This document shows, in pieces, positions 1 through 64,000 of a stretch of DNA of 64,000 bases; within the stretch, counting starts at the first letter, position 1; each line of letters opens with the position of its first letter. The stretch is from the NCBI RefSeq assembly GCF_000143415.4, contig NW_003314262.1, forward strand, positions 142,183 through 206,182, in the 5' to 3' direction. Under the pieces are notes generated by a model. That model made no database searches, had not been told where the DNA came from, and saw nothing but the letters and a program-made list of their open reading frames with translations. Made by a program: the position numbers and the translations under genes. This stretch comes from Selaginella moellendorffii. Lineage: Eukaryota; Plantae; Lycopodiophyta.

Positions 1-950
1 AGTAATGAGCAAAAATTGCCATTGCATGTTGATAATTTTGTTACATTACTCTAGGTCCACCACTATAACTTGAAGGTAGTATAACAATTTTACCAGATTC
101 ATATTTTCATTTAAAGCACAATTTACAACATAATCAATAAGACCAATATACATTTGTAGTCGTAATTATTTTTAGTGGATATGATAATATTGTAAGTTAT
201 TACTCTCAATAGGCATCAACAATATATTGTTGAGTAAGCTTGCCAACATGTAAGATTTGGTCAAAACCTAATTGTAGTGTGTCTCTTTTAGATAAACAAT
301 ATATATAATATAGAAGTAATATGGTTCAACATCATTGTGTATTCAAAATATTTGCATGCTATCCTTTATCACCAAAAGGAAATATCAAGGGATAAACCAT
401 AGGATCACAATTAGCATCAAGTGTTGAAATATTTATGGAAATATTTGCCATAGAATATATACAAATTTCATGTCTATGTGGGGGTTTTCCAGTTTCAGTA
501 ACAAACAAAAACAATAGCAACATTATTTGTTTATGGTATACTATAGCATCAATGATTAGTTCTTTCATTCCTTAGTAACATATAAACACCATGTAAAAGA
601 TGGTCTATAACTGCTACTTCACAAAGTTCTTTTTGTTCCATTTTATACATCATTTTATAAGCATGTGTATATGGATTAATTTGATGGAGGAGTGTATCAA
701 GATGTAATAATAAATCTCGCTCACAACTTGTATTAAATAAGTTTTGATGCCTTATATTTGTGGCTTCTTGTATATCTAGCATATAAAGTTGCCCATAAGA
801 TGGATTTTGATCTCTAGAAGAGTGTGACAGCATGCCATTATAGTAAATCTATCTATGAATTCTAAAGCAGTAAGGACCATTACCCCTTAAAGTGTCAATA
901 TTAACAGCCATTGATGCAAATGCATGCATTACAAAAAAAACACAAATAGA
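1..950 (-). mobile_element. Degraded Helitron-like Rep fragment
   Basis: Minus-strand peptides 'AFASMAVNIDTLRGNGPYCFRIH', 'SYGQLYMLD', 'LLHQINPYTHAYK' and 'NCDPMVYPLIFPFGDKG' resemble the N-terminal region of Helitron Rep/Hel proteins. Interrupted by stops and frameshifts. Confidence 0.6.
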
Positions 951-2109
951 TGATAAAAAATCAATTTCAAAATTTGAAATTTGTGAATCTTTGTAAATAG
1001 TGTGACTTGCTAGTGAGGTGGAGATGGTATAGTGGACATTTCTTGATGTGTATATATTTTATTTTTAATCTGAAGTAATTTGAAGCAGCTCAGGGTGCTT
1101 ATCAAAATTATTAGTATTGAAATTCTTATCAAAATGTGGTATTTTTTATAATTCTAAGAAGATGATGAAAGTAAGGTATAATTTGAAAATTTCAAGTACA
1201 AAGCTAGAAAACTATAACTTATACAAGTTTATATTTATGAACAAACTTGAATTTATAATAGAAATCTGAAACAGTGTTAGTATGTGATGGAGGCTAAGGA
1301 TATAAACAAACACGAACCTGCTGTGTACTTGGTTCTGTGTGCTTGTCTAGGGTTTTCCAATTGCTTGCTAGAGAAGGGTGTACCATAAACTAAGAAGAAA
1401 AACTAACCTTTTACTGCAAGCTGTTCTGATTCTTGGCAGTGCCCTCAAGCCGAAACTCTAATCGTGAGATTTAGGCTTATGTGAAGTAAGAGCTAAAAAA
1501 TTGTGATGTGCTGAATACAGATTTTGGGGATCGGGATTTCCACAGCATCGCGAGCCATCAAGGTTTCTCACTGCCTTAGCCACAGCAGTGTCGGATCAGT
1601 CGCTATAGCTTAAGAATCTCCAGCGCCAGCATAGAGCAATGGTAAGAAATCATGAAATTGGTTGGTCCACTCAGGAAATTGCTTGAGACCCTGGGCAAGG
1701 AGATGAGGTAGTTGCAGGAGCTCATCGCACACTACAGCTCCAAGCTCATCCCACTTTCATGCTTGCCATTGGCACTAGGCTCAGATATCACCTGTAAAGC
1801 ACTCAATTCAAGGCAACTCTTGTCGGGGAGGATGATACAGAATGGAGTGAGGACACATTGTCTCGACAGTCCAATGAACTTCTGCTACAAATCACTTATG
1901 CAGTCAAGGTTCTAGTGAATCTAGTGGCTCTTCGTCAAGAGCTCTTGTAGTATAAGGAGAAGGAGGAGATGTAAGTTTTAAATAGCACAAAGTGTCACTG
2001 AAGTCTGGGATTTTATGGCCATGGCAGCCTTGCAATACTCCAAGTACAGCAAAGCTCTCAAGGTATGGTTGAGCTAAATGCCCCAAAATTCTTGGATGAT
2101 TGAGCCCTA

Positions 2110-2770
2110 GAAACGTTATAGCATGTGGAGATCCCAGTCCCCGATGCCCGAAAAGGACGAAATTCTGGTCAAGATTGAAGCTACAATGATCAATCTTATA
2201 GATTGGAAGCTCCAGAAGGGAATGCTCAAGATCATCTATTTAATCAAATTGCCATATATACCTTGTAAACATTTAGGCTTTTTTCTCTTGAGCTGGAGTT
2301 GAGATTCTTTATTTCTCTTGGCTCTTTTTTTTTTTTTTTTGGCTTTTTCATCTATGCAGGCTCTGATGTGAGTGGAAAAGTTGTAAGCATTGGCCCCAGC
2401 ATCACTGGATTCTCACAGGGAGACAAAGTTGTCTCTTGGCTCGATCTTAATATGATCTTCATGTTTTTTTTTCCTTTCTCGCTTGAGAGGTTTGTCACAC
2501 TAAAAATTTTGGTGGTTTTCATAGTGCAGTGGAGGATTTGCACAATATGCTATATCTGCAATAAAATACATGACCAAGAGGCCATCAAGAGTTCCAATTG
2601 TCAAGGCTGCGGCTTTATCACTGCTACCTCTAGTGGTATGGGTACTTATGTTGTTCAAGTGAGTTATTCTTTTTCTTTCTTCAATCTTTCACGCATGGTT
2701 TCTCCTTATTGGCTAGTGAAGCTTTCCGGCACTCATGTCATTGCAACCTGCAGTGCTTGACACATCAAGA
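2110..2770 (+). pseudogene. Zinc-binding dehydrogenase / quinone oxidoreductase-like (ceQORH-like) pseudogene fragment
   Basis: Exon-like pieces 'HVEIPVPMPEKDEILVKIEATMINLIDWKLQKG', 'GSDVSGKVVSIGPSITGFSQGDKVV', 'ITATSSGMGTYVVQ' and 'LVKLSGTHVIATCSA*', separated by intron-like T-rich gaps. Internal deletion and premature stop. Confidence 0.6.
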
Positions 2771-5534
2771 ATCCATTTGGGGTGAAGAATTCCTACATGA
2801 TTTGCTTCCTAGAGAGAGGTTTCAATTTGGAGCTTCCCCCACACTCACTGATGAGTAAAAGGAGCTACAAAACTTGTGGAGCCACCTGGGGGAGATTTCA
2901 AGCTCCTGGTTAGTGCATTCTCACACTTGATAAAATTTGAGGGTTCAAATGCTATTCACGAATCAAAGCTTAAGGTATATTGGTTTTTCTTCTTAAATTT
3001 TTTGGAACTTACAAATGACCATCATGAATCTAGAGATGTTTTGGCATGGAAGTGTTATCTTAAATGCGGTCGATGCCACAACCACAACAGCCAAGAAGGA
3101 GTCAACATATAAGAGGAAGAAGAGTTTTGGAGGGATTCACGCTCTACCTCCACTTCAAACTTTTTGCTGTCTGATTACGTGGGAAGTTATAGAGGATCCC
3201 ATGGAGATACCAAAGTGGAGCTAGACTCACTGGAAGTGAAGCCGAAGTTCAGTGGAGAGTCCTGAAAGAGACTTTGAGGTTTCAATCCAACACCAAGTCA
3301 ATATAATGGATCCTAGATACAATTATGTAGTAAGGTTATAGATAATATAATGTACAAATAAAAGACAAAAACACATTGTGGAACAGAAAATGAAAGTGTA
3401 CAATAATTTAATCAACCTTGAATGCAATAACCTTTGGCAAGCTTTAATCAGCACCACTGGAGAATAAAAAGTGGTATGTTGGTGGCTTCTTTGTCTCTAA
3501 AAGTTTGATTGCCCTGGGCATTTGAGTACAAATGCACATCCTTAGAAATTGGCCAGGAGTGAAACCATATGCCTAGCCTATATAAGTGTCCTCCATGCAA
3601 ATATCTTGGGGGTGGCCACTATCTAGATAGAATTTACCATGGACCCACAAACTTTGGAAAGATGTTCATTCATTCTTGCAATTAATCAATATCTCATGTT
3701 TGTTTCTTGATCCTAAACTTTTTGCAAATATAGCGGTTGCAACAAATAGAGATTGCTCAAGGGTTTTCAAGGATGAAGTGGCTATTGACAAAACATGCAT
3801 TATGAACCACTAAAAAACATCATGAAAGACATACCCCAATGAAGTTCTTTCCATATATGAATGAGATAAAGTGCAATTACTTCTGTATGTGGTCCTAAGG
3901 CGTATCATCTAGAATAGTGAAGGGTGCAATCCTAAATACATTTTTGTCTTTAGTTCCACTATCGAAAATAGGACTTGGTATGTCTCTAGAAAACCATGAC
4001 AATTTGAGCTCATGATAGACATGGTCCATATCACCTAGCACATGCACTTGCTTTTGAAGTTCACAAAAAAAAATCCAGTCAAAATATTACAAATACCTTA
4101 TAGGTGTTTTTAGCTTTAGGATGATCAATAATGAACATAATGTTTGTAGTGTTAGGTGTTTGATCCACTAGTAATTGCCATAGCAACAATTGCAGAAGTA
4201 TAGGTAGAAGCATCTCTTGCAAACTAACTCAATGGAATAATGTCTGATGGCCTAACAAAGTTAAGCACTAGAGGAGCCTTCTCTAGCCATGCTTGAACAT
4301 GTATGACTGTAAAAATATCTATCAAGAAATAATGGAGCCCCAAATGATATTTTGGATTCTTGCTTCTAACCCTGTAGTGTTGAATACACAACCATTTAGA
4401 TGGCTTGAAAAGGTGGTTGTTATTATAAGTAGCGTTGGTTGCCATCTAAGCTGTCGTAAGGTGCATACCATAATTGTCAGTGAAATTGATATTAGGGGTT
4501 GTTTTGGTGATGGTGACGACAGTGGGGAGGCCCAGCAGTGTTGATGCCATACTTGTTGAGTGGACCTCATATTGGAAATCATTCAAGATAATACATATAT
4601 AAGAAGCGGCTCACCACCCGGATGAAACTATAGATCTGCAATATGAACACATGCATATTGTCTATATGCTAGGGTTTAGAATGCTATATAATTTGTGCTT
4701 AGCTAAAAAATCCTGTTACAAACACATAAATAAAAGAAACATTCTAAACGTGAGTACCTCCTACACTCCCACTGGGCACTTGGCTGGAAGTGTGTGTCTG
4801 AACGCCTAGATTTAACCACAAAGAAGGTTTAAGAAGTAAAGAAGCCAAGTGCTAGTGCCTACTAGAATAGTAAAGGGACTTTAAAAATCTAACAATTGTT
4901 TGAAGTCTTCTTGCACACCTATTCCTCAAGCAATAAAGCACTATATTGAAATAGACTAAATACCTTAAGCACTTAGTTGTGTAGGGCACTCAGATCCTGG
5001 AAAGAAAAGTGATTGGATTCTACTTTATCAAGATAAACACAAACCTAGTTCACTACTCTCTCCACCCATCTTTACATCACCTAAAACTTATTGAGCTTGC
5101 TATTGCGAAGAAACATCATCTAGTGATGATTAGTAATTGTAGTCTACATCTTCTTAAGACCCCAAATTAGAGTTGCTAGTTGCCACTGCAATTGCAGAGA
5201 AAGATCTTGAATTAGGCAGTTGATTAACCCAAAGTTAATCACAGCCATTGGCCAAACGCTCTACTTATTTTTTGCCATGTCATTGAACACATGTATTCCT
5301 TATGGTGCCTTTTTTGCTCAATAAACAACAAGCACAGTCTAGTCAACAGATTGCATGTGACATGTGCCGCAGTGCTATCTTCTCTTGCCCTAAGCAATTG
5401 GCCACCTCCCATTGGCTAAGAGCAAACATCAGTATGATTATTTGCTAAAATGTGGTTAAAGAAATAACCATTTGACAGTTACCCCCCCATTACACGGTTG
5501 TGATTGGCTGGATCTGGCAGCCAGAAAGTTCAGC

Positions 5535-7080
5535 ATTATTATAGATACTTTATAAAATACATTAATATATGTTGTAAATCTTAGTGTTTCTCATCACAGT
5601 GGGATCTGCAGCCTCATCAGTGGGATGTGATGATGCGGAGGTGGTATTGTGGTATGGGAGTACTAGGCCTAACAAGTGTGACCAGTGACCAATTGAGATC
5701 CAATCACTACCCCAAAACCAAGATGGCCAAGATGGGTAGGTGTGGTGTGTTCTACCTACCCATTGGTCCTTTGAGGGGGTGCATGAGATTGGCTTTGCCA
5801 GTGTTCCCCATTGCACTGGGTCCCTTTGATCCAGTAATTAATACCATCTTGATACCCGTATTCTAGCTATCCTCCTATGGTGGAATAGCTGAGGAACCAC
5901 AGCCTGTGTGTGGCTGCTGCACCCTCTCCCCGATCAAGCATCATTGGTGATGATCTAACCCCTATTGCTGCCACCACCAATGTGGGTGGAGTGGAAGGAT
6001 ATTAGCCCTAACCCACAACCTTTGCACAAGCAAGACTAGGCATCTAGATCATTGCCCTTCCACTTGCCTCTCCCCTACATGAACACACCCTCTAGGAAAG
6101 TGTGCTCAATCACACCCAATGGGCAATTCTAATGTTTGTGTGCGCTACCACACATGGACCCTCTCCTTGGCTGTGATGGCCTCTATCTTACCCCACTTGC
6201 TGATGGGATAGGCCACTTGGCAGAGCAGATGGTCTCAACAGCTGCTTGATGGTGTTGACCCACACATGATTGATTGGGGTGGTGTGAGCAGCCATTGCAC
6301 CACCAGCTGTAGTAGGTGGTTCACATCGAACTCGATGATAAAGGATTGAGATTGGTGAGGGTGAGTGGGGTGATTGCCCTTTGAGAGACAATATATAACA
6401 GGAAGAAGAAGAAGCACGTCATCAGCAAAGCCAATCTAAGCTAAGCACCCTCCCACCATCTTGGCCAAACCCACTTCTATGTCCAAACTCTCTTTCTTTC
6501 CTTCTCCTGATAATTGTATATCATCCTAATGACATTGATGGTAACATGATCAACATGGGCCATGCCCCTGAAGATGAGTGCACTACTACTTGTTGGGACC
6601 AGTGCTGATTGATCGGAATGTATATTGTGGACATTCTATTGGGCATGGGGTACTTCATTGGTCATTGGCTCAAGATTGTCATCAAACACCAAAGATAGTG
6701 GTCTCTGCAAACCCATCTTGATGCTTCTACCAACTACATTGAGACTAATTTGAAGAGAAATATAATCCACCCTTTTATTGCCTATGCATTTTCAATAGGG
6801 CATCCCCCTGAGCCACTTAGGAACTGCCCCAAAAGACCAAGCACAGGCATTATATGGATCAATTTGGTGTCCCCACTGAACCTCAGAGGTTGCCGTAGGT
6901 GAATAGATGATGGATTTATACATGCACATTGACACTTTCTCCATCCGCGTACTGGGGAGCCCACCACAACATCACCCTAATCCTCCAAGCTGACAAGTTC
7001 TACCTGGTACATTGGGTGGTGTGTTTGGTGGGGGTTTCTGGGCACTAAGGGGGCTGAAAGGGGGAAGGGGTGGCATCATA
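5535..7080 (-). mobile_element. Degraded interspersed repeat, possibly a non-LTR retroelement
   Basis: 5535-6000 has an inverted homologue at about 28022-28530 (shared 'gggagtactaggcctaacaagtgt'). The minus strand near 6420 reads 'IGFADDVLLLL', an RT-like FADD motif. No long ORF. Confidence 0.35.
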
Positions 7081-7454
7081 TAATGATTTGAATGCTTTGA
7101 CTTAAATTAGATTTCAAGGCAATGCTAATTCAAGTATGCCTAAGTGGATGGTCCACCTCTTCTAGCTCTAGATTAATTTGTTCTTTAAACTTCAAGGCAT
7201 TGACAACAACAAGCAAAAGTCTATACTTCAATTGAAGCTATGGAAGCAATAGAAGAGTTGTGGACCACATTTCACAAATTAAACAGGTACCTTTAGTGAT
7301 TGGATTGCCAGACAAGCTTTATATTGCTTTATAGTATAATGTTTTAATATGAAATATACATATGTTTTCACAGTGTAGAATATGAACAGTACCATCCATT
7401 CATAGTCTAAACCCCAATTAATATACCATCCACCCCCTCTCTCTCTAAAATGTT

Positions 7455-8015
7455 AAGGTAAGGGGGAAACTTTTAACCTCTTGCTCCATGCACCCTGCTA
7501 GTGACATAGCATTGGACTTGGGGAAAAGGGGCAAACTTAGTGTCCCCCCCTGAAAATTTCTCCCAATGCCTGGAACCCAGTAGAATAAATTTATAAAATG
7601 GTGCCACATATAAAAATAGTAATCATTACTTATTAAAAAAAAAGAATTTAGAAAATTATATCAATGACATTACAGGGTTTGAAAAACTTTCTTCAATGGA
7701 ACCACCCTAACAGTAGGGTGGGGGAAATTTTTCAAAGGAGGGAGCTTTTAACCCTTTGTTCTATACACTCTGCCAATGACATTGCACAGAAGGTAGGGAA
7801 TTTAGTGTCCCCCCAAAATATTTCCTCATGCCTGGAATCTGATAGAACAAATTAATAAAATAATGACACATATAAAATGGCAATTTAATATTAATGACAT
7901 TGCTTTTTTAAAAAGGGTTACATGTAACTTTAAAATTTTAGGAGGGTGGAAAGGAACCCTTCAAAAGGGGGAACTTTTAATCAGGAAATTTTAACCCCTT
8001 ATTCAATGCACCTAG
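7455..8015. repeat. Degenerate tandem repeat, about 230-280 bp period (two copies plus a partial third)
   Basis: 'cttttaacc...ttagtgtcccccc...atgcctggaa...cacatataaaa' recurs at about 7465-7620 and 7742-7885, with a partial start at about 7968. Confidence 0.6.
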
Positions 8016-8378
8016 GGTCACAACCACAACCTTTGGACACAGGTCCCTTCACTCAGTTCCTTTGGCTTCTTTTACAGATGCTTTCCAAAGCTAGCCAACT
8101 ATTCCTCTTCTGCTTTCTGCCTTGATCATGGCTTTGGCTTGTTAAATTGGATCCTCCACAAGTCTTCTGTTCTCATCGAGTTCTCGGCCCAATAAGGGCA
8201 TTGAGGTTACCTATCTGCCTTTTGTTGTCATCACACACAGGAAAGGGCCAAAACCAAGGAACCTGCTTGGATACTCGTTAGAAGTACGTCACGTCCGAAC
8301 ACACCACCATGGAAACGAACTTTTCTCTTAAATGACCCGAGTCAAACAAAAACTAATCTTTAGATACAACTCTATTAG

Positions 8379-10896
8379 TCACACTGGAGGAAAGAACTTG
8401 TTGAGATTGAAAGGCAGCTTGTAAAACTCCTCGTTCCTCTTGTCAGCTCCAAAGGTCCGGAAGTTCTTCCACCAATTCGCTCCTCTATCCTTCTTTGTCA
8501 CCTTAAGCTTGAGTGTGTTGTCGAGGACGACGCCAACGATCAGCGCAATCACTGGCCCGGACGAGAGAGTCACGTTCAATATATCGTTAAACTGCGCGAC
8601 CAGACTCGGAGTTTAGTGCCTACGTAGTGATTCTCGAGAAGAAGCTAGCTTACCCAGTGTGATTTCGTGTGAACTGGGCCATGTCCAGCCGAGATTGTAA
8701 ACTCTCGAATGTATTCCGGGACGGAGAAAGCCATGAACACGGAGAAGCCGAGAATGATCAAGTTGCGAGGTAAGTTGAGGTTTGTGAACTGGAGATACGA
8801 GACACCACTCGCAGCTAGGATAGAGAGAGGGTTAGAGGGTTTAGGGTTTAAGAGAGAGGGTTAAAGAAAGAAAATTCACCCAAGACTCCGAAGAGCACGC
8901 AGTAGATGCCAGCCACCATTGCCGCGGGGATCGATGCAAAGATACCACCGAATTTTCCTGGAAACAATTCACTTACTCGTTAGATCGTGAGTCTTCCAAA
9001 CCTGAGAAGAAGTTCTTACCGAACAAGCTGAAAAAGATCATGAAGAAAGCTGCGACTTGGATGGTTCGTCGGCTTCCAACTCGAGTGATACCAACAAGCC
9101 CCGCATTCTCACTGCAAAAAGATCCCACCTTTACAGAACAGCAGCAAAAACGAGAAAAAAGAACTTACACAGAGATAGTCGGACCAGCTGCCGTTCCAAA
9201 GATACCATTTATGAAAATTCCAACACCCTGTGAATCGAAAAATTGATGGATCTTATGCAAAGTTTGATGTGGATCTACAAACCTGCCAGCCAATACCACG
9301 GCTCAGGACGTACGAGGGAGGTGGCGTAGCACCAGCGAGCCGCGCAATCCCATAAAACGATCCAGTCGACTTGGAAAGAAAAGAAAATAGCCGAGTGATC
9401 GACCGATCGAGTGGATTTCAAAAAAACAATAGAGCTTACTTCGACTAGTGACACAATGGCACCGGCAAGCATCCCAAACGCATGGCTCGCGTTGAAAGTT
9501 GGAGCTCCCCATTCCAGTGGGTATGGAACACGAATCCTACAAACAAGGAGAGAGTTTTAATCTTGTGACAGTTTCATGTTCATACCATGGAGAGGATCGA
9601 ATGAGATTGGCCCGATCAGTCCGGCAGTGGATCTGTCCTAGCTCGCTCGAGTGCTTGTAAGCGCCAGTGATTGTGAGGAAGTGAGCGTAGGCCCAGGTGA
9701 GAGCCACAGCGATGACAATTGCAAAGCGCTCGAAGAATGGCATCTTCTTGCTCGCCTTGAGCGTCTTGAGATACTGAAAATGCAAGAAACAATCACACAA
9801 ACTACTCGAGAGAAAATTACTTCTGCGTTAAATACCTGAGAGAACAGGAGTATGAGAAGAATCTGCGGGATCCCAATTTGGACGCACTTTCCAACCTGTG
9901 ATCAAAGAAAGATTTTATCTTTTTCGCGCAAAGAAATTTTTTTTTTTATAAGTTACCCCTGGAAAGCCGAGCTGAAACATCCCAATGCCGACCATCAAGA
10001 TCACGGGACCGATAGTGAGAGGACTCGTGTACCTGGGGACATGGAACAAAACAGAGAATGGATTTTCAAGGCCTAGTGTTCCAAGACAGGAAAAACAAAA
10101 ACAAACGATCGAGTCTTAAACTATACCTTGAAAAAATACCCCAGAGTCCACTGAAGCCAAGGACTATCTGGAGAATGGAGGCACAGATGAGAGCTCCCTG
10201 GATGGCTTTCATCGAGTGAAGAAACCTCTGAGAAGAACGATGGAAAACAAAACAAAATACCACTTTCAGGGTCAGCTTTGGATCGAATCGCAGAAGAAAA
10301 AATGGATTTTTTTTGTACCTCGCGATCGTCTGTGATGGCTCGCAGCTTGGGAGAGTTGATGATGCTGAATATGGGGAGGATGTAAGCGTAGGAACCCCCC
10401 ACAATGGCCGGAAGCCTAGTTCCAAGGAAGGACTGGATGAGCGTGTTGATGCCGCTCGCAAAGAGTAGTGTTTGAATCACTCGAGCCTTGTCCCTCTGAG
10501 AGGGAAAGAAGACATAACAAGAAGAGCAAGCAACCGATTTAGTTCTCTCTATCAGCGATCGAGAAGAAGAAGACTCTCAAACAAAGTTCAAGGTTTTCTA
10601 GAAAACAAGAAAACTTACATCGTTTCCCCCCATAGCGTAAACGAGAGGAGTCGTGACCAAAACCGTTGTTCCGACCATGGTAAGATAGTGCTGGAATCCG
10701 ACAAGAATGGTCTCGGCTGCTCAAAAAAAAAAAAAACGAGACCAAGAAAGTCACACATAAGAAACCCACGATCGATCGATCGGAAAAACCGCAAGAACAA
10801 ACCGAGAGGAGGGCTGTCATTGACACAGTAGTCAAGCTCGGGGAGCTGCTCTTGAACCAGGTGCTGGTAGTCATTTTTTCCCCCTCCTCCAGACAT
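8379..10896 (-). CDS. Nucleobase-ascorbate transporter (NAT/NCS2 family), multi-exon
   Basis: ATG at 10896 ('MSGGGGKNDYQHLVQEQLPELDYCVNDSPP'). Exons include 'IQTLLFASGINTLIQSFLGTRLPAIVGGSYAY', the NAT signature 'ENAGLVGITRVGSRR', and the C-terminus 'NEEFYKLPFNLNKFFPPV*' ending at 8379. Short GT-AG introns. Confidence 0.93.
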
Positions 10897-11544
10897 TTTG
10901 ATCTTCTCCGTGATGAAACCACTCAATCGCTCGCTCGATCGCTCGATCGCTGCTCGCAGCTTTTTCCTTGCGGCAGAAGAAACAAAAACAAATCTATAGG
11001 GAACTCGCGTCTTCTGTCTTACCGTAACTAGTGGTACTGTTACATCGTAAGCCGGGTCGGCATTTCGTGGCGGAATGTCGAGACACAACGCGATCGACGG
11101 CCTGGATCTTTTGGTGGGGATATTCCGGGCTAGCGTTAGGGGTTTAAGTAATCATCAGCGAATTCTTTCAACGGTAACTTTCGACGCGAGCCAAAGATCG
11201 AGAAAATTAAAAGTAATGCCTCCTTGCATGGTTTTTACGGCGGCCAACTTTACCAAGATATGAATATCGGGCTCTGTGATGTCGATGAATCCCACTATTT
11301 ATTTTGATGCATGTGAGCAGTAAACCATGACCACGAGAACATTCCACAACTTCATCTCATGATGTAGATTGATCATGAAATATAACAGTGACAAAATGTT
11401 ACTTTCATCGACTGTCTGGCATCTGGACTTGTGCTCAAGGTTAGATCCTCAATAAGAAGTTTATTTCTTTTTGGATCTACACCTTACTACAGATGAGTTA
11501 GGGCTTTTAAACAAAGTAACGTGAAGAGGGCTGGGGTGTGGCTA

Positions 11545-14500
11545 AGTTACTTCAACTCAATAATTCTTCCCTAGGTTCTAACAATAGAGCCCCTCCAACT
11601 CGTACTCCAGAGGAGAAATCCTTGAGTACAGTGGATGTTTGGTGGAAATCCAGCACATTCTTCAACAATAGCACGTACAGCAGGTAGAGATTTTAGAAGA
11701 GATAAGATACCTTAGGACGCATGTTGTTGATTGTCCTCCATACCATCGTCTCTTTTGCAATCACTGCAAATTGAGTACACATGACAAATCATGCTGTTGG
11801 AAGTTACACCCTGAGCAACGCCTACAGCCTCAGCAAGTTCTCCAACAACCTTTAGTGGACAACTCCTCGATTGCAGCCAAGTCCAGCTATTGTCAGATTT
11901 TACAGGAACGTGCAATTGAAGCTCTGCCAGCTTTGGACAAAGGAAAGAAAATCGCTGGCATCTATGTGATTCTTCCAGCTGAGGACTTTACCCAGGTTGT
12001 CATCACTAGTTGAGCTCGAGAAAAGAAGGCTGTGCCTACACATGTTGTTTCAGATGATTTCTCTGGTCTGGATTCCCCACCATCACCTCAAGCAAGCTCG
12101 ATGCCAACGGAAATTCAACTTCCATTCCCTCAACCACTTCCAGGTCAAGCACCTTTCCCAGGAGCAGCAGTGGAAATGCACTCGAGGAGATTTCCATGCC
12201 TTCTAGCAGCAGAATCTCACACTCAAGTTCCTTAAATATGTCACACACAAGCTCTGTGGTTTACGTTTGGATACTTCTCTCGGGGATTTGCAAGGCCCAT
12301 CACCTCAGTGGCATTTCATCACTTCAGTCTTCGCCTCAGAGACAGCCCATGAAGGTCGTCCTAAGTCCCGGCAAAGTCCTGGAGCTTTTCTCATTCCTGT
12401 CACTTATCAAGGGCATATGGCAGGGACTGCATTGGTAGACTGCGGTTCTGGAAATAACATGATGTCCCTCACGGTCATGCATGCACTGCGATTAGAGCTT
12501 ACAGAGCACAGCATCCCCATCATGCTTAAGAAATTTTCCCAACACCTTGTCATCCCCAAGGGCATTTGCAAAGATGTTGAGACCTTGGTCGATTTCTTGG
12601 TGGTAAACTACAAGACACCACTTTCTTTCGATAAAACAAACGATAAAAGCTAAAACATCGGAGGTACAATTAATCCTTGGATGAAGCTGCATCCATGCTC
12701 AAACAGATTGACACAAGGGATTGTTCTCCATTTTGGATGGCATTCATCATGCCACCTTCTCCAATCAGAAAGGCTCCCTCGTGTCATCACCAGTGGTTTC
12801 TTCCCTTGCAGCTGCTCACAGCACTCCATAGTTAATAGATTCCTTTCTAGTGGTCTTTCCAGAGCTCCTACAAGATGCTTCTCTCCCTGGGATCCATATT
12901 CTCCACTGTACTTCCAACAGGACGCTCCCTCGGAACTTGTTTGTCAAGCTCAACACTCAGTCACTCTTGACAACACCACAAATGCCATTTCCCCAGTGGC
13001 GACACAAAGTGGCAACGAGACCCCTAGCACCAGCTCCACCTACACTAATGATCTTCCTTCAGTTGCTATCGCTTTGGAGGCTGCTCAGCTCGCAATCCCA
13101 GTTCCTTTGCCGCCGTCACCTTTCTCAGTGACACCTCTCATTGCTGACTCCCAAGGCCAGGAGAGCATTGTTAATTCCTCATCTCTTTTTGAGAGCCCTC
13201 CAGAACTCTTTACAGCTTACTTCAACGGTGCATGGTCATCGAGCAGGAATTGGAGTGACAAATAGCAAACTGTGGCTCAGCTCTCCACAACACTTCCAGC
13301 AACTTCAGCCAACGAGGCAGAGTATTTGTCCATGATCTCTGCCATGGAGCTTGCCTCACAACATGGAATCTGCCACGTCCAATGCACAGGAGACTGTCAG
13401 CTTGTCATCCGGCAACTTAATGGCGAGTATCATGTCCACAAAACCAATATTCGTGACCTGCGGCAGTGAGCTATTGATCTCCAATCCCTCTTTGACACTG
13501 TCACTTTTCTGAGCATCGCACACACCAGGAATTTCTGGGCGGATAAACTTTCTCATGAAGCGATCAAGGTGATGGATGAACGAGTTCCTACAACGGCCAC
13601 GGAGCCACCACTGGATATGTTTGATGCTGACAACACATCCCTGACCCTAGATGATCGTTGCAAGCAGGCCTTCCTCTCGGACGACTCAGATCCAGTCTTC
13701 ATGAGTGTTCCACTGCATATGAAAACCAGCTCTTGGAGCTTCTTTGTTCTTTCAAAGATGCATTTGTGTGGGACTACTCCCACCTCCATGGAGGTCATTT
13801 GCCATGAGATCAAGCTCTTTGACAATGTTGTCCCACTTTGCCAAGGCATACGAAATTTTAACACAGCATTGTTGCCATCAATTAAGGAGGAACTCATGAA
13901 ACTTTTACATGTGGGAGTCAAGAGATTGGGTGTCCTGAAGAGATATGCGGAAGCTATGATGGACAAGGACTCGAAGGATAGTCAAATATAATGTCATAGC
14001 TATATATACATGATCAAGAGACACACCTCTAGCTTACACCTGTGAAGTGGCATTACTGCCACCTAAGATCATGTCATAAAGAGTGTATACCTCAACATGT
14101 CCAACATGGTTTTGGTGTGGAAAGTTAATGGCAAGCTGTGGATTTGCATAGATTTCCAACATTTCATGGCATTTGCCTTTCACGACTTGCTGGGTGATTC
14201 ATTGTGGGTCTACATGGACCATCTTTGCATAGCGTCAACCTCTTTTGAGGAGCATTTGCAGCACTTGGAGCTTGCCAGCATCATTGCTTCACTCTTAACC
14301 CAGACAAGTGTAAGTTTGCTGTCACCAAGGGCCACCTCTTAGGCTTTGATATCTTGTAGTCCCTCACATGGCACAACGCAAAGAAATTCTGGAGTTTTCG
14401 CCCCTGACTACAGTCAAGCAGCTGCACTGTTTTCTTGGGATTCTTTTGACGTTTTATCCAAGGCTACGCCTCAATTTTTTGACCTCTGGTGATGCTATTA

Positions 14501-15040
14501 CGCTTTCGTGTGGGGAGCTCCTCAACAACATGCATTCAACAAGCTTCAAGAGGCTCTTCACCATGAGCTTGGCAGGAACGTCATGAGTGACAAGACTGTC
14601 CAGGTCAAAGTCCGCGGTGTCTACAAAGTTCACTGCATGAGAAATGTTATCACATTGAAGTTGACATGAAAAAGGATATGAGCTCCAGAGAGTATATGAC
14701 AAAAACACTCCAAAGTGTGCTGGTGATGGTGATTCATGTTGACACATACAAATGCCGAAAGCCTCCTTGCCAACAATGACAAAGATCTCAAAAGGATTTC
14801 CTCGATTTGGGGCACACATCACTGGTGCAAGGTGAAGTTGCCATGTACTTGGAAGCTGGTTGTGCTCCTGACAATTTCTCCCTGGACTAGCAACGCACGG
14901 CGATCAAGGCTCGAGATTACTGCTTGGTCGGTGGAACTCTCTATCGATAGACATGCAAGATCTATTGAAATCGGGGGGAATTCCTAAGTCATGTTCTTTG
15001 GCACCCTAATAGATGGACTGAACAGGGTTGGCATTTTTTA
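11545..15040 (+). mobile_element. Degraded Ty3/gypsy LTR retrotransposon internal region (Tat-like, extra RNase H)
   Basis: Domains in order: gag zinc knuckle 'CNHCKLSTHDKSCC', protease 'ALVDCGSG', RNase H-like 'ANEAEYLSMISAMELA...TGDCQLVIRQLNGEY', then RT 'NMVLVWKVNGKLWICIDF' and 'VYMDHLCIASTSFEEHLQHL'. Many stops and deletions. Confidence 0.8.
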
Positions 15041-15152
15041 GTCTACTTTGGCCCAATGCATATAGTAATCATAATTTTCCAAAACAAATAATAGTAGAAT
15101 AGAGGTTTACCATTTCAAAAAAGATAAAGAACTAATAATGATACCACGTCTA

Positions 15153-17658
15153 TTATCGTCCATTTGTCAGAGAACCAACAGAAGGATCCAAAGCTATTTC
15201 GGAGGATAAATTTGGAGACAATGGTTCAGGAACTTGTACAGTATCTTCCATCATTTGCACCACTTTCCCCATTGATGGCCTTGCATTTGCATCATGCTGA
15301 ATGCACCATAATGCAACTTTGAGCAGCCTCTTGAACTGCACCAAATCCACTTCCTCCCTCACTAGCTTCTTGTCAACGATACTTTCCAGATCTCCTGCTT
15401 GATACATGTTGTAAGCCCAGTCCGAGAGACACCAGCGGTTGTTTTCTGAGTTTATGGCAGATATTGTCATGAGGTACTTCTCCCTGCCGCTTATAATCTC
15501 GAGCAACACCATTCCAAAGCTGTAGACATCCGCCTTGGTTGTGATTGGAAGGTCGCTGATCCATTCAGGTGCAAGATATCCCCTGGTCCCACGCACAGTT
15601 GTCACACTCAATGCCCTCTCCCGTTTCATCAGCTTGGCTAAACCAAAATCCGCTACCTTTGGAATAAAGCTCTCATCAAGCAGGATGTTTTGAGGCTTTA
15701 TGTCGCAGTGGAGAATGCATTCCTGACATTCGTCATGAAGATATGTTATCCCTCTTGCAATCCCCAAAGCAATGTTGAATCGGCTGGCCCAGCCGCAAAA
15801 GTGCTCTGTATCATTCAAAAAAAGTAGCTTCTCCAGTGAACTATTAGGCATGTACTCATAAACCAGGAGCTTTCGATTGTCCTCGTAGCAATACCCCAGC
15901 AAGCGGACGAGGTTGATGTGGTGAATCTTGCCGAGGGTCTTCACCTCGGCTTGGAACTGTTTATCGGCTTGCATGGCCATTTCCAGCTCCTTGACTGCAA
16001 CAAGAGTGCCATTTGGAAGCCGCCCCTTGTAGACTGTCCCAAATCCTCCCGATCCAAGCCTGTCATAAAAGTTGTCTGTGAAATTTTGCAGCTGCTGATA
16101 CGTGAATATTGCAGGCCCACTGCCAAAATCGAGATCCATCATGTTGTTACGTGCTCTAGCGCTTATGATCCAGCAGAGCCCCATAAAACAAGTAACCAAG
16201 AGGAAAACCATCAACACAAGTGTTGTGATGAAGAGCGCAATGCGAGGACCATCTCTGAAAAATGGCCGATGGAGCACCAGCCACTGGAAACCAGGAACGA
16301 CGGTGGCATTTGCGTTTGTCACGTATACGTTTGCATCCGGACTTTGTCCTGGATCTTTGGCAGAAACTTTCAAGAAGAAAACGTTGTCCACGTCCACAGA
16401 CTGCTTGCCATTGAACAGACCCGAGGGATCTAAGCCCTTGAGCCAGCATATTCCAGCGCCACCCATCTGGAAAGCAGCTCCGAGACACTCGCACTCCCTG
16501 AGGCATCTTTGGATACAATCCTCCTGGGATGACGGATTTGGCAGCGGGTGGCTATTGTAGTCATTGTATTGGAAGTCCGTGCGTACAAGTTGGATCATCT
16601 TGAAGTTTCTTGGATCTGTTGAGTTTTGGCCTGTTGGACACTTGGTCAACGGAGTATTGTAAACACAATCCTGTGACGGATCGGAAGCATTTGTGGGGTG
16701 AAATCCCGGAGGACAGATGCAAGTTGCAGTCGGCCGGTATGTGCAAATCCCAAAGCGCCCGCATTTCCCAAAGATGTCACACTCGAGAAGAACAGCTTGC
16801 CAAGTTATGAGCCATCTGTTCTTGATCTCATCAAGAGTGTAGATTCTCAAGTTGCCATCATCGTCCAGGGTCAGCCTTCGGGTTAGACCAATTTCAGGAT
16901 AATCAAGCGCATACCTCTGTGCCGTGTCATATACTTTGTCAGGATTTTTCCAGGAGCTGCCGTTCCCATCAAAGAAAGAAAGCATCCCGCTAGTGCTGAA
17001 GTTGAGACGAGGAGGACTGACCGCAGAATCGGAATGATTGTCATTCGCGATCTTCCAGTATGGTTCAAGCCAATATCCCTGGGAGTAGAGCGCAACTCTA
17101 CTCACATCCATTCGAAGGTCATATTTTCGGTTACTGGAGACAAGCCGGGTGTTTCCAATGAGCTGCTGATAAGGAAGAAGGGTGTCCGTGGGGCGCTCAA
17201 ATGACTGCCAAACAGGCACTCCGTTGCTCGTTAGAAGCTGTAAGTTGCCATTCTCCTGAAGCAAAGCTTTTGTAACTGCGAGAGTTGACGTAGAAGTTCC
17301 CCAGATAATTCCAGCAGCGTTGGAGGTGAGAACTAATCGACCATCGGTCTGGAAAACGAGCTGGTCGCCTTTGATAAGCCCGATTGGAAAACCTCCCGTG
17401 TCATTGGACATTGCGCTCCAGACGACTGTGCATTTTGGTGTACCATATCGAGAAACTATAGAGGGGAGATGTGGGATTGAGATGGCCGAATCCTGCAGAA
17501 AAGGTAGCGTTGGGAGACGTAATCCATGTCTGAGGGTCTTCGCCTCTCACAATTATGGTTGTGCCTGGACTTCCACCATCAGCTGCCACCGAAGTTAAAA
17601 TGACATAGCACAAGCAACAGAACAGGAGAATTCTAAAAGCGAGAAACATTAAGAGCAT
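15153..17658 (-). pseudogene. Frameshifted copy of G-type lectin S-domain receptor kinase A
   Basis: Matches 30620-33130 except for a 5-bp deletion (ATGCCCAACACAG to ATGCACAG near 17430; 2506 vs 2511 nt). This splits it into an 85-aa ORF and a 752-aa ORF lacking the signal peptide. Confidence 0.9.
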
Positions 17659-17814
17659 CTGTTATTTTCTAAATGAACTATAAGGTGTAGTATACCAAGT
17701 GATGCTTACATCTTTTTTATAGTTGGGAGTGTCTTGTAGCCACTTGTTGTGTTTTACTTCAGTATCTTTCGTACTATACTGGTCTTCCATGGCCACAACT
17801 TTGAATGTTTCTCG

Positions 17815-17862
17815 CTGACTGCATGCTTGACTCTGACTCTGACGTTGACCTGGACTGACGAG
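17815..17862. promoter_or_regulatory. W-box/TGAC cluster in the divergent promoter of the kinase A copy
   Basis: 'ctgactgcatgcttgactctgactctgacgttgacctggactgacg' contains six TGAC cores, including TTGACT, TTGACC and TGACG. Confidence 0.5.
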
Positions 17863-17919
17863 TTGGTGCACGAGCCTTTAAATTTCCTCAATACGTGATT
17901 CCCAGGTAATGACAAAAGT

Positions 17920-18515
17920 TGTTCTTGAGCTACTGCAATAGAGATGGCCTGCATCTCAGCTGGAGGCGCTTTGCTGTCAACATTGACAGGCTCAAAGACT
18001 TTCAATCTAGCAATATGGTACCAGAACAAACTGTGGCAACGGAGCAAAATAAAAACGGAGAATTTATTCATATCAGTGGGAACGCACAGCTTCAGCTCAG
18101 GGGTGAGAACGGACTCATTGTCACTGATGATGCAAGTGTGATTGTGTGGCAAACAAATCAAATTGGGGCTGTTGCTCTAAAGGTTCTTTCCTTCTGGAGA
18201 CTGGCAACTTGGTGGTTCGTTGGGAGGACAAGGAGTTTTCATGGCAGAGTTTTCCTGAGGAACAATAACAAGAAGCTTCAAATTCCTCAAAGATACTGGC
18301 ACATAGCATATCCACTTTGCGAACGTGCCATAGAGATGAAATTGGGGACCAAGTCAACATACAGTGCCAGATTGACAGGTCTTTACATTTTCCAGCAGTT
18401 CTCAACTTGAGTTCTGATGGAGTTTTATTGTTTTATGACACAACTGGATCAAGTCTGCCACTGAAAATTCTCACAAATATGCTCTGGATTATGGAATCTC
18501 AAATGTTTTGAAGAC
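17920..18515 (+). pseudogene. 5' fragment of a kinase-C-like S-domain gene
   Basis: 'FNLAIWYQ', 'SGNAQLQLR', 'VFLRNNNKKLQIPQRYW', 'FPAVLNLSSDGVL' and 'ENSHKYALDYGISNVL' match the 45323-47764 protein. Frameshifts and a deletion. Confidence 0.85.
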
Positions 18516-18940
18516 AGCAGGTAGCAGCGCCCAGACAGCAGCCCACAGGATGTTGCTATGAACTTAGGACTTGGACAAGTGGCAGTTACTGTTAGACAAG
18601 TGGGAAGCCGAACTATGGGACTTGGAGTTCCCTGCTTGGAGTGCTGGAGTTTGGACCATGGAAGATGGATACTGAACAAACCTCTTCTACAAAGGCATTA
18701 GGTTAGTTATTAATTCTCTTTCTGTCCTGGGATTGAAACATAAAGACAAGAACACCATTGAGGACCAACAAGGGATGTAATAGCTCACTCAAGAATTCTA
18801 TCAGACCATTTATACGGCTTAGCCATGGACCCCAATCTGGGAAAGCACAGTAGAAGAGGTTATAGTGACTCTCAACCCCACAGGGTCCCCCAATGAGTGG
18901 CAAGAGTTTTTGAAGGTAAACTCTTATGTTGAAGGTGATG
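18515..18940 (+). mobile_element. Possible LINE ORF2 fragment (inverted copy at about 29340-29765)
   Basis: Peptides 'WTMEDGY*TNLFYK' and 'IEDQQGM**LTQEFYQTIY' resemble the EN-RT linker of L1-type elements. The segment truncates the kinase fragment. Confidence 0.35.
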
Positions 18941-19032
18941 TTGTGATTATGAATGAGACAAAGTCAAGTTTCTTTTTATTTTAGACTAAATGTAATTAAT
19001 TAGTAGGGGATTAACAATAATCCTATAATTGT

Positions 19033-19730
19033 TTGTGTGTGACATATTTAAGGAACTTGAGCGTGAGATTCTGCTGCTAGAAGGCATGGAAATCTCCTGG
19101 AGTGCATTTCCACTGCTGCTCCTGGGAAAGGTGCTTGACCTGGAAGTGGTTGAGGGAATGGAAGTTGAATTTCCGTTGGCATCGAGCTTGCTTGAGGTGA
19201 TGGTGGGGGATCCAGGCCAGAGAAATCATCTGAAACAACATGTGTAGGCACAGCCTTCTTTTCTCGAGCTCAAGTAGTGATGACAACCTGGGTAAAGTCC
19301 TCAGCTGGAAGAATCACATAGATGCCAGCGATTTTCTTTCCTTTGTCCAAAGCTGGCAGAGCTTCAATTGCACGTTCCTGTAAAATCTGACAATAGCTGG
19401 ACTTGGCTGCAATTAAGGAGTTGTCCACCAAAGGTTGCTGGAGAACTTGCTGAGGCTGTAGGCGTTGCTCAGGGTGTAACTTCCAACAGCGTGATTTGTT
19501 ATGTGTACTCAATTTGCAGTCATTGCAAAAGAGACGATGGTATGGAGGACAATCAACAACATCCATCCTAGGTATCTTAGCTCTTCTAAAATCTCTACCT
19601 ACTGTGCTTGCTATTGTTGGACAATGTAATATTGTTGAATTTCCACCAATGTGACATCAAGGATTTCTCCTCAAGTAGCTTTATTGTTAGAACTTAGGGA
19701 AGAATTACCTAAGTTGAAGTAACCTGTCTA
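19033..19730 (-). mobile_element. Inverted second copy of the gag region of the 11545-15040 retroelement
   Basis: Near-identical ORFs to 11545-12250 on the opposite strand (e.g. 'MPTHVVSDDFSGLD.PPSPQASSMPTE'). Confidence 0.9.
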
Positions 19731-19769
19731 AAATCCTTGGTAAAAATAAATATATAGATTAATATTAAT

Positions 19770-22700
19770 ATAACAATCCTGCCCCCAACTAAAGTTGTTG
19801 TCAGCCATCACTTCTCGGGACTTTAGCTATGTTTTTTATTCTTCAGTTTAAAACATCTTAGACACTCTTTGAATGAAATTAAAAATATCAAAAGAAAGGT
19901 AGGCTATATGACCAATCAATAGTAACTACCTCATTATTAAAGATTCCACCATGCACTCAAAGTGCTGAAGCCAGTTTATCTATATTTGCCCAAAGTATAA
20001 GATCAATAAATGGACAATATTAAAGTCATAGATAAAGATATCTTAGAGATATCGAATTATCAGTGAATAAAGCTTATATAAGAATCCAAAAGTATTCAAA
20101 GTAAATTATCATGATAGGAACTATTGAGATCATGATAGTTTAAAGAGTAAGGATTAACCATCGAACAATATCAACAAAACTCATTGATAAAGCTTAACTA
20201 CCAAATATTACATATAGCATGCTAAACAATTCATGAAAGACAACTCAAAGAATACAAAATATCATCAATTAGCAAGCAAAATGCTCGCGAATGAATATCC
20301 AAATTTATTAGATCAACCCTAACAACAATTAATAGAATAGAATGAATGTCGCAAGGGTGAACAAACATTTGTTCATGCTAATAATTACACTAATTAATTG
20401 AATAGATCCCAGTTAACAATACTAAATAACCAAAGTTGCTCAAGAAAGCATCAACAATATTTTATCGATATCTCAAACTTAAGAGACCAATCTAAAGTAA
20501 ACTACAAAGAATGTGAAAAGCCAAAAGCCATCAAAAAAACTAACTATTATAAAATATCATTATTCATCCCATCAATAGAAAGATGCATAATCATCATTGA
20601 AAAAATAATCCACCATCTCAAAAAATGCCAAATCATTCACCACTAACAATAACCAAACAAAACTTTAGAAAAAACAATCAAGTATCTTAAGATGATAGTC
20701 AATCATCATTAATAATTGCTAAATGCAAATACTAACTTCAACATCAAAGCTAATGAGTGAAAATACCTTTCATAACAACTCTTAATAAATGGAACAATAA
20801 ACATAAAATTCAAAAAACCAAAAGCTTAAAGAAGTCTACAGTTAAGTTTTATTTAATAATGATCACAAGTTTCAGATCAACTAATTTCAATACTAAAGAA
20901 AAAATCATGGTATAACCCATAATATCCTTCTCAAAATATCCATAAGCTAAACTTTATAATGCAAAAACTAATAAAAAGCATGTCTACATTAATCCAAAAG
21001 TTAAGTATAATGAAGTTATACTCAATAAGTGGTCATCAAATGATCCTCCATGAATCCATCTTCTATAATAAAATGTAACTCACTTCATAATAAACACAAG
21101 AAAAATCATTAATGATCGATATATCCTTAATTCAAATCTAACAAGGAACTAACAAATTAAATATCAACCACTAATTCTTCTGCTTATAGCGTTAATATAG
21201 TTTATGATTAAATCATTTTTTAAGGAAAAGCTAAAGCTCAACCCTTACTAAATAATTTCATCTAGAATATAGCTAACTTAATTTGTCACTCAATTCATTT
21301 GAACGTCAATATAATTGTTAACTAATGAATGCCAATAATACAAAGCTATAGCCAAACCATCAACACTATCTGCATCAAGACTAATGAAACTCAATATTAA
21401 TTCTATAGAGAAACATTTTATTTCACTCCAATTTCAACTTCAATAATGTTAGTGACAACATATCACTTCAATGTTATCAACACCAAAACAAAGTTAAAAG
21501 AAAGTAAAAGTGAATCATCATTTGAAACTCTTTAGCAACCAAGGTAAATAAAGTCAAAGATACATTATTTAATATTTGAGACCAATTCTTTTAGTTATAG
21601 ATAACACTTTATCAAAGAGTAAATCACCATGTCCAAAACTCAAAGAAATTTAACACCATAGACTAAACACAACCAAATGATACTAATAGAGGTAAAATTG
21701 ATATATAAATATGGAAAACCATACAAGTTTAATAACACAATCCTTTATAAAACCATCAGGTAAAGCAAGCCCATCGCTACTAAATTATCATCAAGCAAAG
21801 AAAAATATTATCAATCCATAACAAAGTCTACAAGTAATCATTAGTTGCAAGACAACTAACAATCACTCTCATCTCATCTTCATAAGATATAAACACTAAA
21901 TTCATGTCATTAAACCACATACTTGTCCAATATAAAGTAACCCTCTAATACAAGTACAAACAAAATGATGATTCAAATCCAATCAAATAGCAATTATCTC
22001 ACTAATATGTCTAGCCAACAACTTTAAGTATATCTAAAGAAGCTAGCTACACATAATTAACACTCAACCAAAACTAAAGTGAAAACTATGAGATGGACTT
22101 ATATGGTACATAATATTTTAATAGACAAACCTATAGTATAGGTACTAACATTTCAACCACAAACAATAAAGTTGGACATTATTATCCTTAGTTAAAGAGC
22201 AGAGTCACCAAGATTAAATCAAGATTAATGAAAGCTCACTACTCTTATAGAGTTCAACAAAATGCAAAGTATAACTTGCCACCAAGTATAATGTTACAAA
22301 AAAAAGCACAAGAGTCAACTTTCTACACCAACTCATTTGTCTAAACCCTAAAAGTTATTTTCCCTTTTGGACCACATATAAATTACCTACTCAAGTTTAA
22401 GCTAAGGAACGTCAACTTTAACCAATTTGCAATGGTTCACAAAAATGAAATGGTTTTTGGGTAAAATGATCAATAAATCAATCATTGAAAAAATCTAAGA
22501 AAATTTATGAAAAAAAATTTCATCCTAGAAAAAGAATAACATTTAGTCTAGGAATGTAAATTCTCAAGACTCCACCAACTTCCTCCTACCTACAACTTAT
22601 AAAAAAGGTTATAATATTTATTTGCTATAGCTTGTCAGTGGATCAGTTAGCATTTAAAATAAATTGTTAGATAGAGAAAGTGAGTAGTTGAGACATTGGT

Positions 22701-25645
22701 ATTGTTAACACTTCTATTAGTGAAAGTGGCATTGTCATGATGAATGATGAGGAGTTGTCTTTTGAGCTTGATTTTTTGTCATTTTCTTTATTAGTGTTTT
22801 GGCTCTATACTGAATCTTGAAGGTGATTAATATAGATATCCAAAGATGTGGTCTTTATGATCAAATTTTAGGTATTTATTTGCATTTGTAGATGTTATTG
22901 TCGGATGTTAGTTATATGGGTATGATGTTTGATATTTAAGTATATTATTGGATCATGAGAGCTCTCAAGGAAATAAGGTACTAATATAAGTTTACCATAA
23001 AATGGATCACTATTGAAAATTTAGTTAAAGTTATTACAATATTACTTCTTACAAGTACACTAACTTCTCCATTAACCACTTTGGGGTTAATCATCATTTG
23101 TCCAAACAACTTCGGAAATATATTACTTAAAATCATATAATAAAGAAATCACAATGACTTGATCATCAATCAAGCAATACCATAAACAACACTTATGTCA
23201 CTATTACAAATATTTATGTAAGTATTAGATGCCAACTTAATTTGATAAAAGGCAATACAAATGCCATATCCTATCGATAAAGATTTATAACACCTAACAC
23301 TATTAACTTTTGTTCACAACAAAAACAAGCTTATGCCACTTTTTTCTGACTAAACTTAAAATTAATCCAATACCAAATTACTCAAGAAGTAATAGCAAAG
23401 TTCCTTGAAAAAGAATTGAACATTATAATCCAAGCCTTCCAATAGCAAGCTTAAGAAAAATGGTTTAGCATCTCATTATTATCCATCCCACGACTCATTG
23501 TTTGTAAGAACATTACAATCAACATATATTAAAGTATGAAGTTTTGATTGCATGATGCAAATACGAATAATAAAATCACACCTTGTTGTAAACCATCTCT
23601 CCAAGAAGAAAAAATGATTTACTTGTTTGATCCTTTGTCCCTAATGACCCTTTTTTAGACTCAATTTCATCAAATTTTAAACTTGCATTCACATTGCCTT
23701 CAGTTCAATCCAAGAAAAGTTATGAGAGAGTACAATAATAACTACTTGAACCAATAGACTAATCCTTACAGTCTTGATTGATCCATTTATAATCATGCCT
23801 AGGTAGGATCCACTAGTGTCATGTTAAATAGCTATAGACTAGTCTATTTGCCACTTATAACAAACTTAGAAGATGTTTAATTTTACTCACAATAAAACAA
23901 TTTATAGTAAACACCAATAGACTAACATTAATCCTGTCAACTCAAAGTGTAACCTGAAATTATTAATGTGCCTCACTCACGACCCCAAACGTAAACGGAA
24001 TATTTCACATCCATCTTATGAGCCCAAGCGAAAACTCACATAATATGGTACAAAAAGGTAATCAAAATCTATACCTAAGGAACGAATATGGAATGATAGC
24101 ACCCAAATATATACCCACTCGAATCATTATTTTCATTTTTGTATGCTAAGACTCATCCTTTGATACCAAATGTGATACATGTGGTTTTCACCCTTTACCT
24201 TATGGTGATTTACCATAGGATAACCACAAAGCATAACTTAAACTCTTGGCCACGTGTCCAAGGGTAGTGAAGTGGAACTCAAGTTTCAAGATTTTGGGCC
24301 ACTAAATGAAAGGATGGAGCTAAACTCCCAAGCATGCAGCCAGGGAGTAAAAGAATTAAAACATAGAGTGATTTTTGAGTGTTTAGCCCAAGTGAAAGGA
24401 TAGGATTATAGAGTAATATAAGAATAATCCTAGAACATTTAGCATCATAATGCCAAAACCAACATGCAAAATGGAGCCAAATGGAGTCTATTGTTATTTT
24501 AATATACTGGTGGCTTAATGCAAGGATATGGGTATTCCATTAGTTAGTATAGTATAGAGCTTGGGTCTAAACCCAAACCAAACGTAGAACAAAGACAGAC
24601 ACACAAGTAGGAGCTAAACTATGCTTTACGTTGGTTAGCTATACCTTATCTACCCACTATTTCTACTATACATTTAGAACCCCCCCCCTGCTCTCTTGAG
24701 GAATGCATGCTTTGGGCTTTCATCTCAATCCCAAGAGTTATGTAGGCAACTAAACAACTAAAGGGAACGACTTAAGAGATAATCCATAAAGATTCAAATA
24801 TAGAGGGAAATGGTTATGAACAAGAGTGCATCCTATTTTTCAATTAAGGGTTTTAGGATATTTAGTGCTAAGTGTCATTAGGTTTGAATAATACTAAGCT
24901 AAATGACTTTTTGGGAAGTTCAATTTAAGAGCTTCCATTTGGTATCAAAGATGTTTCAAGTTCTACTTTATTGATTGGTTAGGGAATCACACCATATGTT
25001 AAGATTGATATCTAGTAGGTCTAATTTACCTTTGGCTAACCTCGTCCCAAGAGTTAGAGTGTCAAGAAAACGAGATTCTCAAGAGAGTTGTACCTCTTAA
25101 CTTCGATTCACGAGGGCATGAACTTGCAAAGAAGTGTGGTGGATTATAAGTAATCAAAGGGAATGACTCAAAAGATGATTTATAAGAGTTCAAAGATAAA
25201 AGAAAAAAGGCCCATAAACAAGAGTACAACCCCTTTTTCAATCAGTTAAAAGTTTTAAGATACTTTGGGTTAAACATTATTGGGTTTGAATAGTACTAGG
25301 CTAAGTAATCCTAGGAAGTCCAATTCAAGAGTTTACAAGCTAGTCTTTAGAACAATCGCAAAATTTATTAAATATGAAATGACACTAGATTGCGAATTTA
25401 AATGTGGGAACAACACCATCATGTTCATAACAATCTCTACACTCCATAGATATGCCCAACTAGTAAATCTAAACACTTTCTATAAATAACCAATAGGACC
25501 AAACAAGACTAGCATATGGGAAATGATAGCGAGAGTGTCTTGGCAAATAGAGTAAATTATTATTTAATGAGTATTAAGGGATTGAGGGATTCAACTCAAT
25601 ATTATAAGGGTTCCCAACACTAACAAGTGCAAACCAATATATAAG
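19770..25645 (-). mobile_element. Old, AT-eroded LTR retrotransposon (LTR about 24171-25645, internal region to its left)
   Basis: The minus strand shows an LTR-like end '...TATCACA' followed by a PBS-like 'TTTGGTATCAAAG' at about 24158-24170. A purine-rich 'GGGGGCAGGAT-TGT' lies at about 19772-19786. The LTR part has an inverted homologue at 34700-35325. Coding remnants are barely readable. Confidence 0.5.
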
Positions 25646-28021
25646 TGTAAATAACTAATATTTCTATTCTACTTTAGTTACTTAACCACACCTTCGACCA
25701 CTTGAAAGAGTCTCACTCACAACCTTCATAAGTCTTATTCCTAACTTAGGGACTTTATAGCCTCATGAATGACCTCTATGCCACTTTGTTTTCACACTTA
25801 GTCTAAGTGCTCCATATGTCCAATCCTAATATAAACATCAAAAAATACTATTAACATATCAACTTATTATGTTAATGCCATATCCATTCACCTTTGTTTA
25901 ATTAGTAGTCCAAAACCACCCATACCATAAACCAATCTCCCATGGACTAGGCCATCTATCCATGAGTGGTCATCCCTTGACCACACTTTAGCACTTTTAA
26001 AATGTCCAGAGATATGAGGAACACTCTTCTCTAATATTCTTTCTTTTGCCCCATAAAGTTTTACTTTGGTCATGGTAGTGCTTGCCAACATTGCCATTGA
26101 GTCAAGGTTTGAAGGCTTGACCACTAAGTCCCATTGACCTCTAGGACTTCCTCATCACGTGACTATGTTTTTGGTCATTATGCAAAAGGATTATTTTTCT
26201 TCTTTTCCACAATCTAGAACTTTAGAATGACATTTCAAAACATTGTAGCTCTACACGAACTTTATAGATACTCTCCCCATTTTCCACCCTTAAGTGCCCT
26301 AGCTATATGGTTAAAACGAAGTTTCGTTGAGCCATACCAGGTATCCAAGTAGATAGTGCCATCCACATTTAGATTGGGAGCATCAACCATTTGATCTCCC
26401 AGAAGTGTTAAAAATGGCTCTTGAACACTGTGAGACACAAATCCCTAAGCCCCAAAGTGGAGCCAAAAGGGTGCCACGTGGTAGTGGCTGAAGTGGAAGC
26501 CAAACGAGCGTAACACATTTAGACTAAAAGCTCCGTCTTGAGGAGTCCAAGATGGAGTTCAAGATGGAGTTCGAGATGGAGTTCGAGATGGACCAAGATG
26601 GAGTTCGAGATGGGATCCGAGATGGATCCGAGATGGACTGAGATGGAGTCCGAGATGGAGCCCGAGATGGATCTGAGATGGAGTCCGAGATGGACCCAAG
26701 ATGGAGTTTGAGATGGACCGAGATGGAGTCCGAGATGGACCCAAGATGGAGTCCGAGATGGAGTCTGAGATGGACCCGAGATGGAGTCCGAGATGGACCC
26801 AAGAAAGTCTGAGATGGACCAAGATGGAGTCCGAGATGGACCCGAGATGGAATCCGAGATGGAGTCCGAGAAGGACCTGAGATAGAGTCTGAAGTCGAGA
26901 CTGAGACCGAGATTGAGACTGAGACCGAGACCGGGACCGAGACCGAGACCGAGACTAAGGCTGAGGCCGAGATTGAGCCCAAGCTCGAGTCCGAGTCTGA
27001 GTCCAAGTCCAAGTTCGAGTTTGAGAGGGTGAAAGCCCAAAGCATTTGTCTCCCAGACCTTGGGGGCTTTGGTGAGTTCCAAAAGTATAGTAGGGGGAGG
27101 ACTCCAGTGGGGCCAGTTTGGCCAGGAAAGGTCAGTTTGGCCTAGGAAGGTTGTACCCAAATGTTGGGTGATGGGATAACCACTAAGAGGTCCAAGGCTA
27201 GAATGAATACAGACTGTCAAGTGGGGTAGCTTGGTGAAGTGTTCAAGAGCCAACTTTAGTTCCCTTGGGAGATCAAATGGTCAATGCTCCCAGTCCAAGT
27301 GTGGGTGGCATTACCTACTTGGATACCTGGCATGGCTCAACAGAACCTCTCTCTAAGCCCATAGTTAGAGCACCAAAAGGTGGAAGGTGGGGAGAGTACC
27401 TATGAGGCTTGCATAAAGCCACGGTGTTCCAAAATGTTATTCAAAAGTCCTAGACTATGGAAAGGAAGAGGAGTGGTCCTTTGGTGTAGTGACCAATGAT
27501 ACAGTCATGTGGTGAAGAAGTCCTAGAAGACAGTGGGACTTAGTGGTTGGGCCTATGGGCCCTGTCCCAGTGGTAGTATTGGCGAATACAGCCATGGGCA
27601 GAAAAGGGTCTTGGTGGGGACTATAAATGGATATTAGGGAAGGTTATTCCCCATGTCTATGGGCATTTTAAAGATGCTAAGGAGTGGATCTTGGACGTTC
27701 ACTCCTGGACAGATAGCCCAGTCCTTGAGAGACGAGACAGTGATGCAGGTGGTGTTGGACCACTGGTGTGACCAAGGTGAAGGGGCATGGCCTTAACATA
27801 ATAAGTTAGTATGTCAATGGTACCTTGGGGTGTCGGTCTTGGGACCGGGCACGTAGAGCACTTCAACTAAGTGCAAGGGATGAGTGGCATGGATGCCATT
27901 CTTAGGGCTAGCAAGTCCTAAATCCTGAATTGAACTTAAGGAGGTTGTGAATGAGACTCCTCTAAGTGGTTGGAGGTGTGGTTAAGTGACTAAAGTAGAA
28001 TGGAAAAATTAGTCACTTACA
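25646..28021. mobile_element. Fold-back element: ~780-bp inverted arms (25646-26429 and 27238-28021) around a minisatellite core
   Basis: The arms align along their length, e.g. 'gttgagccataccaggtatccaagtag' vs the reverse complement of 'ctacttggatacctggcatggctcaac'. Outer termini are TGTAA...TTACA. No target-site duplication is evident. Confidence 0.75.
26545..27025. repeat. Minisatellite: 10-12 bp GAGATGGA(GT)CC-type units followed by GAGACC/GAGTCC hexamers
   Basis: Roughly 30 consecutive 'gagatgga' cores from 26545 to 26885, then hexamer runs. Confidence 0.95.
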
Positions 28022-28530
28022 AACACTTGTTAGGCCTAAGTTGACATATTACCATTCCACCTACATCAGAGGTGGCAACAATTGGGGCCAAATCATCATT
28101 AGTGATGCTTAACCAAGGAGAGGGTACAACAGCCATATGATTACTCAGATATACAATTATTCCACTTTAGGAGGATAACTAAAATATGGGTATTGACTCA
28201 AGATGGTACTAACTATTGGATAGAAAGGGGCTTATGGAACACTAGTAAACCCAGGCTCATGCATTGCCTCAAAGGACCAATAAGTAGGAGGAACATACCA
28301 TGCCTATACCCATTCTAGCCATTTTGATTTTGGGGTGGTGATTGCATCTCAATTGGTGACTACTCCTTTGATGACCTGATAGGTTACACTTGTTAGGCCT
28401 AGTACTCCCTTGCCACTATACCACCCTTTGCACCATCACATTTGAACTGATGAGGTTGAGCTAAGATTTAAGTGATAATTTATATTTACAATTATTAATG
28501 TATTTTGTAAAATATATATGAATAATTTGT
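28022..28530 (+). repeat. Second copy (inverted) of the end of the 5535-7080 repeat
   Basis: Reverse-complement similarity to 5535-6000. Confidence 0.7.
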
Positions 28531-28539
28531 TATGTGTTA

Positions 28540-28790
28540 TATGTAGCAATGTTTGTTTAGTATTAATTTATGAATCCAATTGATCAATCAGAAGTTGATA
28601 ATTATAAACATGTTTATCATGTATAAGCACAAAATTAATCTTATTCCATACCAACTAGTAGATGGTAGAATAAACTAGAATATACTAGAAAGTATTTAAG
28701 AAAGTTTCTAAATTATTAAAATCTAAAACTATCAAAGAATATTGTAAGTATATCCACTACCCCTTATAGGTTTTGCTTACCTTTGTCATG
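28540..28790. repeat. AT-rich interspersed repeat; inverted partner at about 37350-37660
   Basis: 'agatggtagaataaa..agaatatactagaaagt' and 'aagtatatccactacc' match the reverse complement of 37360-37525. Confidence 0.65.
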
Positions 28791-29762
28791 ACATTGGTGT
28801 TACCATTTGCACATATTTTCTCTAGGGCCATATTACCTTGGACTCCATTTATATGAGGTTTGTTTAGCTTTACAAGACTGTCGTCTGTGGTTGGGTCACG
28901 AGGAGAATGACACAAACCACACAAATATTTTAAGGATATTCCTGTGGGTAATGTCTTAAGGGTTTGGAAGGTTCACTCCTGGTATTATTTGAAAAAGTAG
29001 GTATCTTTAGGTTTTGTGGAGAAGATGAGTTGACACCAAGAAACCACTATTGTCTAAGGACTCAGTGTTAATTGTTACTATAGCTATCTAAAAGTTCATC
29101 CACCTTGGCACTAGTTTTAATAGCAATGCTGATATTACTCATCACACCACCCATTTACTTTTGCTTTTTATTTCCCACCAAAGTTTTTTTGTATTTTGTC
29201 TCTCATAATTGATATAATGAACTCTCATGATCAAAAGTCACAACTATAGGATTATTGTTAATCCCCCACTAATTAATCACATTTAGTCTAAAATAAAAAG
29301 AAACTTGACTTTGTCTCATTCATAAGCACAACATAATGTCCACCTTCAACATAAGAGTCTACCTTCAAAAACTCTTGCCACTCATTGGGGGACCCTGTGG
29401 GGTTGAAAGTCACTATAACCTCTTCTACTGTGCTTTCCCAGATTGGGGTCCATGGCTAAGCCGTATAAATGGTCTGATAGAATTCTTGAGTGAGCTATTA
29501 CATCCCTTGTTGGTCCTCAATGGTGTTCTTGTCTTTATGTTTCAATCCCAGGACAGAAAGAGAATTAATAACTAACCTAATGCCTTTGTAGAAGAGGTTT
29601 GTTCAGTATCCATCTTCCATGGTCCAAACTCCAGCACTCCAAGCAGGGAACTCCAAGTCCCATAGTTCGGCTTCCCACTTGTCTAACAGTAACTGCCACT
29701 TGTCCAAGTCCTAAGTTCATAGCAACATCCTGTGGGCTGCTGTCTGGGCGCTGCTACCTGCT

Positions 29763-30360
29763 GTCTTCAAAACATTTGAGATTCCATAATCCAGAGCATA
29801 TTTGTGAGAATTTTCAGTGGCAGACTTGATCCAGTTGTGTCATAAAACAATAAAACTCCATCAGAACTCAAGTTGAGAACTGCTGGAAAATGTAAAGACC
29901 TGTCAATCTGGCACTGTATGTTGACTTGGTCCCCGATTTCATCTCTATGGCACGTTCGCAAAGTGGATATGCTATGTGCCAGTATCTTTGAGGAATTTGA
30001 AGCTTCTTGTTATTGTTCCTCAGGAAAACTCTGCCATGAAAACTCCTTGTCCTCCCAACGAACCACCAAGTTGCCAGTCTCCAGAAGGAAAGAACCTTTA
30101 GAGCAACAGCCCCAATTTGATTTGTTTGCCACACAATCACACTTGCATCATCAGTGACAATGAGTCCGTTCTCACCCCTGAGCTGAAGCTGTGCGTTCCC
30201 ACTGATATGAATAAATTCTCCGTTTTTATTTTGCTCCGTTGCCACAGTTTGTTCTGGTACCATATTGCTAGATTGAAAGTCTTTGAGCCTGTCAATGTTG
30301 ACAGCAAAGCGCCTCCAGCTGAGATGCAGGCCATCTCTATTGCAGTAGCTCAAGAACAAC
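29763..30360 (-). pseudogene. 5' fragment of kinase-C-like gene (duplicate of 17920-18515)
   Basis: Same peptides as 17920-18515, on the opposite strand. Confidence 0.85.
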
Positions 30361-30415
30361 TTTTGTCATTACCTGGGAATCACGTATTGAGGAAATTTAA
30401 AGGCTCGTGCACCAA

Positions 30416-30465
30416 CTCGTCAGTCCAGGTCAACGTCAGAGTCAGAGTCAAGCATGCAGTCAGCG
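30416..30465. promoter_or_regulatory. W-box/TGAC cluster upstream of kinase A
   Basis: 'cgtcagtccaggtcaacgtcagagtcagagtcaagcatgcagtcag', about 155-200 bp upstream of the ATG at 30620. Confidence 0.5.
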
Positions 30466-30619
30466 AGAAACATTCAAAGTTGTGGCCATGGAAGACCAGT
30501 ATAGTACGAAAGATACTGAAGTAAAACACAACAAGTGGCTACAAGACACTCCCAACTATAAAAAAGATGTAAGCATCACTTGGTATACTACACCTTATAG
30601 TTCATTTAGAAAATAACAG

Positions 30620-33130
30620 ATGCTCTTAATGTTTCTCGCTTTTAGAATTCTCCTGTTCTGTTGCTTGTGCTATGTCATTTTAACTTCGGTGGCAGCTGAT
30701 GGTGGAAGTCCAGGCACAACCATAATTGTGAGAGGCGAAGACCCTCAGACATGGATTACGTCTCCCAACGCTACCTTTTCTGCAGGATTCGGCCATCTCA
30801 ATCCCACATCTCCCCTCTATAGTTTCTCGATATGGTACACCAAAATGCCCAACACAGTCGTCTGGAGCGCAATGTCCAATGACACGGGAGGTTTTCCAAT
30901 CGGGCTTATCAAAGGCGACCAGCTCGTTTTCCAGACCGATGGTCGATTAGTTCTCACCTCCAACGCTGCTGGAATTATCTGGGGAACTTCTACGTCAACT
31001 CTCGCAGTTACAAAAGCTTTGCTTCAGGAGAATGGCAACTTACAGCTTCTAACGAGCAACGGAGTGCCTGTTTGGCAGTCATTTGAGCGCCCCACGGACA
31101 CCCTTCTTCCTTATCAGCAGCTCATTGGAAACACCCGGCTTGTCTCCAGTAACCGAAAATATGACCTTCGAATGGATGTGAGTAGAGTTGCGCTCTACTC
31201 CCAGGGATATTGGCTTGAACCATACTGGAAGATCGCGAATGACAATCATTCCGATTCTGCGGTCAGTCCTCCTCGTCTCAACTTCAGCACTAGCGGGATG
31301 CTTTCTTTCTTTGATGGGAACGGCAGCTCCTGGAAAAATCCTGACAAAGTATATGACACGGCACAGAGGTATGCGCTTGATTATCCTGAAATTGGTCTAA
31401 CCCGAAGGCTGACCCTGGACGATGATGGCAACTTGAGAATCTACACTCTTGATGAGATCAAGAACAGATGGCTCATAACTTGGCAAGCTGTTCTTCTCGA
31501 GTGTGACATCTTTGGGAAATGCGGGCGCTTTGGGATTTGCACATACCGGCCGACTGCAACTTGCATCTGTCCTCCGGGATTTCACCCCACAAATGCTTCC
31601 GATCCGTCACAGGATTGTGTTTACAATACTCCGTTGACCAAGTGTCCAACAGGCCAAAACTCAACAGATCCAAGAAACTTCAAGATGATCCAACTTGTAC
31701 GCACGGACTTCCAATACAATGACTACAATAGCCACCCGCTGCCAAATCCGTCATCCCAGGAGGATTGTATCCAAAGATGCCTCAGGGAGTGCGAGTGTCT
31801 CGGAGCTGCTTTCCAGATGGGTGGCGCTGGAATATGCTGGCTCAAGGGCTTAGATCCCTCGGGTCTGTTCAATGGCAAGCAGTCTGTGGACGTGGACAAC
31901 GTTTTCTTCTTGAAAGTTTCTGCCAAAGATCCAGGACAAAGTCCGGATGCAAACGTATACGTGACAAACGCAAATGCCACCGTCGTTCCTGGTTTCCAGT
32001 GGCTGGTGCTCCATCGGCCATTTTTCAGAGATGGTCCTCGCATTGCGCTCTTCATCACAACACTTGTGTTGATGGTTTTCCTCTTGGTTACTTGTTTTAT
32101 GGGGCTCTGCTGGATCATAAGCGCTAGAGCACGTAACAACATGATGGATCTCGATTTTGGCAGTGGGCCTGCAATATTCACGTATCAGCAGCTGCAAAAT
32201 TTCACAGACAACTTTTATGACAGGCTTGGATCGGGAGGATTTGGGACAGTCTACAAGGGGCGGCTTCCAAATGGCACTCTTGTTGCAGTCAAGGAGCTGG
32301 AAATGGCCATGCAAGCCGATAAACAGTTCCAAGCCGAGGTGAAGACCCTCGGCAAGATTCACCACATCAACCTCGTCCGCTTGCTGGGGTATTGCTACGA
32401 GGACAATCGAAAGCTCCTGGTTTATGAGTACATGCCTAATAGTTCACTGGAGAAGCTACTTTTTTTGAATGATACAGAGCACTTTTGCGGCTGGGCCAGC
32501 CGATTCAACATTGCTTTGGGGATTGCAAGAGGGATAACATATCTTCATGACGAATGTCAGGAATGCATTCTCCACTGCGACATAAAGCCTCAAAACATCC
32601 TGCTTGATGAGAGCTTTATTCCAAAGGTAGCGGATTTTGGTTTAGCCAAGCTGATGAAACGGGAGAGGGCATTGAGTGTGACAACTGTGCGTGGGACCAG
32701 GGGATATCTTGCACCTGAATGGATCAGCGACCTTCCAATCACAACCAAGGCGGATGTCTACAGCTTTGGAATGGTGTTGCTCGAGATTATAAGCGGCAGG
32801 GAGAAGTACCTCATGACAATATCTGCCATAAACTCAGAAAACAACCGCTGGTGTCTCTCGGACTGGGCTTACAACATGTATCAAGCAGGAGATCTGGAAA
32901 GTATCGTTGACAAGAAGCTAGTGAGGGAGGAAGTGGATTTGGTGCAGTTCAAGAGGCTGCTCAAAGTTGCATTATGGTGCATTCAGCATGATGCAAATGC
33001 AAGGCCATCAATGGGGAAAGTGGTGCAAATGATGGAAGATACTGTACAAGTTCCTGAACCATTGTCTCCAAATTTATCCTCCGAAATAGCTTTGGATCCT
33101 TCTGTTGGTTCTCTGACAAATGGACGATAA
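30620..33130 (+). CDS. G-type lectin S-domain receptor-like Ser/Thr kinase A (SD-2-like, non-RD), 836 aa, intronless
   Basis: Signal peptide, bulb lectin ('WQSFERPTDTLLP'), S-locus glycoprotein region ('RRLTLDDDGNLRIY'), EGF ('CDIFGKCGRFGIC'), PAN ('CIQRCLRECEC'), TM, and kinase motifs GSGGFG / VAVK / HCDIKPQN / DFG / GTRGYLAPE. Confidence 0.95.
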   Translation: MLLMFLAFRILLFCCLCYVILTSVAADGGSPGTTIIVRGEDPQTWITSPNATFSAGFGHLNPTSPLYSFSIWYTKMPNTVVWSAMSNDTGGFPIGLIKGDQLVFQTDGRLVLTSNAAGIIWGTSTSTLAVTKALLQENGNLQLLTSNGVPVWQSFERPTDTLLPYQQLIGNTRLVSSNRKYDLRMDVSRVALYSQGYWLEPYWKIANDNHSDSAVSPPRLNFSTSGMLSFFDGNGSSWKNPDKVYDTAQRYALDYPEIGLTRRLTLDDDGNLRIYTLDEIKNRWLITWQAVLLECDIFGKCGRFGICTYRPTATCICPPGFHPTNASDPSQDCVYNTPLTKCPTGQNSTDPRNFKMIQLVRTDFQYNDYNSHPLPNPSSQEDCIQRCLRECECLGAAFQMGGAGICWLKGLDPSGLFNGKQSVDVDNVFFLKVSAKDPGQSPDANVYVTNANATVVPGFQWLVLHRPFFRDGPRIALFITTLVLMVFLLVTCFMGLCWIISARARNNMMDLDFGSGPAIFTYQQLQNFTDNFYDRLGSGGFGTVYKGRLPNGTLVAVKELEMAMQADKQFQAEVKTLGKIHHINLVRLLGYCYEDNRKLLVYEYMPNSSLEKLLFLNDTEHFCGWASRFNIALGIARGITYLHDECQECILHCDIKPQNILLDESFIPKVADFGLAKLMKRERALSVTTVRGTRGYLAPEWISDLPITTKADVYSFGMVLLEIISGREKYLMTISAINSENNRWCLSDWAYNMYQAGDLESIVDKKLVREEVDLVQFKRLLKVALWCIQHDANARPSMGKVVQMMEDTVQVPEPLSPNLSSEIALDPSVGSLTNGR

Positions 33131-33626
33131 TAGACGTGGTATCATTATTAGTTCTTTATCTTTTTTGAAATGGTAAACCTCTATTCTACTATTATTTGTT
33201 TTGGAAAATTATGATTGCTATATGCATTGGGCCAAAGTAGACTAAAAAATGCCAACCCTGTTTATTCTAAGAAATCAATTCAGTCCATCTATTAGGGTGC
33301 CAAAGAACATGACTTAGGAATTCCCCCTGATTTCAATAGATCTTGCATGTCTATCGATAGAGAGTTCCACCGACCAAGCAGTAATCTCGAGCCTTGATCG
33401 CCGTGCTTTGCTGGTCCAGGGAGAAATTGTCAGGAGCACAACCAGCCTCCAAGTACTTGGCAACTTCACCTTGCCCCAGTGATGTGTGCTCCAAATCGAG
33501 GAAATCCTTTTGAGATCTTTGTCATTGTTGGCAAGGAGGCTTTGGCATTTGTATGTGTCAACGTGAATCACCAGCACACATTGGAGTGTTTTCGTCATAT
33601 ACTCTCTGGAGCCCATATCCTTTTTC

Positions 33627-33726
33627 NNNNNNNNNNNNNNNNNNNNNNNNNNNNNNNNNNNNNNNNNNNNNNNNNNNNNNNNNNNNNNNNNNNNNNNNNN
33701 NNNNNNNNNNNNNNNNNNNNNNNNNN
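33627..33726. other. Assembly gap (100 N)
   Basis: Run of 100 n characters. Confidence 1.
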
Positions 33727-34330
33727 CCATTATATTACTTCATGACAAATGCAAATGCAACACTAAGTAAAATTTTCACTAATCATCATAAAGAAAGTTA
33801 CCTTTCTATGCACCTCACTCAGTTGTAATAGCCATTGCCACTACAGAATTAGTGTCTTTTGCTGCTATTGTAGCTGCCATGTTCTCGATGTGGAAGCACA
33901 AAACTTGAAAGGAATGGGAGGCTTTAATGGAAGAGATTGAGGGTTGTACAAGCAGCTCCAAGAGGCCACCAATAACTTTGAGGAGATGCTAGAACCATCT
34001 ACAGAAGGTGAAATACCTAAAAAAGATGGTATTATGGTGGTCAAGGTGATCAAAGCTACTACTCATGTAGTGAAGCAGTTCAAGGCAGAGGTACATGAAT
34101 ACTATTGGAAAGGTACATCATGTGTATCTTCTTGGCTACAGTTTAGAGGGTGATCACAGGCTCCTTGTTTATGAGTTCATGTCAAATGGTCCTAGACAAT
34201 CACCTCCCCAATTCCTTTGAGCTCATTCTACAAGTGGCAAACTTGGTTTTTGATAGCACTTGGGATAGCAAAAGGTATGGCTTATTTACATGACAAGTGT
34301 CACACAATGCAACAACAAGCCACAAAACAT
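33727..34330 (+). pseudogene. 3' fragment (juxtamembrane and N-lobe kinase) of kinase-C-like gene
   Basis: 'YFMTNANATLSKIFTNHHKESYLSMHL', 'YKQLQEATNNFEE', 'VVKVIKATTHVVKQFKAEV' and 'WQTWFLIALGIAKGMAYLH' match kinase C. Frameshifted. Confidence 0.85.
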
Positions 34331-34699
34331 TTTTTTGGGCAGCTATTATCCCAGGAGTTGTATGCTTGTAGAAGAATCTTTGGCATGTTAGATCTTCTCA
34401 TATTATTGATGCTAATGAGGCAAGTGATACACTGCTATTAGAAGCTATTGAAAAACAATTGTTAATAATAGTATTATCAAAAGCTTTTGGGATGATTGTG
34501 TCAAAAATTATTTATCAACAAGTCCTTTTGGATATTCTTCTTTAATTGCCATGACAATAAGAGATTGGTATTGTTACTTCCATTTGTAATCCCTTTTGTT
34601 TAAATGTTAGTAAATTATATTTAGCATTTATACTTTGCCAAATGAGTATTAAGTGTTTATTTAGCTAAACACACTTGGTTTAGTTTGTTAATTTTCTTT

Positions 34700-35325
34700 T
34701 GTTCTATCTTGCATTAGTTTAACAAGAACCCTTATGTATTAAGCACTATTCCCTCAATATCAATACATAATAGTTTATCTTATTTGCCAAGATACTATCA
34801 CTATCATACCTTATATATTGGTTCTATTCGATGTTATTAAATATTTATGGAAATAGAGGTAAAGGGTTCCAAATCTATAGTAGGTAGGTTAGGCATAGCC
34901 AACCAATCTTGAAGCATTGCATAACTTCCCACTAAGCATTCTTATCTTTGTTTTATGTTTGGCTTGGGTCTAATCCCAAATTTATATCCTTGAATTATAC
35001 CACTGATATGCTAAAATAACATTAAACTTTATTTGGCTCCGTTTTGCATGTTAATCTTGATATTGAGATATTACATGCTTTAAGATTGTTCCAATATGTT
35101 TTGTTCTTTCACTCATAAGGTTATACACTTGGGAGTTGCTCCATATGCTAGTTCCTTCACTCCATAACTATATACTTGGAAGTTTGGCTTTATCCTTTCG
35201 TTTAGTGGCTTAAAGCTCTAAAACTCAAGTTTTGCTTCACTATTCTTGGCCATGTATCTAAGGGTTATAATTCCACTTTGTAGTTATCCTATAGTAAAAA
35301 CTAGGGTGAAAGTTGTATATGCTAG
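34700..35325 (+). mobile_element. Internally deleted LTR-derived repeat, inverted relative to 24171-25640
   Basis: The reverse complement of 35170-35320 matches 24175-24330, and that of 34700-34830 matches 25500-25630. Confidence 0.65.
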
Positions 35326-35924
35326 CTACATGGGGGAAATTGTTTTTGCCAAAAACTGTTACACAATTGACATCAAGCCTCTGTAGATAATAGGAAGTGA
35401 GATCAAAGTTGACTATCCAATTATATTGGAAGTAGATATGAAGATGCTCTTCCAATGCTATAATTACGTCTTTGTATACATTAGTTGTATGGCCCATTAA
35501 TTTCAATGTTTTCACTTTCATTTATTTTCCTACCATATGAAGTGAAAATTAATAATCTAAAAAAATGTTAATCCTTAACATTTGAAAAGAATTCTTATTT
35601 TCTTGAATTATATGTTCCTAGGGTGATCAGATCATGCTCCAATGAACTAAATGCATATACAAGGTATAAATTTGTCAGATTTGCATTAACTATTTTTGTT
35701 CTTTTTGGAAAGATTTGTATTGCTTGATTACAAGCTCATTATGGCTTTCATTGTTGTTTAGAAGCTACAAGAATTGCTTTTTTCTTGGGTCACATCCAGT
35801 TCAAGATCTTGCTAACTCGAGAGTGGTTGACTTAAGAATTGATATTTTCTTTCCTACAAATGCTAGGAATGTTGATTTTGATAAGATAGTGGTGAAACTT
35901 TAGATGGCACACTTACAAGCTGTG

Positions 35925-36067
35925 TAATCACTAAAAATGAGCTCATTACCAATGCTGGGAACTACTCAAAAGATAAATGGTATTAATAATATGCTTCTGC
36001 TCTAATCACTGAGAATGAGCTCATCACCAATGCTGGGAACCACTAAGATAAGTGGTATTAATAATAT
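35925..36067. repeat. Short tandem duplication (~67 bp x2)
   Basis: 'taatcact..aatgagctcat.accaatgctgggaac.act..agataa.tggtattaataatat' occurs twice. Confidence 0.85.
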
Positions 36068-36169
36068 AGACCTGGAATCAAAGACATTTTTTTTTTGTTG
36101 GCTGGATGATTTTATGTAATATTTTTAAAATTCAACATTCTTTACAATTGTAATTTAACATTATCTATT

Positions 36170-37125
36170 GCAAAAGGTTTTCTACTTTTTCCAGCTTGTG
36201 ACCTTCCATCCCTTTCTCCAGAGCCCAGAGCTTCATGAGCTTCCCATCAATTCATTGGAATGGCCCTTATGCAGCCAGACTTGTGCATGCCAGAATTGCA
36301 ATAAGAAAAACCATGGTGTCTACACACCTTCCATGCAACTACATCCTTGAGAAGAAATCCAAAGCCACCTTGACTTCACCATTTTGAGTGTATCCTAGTA
36401 TAATTGTCATCCAGGAGCCAATATCTCAATATCTTAAAAAATTCTATAGGCCTCCACCATATTGCCAAACTTTGCATATATATCAACCATAGTGCTAGTG
36501 ATGAATACATCAGACTTATAGCCACTACAAGTCTAGAAACCTGGAAAAGCCTTTTCTTCTTGTCACTATGATCAGAGCTTTTGGTCTTGCTGCCAAGTTG
36601 CTAAAGGCCTTGAGCACTGCAACAAATGCTTGACATGCATCCCTCACATTTCATGACAGAGAAGAAATATATGACCTTGTTCATTTAGGACATGCGTCAG
36701 GATCAAAATCATCCATGAAACGACATTTGGCTGGAGAATCCCTTGAAAGACTAAATGAGCTTCCTCAATTCTCCCATAATTTGCATAGAAAGTTATAAGC
36801 ACATTACACATGTAGATGTCAGAAGAAATCCATACCTGTTAGCTTGAGTATACAAATCCTAACCCATCTTGAGCAAAAATTCAACTGGAGCACGTGACAA
36901 AGCTTTATGAATTCAGGACACATCTCTTAGCAGTGGAATATCTCTAGAGATAGATATTTCTTACTACTCTCAACATAGCCAAGGATGAGAGACATCCACA
37001 AAGCAACACTATGCTGGTTGGCAACTATTCATGCCCTTCGAAGATCCAAAGCACTTTCACTATGATTGCACACTTAGTATACATGTGAATCAGTGCATTC
37101 TCCACACCTGCATTCAAGGATTAGT
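36170..37125 (-). pseudogene. Degraded PLS-class PPR gene
   Basis: Minus strand reads 'VENALIHMYTKC', 'DIYMCNVLITFYANYGRIEEAHLVFQGILQPNVVSW' and 'DVFITSTMVDIYAKFGNMVEAYRIF', with stops. Confidence 0.75.
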
Positions 37126-38599
37126 TGAGCCAATTGAGCTCAATATGGATTTCCCTTCCCATTTGGACATGAGGAATCAAGACTCCAGTAACATTTGAAA
37201 ACTTAAAAAAACAATTAAAGTGTTACTTTTTTTAATCTGGGCCAGTGATTAGAAGTTTTCAATTTCAACCATTTTATCAAAAGAATATTCCTAGATAATA
37301 TTCTAAAAATGAAATGCTAAATGCAAATAACATTTTTGGTTTGCTTAAGAAAACCCATATGGTAGTGGATATACTTAGAATATGCTTGAATATTCTAGGA
37401 TATTTTACCATCTAAAGGTCATTATTCATTTAGATTAATCTTGTATTTATAATTAATAAACATATTTATAATTTATAAACTTGCTTAAACACTTTCTAGT
37501 ATATTCTTTTTTATTCTACCATCTTATGGTTGATATGCAATAAGATTAATCTTGTATTTATAATGATAAACATCTTTATAATTATAAACTTTTATTTGAT
37601 CAATTAGATTAAAAAGTAGAACTAACACTACTATTAAGTAAACCAAGCGTTGCTATATGCAACGTGTTGCAAATTATTAGATAAGAGAGTATGATATTAG
37701 GATTTTTTATATGGCAATAAAATTATATAATTAAAGTATCAAAACTCCTTCAATATGATTTATATCACTTCTGCAATTTCTTAATGGTAGTAATTACGTG
37801 CTTCTTCCCAATCTGTCAAGAGAATTTGTTTTTATATAAAAAATAAAAGGATGTCTAAGCTCTAATACTTACTCAACAAAATTGAGAAAAAGACTTTAAC
37901 ATTCAAGTTGGCACCTCCAACTATGTAATAGAAACAATTCTTTCATAACAACAAAAAGACTTAAAATATGTCATCTGAAAACTTAACTCAGCTAAAATGG
38001 ACTACACCACTGATCCTCACTTGATAAAATTGTATAATGGTTCTTACTACTTCAAGAATACAATTTCAAAATCATTTATAAGCTTAACAAACAACATGAA
38101 CAAGCTGACTATAAAATTGTCAACCTCAATAAACTCAAGAAATATTGATCAATCAACGCAAACTTCATCAACAACAATCTTGAAAGAAGTGAAGGTTACA
38201 ATCATGACACTCTAGAATTCAAAATAAAATGGTGGGGCAAGGGACTTTGCCCCACAATCAAAATCCTATGGAAATCAATTGAAAAATTATAACTCAAAGA
38301 CTTTTCAACCAGAAACAAGAATTAAAGACACAAGAATCTCTACAATAAACACACAGAAGATTAGAGACAAACAAGCCCTCTCAAGTTTACAACCAGAAGA
38401 ATGAGAAAACTCAAGATAAAGACTCAATGGGGAAACAAAGACGCATAGCAGCAGGTCCCTCACAAAGGAGTTCTACCTTGATCGAGACCTATTGACTTCT
38501 AGTGAGGAGTTAGGTCTTCTCTCACCATGCAACCCTACTTGGAAGAACACCAAAAAGCTCAATTCATAGCTTTCTGAAGTTGGGTTCTATGATTTTTGG

Positions 38600-39000
38600 A
38601 GAGGGACTACAACATTGCTGTGGCCAAGAAGGTCCTCCTGGCATTTAAGGCAGAGATGGTATGCGCTAGTGACTGCAAGTATCTCCTCACTGCTGAATAC
38701 TTTGGAAGCTTCCAACTAGAGTAGAGTGCATCACATCGATTCCATGCAAGAAGAGCATTCCACCCGAATGCATCAAAGTCTTGGAAAACAACAATAGCAG
38801 TGATTCTCTCCAAATGAGCAAAGTCACCAATGAAGCCAAGCCACGATTGAAGTTCTTGGTCTCCACACTACAATGTCCACTCTTGTTCCATGCTGCAAGT
38901 TGTAATAGAGGATAGTGGACTTGAGCACTTCACGAAGAAAGTTCAACAAGGAAATCCTTTCAGCAGCGAGGACAGTACGTGACGGCCATGACTCTGAGAC
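38600..39000 (-). pseudogene. Possible further PPR remnant
   Basis: 'VVFQDFDAFGWNALL' and 'VDIVVW' resemble PPR motif pieces; highly degraded. Confidence 0.35.
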
Positions 39001-39221
39001 TCTCATGCTTCCATACATCATGTCGCTCTTCCCAGCACTCGACTCAGTCATCCCTCGCAAGTCTTCTTGAGTTTCTTTGTTTCTGGAGTTTTGTTGCGAT
39101 GTCTTCGATTTGCACTTTGGTGGCATTGTTGTGTTCCTTGAGCTTCTTTGCTGGTGGAGTCAGTGCTGGTAGTAAGCTAGTGGTCAACACTTTAACATTG
39201 GGAAATAAAATTTAATGTCAA

Positions 39222-39960
39222 CCGAGATTTAGGGTTTGGCGATGGCTGCTGATAGATGCGCGCGGCGATCTCCAGAAGCGGCGTGGACGATGCGTGCCGG
39301 AGCTACGCGCGCCTCCTCAAGGAATGCGGTAGGCTGGGGGATTTGGCGCAGGGCAAGCGCCTCCACGCGCAGATCCGCGAATCAGGGCTCCTGCTCGACG
39401 ATCGCGAGGAGAGCGGCGCGCGATTCCTGGGCAACTGCCTCGTCCAAATGTATGGCAAATGCGGCAGGACTGACGAGGCGCAGCGCGCATTCGACTCCAT
39501 CGCGCACAAGAACATCTTCTCCTGGACGTCGATTCTCGTGGCGTACTTCCACGCGGGCCTCCATGCCCAGGCGCTGGAGAGATTCCACCAGATGATCAAG
39601 GCCGGCGTGGAGCCCGACCGACTTGTGTTCCTGGCGGCTCTCAACGTGTGTGGCATCCTCAAGCGGCTCGAAGACGGTGCCGGGATCCATCGCCAGATCC
39701 AAGACAAGCTGCTGGATTCCGATTTGGAGATCGGGAATGCGCTGGTCAGCATGTATGGGAAGTGTGGGAGGCTGGATCTCGCCAAAGAGCTCTTCGATTG
39801 TTTGGAGAATGGGAGGAGAAGAGAGACTTGGGGGCTTCTTCGATCCATGGCGGTGGAAGGGATAAAGCCGGACAAGCTTTTGCTCCTCACGCTGCTCAAC
39901 GTTTGCTCCAGCCGGGGAGTTTTGGACGAGGATAGCTGGATGGCTCACGACTATATCGTC
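39222..39960 (+). pseudogene. Truncated 5' duplicate of the PPR-DYW gene
   Basis: Nearly identical to 48428-49214, with an in-frame 48-nt deletion (RRNVISWTILVSVFAE lost). Ends at 'gactatatcgtc', fused to NAT intron sequence. Confidence 0.93.
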
Positions 39961-40807
39961 AAACAAAAAGAAACGATCGAGTCTTAAACTACACCTTGAA
40001 AAAATACCCCAGAGTGCACTGAAGCCAAGGACTATCTGGAGAATGGAGGCACAGATGAGAGCTCCCTGGATAGCTTTCATCGAGTGAAGAAACCTCTGAG
40101 AAGAACGATGGAAAACAAAACAAAATACCACTTTCAGGGTCAGCTTTGGATCAGAAGAAAGAAAAATGGATTTTTTTTTGTACCTCGCGATCGTCTGTGA
40201 TGGCTCGCAGCTTGGGAGAGTTGATGATGCTGAATATGGGGAGAATGTAAGCGTAGGAGCCCCCCACAATGGCCGGAAGCCTGGTTCCAAGGAAGGACCA
40301 TTTTGATCTTCTCCGTGATGAAACCACTCAATCGCTCGATCGATCGCTCGACCGCTGCTCGCAGCTTTGCTCGTCTCTTCCTTTCTTCCTTGCGGCAGAA
40401 GAAACAAAAACAAATCTAAAGAGGAAGATAGTGCCACCGTAGGGAACTCGCGTCTTCTGTCTTACCGTAACTAGTGGTACTGTTACATCGTAAGCCGGGT
40501 CGGCATTTCGTGGCGGAATGTCGAGAGGCAACGCGACTGGATCTTTTGGTGGGGATATTCCGGGCTAGCGTTACGGGTTAAAGTAATCATCAGCGAATTC
40601 TTTCAACGGTAACTTTCGACGCGAGCCAAAGATCGAGAAAATTAAATCCTTGCATGGTTTTTACGGCGGCCAACTTTTCCAAGATATGAATATCGGGCTC
40701 TGTGATGTCGATGAATCGCAATATTTATTTTGATGCATGTAAGCAGAGCATGAGCATGAAATTTAACAGTGACAAAATGCTACTTTATCAACTTTCTGGC
40801 ATCTGGA
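39961..40807 (-). pseudogene. Truncated 5' duplicate of the NAT gene including about 500 bp of upstream region
   Basis: Matches about 10093-10433 and 10894-11427. The ~460 bp between them is deleted, so the ATG joins a later exon out of frame ('MVLPWNQASGH'). Confidence 0.93.
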
Positions 40808-40866
40808 ATCTCTAAGCATTCCTATTTCGTTTTGTAGTTTTATAATATAAATTTAGCTAGCTTAGC

Positions 40867-43368
40867 TTAGCGTGCTTCCAGAAACGACTGTGTCTCGAGA
40901 GGAATGGAGCTCGAGTTACCAGTTCCAGCTTCGTGATCAAGTGGTGTTGGAAATGGTGGAACCGCAACCTCGGAGCTGTTGTCCTCGAGCATCTGGATAA
41001 CCCGGCTCATGCTGGGCCTCAAATTCGCATCGAGCTGGATGCACCAGAACGCAGTCTTGAGCATCCTCTCAAACTGGCTCCACTCGACACTCGTGACAAG
41101 CTTTGGATCCACAATGCTCTCAAACTCTCCCGCCATGTACTTCTGGAAAGCCCACACGGAGAAAGAAGTGTTCTGGCCGGATCTTGACTTGTCATGGCCG
41201 CTTAGAAGCTCGAGCAGCACCATTCCGTAGCTGTAGACGTCCACTTTGGTGGTGATGGGCCGATTGCTGATCCACTCGGGCGCCAAGTATCCTCGAGTTC
41301 CTCGGATGGTGGTCACGTTGAGAGCCATCTCCCTCTTGGTCAGCTTTGCAAGGCCAAAGTCCGCCACCTTTGGGCACAAGTTTTGGTCGAGGAGGATGTT
41401 TTGTGGCTTGATGTCGCAGTGGAGAATGCACTCGTAGCACTCCTCATGCAAGTAGGTGATGCCCCTTGCAATGCCCATAGCAATGGAGTATCTGAACAAG
41501 AGAGTGAGTTTAACCTTAGGACTTTGCGATTTTCTATGACAATACCTGGTTTTCCAAGGAGCTCTTATCGACGTCAACACTTTGTCCAGCGATCCATTGG
41601 TCATGTACTCGTAAACCAGAACCCTGTGGCTGCCCTCGACACAGTAGCCCAAGAGTTTAACCAAGTTGACGTGATGAATCGTTCCAAGAGTGGCAACCTC
41701 GGCTTTGAACTGGTTTTCTCCGTGAGTGGCAACCTCTAGAGTCTTCACAGCCACCACTGTTTTGTCCGGAAGGACACCCTTGTAGACACTCCCAAATCCA
41801 CCGGAGCCGAGTTTGTGACGGAAGTTCCCAGTAGCAATTTCCAGTTGCTCGTATGAGAATCTCGTCGGCCCATGGTGATCACCAGCATGTTTGTTCCACA
41901 TTTTCTTGTTAGATCTTCGCCAACACATCGACGTTGCTATCACAACGCAGCACAGGATCACAAATTCCCCCACCGCCACACCAAACACGAGTGCTCGAGA
42001 AGCCGTGAAGAACTTGGTGCCGCTAGACTTGCGACTGTCCGCTTGATATAGATCGCTGGCATTCATGCTCGTGACAAAGAGGTTTTTCATGTCGTTTGGA
42101 TCGGCTTGTGCGCGTGTGTCCGAGGCCGAGAGTTTGATGAGAGCGATGGATGCCTTTTGTGGCGACTGGACAATGTTGTATGGAGTGCTGCCACCTTTCC
42201 TTAGCCGGCATTGCCCCGAGCCGTCAAGCGTGTAGGCAGCACCAACGCACTGGCAATCGTCCAAGCAAAGTTTCTTGCACTGCTCCAAGGACATGCTGGA
42301 GTTTAAACCGACGATGTAACCACTTCCAAGAAAATCGGCTCGAGCTAGCTCCACCATCTTGCTGTTGCTACAGTTCAATGGAAAGTTGTAGCTGCATCCC
42401 GGAAAATCGCCATCGAGCTGACCACTGCTCCTATCACGTACAGTATGAAATCCTGGGGGGCAAACGCACGACTTCCTGGGCTGGTACTTGCAAAGCCCGA
42501 AATTTCCACACGTCCCAAACACATCGCACTCGAGCAGTAGCGATTGCCACACAACTCTCCAGAGAGATCTCTCTCCATATGTGCTGTAGCTCCGCAAAGT
42601 TCCATTCTTTTCCAGCGTGAGCCTCCGCAAGACGCTGCTGTTTCCGTAGTCTATCGGGTACCGCTGCGCGTTGTCATACTTGTAGCGATACCAAGAGCTT
42701 CCATTTGCGTCGAAAAACTCGAGACTTCCATTCCTGTTGAAGGTGAGCCTGGGGATGGAGTTTTTCATCGTCACGTCAAGATCCTTGTTGAGAACACTCC
42801 AGTAGGATTCATTCGCTGAAAAGCCATCAAAGTAGAGGCCAACACTGCTCTTATTCATGCTCAGTCTATACTTTCCGGAGACCAGCGTCATGTTTCCAAC
42901 CAGATCTTGCTCGGGAAGAATTGTATCTGTTGGTGAGTCGAAGCTCTGCCAGAGCCTTGTTCCATTGCCGAGCAGCACAAGGTTTCCATTTTCCTCCAGA
43001 GAAGCTACGGTGACAGAGCAACGATTGTTGCATCGCAGATTTGAAGTCCACACGGGCTTGGAAGCGTCTGTGACGACGAGACCAGTTGCGGTGAGCTCGA
43101 GAACTCCATTTCTGCTTACGCTTACTCTCTCTTTCGTGCTTGCGCCATTGTCTAGCGTGGCTTCCCAGACGACAGTTCCTGTGCTTTGGTACCAAATTGC
43201 GAGAGTGGACATACCACTAGTAGTGCTGTAGAAGCCGAATGCGAAAGTGTTCCCACGAGAAATCCATGGTGGGTTTCCGGCACTGAGCTTTTCTCCCAGT
43301 TGAACTGCTCTGGAAGATAGAACGGATGAGAGTGTAGCGATCAGCACTAGGGAAAGAGCTTTTGCCAT
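40867..43368 (-). CDS. G-type lectin S-domain receptor-like kinase B (non-RD); probable 54-nt intron at 41492-41545
   Basis: ATG at 43368 ('MAKALSLVLIATLSSVLSS'), lectin/SLG/EGF/PAN/TM domains, and kinase motifs GSGGFG, HCDIKPQN, DFG, GYLAPE. Confidence 0.95.
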   Translation of the reverse strand: MAKALSLVLIATLSSVLSSRAVQLGEKLSAGNPPWISRGNTFAFGFYSTTSGMSTLAIWYQSTGTVVWEATLDNGASTKERVSVSRNGVLELTATGLVVTDASKPVWTSNLRCNNRCSVTVASLEENGNLVLLGNGTRLWQSFDSPTDTILPEQDLVGNMTLVSGKYRLSMNKSSVGLYFDGFSANESYWSVLNKDLDVTMKNSIPRLTFNRNGSLEFFDANGSSWYRYKYDNAQRYPIDYGNSSVLRRLTLEKNGTLRSYSTYGERSLWRVVWQSLLLECDVFGTCGNFGLCKYQPRKSCVCPPGFHTVRDRSSGQLDGDFPGCSYNFPLNCSNSKMVELARADFLGSGYIVGLNSSMSLEQCKKLCLDDCQCVGAAYTLDGSGQCRLRKGGSTPYNIVQSPQKASIALIKLSASDTRAQADPNDMKNLFVTSMNASDLYQADSRKSSGTKFFTASRALVFGVAVGEFVILCCVVIATSMCWRRSNKKMWNKHAGDHHGPTRFSYEQLEIATGNFRHKLGSGGFGSVYKGVLPDKTVVAVKTLEVATHGENQFKAEVATLGTIHHVNLVKLLGYCVEGSHRVLVYEYMTNGSLDKVLTSIRAPWKTRYCHRKSQSPKVKLTLLFRYSIAMGIARGITYLHEECYECILHCDIKPQNILLDQNLCPKVADFGLAKLTKREMALNVTTIRGTRGYLAPEWISNRPITTKVDVYSYGMVLLELLSGHDKSRSGQNTSFSVWAFQKYMAGEFESIVDPKLVTSVEWSQFERMLKTAFWCIQLDANLRPSMSRVIQMLEDNSSEVAVPPFPTPLDHEAGTGNSSSIPLETQSFLEAR

Positions 43369-43781
43369 AGTTCCAGTGAAGAACAAAGATAAGGCACTGA
43401 CCTTGAGTATTTACACAATACCATCTGCCGTGTTAGACTAGCAACCTGGAACTTGGAAAAAGCCAAAACATAATGCAGGCCATCTCGCTCGAGAAGGCCC
43501 ACACAAAGCGAGTCAAGTCTTTGGAATATTCACTAGATCAGTCTAGATGAAGGTCCACAAGCTGAGATCTTGTTCCAAGCTACAGATATAAGATTCCCAC
43601 AAACCACTCTCTCTGCCGTGTCAAACACTTCCACCTTGTCAAAGATGGGCCCCATTGTTTTTGCTTTTGAAGAAGTGCGTCTGTGACGACGATGACTCGC
43701 TTTAGAGCACGTCTAGTCTTCAAGAGATGTACCTTAGTTAACACGGGTGGCTTGTTTGACTCCCTCTTCTGGCTTGCTATC

Positions 43782-45263
43782 ATGGAAGGAGTAACAATCT
43801 TTGCCGTCTCCACCACTCTGCTGCTACATTTCTATCTCTTGGCATTGAATTTTGTTCGCGCGGAGTCAGGTGATATCCACCTCGGCCAAGGCATTGAAGT
43901 TGGAGAGTCTTGGGTTTCGGAGGGACGCATTTTTGCTGTAGGTTTCAAGTCGATCGCTGACAGTAAGCGCTTCAGCCTCGCGATTTGGTATGTGTTTGAC
44001 CCCGATACGATAGTTTGGACAGCCAAGTCCCTCGGCAGCGATCAGCCACTTCTTGTCACTGAAGATGCGAATCTTATCCTCACCAACGATGCACTTCTTG
44101 TCAACCAGGGAAGCGCAGAAAATGTTCAATCTGTGTGGAAGACAGTGATTATCTCATGTGATCAGTGCATCTCCAAGGCCAGGATGTCCGACACTGGAAG
44201 CTTCATGATGCTTGATGCCCACGATGGAATACTGTGGCAAAGCTTTGATTCTCCAACCAACACCCTCCTTCCTAACCAACAGCTCGTCGGATCAATGACC
44301 CTTGAGGCAGGAAAGTATAGCTTGGAACTTAATCCCATTCAAGTCATGCTCCGATACAAGGAATATCTCACACAGCCATACTGGACCATCACCAACACCA
44401 ACTTATCTATTGTCAACATTTCCAGTCTTGACATACTCCCTCGGTTCAACATGAGTGGTGATGGCGTTCTCACTTTCTACGACGGCACTGGGAACTCTTG
44501 GGACAGTTCTACGATCTATGCAATTGACCACAAGGGCAGTAGTGTTCTTACTAGGAGGCTCACTCTGGATGCCGATGGAAGCCTTAAGATGTTTAGTGTG
44601 GATCGCAATTCTTCGTCATGGATCACAGTTTGGACAGCTGTGTTTATGGAGTGTGACATATTCGGAGCTTGTGGGCAGTTTGGGATTTGTACCTATACAC
44701 CTGAAAAGACTTGCAGATGCCCTCCAGGATTTCACAGGATCAATGAAACTGATCCCTTAGCTGGATGTGCTTACGACATTCCTTTGCATTGCAACGCAAC
44801 CAATAACAAGTTTGTTCGTATTTACCGGGCAGATTACCCCTGGAATGACTACAACTTTGATGCTAAGCTTGTCATGCCCCTTCAAGGTTGCATGGAAAGT
44901 TGTTTGAAGGATTGCAACTGTTTGGCAGCTGCTTACAAATATCAAGGGACAGACCTCTGCTTTCACAAGGGAAATGCTGGGAAGCTTTTCAATGGCATCC
45001 AGACAGCATTTCTAGAAAACTTTGTTCTTCTCAAAGTGGCAGGAGAATCACAAGTTGAAGGTTTTGCATACTCAGGTGATCTGAACAATATTGATGCTTT
45101 TGTCACAGATACAGAAGAAATAATGTTAGTTTATGGAAGTAGGACCCCAAAAAACAGCACCAGTCGAAAGCATATATATTATGCTCTCTTGGCAATTGCA
45201 ATTACAGAAGGAGTTTTTATACTTGCAATCACTATGGTCTGGATGATAAAAATGAAGAATTAA
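43782..45263 (+). CDS. S-domain receptor-like protein: full ectodomain plus TM, no kinase
   Basis: First ATG at 43782 ('MEGVTIFAVSTTLLLHFYLLALNFVRA'). Contains 'WQSFDSPTNTLLP', 'RRLTLDADGSL', 'CDIFGACGQFGIC', 'CMESCLKDCNC' and TM 'YALLAIAITEGVFILAITMVWMI', then 'KMKN*'. Uninterrupted ORF. Confidence 0.88.
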   Translation: MEGVTIFAVSTTLLLHFYLLALNFVRAESGDIHLGQGIEVGESWVSEGRIFAVGFKSIADSKRFSLAIWYVFDPDTIVWTAKSLGSDQPLLVTEDANLILTNDALLVNQGSAENVQSVWKTVIISCDQCISKARMSDTGSFMMLDAHDGILWQSFDSPTNTLLPNQQLVGSMTLEAGKYSLELNPIQVMLRYKEYLTQPYWTITNTNLSIVNISSLDILPRFNMSGDGVLTFYDGTGNSWDSSTIYAIDHKGSSVLTRRLTLDADGSLKMFSVDRNSSSWITVWTAVFMECDIFGACGQFGICTYTPEKTCRCPPGFHRINETDPLAGCAYDIPLHCNATNNKFVRIYRADYPWNDYNFDAKLVMPLQGCMESCLKDCNCLAAAYKYQGTDLCFHKGNAGKLFNGIQTAFLENFVLLKVAGESQVEGFAYSGDLNNIDAFVTDTEEIMLVYGSRTPKNSTSRKHIYYALLAIAITEGVFILAITMVWMIKMKN

Positions 45264-45322
45264 ATTCAATACACTATATTATTTGCAATTACTTTTCAGC
45301 AAGAACTACATGTTTTAAAATC

Positions 45323-47764
45323 CTAACATAAGTCTTGATCAAATATCTTGTTCTCCGGATCATTGTGTTCCAGCAGCTGCACTATACGGCTCATAGAGGG
45401 CCTTGAACTTGGGTTTTGCTGGATGCACCACAATGCAACCTTCAGCAACAACTTAAACTGCGGCCAATCAGTCTCTGCCATCTCCATCTTTGGATCTGCA
45501 ATACATTGTAGCTCTGAGGCTATGTACTTCTGAAAATAGTCCTCCATTCCTGAGGGAAAGCTTTCGAAGCTTGTTCCAGCCAATTCGTTGAAAATCATCT
45601 TATTTGTTCCACTGAGGATGTCAAAAAGGAGCATTCCAAAGCTATAAACATCGATCTTGGGGGTGACCGACAGACCATCCAGCCACTCGGGTGCCAAATA
45701 ACCCCGGGTTCCCCTTACAGTCGTCACGCTCATGGAGTGCTCTCTTTTAGTCAGCTTGGCTAGACCAAAGTCGGCAATCTTTGGACTCATTTGATCATCC
45801 AGAAGTATGTTTTGTGGCTTGATGTCGCAATGTATAATACACTCCTGGCATTCCTCGTGTAAATAAGCAATGCCTTTTGCTATGCCAAGTGCTATAGAAA
45901 ACCGAGTCTGCCAACTCGAGTCAGAGGAGCCTGAATTACTGGATAGATAATTGTCGAGTGAACCATTTGGCATGAACTCGTAGACAAGGAGCCTGTGAAC
46001 ACCCTCCACACAGTAGCCAAGCAGACGTACAAGATTAACGTGATGTACCTTTCCAATAGTATTCACTTCCGCCTTGAACTGCTTCTCTGCATGAGTAACA
46101 GCTTTGATCACCTTGACTGCCACAATACCACCTTTTTCAGGTATTTCACCTCTGTAGACGGTTCCGTATCCACCAGAGCCTAGCGTCTCCTCAAAGTTAT
46201 TGGTGGCCTCTTGGAGTTGTTTGTACGTGAACTTGGTAGGAGAACCCTCAATCTCTGCTGTTAAAGCCTCCCATTCCTTTCGAGATCTGCGCTTCCACAT
46301 CGAGAACATGGCAACTCCAATAGCAGCAAAAGCAACTAATTCTGCAGTGGCGATGGCTATGACAACTGAGTGAAGGTGCATAGAAAGGTAACTTTCTTTG
46401 TGATGAGCAGTGAAAATGTTGCTCAGTGTTGCATTTGTGTTCGACATGAAGTAATCATAATGGTCATCAGCAGCTAGTTTGTCGTTGATGGATACTTTCA
46501 TGTACACAAGGTTGGGCTTGTCAAACGACTGCATCCCATTGTAGAGTCTATCCTGTCCCCCCTTGAGGAAGCATAGACTATCACCGTCTTGAGCCTTGTA
46601 TGCAGCTGCTAGGCACTGACAATCTTTTAGACAATTGGCCTTGCATTGCTCCAAAGTTGTGACGGCAGCGTCAAATCTATAGTCACTGTAGTAGTAGTCG
46701 GCTCGGGTGGCCAAGACAAGCTTTGTAGGATGCTCACAGTCCATAGGAACATTATAATCACAACCCTGAGAATCATCGATGGGATCAACACGATGGAATC
46801 CAGGAGGGCAGCTACAAGTCTTTTTTGGTCGATAGGTGCAAAGGCCAAAAGCTCCACAGGCTCCAAAGACATCACATTCCTGCATAAGTGCTTGCCAAAC
46901 AATACTCCAGGACCTGGTGTCGTTTGAGAAGCTATACATTCTCAGATTTCCATCGTCATCTAGCTTAAGCCTCCTCAAAACGTTCGAGATTCCATAATCC
47001 AGTGCATATTTGTGAGAATTTTCAGTTCCTATGCCAGTTGCGTCATAATACGATAAAACTCCATCAGAGCTCAAGTTGAGAACTGCTGGAAAACGTAAAG
47101 ACCCATCAGTCTGGCACTGTATGTTACTGTTGACTTGCTCCCCAGTATCATCAATAAGGCACGTTTGCGAACTGTTAACAGCAGGATTTGCTATGTACCA
47201 GTATCTCTGAGGAATGACAAACTTCTTGTTATTGTTCCTCAGGAAAACCTGACCCCTGTTGAGCTGGAGTGCATAGTTTCTCGACTGAGAGAACAGAATT
47301 TTAGTATCAGAAACCGTTTCTGTGTGAAATTGTTGTTCAGGCAAGATGGTGGTGGTGGGAACATCAAAACTTTTCCATGCAAATTGCTCATTCTCTCCAT
47401 AGACCACCAAGTTGCCAGTCTCTAAAAGAGAAGCACCTTTGGCCTGTCCAGAATTAGTTCGCCACAGAATGGAAGCTCGATCGATGATGACGAGTCCACC
47501 ATCAGACCTGAGCTGAAGCTGTGCGCTTCCACTGGCATGGACAAACTGCCCGTTATCAGTAGTTGCCATCCAAACAATTTCTTCAGGATCGATCTGGTAC
47601 CATATTGCTAGATTGTAGGCCTCGTCCATTAGACGAAAACCAAGAGAAAAAGTACCTCCAGATGAATTCCACTGGCTTCCCAGCTTGAGACTGCTCCCAA
47701 TCTCTATTTCCATTGCACTGCACGCAATTGCAAAGGCGACAAGGAGTAAAAACGCTAATGCCAT
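45323..47764 (-). CDS. G-type lectin S-domain receptor-like kinase C (non-RD), 813 aa, intronless
   Basis: Signal 'MALAFLLLVAFAIACSA', ectodomain motifs, TM, and kinase motifs GSGGYG, VAVK, HCDIKPQN, DFG, GYLAPE. Confidence 0.95.
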   Translation of the reverse strand: MALAFLLLVAFAIACSAMEIEIGSSLKLGSQWNSSGGTFSLGFRLMDEAYNLAIWYQIDPEEIVWMATTDNGQFVHASGSAQLQLRSDGGLVIIDRASILWRTNSGQAKGASLLETGNLVVYGENEQFAWKSFDVPTTTILPEQQFHTETVSDTKILFSQSRNYALQLNRGQVFLRNNNKKFVIPQRYWYIANPAVNSSQTCLIDDTGEQVNSNIQCQTDGSLRFPAVLNLSSDGVLSYYDATGIGTENSHKYALDYGISNVLRRLKLDDDGNLRMYSFSNDTRSWSIVWQALMQECDVFGACGAFGLCTYRPKKTCSCPPGFHRVDPIDDSQGCDYNVPMDCEHPTKLVLATRADYYYSDYRFDAAVTTLEQCKANCLKDCQCLAAAYKAQDGDSLCFLKGGQDRLYNGMQSFDKPNLVYMKVSINDKLAADDHYDYFMSNTNATLSNIFTAHHKESYLSMHLHSVVIAIATAELVAFAAIGVAMFSMWKRRSRKEWEALTAEIEGSPTKFTYKQLQEATNNFEETLGSGGYGTVYRGEIPEKGGIVAVKVIKAVTHAEKQFKAEVNTIGKVHHVNLVRLLGYCVEGVHRLLVYEFMPNGSLDNYLSSNSGSSDSSWQTRFSIALGIAKGIAYLHEECQECIIHCDIKPQNILLDDQMSPKIADFGLAKLTKREHSMSVTTVRGTRGYLAPEWLDGLSVTPKIDVYSFGMLLFDILSGTNKMIFNELAGTSFESFPSGMEDYFQKYIASELQCIADPKMEMAETDWPQFKLLLKVALWCIQQNPSSRPSMSRIVQLLEHNDPENKIFDQDLC

Positions 47765-47819
47765 GGCAAGAAAGAGTGGTGCGTAAGAGTCACGCAGATA
47801 GTCCTTTAAAGTCTCTGCG

Positions 47820-47857
47820 TGCTTGACTTAAAGTCAAGTTATTGACTGTCAGTCATA
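47820..47857. promoter_or_regulatory. W-box cluster upstream of kinase C
   Basis: 'ttgacttaaagtcaagttattgactgtcagtca': an inverted TTGACT pair, a third TTGACT, and two more GTCA cores. Confidence 0.55.
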
Positions 47858-48084
47858 CCTGTGTTCTGGGACCTCCTAGGAGACTTTTTTCTTGTGACAG
47901 AAAAAGAAGGAAAAGAGAACGTGCCCAAACAATGTTAGAAGTATTCTATAATGGAGTGTAGACCACGGCTTCTAGAGTCCTAGAGCACACCCACAGACCC
48001 TTAGCGACCAACAATAATATTATTTATGCTCCATCAAAGCAGATAAATAGAAATAATATATTATAATAAAGGTCATTGTGTTCT

Positions 48085-48285
48085 CGAATGGGCCTCGAAC
48101 TTGGGTGTTGCTAAATCCACAAGGCAATCTTTAGCAACAATTCACAGTTTCAGAAATTTCCATCTCTGGACATTTTAGCTCCGAGGCCATGTACTTCTGG
48201 AAAGCCCATGCCAAATCCTGAGGCAAGGCTTTCTAAGCTTGTTTCATGGCTCTCTGAAAATCATCTTGTTTTTCCACAGAGGCTT
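48085..48285 (-). pseudogene. C-terminal kinase fragment related to kinases C and B
   Basis: Similar to 45400-45620 ('gggcct.gaacttggg', 'atgtacttctg.aaa', 'aagcttgtt', 'aaaatcatctt'). Confidence 0.65.
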
Positions 48286-48461
48286 GTGGGTGATCGACTC
48301 CCCTGCTCTCATGAAATGCATGTATAGCGCAGCCAATGGTATCTTTTGTGTAGGATCCACACACCATTAAAGCGCATTATCGGTCTAAACAAAGGGCAAT
48401 GGAGTTTTTAAACCCTAGAGAATATGCCCGAGATTTAGGGTCTGGCGATGGCTGCTGATAG

Positions 48462-51400
48462 ATGCGCGCGGCGATCTCCAGAAGCGGCGTGGACGATGCG
48501 TGCCGGAGCTACGCGCGCCTCCTCAAGGAATGCGGTAGGCTGGGGGATTTGGCGCAGGGCAAGCGCCTCCACGCGCAGATCCGCGAATCAGGGCTCCTGC
48601 TCGACGATCGCGAGGAGAGCGGCGCGCGATTCCTGGGCAACTGTCTCGTCCAAATGTATGGCAAATGCGGCAGGACTGACGAGGCGCAGCGCGCATTCGA
48701 CTCCATCGCGCACAAGAACATCTTCTCCTGGACGTCGATTCTCGTGGCGTACTTCCACGCGGGCCTCCATGCCCAGGCGCTGGAGAGATTCCACCAGATG
48801 ATCAAGGCCGGCGTGGAGCCCGACCGTCTTGTGTTCCTGGCGGCTCTCAACGTGTGTGGCATCCTCAAGCGGCTCGAAGATGGTGCCGGGATCCATCGCC
48901 AGATCCAAGACAAGCCGCTGGATTCCGACTTGGAGATCGGGAATGCGCTGGTCAGCATGTATGGGAAGTGTGGGAGGCTGGATCTCGCCAAAGAGCTCTT
49001 CGATTGTTTGGAGAGGAGGAATGTGATCAGCTGGACGATCTTGGTGTCCGTGTTTGCGGAGAATGGGAGGAGAAGAGAGACCTGGGGACTTCTTCGATCC
49101 ATGGCGGTGGAAGGGATAAAGCCGGACAAGGTTTTACTCCTCACGCTACTCAACGTTTGCTCCAGCCGGGGAGTTTTGGACGAGGATAGTTGGATGGCTC
49201 ACGACTATATCGTCGGGGGTGGATTGGATCGCGAGGCGGTGGTGGCCACCGCGCTGCTCTCCATGTTTGCGAGGTGTGGGAGAGTGGACAAGGCCAGGGA
49301 GATCTTCGAAAAGGTGGCGGATCACTCGGCACAAGTGATCGAATGCTGGAACGCGATGATCACGGCTTACGCTCATAGAGGGTGCTCCAAAGAGGCTCTT
49401 TTCCTGCTCGATTCTCTCCAGCTCCAGGGAGTGAAGCCGAATTGCATCACCTTTATCAGCTCTCTTGGTGCCTGCTCGAGCTTGCAAGACGGTCGAGCTC
49501 TACACCTTCTCATCCACGAGAGTGGATTCGATCAAGAGGTATCGGTGGCGAACGCGCTGGTGACGATGTATGGGAAGTGCGGGAGCTTGCTGGATTCGGC
49601 CAAGCTCTTCTCGGAGATGGCTGAGAAGGACCTGGCGTCCTGGAACTCGGCCATCGCCGCTCACTCTTACCACGGACGCAGCGACGAGTGCATCAAACTC
49701 CTGGATCAAATGCGAGGAGAAGGATTCCTGTACGAGAAGGTAACTTTCCTCACAGCTCTCAACTCGTGCACTGATCCAGCTTCGCTGCAAGATGGAGTTT
49801 TGATGCACGAGAAGATCGTCCAGTGTGGATACGAGGCGGACACGGTGGTGGCGTCGGCGGTGATCAACATGTACGGGAGGTGTGGAGGTCTGGACAGAGC
49901 GAGGGAGATCTTCACCAGAGTGAAAACTTTCGACGTGATCCTCTGGACCGGGATGCTCACAGTCTACTGTCAACTCGGCCGGACCAAGCAAGTGATGGAG
50001 CACTTTCGATCCATGCTCCACGAAGGATTGAAGCCAACGGGAGTGACTCTCGTGAACTTGATCACCTGCGTCGCGGATTCCGGACTGGAACACTTCCGAG
50101 ATGGAGTGTGGATCAGCTCTCTGGCCTGGGAGAGTGGACTGGAATCCGAGACGATGGTTGCAAACTCTCTCATCGAGATGTTCTCGGAGTTCCGGAGCTT
50201 GAGCCAGGCGAGAGCCATCTTCGACAGGAATCCCGAGAAGAGCGTTGCGCTCCACACCACGATGCTAGCGGCGTACGTGAAGGGAGAGCGCGGCAAAGAA
50301 GCCGGTGTTCTTCGCGAGCACGCTCAAGCAGCCATGGAGCTCTTCCAGACGATGCAAGCACAGGGGCAGAGACCTGGCCTTCCAACTTTCGTCATGGCAG
50401 TGGACGCCGCGGGGATCTTAGCAGCGCTCTCGTCGGGAATAACTCTCCACAGCTCCATTGTGGAGTGTGGCTTCCTCTCCGACGCTCACGTCGCTACCGC
50501 GCTCATCGACATGTATGGGAAGTGTGGAGACTTATCGTCCGCCGAGAAGATCTTCCAGTTCTTCCTCGAGTCCTCGCGGGCAGACATGGTGCTGTGGACG
50601 TCGATGATGGGAGCTTACGTCCAGCTCGATCGGTGCGAGCGAGCGCTCACTCTTTTCGCGAGGATGCTGCTTGAGGGGCTGGAGCCGAGCAGCGTGACGC
50701 TCGTCACGGCCATGAGTGCGTGTGGTGGGCTGGCGGATCCATCCTCGAGCAAGCGCGTCCATGAGCGGGCCAGGGAGCTCGGGCTAGAGTCCGAGACGTG
50801 CGTCGCGAACGGGCTCGTGGACATGTACGGCAAGGCCGGCGACGTGGACACCGCGCGGTATATCTTTGACCGTGCGTTGCGCCGGAACGTCACGACTTGG
50901 AACGCCATGGCGGGCGCTTACCGGCAGTGTGGCGTGACGCGCGGTGTACTGTGGCTCGTACGGACCATGCAGCGCGACGGGTACCGCCCGGATTCGGTCA
51001 CCTTTGTGAGCCTTCTATCGGTTTGCGGCCACTCGGGGCTCTTGGAGGAGGCGCGCTACAACTTCGTGGCGATGCGCCGCGAGTTTGGGATTGATCCATC
51101 GCCCAAGCACTACTCCTGCGTCATCGATCTGCTGGCGCGCGCTGGAGAGCTCCAGCAGGCCGAGGATTTCATCGCCAGGATCTCGGTTTCTTCCCCGGCA
51201 TCCTCCCCGATGTGGATGGCGCTGCTGGGCGCTTGCCGGAGCTTGGGCAATTCCTCTTCCCGGGCGAGGCGCGCGGCCAGGAATGCGATGGACGTAGAGA
51301 AGATGGAGCCGCGGTCCCAGCACGATCCATCAGCCGCCCACGTCGCGCTGGCGAACATCTGTGCCGCGAGTGGGAATTGGGACGAGGCGCTGAGCATCCG

Positions 51401-51842
51401 CAAGGCGATGGCGGAGAAGGGATTGAGGAAAGAGCCCGGGAGGAGCTTGATCGCGGTTAAGAACCGGCTGCACGAATTCGTGGCAGGCGATCGCGATCAT
51501 CCGCGGCGCGAGGAGATCTATGCCGAGCTCCGGAGGCTGGAGAGGGCGATGGTGGATCGAGGATACGTCGTGGACACGGGAATGGTGACACACAATGTGG
51601 GCGAGGCAGACAAGAGGGATCTACTGGGCTGCCATAGCGAGAAGCTCGCAGTGGCGTTTGGGGTGCTCAGCACGCCGCCCGGATCGAGCTTGCGGATCAT
51701 CAAGAACCTGCGCGCCTGTGGCGATTGTCACACCGCGATCAAGCTCATATCGGCGATCGAGGGGCGGGAGATCGTGGTCAGGGATTCCAATCGTTTCCAC
51801 CACTTTAGAAATGGGAGCTGTTCTTGCGGAGACTACTGGTAA
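48462..51842 (+). CDS. PLS-class pentatricopeptide repeat protein with E and DYW deaminase domains (organellar C-to-U editing factor type), 1126 aa
   Basis: Repeated 'NALVxMYGKCG' motifs, PG box 'PGRSLI', zinc ligands 'HSEKLA' and 'CGDCH', and terminal 'CSCGDYW*'. Confidence 0.96.
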   Translation: MRAAISRSGVDDACRSYARLLKECGRLGDLAQGKRLHAQIRESGLLLDDREESGARFLGNCLVQMYGKCGRTDEAQRAFDSIAHKNIFSWTSILVAYFHAGLHAQALERFHQMIKAGVEPDRLVFLAALNVCGILKRLEDGAGIHRQIQDKPLDSDLEIGNALVSMYGKCGRLDLAKELFDCLERRNVISWTILVSVFAENGRRRETWGLLRSMAVEGIKPDKVLLLTLLNVCSSRGVLDEDSWMAHDYIVGGGLDREAVVATALLSMFARCGRVDKAREIFEKVADHSAQVIECWNAMITAYAHRGCSKEALFLLDSLQLQGVKPNCITFISSLGACSSLQDGRALHLLIHESGFDQEVSVANALVTMYGKCGSLLDSAKLFSEMAEKDLASWNSAIAAHSYHGRSDECIKLLDQMRGEGFLYEKVTFLTALNSCTDPASLQDGVLMHEKIVQCGYEADTVVASAVINMYGRCGGLDRAREIFTRVKTFDVILWTGMLTVYCQLGRTKQVMEHFRSMLHEGLKPTGVTLVNLITCVADSGLEHFRDGVWISSLAWESGLESETMVANSLIEMFSEFRSLSQARAIFDRNPEKSVALHTTMLAAYVKGERGKEAGVLREHAQAAMELFQTMQAQGQRPGLPTFVMAVDAAGILAALSSGITLHSSIVECGFLSDAHVATALIDMYGKCGDLSSAEKIFQFFLESSRADMVLWTSMMGAYVQLDRCERALTLFARMLLEGLEPSSVTLVTAMSACGGLADPSSSKRVHERARELGLESETCVANGLVDMYGKAGDVDTARYIFDRALRRNVTTWNAMAGAYRQCGVTRGVLWLVRTMQRDGYRPDSVTFVSLLSVCGHSGLLEEARYNFVAMRREFGIDPSPKHYSCVIDLLARAGELQQAEDFIARISVSSPASSPMWMALLGACRSLGNSSSRARRAARNAMDVEKMEPRSQHDPSAAHVALANICAASGNWDEALSIRKAMAEKGLRKEPGRSLIAVKNRLHEFVAGDRDHPRREEIYAELRRLERAMVDRGYVVDTGMVTHNVGEADKRDLLGCHSEKLAVAFGVLSTPPGSSLRIIKNLRACGDCHTAIKLISAIEGREIVVRDSNRFHHFRNGSCSCGDYW

Positions 51843-52034
51843 AGAGATAAGGTTTAAAATTTGAAAATATGGCGCGCAAAGATTAGGTCATTAGGAACCC
51901 GATTAGCAATTATTAATTTTGTCTTTATCACAGCCGTTCGTGACGGATCGATCTGAGCTGTTGGTCTAAGCTAGGGTTTTTGGGCATATCTACGTATATT
52001 TGTTCTTCATCCAAGAGCGCGAGCGCCTGGCGTG

Positions 52035-53986
52035 ATGGCGTTTCCCTACTTGGAATCCGTTGTCGGTGAGTGTCTCGCTTCGATTTCGCCACGAAATATC
52101 GGTGTTCTTGGCCAGGGTTCATGATCTTCATGTATTTCGTGGAGAGTTACTTGCATCTCCGCCAATACAGGGCTCTCAAGCTCCCCACGCTGCCTCCCAC
52201 GCTCGAAGGCGTCGTCAGCCAGGAGAAATTTGAGAAGTCGCGCGCTTACACTATTGAAAAGAGGTTTTTTTATAAAGTTTCAAAGCGCTCTTCTTACTTA
52301 AATCTCTTTTGATATTTCAATGCAGCCGCTTTCAGTTCATACACTCGGTATGGACAATCGTTGAGGAGTGCTGTATGCTGCTGCTGAAAATTTTGCCGTG
52401 GATTTGGATGGTATAGTGGTGTTTCATGTTAGTATTTGACGATCATTAGCTCTTTGTGCGCTCAGAAATCCGGAGATTTGGCAGTAAGGCTGGGCTTTGA
52501 TCCTCAAAACGAGATCGCACAAACACTGGCTTTTCTCGTCCTGACAACTATATGGTCTCAAGTAAGATAAAAAAGCTTTGTAGATTGTTAAAACATCATT
52601 GTGTGCTTTATTCTTCAGATAACGGAGCTTCCTTTCGCCTTGTATTCCACCTTTGTGATTGAAGAGCGTCATGGATTTAATAAAGTTTGCCGCCTTTCTT
52701 TTGTTTCCGCTGTGCCTTCTTCTAACCTTGAGCTTTTTTGGACCAGCAAACGATATGGCTCTTCTTTAAAGACATTCTAACGGGCCTACTTCTTATGGTG
52801 GTGCTTGCCCCGCCAATTGTTTCAGCTGTAATCATCATCGTCCAGGTATGGTGAAGAGTTTCCTCTGTTTTTTTTTATATATATATGAATGGTGAGTGCA
52901 GAAAAGTGGCCCATATCTTGCGATTTATCTGTGGGGATTCATTGTTGTCCTCGGGCTTCTTATGTTGATACTGTATCCACTCGTGATCCAACCATTGTTC
53001 AATAAGTTTACACCCGTAAGCTCACGCACATAGTGTAATCTCTTGAAACTGACATCGTAACTGTTGCAGCTCCCGGAAGGATCTTTGCGAAAGCAAATTG
53101 AGGATCTGGCTGCCTCTCTGAAATTTCCTTTGAAGAAGCTGTTTGTGGTAGATGGCTCTACCCGAAGCAGTCATAGCAACGTAAGTAACTGTTTGTGGCT
53201 GTTGGTTACTGAATTTTTACTCTTTTGCAGGCATACATGTATGGCTTTTTCAAAAGCAAGCGCATTGTGCTATACGATACACTAGTTCAGCAAGTACGCT
53301 ATTTCACTTGTCTCGTTTCATTCGATACGATGCTGTTTACAGTGCACAAACGAGGACGAGGTAGTGGCCGTGATAGCGCACGAACTGGGACACTGGAAGC
53401 TTAATCACACGACATATTCGTTCATAGCGGGACAGGTTTTGTATCACACGTACATGGCGCGTTTGCTGACGCTTCTTTTTGCTTGCTGCTCTGTCCAGTT
53501 TCTTACTCTACTCCAGTGCGTCGGATACACGTTCGTCCGGAACTCCAAGGATTTGTTCCACAGCTTTGGCTTTACCACTCAGCCGGTACTTATCGGCTTG
53601 CAGCTGTTCCAGGTATTTCTCTTACGCCTTTTCTTAAGAAGAAGTGGACCATAGCTAATATTATCAATGCAATGCAGCACACGTTGACGCCACTTCTTCA
53701 CGTTGCTGGCTTTGTGATGAACCTTGTGAGTCGCGCGTTTGAGTTCCAGGTAAGAAAACTCGAGAGATCGCTGGGGAGTGTTTTTGAGCTTTGCTCTCTA
53801 CAGGCTGATAATTTTGCGGGTGAGCTGGGCTACGCACTCCCGCTCCGTGGCGGGCTTATCAAGCTCCAGGAGGAGAACCTGTCCGCCATGAACACTGATC
53901 CCTGGTACTCCACTTACCACTACTCCCATCCTCCTCTGGTGGAACGGCTGGCGGCGCTGGACAAATTCCAAAAGAAGACCGAGTGA
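52035..53986 (+). CDS. STE24: CAAX prenyl protease 1 (peptidase M48), multi-exon
   Basis: '[10 protein letters not shown]|GFMIFMY', '[19 protein letters not shown]', HExxH motif 'IAHELGHW', and '[27 protein letters not shown]'. Confidence 0.93.
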
Positions 53987-54212
53987 GCGAAAAGAAGAAG
54001 CGAGATCATTGTATGTAAATTTCCTCTCGATTTTGGTTTCAAACCACCTCGGACCGGACCACATTATCAAAACTTAAAGCTTGTGCGAAATCGTGAGCTT
54101 AGATTAGACTAAGGTCATTATTCTACAGGCAAGAAAATACTATATCATCGCCCTCGAGTTATTTGTACATGCCTTCGAGTGGAAAAATTTAATAATCTCT
54201 CTTCTTTTTTCT

Positions 54213-57200
54213 TCACACCTGGTCAGAGTAGTGGTGATGGCGGCCATTGCTGTGGCCATTGCCTTGGTCACGCCGTGGTATGGCATGGTAGCTCTTGGCC
54301 CGGAAGAACGTCTGGTACGATGGAGCGCTCACTCGCGGGATGAGCGGGCAGCTCGCGGCGCGGAAGAAGCTAATCGTGTTACACTTTGATCGGCAGCACT
54401 TTCTCCACAAACCATGGATCGCTTTTACCACAGCGTCCACCACCAGGCTGAGCGACGCCACTCCCACGCAAAAGAGCCACTGGCAGGGGCTCAGGGGCGT
54501 GGTGCTCGCCACGGAGCCCAGCCACTCGATCAAAACCACCTGGAACACAACCGTGGCCGTCACGATCGCGAGGAAAAACCGGTTGTCCAGGTGCCGGAAC
54601 ACGTTGATCTTGTCCATCTCTCTCGAGTTGAACTCGTTAAAAACCTGGCGTGGATCGGCATCTAGTGAGCAAACGAAACCCGAGCTCGAGCGGCGGAGGC
54701 ACTAACCTGGAAGAAGACGAAGGTGTTGAAAATGATCGTGTTGAGCACCAGCTTTCCGTGGTCGCCCGCGTCAACGAGGCCGAAGATCTCCAGCCCCCGG
54801 TACTGAAGTACAATGAGCACGACGAGCTGGAACACAGACTGTGCAAGCACGTTCCTGCACATCACCGGACTGATGAAATTCTCCTTTCTCCGCACTGGCG
54901 GCCTCTTCATTAATCCCGCATGTGGGGACTCCGTAGCAAGCGCCAGGGCCCCGAGAGTGTCCATTATCAGATTCACCCACAACAGCTGGATCACAGTGAG
55001 GGGAACGTCTCCTGCGCCGAGGAAAGCGTTAGGAAACGCATTAAGTAAGTTATACGGAGAATCGTCGCAAAAGGAACAGGAAGAAAAAAGAAGTACCTGT
55101 GGAGCAGGCGGACCAAAAGTTGAGGGCGAGCGCCACCAGATTCACAGTCGCTTGGAACTGAACAAACTTTTGAATATTGGTGTAGACAGACCGACCCCAG
55201 AGCGCAACATTGACTATGGACGCAAAGTTGTCGTCGAGGATTATGATGTCTGAGCTCTCCTTAGCAACCTGTAACAAGGGAAGACGCAATTAACAATGCT
55301 TCAATCATCAGGACGAAATCATGTGAACTACCCAGCAGAATTAAGAAGAATAATATTTAATCGGGGCTACCAACCTCGGTTCCAGCTATTCCCATGGAAA
55401 TCCCAATGTCTGCTTCACGGAGAGCAGGAGCATCGTTTGTTCCATCTCCTGTTACTCCAACAACTTCCCCCATAGCTTGCAGTTCCTTGACAAGCCTGTG
55501 CTTGTCGGAGGGGCTCGATCTAGCTAATATCTGATTGAAAAAGGAAGATAAGTACGAGTGCTCAAGCAGAGCATCAAAAACTTACCTGCATCTTTGGGAT
55601 TCTTCGCCGCATTTCTTCGCCAGTCCAGCTTCTGAAAACGGGCCCTTCGACAGCTTCACCGTCCGTAAGAATCCCACACTCGCGAGCAATCGCCATAGCT
55701 GTGTATAAGTTATCACCGGTCACCATTCTTACTCGGATACCAGCGGACATGCACATCCTTACAGCTTCCTCCACCCCGGGCCTCACCGGATCCTTGATTC
55801 CGACAATCCCGGCACAGACAAAACCTTGCTGGGGAAGCGCTTCCTCCCCCTGCGGAGCGATCTCCAAGTCTCTGTAAGCTAAACAGAGCGTTCGCAGACC
55901 TTCATCTGCAAACCTTCTGATGATTCCTCTCAGCTCCCAGTTTTTGCTGTCGTCGAGAGCGACTTTCCTGCCTTGAGAGTCGAGGTACCAGTCACACATC
56001 CCCATAACTATCTCCGAGGCCCCCTTCCAATGCACACGATACGAGGGAGCCGATTGCTCACCACCACCGTTAACGGCTACCAGAACTCCCATCATCTTCT
56101 TCACCGAGTTGAACGGCTCCACGCGAATGACCCTGGATCTGGATCGGACCTCGGACACCAGTCCTTGCCAATTGCCCGCCAAGTCCAATCCAAACTGGAG
56201 CAGCGCCGTCTCGGTGGGAGTTCCAATCACTTCCACCGTCTTGGTCTTCGGATCATATGCCTCGCCAGGGCATACCACCACCTCTCCACTCGTGTTCTGG
56301 AAGATCCCTTCCAGGACCATCTCTCGAGAAGATCTTGACACCACCGGCACCCGCTCTGTTCTCCCCGCGACCAGTAATTCGTCCCCGATCCACGACTTGA
56401 TTACAGTCATCTGATTCGTCGTGAGCGTCCCCGTCTTGTCGCACAGTATACACGTCGCGGACCCCATCGTCTCGCACGCCGCCAGGTGCCTCACGAGTGC
56501 CTTCTCGCTCATCATCTTCATCATCGCGAATGCCAGGGACAGCGTCACCGCCAGAGGAAGCCCCTCGGGCACCGCCACCACCACGATCGTCACGGCCGTG
56601 GACAAGAACTGGACGCCCTTCATCACGTCGTGCATCGACCAAGCACCACTCTTCGAAGTCACGTACTTGGTCACCAGGATCACAAAGATGGCCACTGCCG
56701 ATCCAAGACCAATCTTCCCGATGAGCGTCGCCAGATCCTGGAGCTTGTGCTGGAGAGGAGTCTCGGACTGCCCGGAATCCTCCCCGCTGAGAATCGACAT
56801 ACTGTGCCCCCATTCGGTGTTCATTCCCACGCCAGTGACGATCATCACCCCCGATCCATCGCCAATCTTGGTGCCCGAGATGAGGAATGGCTGCTCGGCC
56901 GATTTTGCTCGCATCTCACTCTCGCCTGTCATGCACGATTCATCCACCAGCAGCGACTGGCCGTAGAGTAGCAAGCCATCCGCCGGGATCTGATCGCCAA
57001 TGCCGAGATGGACAATGTCACCGACCACCAGCTCTGACGCTAGGATCCTCCGACGCTTGGCGGACCGAGTGACCTGTATGTAGACCTTTCCCTTCTCCTT
57101 GTCGAGAGCCCGGAACTGGACAGCCTGCTGGTAATCGCTGCTAGCCGAGACCGTGATCACCAGCACGACGGAGACGAGGATCCCAGCTCCATCGCACCAG

Positions 57201-57651
57201 CCGTCGCGGAATCCCTTCGTCGCGATGCCCACCGCAATGGAGACGAGCGCGCAGACCACCAGGATGAGGAGCGTCAGATCCTGCGAGGCGTCGAGAATGT
57301 AGGAGAAGACGCTCCTCTGCGGCGATTCCTTGTAGGTGTTGGATCCAAACGCTCGCCGGCGCGCATCGAGCTCCGAGGGATCGATGCCATGCTCGATGCC
57401 GTGGACGTGGAGCTTGCCCGCGATTCCGAGCACGCCGCCGTGATCGCGGAGGAGGCGCGCGTCGGATTGCTGCACGATGGATGACAGCGTCGAAATATCG
57501 ATCGCGAAGGCCTCGTCGTCGGTGTTCTTGAGCAGCGGCCCTGCGAAATACCGCCAAGAACCAGGAAATCACGACAGCGATTCAGGATTTCCGCACGATC
57601 TCGATGCGAAGAACACGAATCCATACCTCGCGACACGATGATCGCCTCCAT
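54213..57651 (-). CDS. P2B-type Ca2+-ATPase (ACA-like) copy B, with short N-terminus and extended C-terminus
   Basis: Motifs [29 protein letters not shown] and '[17 protein letters not shown]'. Predicted exon 1 at 57651-57627 (MEAIIVSR), GT-AG intron 57626-57541, in frame with the large exon. Start codon uncertain. Confidence 0.9.
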
Positions 57652-57827
57652 TTCTATCGAGCTGCGCCTGCGTCGAGCGGCAAAATACCCCTCACCTCGT
57701 AGGGTTTTGGCGCACAACCACGATCAATGCTAAGCGCGCGCCAATCCCACGCTCTTGGCGAGGATTCTCGAAGATCATCGCGATGAGAGCCACAGGGAGG
57801 ACGAAAAGAATTGATTTGATGATAGCC

Positions 57828-57885
57828 TCTCTCTCTCTCTCTCTCTCTTTTCTTCTCTCTCTTTTCTTCCCTTCCCTTCCCTTCC
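57828..57885. repeat. (CT)n / CTTCC pyrimidine microsatellite upstream of ACA-B
   Basis: 'ctctctctctctctctctctctttt...cttcccttcccttcc'. Confidence 0.8.
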
Positions 57886-58459
57886 TAGGCTAATCCCTTC
57901 TAATTTTTACACTGCCAGTGTTAAGGGCTGGGCCATGGCGCTAAGATTAGGGCAGGCGTACGGACGGGACAGGATCCCGGCTTCCGCGCAGCTGCGGGGT
58001 GGAGAATATTCGCACATGCCAGGTCGATTTGAAATTTGAATTTAACCTAGAATTTAGGGCGGAGTCAGACTCGCGGGGAGATTTTTCAGAGATGGAAGCT
58101 TCACGGAAAGGCTGGGCGCTGTCTCTAGCACTGTGGGGCTTTCCTGTTGAAATCGGTGAAGTATTGCTACAATCCTGGATCTAGATCTGGATTGGCTGGT
58201 TTCGAGCGAATGGGACGAAATTCTTCCTGTTCCATCGATCACCACACCGAGGTCTTTTCGCTTTTGATTCGATTCGATGGGGATAATCAAGCGGCAAACT
58301 TTGCATTCCATTGACAAGCTTGCTTGCTTTCGTCCCTGGAAATCAAAGTTTCCTGGAAACGGTGAGGAAACAAAACTTAGCTCCCTTTCTCTTGGTGAAG
58401 CTCTCCTTTTTTTCTTCTTCTTCTTCCACTCTCGCCAACTTCGCAGAGAGGGTGGAGTT

Positions 58460-61400
58460 TCATGCGCTCTGCGGCAAGGGCTGGTAGCCATCGTTGTCCT
58501 CTTCGTCGTTGTCGCTGGAATGCGAGGAGAAGCACGACGATTCTGCCGGGACTGGAATGAGCTTGCCGAGCATTGCCAGTGGCACGCCGATGGCCCCGAG
58601 CAGCACGCTGATCCCCCACTGCTTTGCATTTAGCGGGGTGGTGTCGGCCAGCTTGCCCAGGAACTCCACCAGAATGGTCTGGAAAACCACCGTGAAGAGG
58701 ATCACCAGGAGGAAAGTTATGTTGTTGAAGGTGTGCTTGAAAACGTTGAGCTTCTCCATGTCTCTCGCATTCAGCTCGTTGAATACCTGTAGCAGCGGCG
58801 ACAGTGAGAAAAACTAGACAGAAAGCAATAGAGTTTACCTGGCAGAACACGAAAACATTGAAGATGAGGGTGTTGAGCGTCAAGGTGTCGTAGCCGAGAA
58901 TGTCTTTTCCCTTGTACAGGAGAACATTAAGAACGACGAGCTGATAAACGACCTGGACTGCTATGTTCCTCCACATGACGGTGCTTATAAAGGATCCTTT
59001 ACGTCCAACGGGTGTTCTCTTCATCAGATCATCCGTCGGTGGCTCGGTTGCCAGAGCAAGAGCACCCAACGTGTCCATGATCAGATTCACCCACAGTAGC
59101 TGCACAGCAGTGAGCGGAGCCGTCCCTGATCAACGACAAGAGAAGAAAATGTCACATATGAGACCCAAGAACTTAAAGAGTAAAGAATCTTACCTGTGAT
59201 GCAAGCAGATGTAAAATTCAACACGAGGGCCACAAGGTTCACTGTAAGCTGGAACTGGACAAACTTTTGGATGTTTGTGTAGACCGAGCGGCCCCATTTT
59301 GCTACCACCACTATAGTGTTGAACTTGTCGTCTAGAATAACTATATCAGCGCTCTCCTTTGCTACCTGTTGCATAAAAATAAAATAAAATAAAATATTCC
59401 GGCCTCTCAGAACGATTTAAAGAAGATCAAGATGAAAAGTAGTACCTCCGTTCCAGCAATTCCCATGGCCAAGCCAACGTCTGCTTCATGTAAAGCCGGA
59501 GCGTCGTTGGTTCCATCGCCAGTTACGGAAACCACTTCATCCAGAGCTCGCAATTCTCTTACGAGAGTGTGTTTGTCAGTTGGAGAGGATCTTGCCATAA
59601 CCTTCCAGACGAAACGGAGATAAATAATTAGAAAGCTCAATAAAAACGTCGGCTTGCTTGCTTACCTGCAAGCTGGGAATCAACTTTCTCATCTCTTCGG
59701 TGCTGAGGCGACGAAAGTCGGGCCCTTCAATCGCTTCACCGTCTGTGAGGATGCCACACTCTCGAGCAATGGCAACCGCGGTGTTGATGTTGTCACCCGT
59801 TACCATTCGAACCTTGATACCAGCTGCGAAGCAAAGCTGGACGGCCTCCCTCACTCCTGGCCTTACCGGATCCTTGATACCGACGATTCCAATGCAGGTG
59901 AAGCCATTATCGGGAAGTTTATCTTCAGCAGGCTCGCTCTCCAGTTCTCGGAACGCCATGCACAGCGTCCTCAGAGCCTCGTCGGCGAAAGTCGTGATAA
60001 TTCCCTTGAGCTCGCGGTATTTCTTCTCGTCTATGGGACAAACGTTGCCTTCGGTGTCGAGGTACTTGTCACACATGCCCAGGACAATCTCCGAAGCACC
60101 TTTCCAGTGAGCACGGATGGTTCCATGGCCGCCCTTTACCAGCACCCCCATTCTTTTCTTCGCCGAGTTGAACGGCTCAACCTTGAGAATGCTCGACTGG
60201 CTTCTCACGTCCTTGAAGTTACCTCCCAGGCTGATACCAAACGATAGAACCGCAGTCTCGGTCGGAGTTCCTATCAGGTCCGGCTTGCCTCCCTCTCCAT
60301 CGCCGACGTCTCCACTTGTGTTCTGAAAGCAGTTCTCAAGCACCAGCTCGTGAAGTTCAGCACAGACTTCCGGCCTTGACTCGCTCCAAACTCTTCCACC
60401 AATCCATGACTTCACCACAGTCATGTGGTTTGTCGTTAAAGTTCCAGTCTTGTCGCTGCATATGCAAGTCGCCGATCCCATCGTTTCGCAAGCGGACAGA
60501 TGCCTCACCAGGGCCTTGTCCCTCATCATCTTCTTCATCGCGTACGCCAGAGTAAGCGTCACCGCAAGCGGGAGGCCTTCGGGCACAGCAACGACGATGA
60601 TAGTCACGGCGATGGCGAAGAAGTTGACGATCTCGAGAGCGTCATGAGTAACCAGCTGGAACCTCTTCTTGATCAAAAACCTCAGGAGCAAGACGAGGAA
60701 AGTCACGACCGCAAAGCCGAGGCCGATTTTCCCGATCAAAGTCGCCACTCCATTGAGCCTTACTTGCAAAGGAGTCTCGTCGTCACCACCTTCACCCAGC
60801 ACAGCCATCAGGTGCCCCCACTCCGTGTTCATTCCAACACCCGTGACGAGCATCAGTGCCGAGCCATCCTGAACTTTCGTCCCCGAAAGCAAAAACGGTT
60901 TATTCTTCCCGACATGCTGTGGTTCACTCTCCCCGGTCATGGACGACTCGTCGATCACCAGCGAGTACCCGGAGATAAACAGCCCGTCCGCTGGAACTTG
61001 ATCGCCGATGGAAAGATGCACCACGTCTCCAACAACAAGATCGAAGATGGAAACCTTCTGCCGCTTGTGGTTCCTTGTCACCTGTACAAGTATGTTCTTC
61101 TTCTCTTTGTCGAGATCCCTGAACTGGAGAGACTGCTGGTAGTCGCTTGCAGCAGTGACGAAAACCACGAGAATAATGCTGAGCGCAATGCCAGTTCCAT
61201 CGTACCACCCTTCCTTCCAGCCTTCCGTGAGCACACCGATCACCAGCGAGAGGATCGCGCAAAAGCCGAGAATCGCCAGCGTCAAGTCGTGCATGGCCTC
61301 CCACACGAACACCCAGAATCCTTTCGGCGGCTTCTCCTCGTACATGTTGGACCCGAAAGCTTCCTTCCTCTTGTCGATCTCGTCTTTGGAGACTCCATCG

Positions 61401-62116
61401 TCGAGGCTCACCAGTAGCTTCTGAGCCACCCCGTGAATCCCTCCCATAGATTTTAGCGTGGACTCTTGAGCGCTCCTGTCACCCAGTGACGATAGTTGCT
61501 TTGGAGAAACTTGGAACCCGTGCTGCTTTGCTTTCTCGTCCTCGACAGTGGTAACATCGGGAGCGGAGATCCCAGCTGGAAAAGTTTAGAGTGATTGTCA
61601 GTCTGGAATGAAATTCCACTCGAGAAAGCTAGAACGCATCCAAAAAGAGCCAGGCACTCATAACTTCCACACAAAAGAGACGAGATCATCCAAAAGAAAA
61701 CTTGGAAAAGCCAGGACAAAGCTTTCACATGGAAAACACGCACGAGAGATCATCCAGAGAGCCAGGGAGAAAAAATCCGACGAGCAAGGAACTCACCATC
61801 GATGAATCGAAACGCGGCCCTCACGACTTGCCCGGTCGTCTTAAACTTCCGCCTCTGCAAAGAGAAGAAGAGGAACAATTAAGTGAGAACATCTCTAGGA
61901 AGAGCTATGGCAGCAGCGCCCAAAATCTCTTACCTTCTCGTCGGCGTCGCGCCTCTTCTTCACATTGGCAGTGTAGCGAAAGCGCCGCGAGGCATTGAGC
62001 ACAAGCGTGGCCTTTCTCCACGACTCGAGCACTTCCAATGGAGTGTCCTTGTGCGGGATCTCGAAGGTATTCTTGGATCCGCCCCTGCCTAGATCGGAGC
62101 CACGCCTGGATTCCAT
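58460..62116 (-). CDS. P2B-type autoinhibited Ca2+-ATPase (ACA) copy A
   Basis: N-terminal regulatory motif '[23 protein letters not shown]', plus [25 protein letters not shown] and QFQLTVN. Stop at 58460. Confidence 0.94.
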
Positions 62117-62604
62117 TCCTTCTCCCCCTTACCACACGGGCATTTGCGATATTTTGACCGATCGATTGATCGATCTACAGCAGCTAGACGACGACGACGA
62201 AGAAGAGGAAACGATCAAGAACCCTAACCAGACCTTATCCGATCGAACTGCTGCGCGAGATCGCTCGAGATTTCTCGCGGCTGTCGGGAAATCGGAGCGG
62301 CGCTGGGGAGGAGAGGCGCGCAACCGGACAAATGCGCGCATTCAAGGCGCTGTGGACGCGCCTGCGCGTTCTGTTACTGCTGCTGCTGCCCAGATTGTTC
62401 CTACCAGCGGAATGGTGGCGATTTGCCGATCGATCGCGTCGCTTGTCTGCGCTGCGCGATCAGGAGCAAGTCTTAAGCAGCTTCTTGGAGTACGGCCCTA
62501 GACCCCGCGTACGACCATCGTACCCTTCGTGCCCTTCACGCGTCACGACGCGGCCAGGCAATATAGACGAAGAAACTAACCATTGACCAATCAGACAAAG
62601 CTCT

Positions 62605-62913
62605 TGCTAATATAAGTTCCGAGCATTTTGGACAAATATCTTCATCCAAATTCTTAAGAAGAATTCTATAGCTTTCTACGCTTTGTAGCTTTGGGGGCCT
62701 ATCAAAAATCTCTTGTTATTGCTTGTGACAAAAAATCGCGACGAATTCTCTTTTGACATTGGTACGGACATGCTAATATAAGTTCCAAGCATTTTAGACA
62801 AACACGAACTCTATCTCCATCCAAATTCTCAAGAAGAATTCTATAGCTTTTCTACGCTTTGTAGCTTTGGGAGGCGATAGAAAATCTCTTGTTATTGCTT
62901 GTGACAATCGCGA
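62605..62913. repeat. Tandem duplication (~140 bp units) overlapping the aspartic protease stop codon
   Basis: 'tgctaatataagttcc.agcatttt.gacaaa...gaagaattctatagcttt..ctacgctttgtagctttggg...aaaatctcttgttattgcttgtgacaa' starts at 62605 and at 62771. Confidence 0.85.
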
Positions 62914-64000
62914 TGGCCTTTCTTCCATCCAACTCGGGAGTTTTCGAGGTCGTAAACCACCAGCTTGTCTTTGAGGACGATTTCTACACACGAGAGTTTC
63001 ATGGGAAGAAAAAGGATGCTTCTGTGATTTACCTCCCAAGACAGTGAGATCGCCAGACGATTGCCATACGTAGCAGTAGACGTGAATTTTCTGTTCGATT
63101 GTCAAAGTCATGAGCGCTTTCTTTGCTGTTGAAAATCGCTAATTTATTTTTCTTTTCGTTTTCACGCACCTGGTTTGTGGTGACAGGTGCCAAGTAGTTT
63201 TCAGGGGTCAAGCTCATGGACGCTCCACCTTGGAAGAAAAGAGTGATGTTTGGAAAAGACGAACCGAGGCTGGAACAAAGTAAGAAAAATCCGATTTTGT
63301 TTTTCAAGTACCTGGTTCTAACATGGAAGCACCGAGTTTCGTTGATGTCAGACGCTACTGTAGCGCTGGTTAAGTTTAAGATCTGCTTTAAGAAAAAAAA
63401 ACACTCTAGCGAAGAAAAAACATGGAAAAGGGAGCTTACGGTCTGGAAAAGAAGATTATTCGCTGCAGTCGAAAGTGTCGCAAATGTTGTGCCGCTGTCA
63501 AAAATGACTCCGTGAGTCCCGCTAGTGTTCCTGGTGTATAAAAAATCCTTTGTGTCGATCGGGAGGATCTTAGCGTTGACAGAAATGCCGAGTAGAATCA
63601 CGCTGTAATAGCCTCTGATTTCCAAAATCACGAACTTGTGTCAAGCAAGCAGAAAGGGAAAAAAGGAGACAAATTGAAAGCTCAAAACTTACGAGGTGTT
63701 CAGGAGAGGAGTGTAAACCATTCCTAGCTCTGGAGGAGATTCTCCAAGCGCAAGAACTCCACCACCATCTCTCTCTCCGCTTAAGCAATGCGAGAAAATT
63801 TTGGTGAGATTCCTCTGAGCTGCAATCTGGGACGGTGCGGCCAGCGGAAGCGGTCCAAATCCCATAACCCCATCACCTGGCCAGCTACCAGAGATATAAT
63901 TCGCACACCTGAAGAACACCGCTTGCGAAAAGGCCTGGAGCTATCAAAAACGTACCCGAGAAAAATCTGGGAAGTTTTATCACCCCTGCCTTGATCTCGC
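62892..64000 (-). CDS. A1-family (nepenthesin/nucellin-like) aspartic protease, 3' part; the gene runs off the window
   Basis: 'DGVMGFG', 'IFSHCL', second catalytic motif 'IFDSGTT', 'FPNITLFFQGGA', and last exon 'IVLKDKLVVYDLENSRVGW...HKQ*'. Confidence 0.88.

Follow-up and report, generated by a model that had tools for sequence, protein, structure and literature searches.

SmACA1 of Selaginella moellendorffii is probably a functional P2B Ca2+-ATPase that has lost the exon encoding its autoinhibitor, a naturally deregulated and calmodulin-independent pump whose C-terminal tail was elaborated from an ancestral one. Plant P2B pumps (ACAs) are the textbook "autoinhibited" pumps and carry a calmodulin (CaM)-binding autoinhibitory domain at the N-terminus, whereas animal PMCAs carry it at the C-terminus.

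The window, a stretch of 64,000 nucleotides, was placed on Selaginella moellendorffii scaffold GL377566.1 with 100% identity. SmACA1 (copy B; SELMODRAFT_437746 / D8QTC2, 1014 aa) lies in tandem downstream of SmACA2 (copy A; SELMODRAFT_266601, 1030 aa). Both names appear in Table 2 of Pedersen et al. 2012 (PMC3355532), and the SmACA1 gene itself is not new, having already been catalogued there. The segment 54213-57651, which a sequence-only reading had described as a Ca2+ pump deprived of its N-terminal autoinhibitor, matches the coordinates of the annotated 1014-aa gene exactly (57651..54213, minus strand, 3439 nt), and the observation as a whole was confirmed. The locus is organized as follows.

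58460..62116, minus strand: SmACA2 (copy A), 7 exons; the annotated protein threaded onto the window is reproduced exactly
62116-61934, 61854-61797, 61575-59666, 59601-59446, 59365-59194, 59125-58839 and 58786-58460, minus strand: SmACA2 exons
61934..62116, minus strand: copy A exon 1, CaM-binding autoinhibitory domain (CaATP_NAI; Pfam 4e-19, custom profile 1.9e-20), with no counterpart in copy B
57856..58090, no strand: intergenic stretch between the A 3' UTR and the B leader; RNA contigs absent in 4/4 runs
57820..57895, no strand: (GA)n / GGAAG-rich repeat at the 5' end of SmACA1 transcripts
57652..57855, minus strand: SmACA1 5' leader; contigs contiguous to 57819, plus 22-35 letters into the GA repeat
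57692..57778, minus strand: SmACA1 uORF in the leader, 28 codons, MIFENPRQERGIGARLALIVVVRQNPTR then stop; no detectable autoinhibitor homology
57627..57651, minus strand: SmACA1 coding exon 1, 25 nt from the ATG, 8 codons (MEAIIVSR), phase 1 end; RNA contig joint between 57539 and 57626 in 4 runs
55586..57540, minus strand: SmACA1 exon 2, 1955 nt; Cation_ATPase_N, TM1-4, A domain, DKTGTLT phosphorylation site, N domain and part of the P domain
55375..55530, minus strand: SmACA1 exon 3, from RNA contig joints and translation
55097..55268, minus strand: SmACA1 exon 4, TM5 region, from RNA contig joints and translation
54707..55011, minus strand: SmACA1 exon 5, TM6-TM8 with Ca-site N783 and D787, from RNA contig joints
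54213..54644, minus strand: SmACA1 exon 6, TM9-TM10, tail and stop codon (54213-54215); contigs unspliced from 54641 through 53900 in 4/4 runs

SmACA1 exon 1 stands at the place of copy A exon 2, with the intron phase of A intron 2 and of the Diphasiastrum genes described below, and the SmACA1 introns share positions and phases with copy A introns 2-6.

Copy A exon 1 carries the 17-residue CaM-binding motif that the sequence-only reading had located in it (Pfam CaATP_NAI match, 4e-19). By contrast, no such motif precedes the large exon of copy B, in agreement with that reading: the interval 57540-58460 (920 bp) was blank to Pfam and to a custom profile built from 82 ACA N-termini, which scored about 2 bits or less there in every frame of both strands and retrieved copy A exon 1, the positive control, at 1.9e-20. 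The SmACA1 protein gave no Pfam match to CaATP_NAI (PF12515) at E<=1, and its ACA homology begins at profile position 86-87, corresponding to B residue 12-13. Both ATGs put forward as candidate starts are unrelated to the autoinhibitor, as had been stated: 57651 is the annotated start, backed by spliced contigs, and 57778 opens the 28-codon uORF of the leader. By eye, the uORF product 'MIFENPRQE..' resembles copy A 'FEIPHKD..', and the next 28 nt are GT..AG-bounded with a compatible phase, as might be seen in a relic of the autoinhibitor exon. This candidate was rejected: Pfam was blank at E<=10, the custom profile reached about 2 bits or less, blastn returned nothing, the best Smith-Waterman match was a low-complexity K/R/E stretch from the GA repeat (score 38, reached by 4.7% of shuffles), and the contigs show no splice at that GT..AG.

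The transcripts give the same picture. RNA evidence consisted of spliced RNA contigs, which lose rare isoforms, from 4 runs listed under 4 studies. In these 4 runs, SmACA1 contigs display five GT..AG introns, their own exon 1 and their own leader contiguous to 57819, and the protein assembled from the contig joints is identical to the 1014-aa annotated SmACA1. No upstream exon was found in SmACA1 transcripts among the contigs of the 4 runs; they start in their own leader, without an upstream CaM-binding exon. DNA, transcripts and profiles all confirm that the N-terminal autoinhibitor has been lost. This loss is also secondary, because SmACA1 lies inside the lycophyte ACA group with SmACA2 and the Diphasiastrum ACAs (SH-aLRT 98), within the land-plant ACAs of a tree rooted on Zygnematophyceae.

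SmACA1 comprises the Pfam domains Cation_ATPase_N, E1-E2_ATPase, Cation_ATPase, Hydrolase and Cation_ATPase_C. Its catalytic motifs DKTGT, TGES, PEGLP and TGDGxNDxPAL are intact, as the sequence-only reading had held: they were read in the translation and are invariant in the alignment. The Ca2+-site residues E334 (PEGLP, TM4), N783 and D787 (TM6) likewise fall in invariant columns. Elsewhere, SmACA1 is changed at 32/362 columns that are >=97% conserved in canonical ACAs, versus 0-8 in six canonical ACAs checked. These changes concentrate just before TM3, where the canonical GHLMA..PLQVKLNGVAT is replaced. The ACA8 autoinhibitor has been modelled as docking near TM1/TM3 (bioRxiv 10.1101/2023.12.07.570580). 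This pre-TM3 segment, normally invariant and near the autoinhibitor docking region, is altered in SmACA1 and in both Diphasiastrum genes described below. A change at ACA2 positions E167, D219 and E341, which we take to be acidic residues whose mutation deregulates the pump, was rejected as a cause of deregulation: all three are acidic in SmACA1, with one conservative E-to-D also present in 30 canonical ACAs. Because 32/362 near-invariant columns are changed and the SmACA1 branch is 2-3 times longer than that of its relatives, kinetics or substrate handling may be altered, and full activity is not an automatic consequence of the truncation. The SmACA1 ORF is intact in both haplotypes (1014/1011 codons); 22 synonymous and 14 non-synonymous changes and a 9-nt indel that preserves the frame separate the two, and pN/pS is 0.20 (binomial p versus neutrality 2.7e-6; copy A, 0.24). 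SmACA1 is expressed and under purifying selection.

SmACA1 is not the only lycophyte ACA devoid of CaATP_NAI. Diphasiastrum complanatum O6H91_03G034900 (P0204) and O6H91_05G005800 (P0205) also lack it, and both have a 31-nt first coding exon with a phase 1 end, followed by the same four later introns as SmACA1. No CaATP_NAI-like exon was found within 10 kb upstream of either gene, and the pair has a common N-terminal peptide, M-x-x-GAY-x-P. Homology of the 'IIVS' of SmACA1 exon 1 with the Diphasiastrum 'VVVVS' was rejected because intron positions place them in different exons. The pair is changed at 25 and 40 of the invariant columns, 9 of these changes being common with SmACA1 (p 0.018). In ML trees under two models, SmACA1 groups with the pair with weak support (55/74 and 66/57); the alternative grouping of SmACA1 with copy A is not rejected (p-AU 0.21), and long-branch attraction is possible. 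The SmACA1 branch measures 0.8-0.96 substitutions per site, versus 0.22-0.43 for lycophyte relatives. The Diphasiastrum tails are basic, 34-41 aa long and without duplication, do not align confidently to the SmACA1 tail and, where canonical ACAs have K-x-I-P-V, show segments that are both basic and amphipathic (moments of 0.55 and 0.41). It is conceivable, though doubtful, that the three genes form an old lycophyte subfamily in which the switch was lost once, before the Selaginella/clubmoss split, the pre-TM3 docking surface was remodelled and regulation shifted to the basic amphipathic stretch that follows TM10; in such a subfamily, plants would have re-invented the layout of animal PMCAs. 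The Diphasiastrum pair with the truncated exon structure of SmACA1, its weak grouping with SmACA1 and the common pre-TM3 change are new in this analysis.

Could the autoinhibitor come from an exon that the gene model misses, through read-through from SmACA2 or splicing of A exons 1-2 onto B exon 2? RefSeq XP_002980822.2 is a 2169-aa model that joins A and B on haplotype 2. Moreover, phase 1 closes A exon 2 as well as B exon 1, so that an A-exon2/B-exon2 junction is in frame, and a minor transcript of this kind could escape the contigs. However, the bridge inside this RefSeq fusion is translated intergenic sequence without a CaM-binding domain. In the 4 runs, the B contigs possess their own exon 1 and leader, the copy A contigs stop at 58091-58233, and no contig covers 57856-58090. 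The Diphasiastrum pair also argues against a missed exon: both genes begin with a similarly short exon, their N-terminal peptide is conserved, and the 10 kb upstream of either contain nothing like a CaATP_NAI exon. We consider a missed exon quite improbable. Another view is that the loss of the N-terminus, the long branch and the odd tail reflect relaxed constraint in a duplicate heading to a pseudogene. The branch length, the 32/362 changed near-invariant columns and the variability of the tail between haplotypes would suit such decay, but an ORF intact in both haplotypes with its sole indel in frame, a pN/pS (0.20, p 2.7e-6) as low as that of copy A, full-length correctly spliced transcripts in 4 runs and the retention of all catalytic and ion-site residues make it very unlikely.

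The reading that we prefer, a functional pump freed of its switch, has engineered counterparts. When ACA8, ACA9, ACA10 or ACA13 is engineered to lack its N-terminus, the resulting pump is deregulated and rescues yeast K616 (PMC5920303, PMC12167975, bioRxiv 10.1101/2023.12.07.570580). Like the engineered ACA8 delta-74/97/100 and ACA10 delta-118, SmACA1 starts just before the conserved core and has no CaM-binding autoinhibitory region; unlike them, it is natural, expressed and selected, its core has diverged and it bears a long basic tail. The sequence-only reading had offered two branches, constitutive activity or a C-terminal CaM/phospho regulation. The former is well-founded because engineered N-terminal ACA deletions are deregulated and rescue K616, and SmACA1 has lost the domain while being expressed and under purifying selection; the latter did not go beyond physico-chemical plausibility. 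AtACA12 (Limonta et al. 2014), as cited in PMC5920303 and PMC12167975, is a naturally occurring ACA on which CaM has no stimulating effect; at full length it rescues K616. In the accounts given by these two papers, its N-terminal extension still binds CaM, and its deregulation is ascribed to two missing conserved acidic residues. SmACA1 differs from AtACA12, so described, in that the whole domain is gone and the acidic residues at ACA2 167, 219 and 341 are retained. Chlorophyte P2B pumps (O. tauri, C. reinhardtii) have no N-terminal CMBD, and a weak C-terminal CMBD-like sequence has been proposed for them (Pedersen et al. 2012, PMC3355532). The same study states that it identified no C-terminal extension among streptophyte P2B ATPases. 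The absence of the N-terminal CMBD in chlorophytes may be primitive, whereas that of SmACA1 is a secondary loss. Like animal PMCAs, SmACA1 is a P2B pump that has no N-terminal regulator and in which TM10 is followed by basic, aromatic sequence (W..F anchors), but its tail, 69 aa long and predicted disordered, has no sequence similarity or Pfam match to theirs, and CaM binding is only a candidate property.

The tail comprises the following features.

54216..54422, minus strand: SmACA1 C-terminal tail, residues 946-1014, 69 aa past the conserved K945, net charge +9
54274-54308 and 54334-54368, minus strand: two 35-nt direct repeats, 60 nt apart and 71% identical, each encoding 12 residues

The tail sequence is as the sequence-only reading had given it, lies in the last exon, unspliced in 4/4 runs, and contains W951..F964, a Cys cluster (954/955/959), RAASCP, YQTF and YHAIP. 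Among 152 ACAs it is the most basic and joint-longest (69 aa, +9). The features read in it hold: W951 and F964 provide the W-F anchors in 1-14 spacing, the RxxSxP site RAASCP is present at residues 966-971 in both haplotypes, and the FFRAxSxxxIPR duplication was confirmed: none of 300 codon shuffles came up to the 35-nt repeat, and none of 2000 shuffles to the amino-acid match of 8/12. TRF found nothing in the tail at score 30, the repeat being recovered by a repeat search and shuffle test. Conservation of the tail, on the other hand, did not emerge: among 5.8 billion proteins, no relative was detected (1 candidate of comparable length, 0 at E<=10), and the tail varies between haplotypes. Three of the 12 haplotype amino-acid differences fall in the tail or at its edge, 2 non-synonymous and 0 synonymous changes in the tail itself, among them A992G inside the second repeat, plus G949S at the edge. 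The claim that the tail was gained holds only in part: it seems to have been built up from the tail of about 35 aa that ancestral lycophyte ACAs had. MAFFT sets SmACA1 YHAIP under copy A YQPLP, in a region that the aligner splits, and G-Y-x-x-L-P closes 29/71 long canonical ACA tails, SmACA1 retaining the form Y-x-x-[LI]-P, a pattern suggestive of homology.

Such a tail might regulate or target the pump. In a regulatory-domain swap, SmACA1, and perhaps the Diphasiastrum pair, would be autoinhibited or regulated via the tail, the post-TM10 segment binding calmodulin or acidic lipids and RAASCP serving as a phospho/14-3-3 site, in convergence with PMCA. Generic CaMBD criteria are a net positive charge, an amphipathic helix, Trp plus Phe/Leu anchors and 15-30 residues (PMC10132250). 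Residues 950-967 of the exceptionally basic SmACA1 tail show a charge of +5, no Pro/Gly, the W..F 1-14 spacing and, at 0.44, a hydrophobic moment that stands at the 95th percentile of background (true N-terminal CaM sites, 0.39 +/- 0.09). The Diphasiastrum tails are basic and amphipathic too, that of copy A is acidic, and in the AlphaFold2 model of the full-length protein (mean pLDDT 73) the TM10 helix continues as far as residue 958, with dropping confidence. In the 1-5-8-14 pattern, W951/F964 fit, positions 5 and 8 are C and K, and a helix is predicted only to 958; residues 958-1014 are modelled at pLDDT about 30, disordered and undocked, and the model carries little information on the tail. 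Basic residues following a TM helix are common, and by our estimate RxxSxP occurs by chance in 69 residues at roughly the 5% level. Together with the absence of tail relatives (0 at E<=10) and of a Pfam PMCA C-terminal domain in SmACA1 (E<=1), the haplotype changes listed above and the lack of a confident alignment among the three tails, these points render the swap unlikely. Alternatively, the tail might be a targeting or anchoring device, with C954, C955 and C959 S-acylated and the YxxPhi-like YQTF and YHAI used for sorting. Three Cys lie within 10 residues of the TM10 end, and the G-Y-x-x-L-P ending is retained in SmACA1; but this proposal is purely motif-based, the Diphasiastrum tails have no Cys cluster at that position, and we regard it as improbable.

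Under the favoured reading of SmACA1 as a deregulated pump, the exon for the CaM-binding autoinhibitory domain would have been lost, translation would now begin in the 25-nt coding exon at the ancestral exon 2 position, and the protein would start about 12 residues ahead of the conserved core. Such an N-terminus could presumably not hold the pump off, nor would Ca2+/calmodulin be needed there as an on-switch, making SmACA1 a constitutive Ca2+ extruder with an output set mainly by the amount made, a quantity to whose control the 28-codon uORF may add. The tail would have grown through a 60-nt tandem duplication and a 12-nt repeat, with a putative function. A recent survey reported CaM-binding domains in all land-plant species examined there (PMC10132250). 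A land-plant ACA that is expressed and selectively kept though it has no switch, and that may have counterparts in another lycophyte order, would mean that P2B pumps can do stably without regulation. SmACA1 would also show, as a natural experiment, where in the core the autoinhibitor is the sole source of constraint, with the segment ahead of TM3 as a candidate, and it lends itself to testing whether regulation can pass to a C-terminal segment. In databases, the RefSeq A-B fusion model and the resulting mis-clustering conceal SmACA1 from representative-based searches.

The window corresponds to Selaginella moellendorffii scaffold GL377566.1, and the locus of the best protein match is 100% identical to window 48460-64000. 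Two P2B Ca2+-ATPase genes are arranged there head to tail, named SmACA2 and SmACA1 in Table 2 of Pedersen et al. 2012 (PMC3355532):

62116..58460, minus strand: copy A, SmACA2, SELMODRAFT_266601, 1030 aa
57651..54213, minus strand: copy B, SmACA1, SELMODRAFT_437746, 1014 aa

As a gene, SmACA1 is already known, and the sequence-only reading had placed copy B exactly on the annotated model. It shares 57% identity with SmACA2 and about 55% with every other ACA. RefSeq XP_002980822.2 (P0121, 2169 aa) fuses SmACA2 and SmACA1 via the translated intergenic region (positions 3001-10907 of the haplotype-2 locus L002 on GL377611.1, corresponding to window 54213-62116); no RNA contig supports the bridge. 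Because of this fusion, SmACA1 is drawn into the 90% cluster of SmACA2 and is thereby hidden from representative-based searches.

Logan contigs from four runs listed under four studies were placed on 53900-58800, passing over the (GA)n/GGAAG-rich repeat (57820-57895) with which the SmACA1 transcripts open on their 5' side. The RNA nature of the runs was guessed; the contigs themselves are spliced. Each of the 4 runs contained a long spliced SmACA1 contig with five introns; once the stated cut offsets are applied, 5/5 are bounded by GT..AG on the minus strand:

57626-57541, minus strand: intron 1, spliced contigs
55585-55531, minus strand: intron 2, spliced contigs
55374-55269, minus strand: intron 3, spliced contigs
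55096-55012, minus strand: intron 4, spliced contigs
54706-54645, minus strand: intron 5, spliced contigs

The joined exons encode a 1014-codon ORF identical to the annotated protein (P0122, D8QTC2). On the 5' side, contigs are unbroken between the first splice donor and 57819 and then extend 22-35 letters into the (GA)n repeat. Since no contig from the four runs covers 57856-58090 and SmACA2 contigs stop between 58091 and 58233, SmACA1 possesses a separate leader of its own; none of the four assemblies contains an upstream coding exon for it. The last exon continues unspliced past the stop codon, and the tail is therefore as originally read. In run X6, a 160-nt contig (57513-57672) keeps intron 1 at depth 8, versus 27 for the spliced contig, and derives either from pre-mRNA not yet spliced or from an isoform that retains the intron. 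The ATG at 57778 opens a short reading frame in the leader:

57692-57778, minus strand: uORF of 28 codons, within the transcribed leader, ending 41 nt before the main ATG

We initially took this uORF for a remnant of the missing autoinhibitor exon, a reading that failed testing. Such a uORF could reduce the translation of a pump devoid of post-translational control.

The N-terminal switch is missing from SmACA1. Pfam detects CaATP_NAI in SmACA2 exon 1 (4e-19) and no match in SmACA1 at E<=1. A custom profile covering the N-terminal 100 residues in 82 full-length ACAs finds SmACA2 exons 1, 2 and 3 (1.9e-20, 1.8e-4 and 3e-7), and gives no score above about 2 bits in any frame, on either strand, of 57540-58460. 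With a longer profile, the SmACA1 alignment begins only at position 86-87 (SmACA1 residue 12-13), beyond the entire autoinhibitory and calmodulin-binding region. Threading proteins onto the DNA gave seven exons for SmACA2, and the five SmACA1 introns match its introns 2-6 in position and phase, indicating that the 25-nt first coding exon of SmACA1 occupies the exon 2 position; the autoinhibitor-encoding exon has no counterpart. Pfam, custom profile and transcripts confirm the earlier observation that copy A carries the autoinhibitor motif and that none is seen in the ~800 bp before the large exon of copy B.

SmACA1 is not a pseudogene. Its catalytic motifs are intact, as previously proposed, and so are its Ca-site residues. 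Haplotype 2 (GL377611.1) carries an intact 1011-codon allele; 22 synonymous and 14 non-synonymous substitutions separate the two alleles, together with a single 9-nt indel that keeps the frame. The resulting pN/pS is 0.20 (binomial p 2.7e-6 versus neutrality), taken as equal to the 0.24 of SmACA2. SmACA1 is nevertheless strongly diverged: its branch measures 0.8-0.96 substitutions per site versus 0.22-0.43 in relatives, and it departs at 32 of 362 near-invariant columns (>=97% conserved in 149 canonical ACAs), versus 0-8 in the six canonical ACAs checked.

CaATP_NAI is likewise absent from two genes of Diphasiastrum complanatum, O6H91_03G034900 and O6H91_05G005800. Their longest products have a common short conserved N-terminus, both first coding exons are 31 nt with a phase 1 end, the later introns match those of SmACA1, and no autoinhibitor-like exon occurs within 10 kb upstream of either gene. 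The two pair with support of 100/99, and maximum-likelihood trees place them as sister to SmACA1 (LG+G4 55/74; LG+C20+F+G4 66/57), a weakly supported grouping for which long-branch attraction is possible; the AU test does not reject the alternative tree that groups SmACA1 with SmACA2 (p-AU 0.21). SmACA1 has rare residues in common with each Diphasiastrum pump at 13-14 columns, versus 3-7 with canonical lycophyte ACAs, and the invariant-residue departures of the three pumps overlap (9 shared, hypergeometric p 0.018), including the segment directly before TM3:

canonical: GHLMA..ETPLQVKLNGVAT
SmACA1: altered from canonical (16 residues)
Dc 03G034900: GHSMA..PLQQKLSRLAL
Dc 05G005800: GHAKE..PMQQKLSSLAI

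Current modelling of ACA8 places its autoinhibitor at the Ca2+ entry path, near TM1 and TM3 (bioRxiv 10.1101/2023.12.07.570580), and the pre-TM3 changes would be consistent with a docking surface freed from constraint.

The SmACA1 tail comprises 69 residues past the conserved K945, with a net charge of +9. It is the joint-longest and most basic tail in a set of 152 ACAs, where the canonical medians are 17 residues and charge 0. Canonical ACAs of lycophytes have tails of 33-35 residues, with charges between strongly acidic and almost neutral (-7, -5, +1). The FFRAxSxxxIPR duplication noticed earlier is real: a 35-nt repeat, with copies 60 nt apart and 71% identical, exceeds all shuffles and is followed by a small 12-nt tandem repeat. 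The tail itself, by contrast, had been considered a gain, and here we differ: YHAIP, within the second repeat, matches a G-Y-x-x-L-P motif of long ACA tails, suggesting that the SmACA1 tail is an elaborated ancestral tail, a homology proposed across a region that the aligner splits. G-Y-x-x-L-P is present in 29/71 canonical ACA tails of >=25 aa, about 8-12 residues before the C-terminus, and is common in bryophyte, lycophyte, zygnematophyte and ACA4/11-type ACAs:

window about 58472-58489: SmACA2 G-Y-x-x-L-P motif, residues 1022-1027

This YxxPhi-like motif might be a sorting signal and is not known to have been described.

The sequence-only reading was correct on the missing autoinhibitor, the tail sequence and the intact motifs, and left two outcomes for regulation. 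That SmACA1 is controlled through its C-terminal tail, by calmodulin or phosphorylation, has a low probability. In its favour, residues 950-967 are basic and amphipathic, with a charge of +5, the pair W951/F964 and a moment of 0.44 (95th percentile of background); the Diphasiastrum pumps have similar stretches, and SmACA2 has none. However, no protein of similar length was found to have this tail, Pfam detects no PMCA-type domain in SmACA1, the AlphaFold2 TM10 helix reaches only residue 958 with the remainder at pLDDT about 30, and haplotype differences in the tail are 2 non-synonymous and 0 synonymous, plus G949S at the edge of the tail. The constitutive or deregulated outcome fares better: by analogy, SmACA1 would best be read as a naturally N-terminally truncated, calmodulin-independent ACA, because ACA constructs with the N-terminus deleted are deregulated pumps that rescue yeast K616 (PMC5920303, PMC12167975), and ACA12 is a natural deregulated isoform, like the state proposed here. 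Pedersen et al. reported that "most" of the P2B pumps in their species have CMBDs and that streptophyte P2B pumps lack C-terminal extensions, and did not single out SmACA1 (PMC3355532). New here are the transcript-level proof of its gene model, evidence that purifying selection acts on it, a proposed origin for its tail and its likely lycophyte relatives sharing the pre-TM3 change.

Downstream, a Peptidase_M48 gene (52035-53986, plus strand) is convergent with SmACA1, its annotated end lying 227 nt from the SmACA1 stop codon; RNA contigs cross the 3' ends of both genes, so their 3' UTRs probably overlap. Farther on, an intronless gene (48462-51842, plus strand) encodes a PPR protein of 1126 aa that carries a DYW deaminase domain; the final ~700 nt of the gene recur about 9 kb away (39254-39960; 99% and 95% identity). 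Between SmACA2 and SmACA1, the intergenic region (57652-58459) shows 6 substitutions in 808 nt (0.74%) between haplotypes, below introns (2.3-2.8%) and synonymous sites (about 3%), which, with numbers this small, may reflect promoter or UTR constraint.
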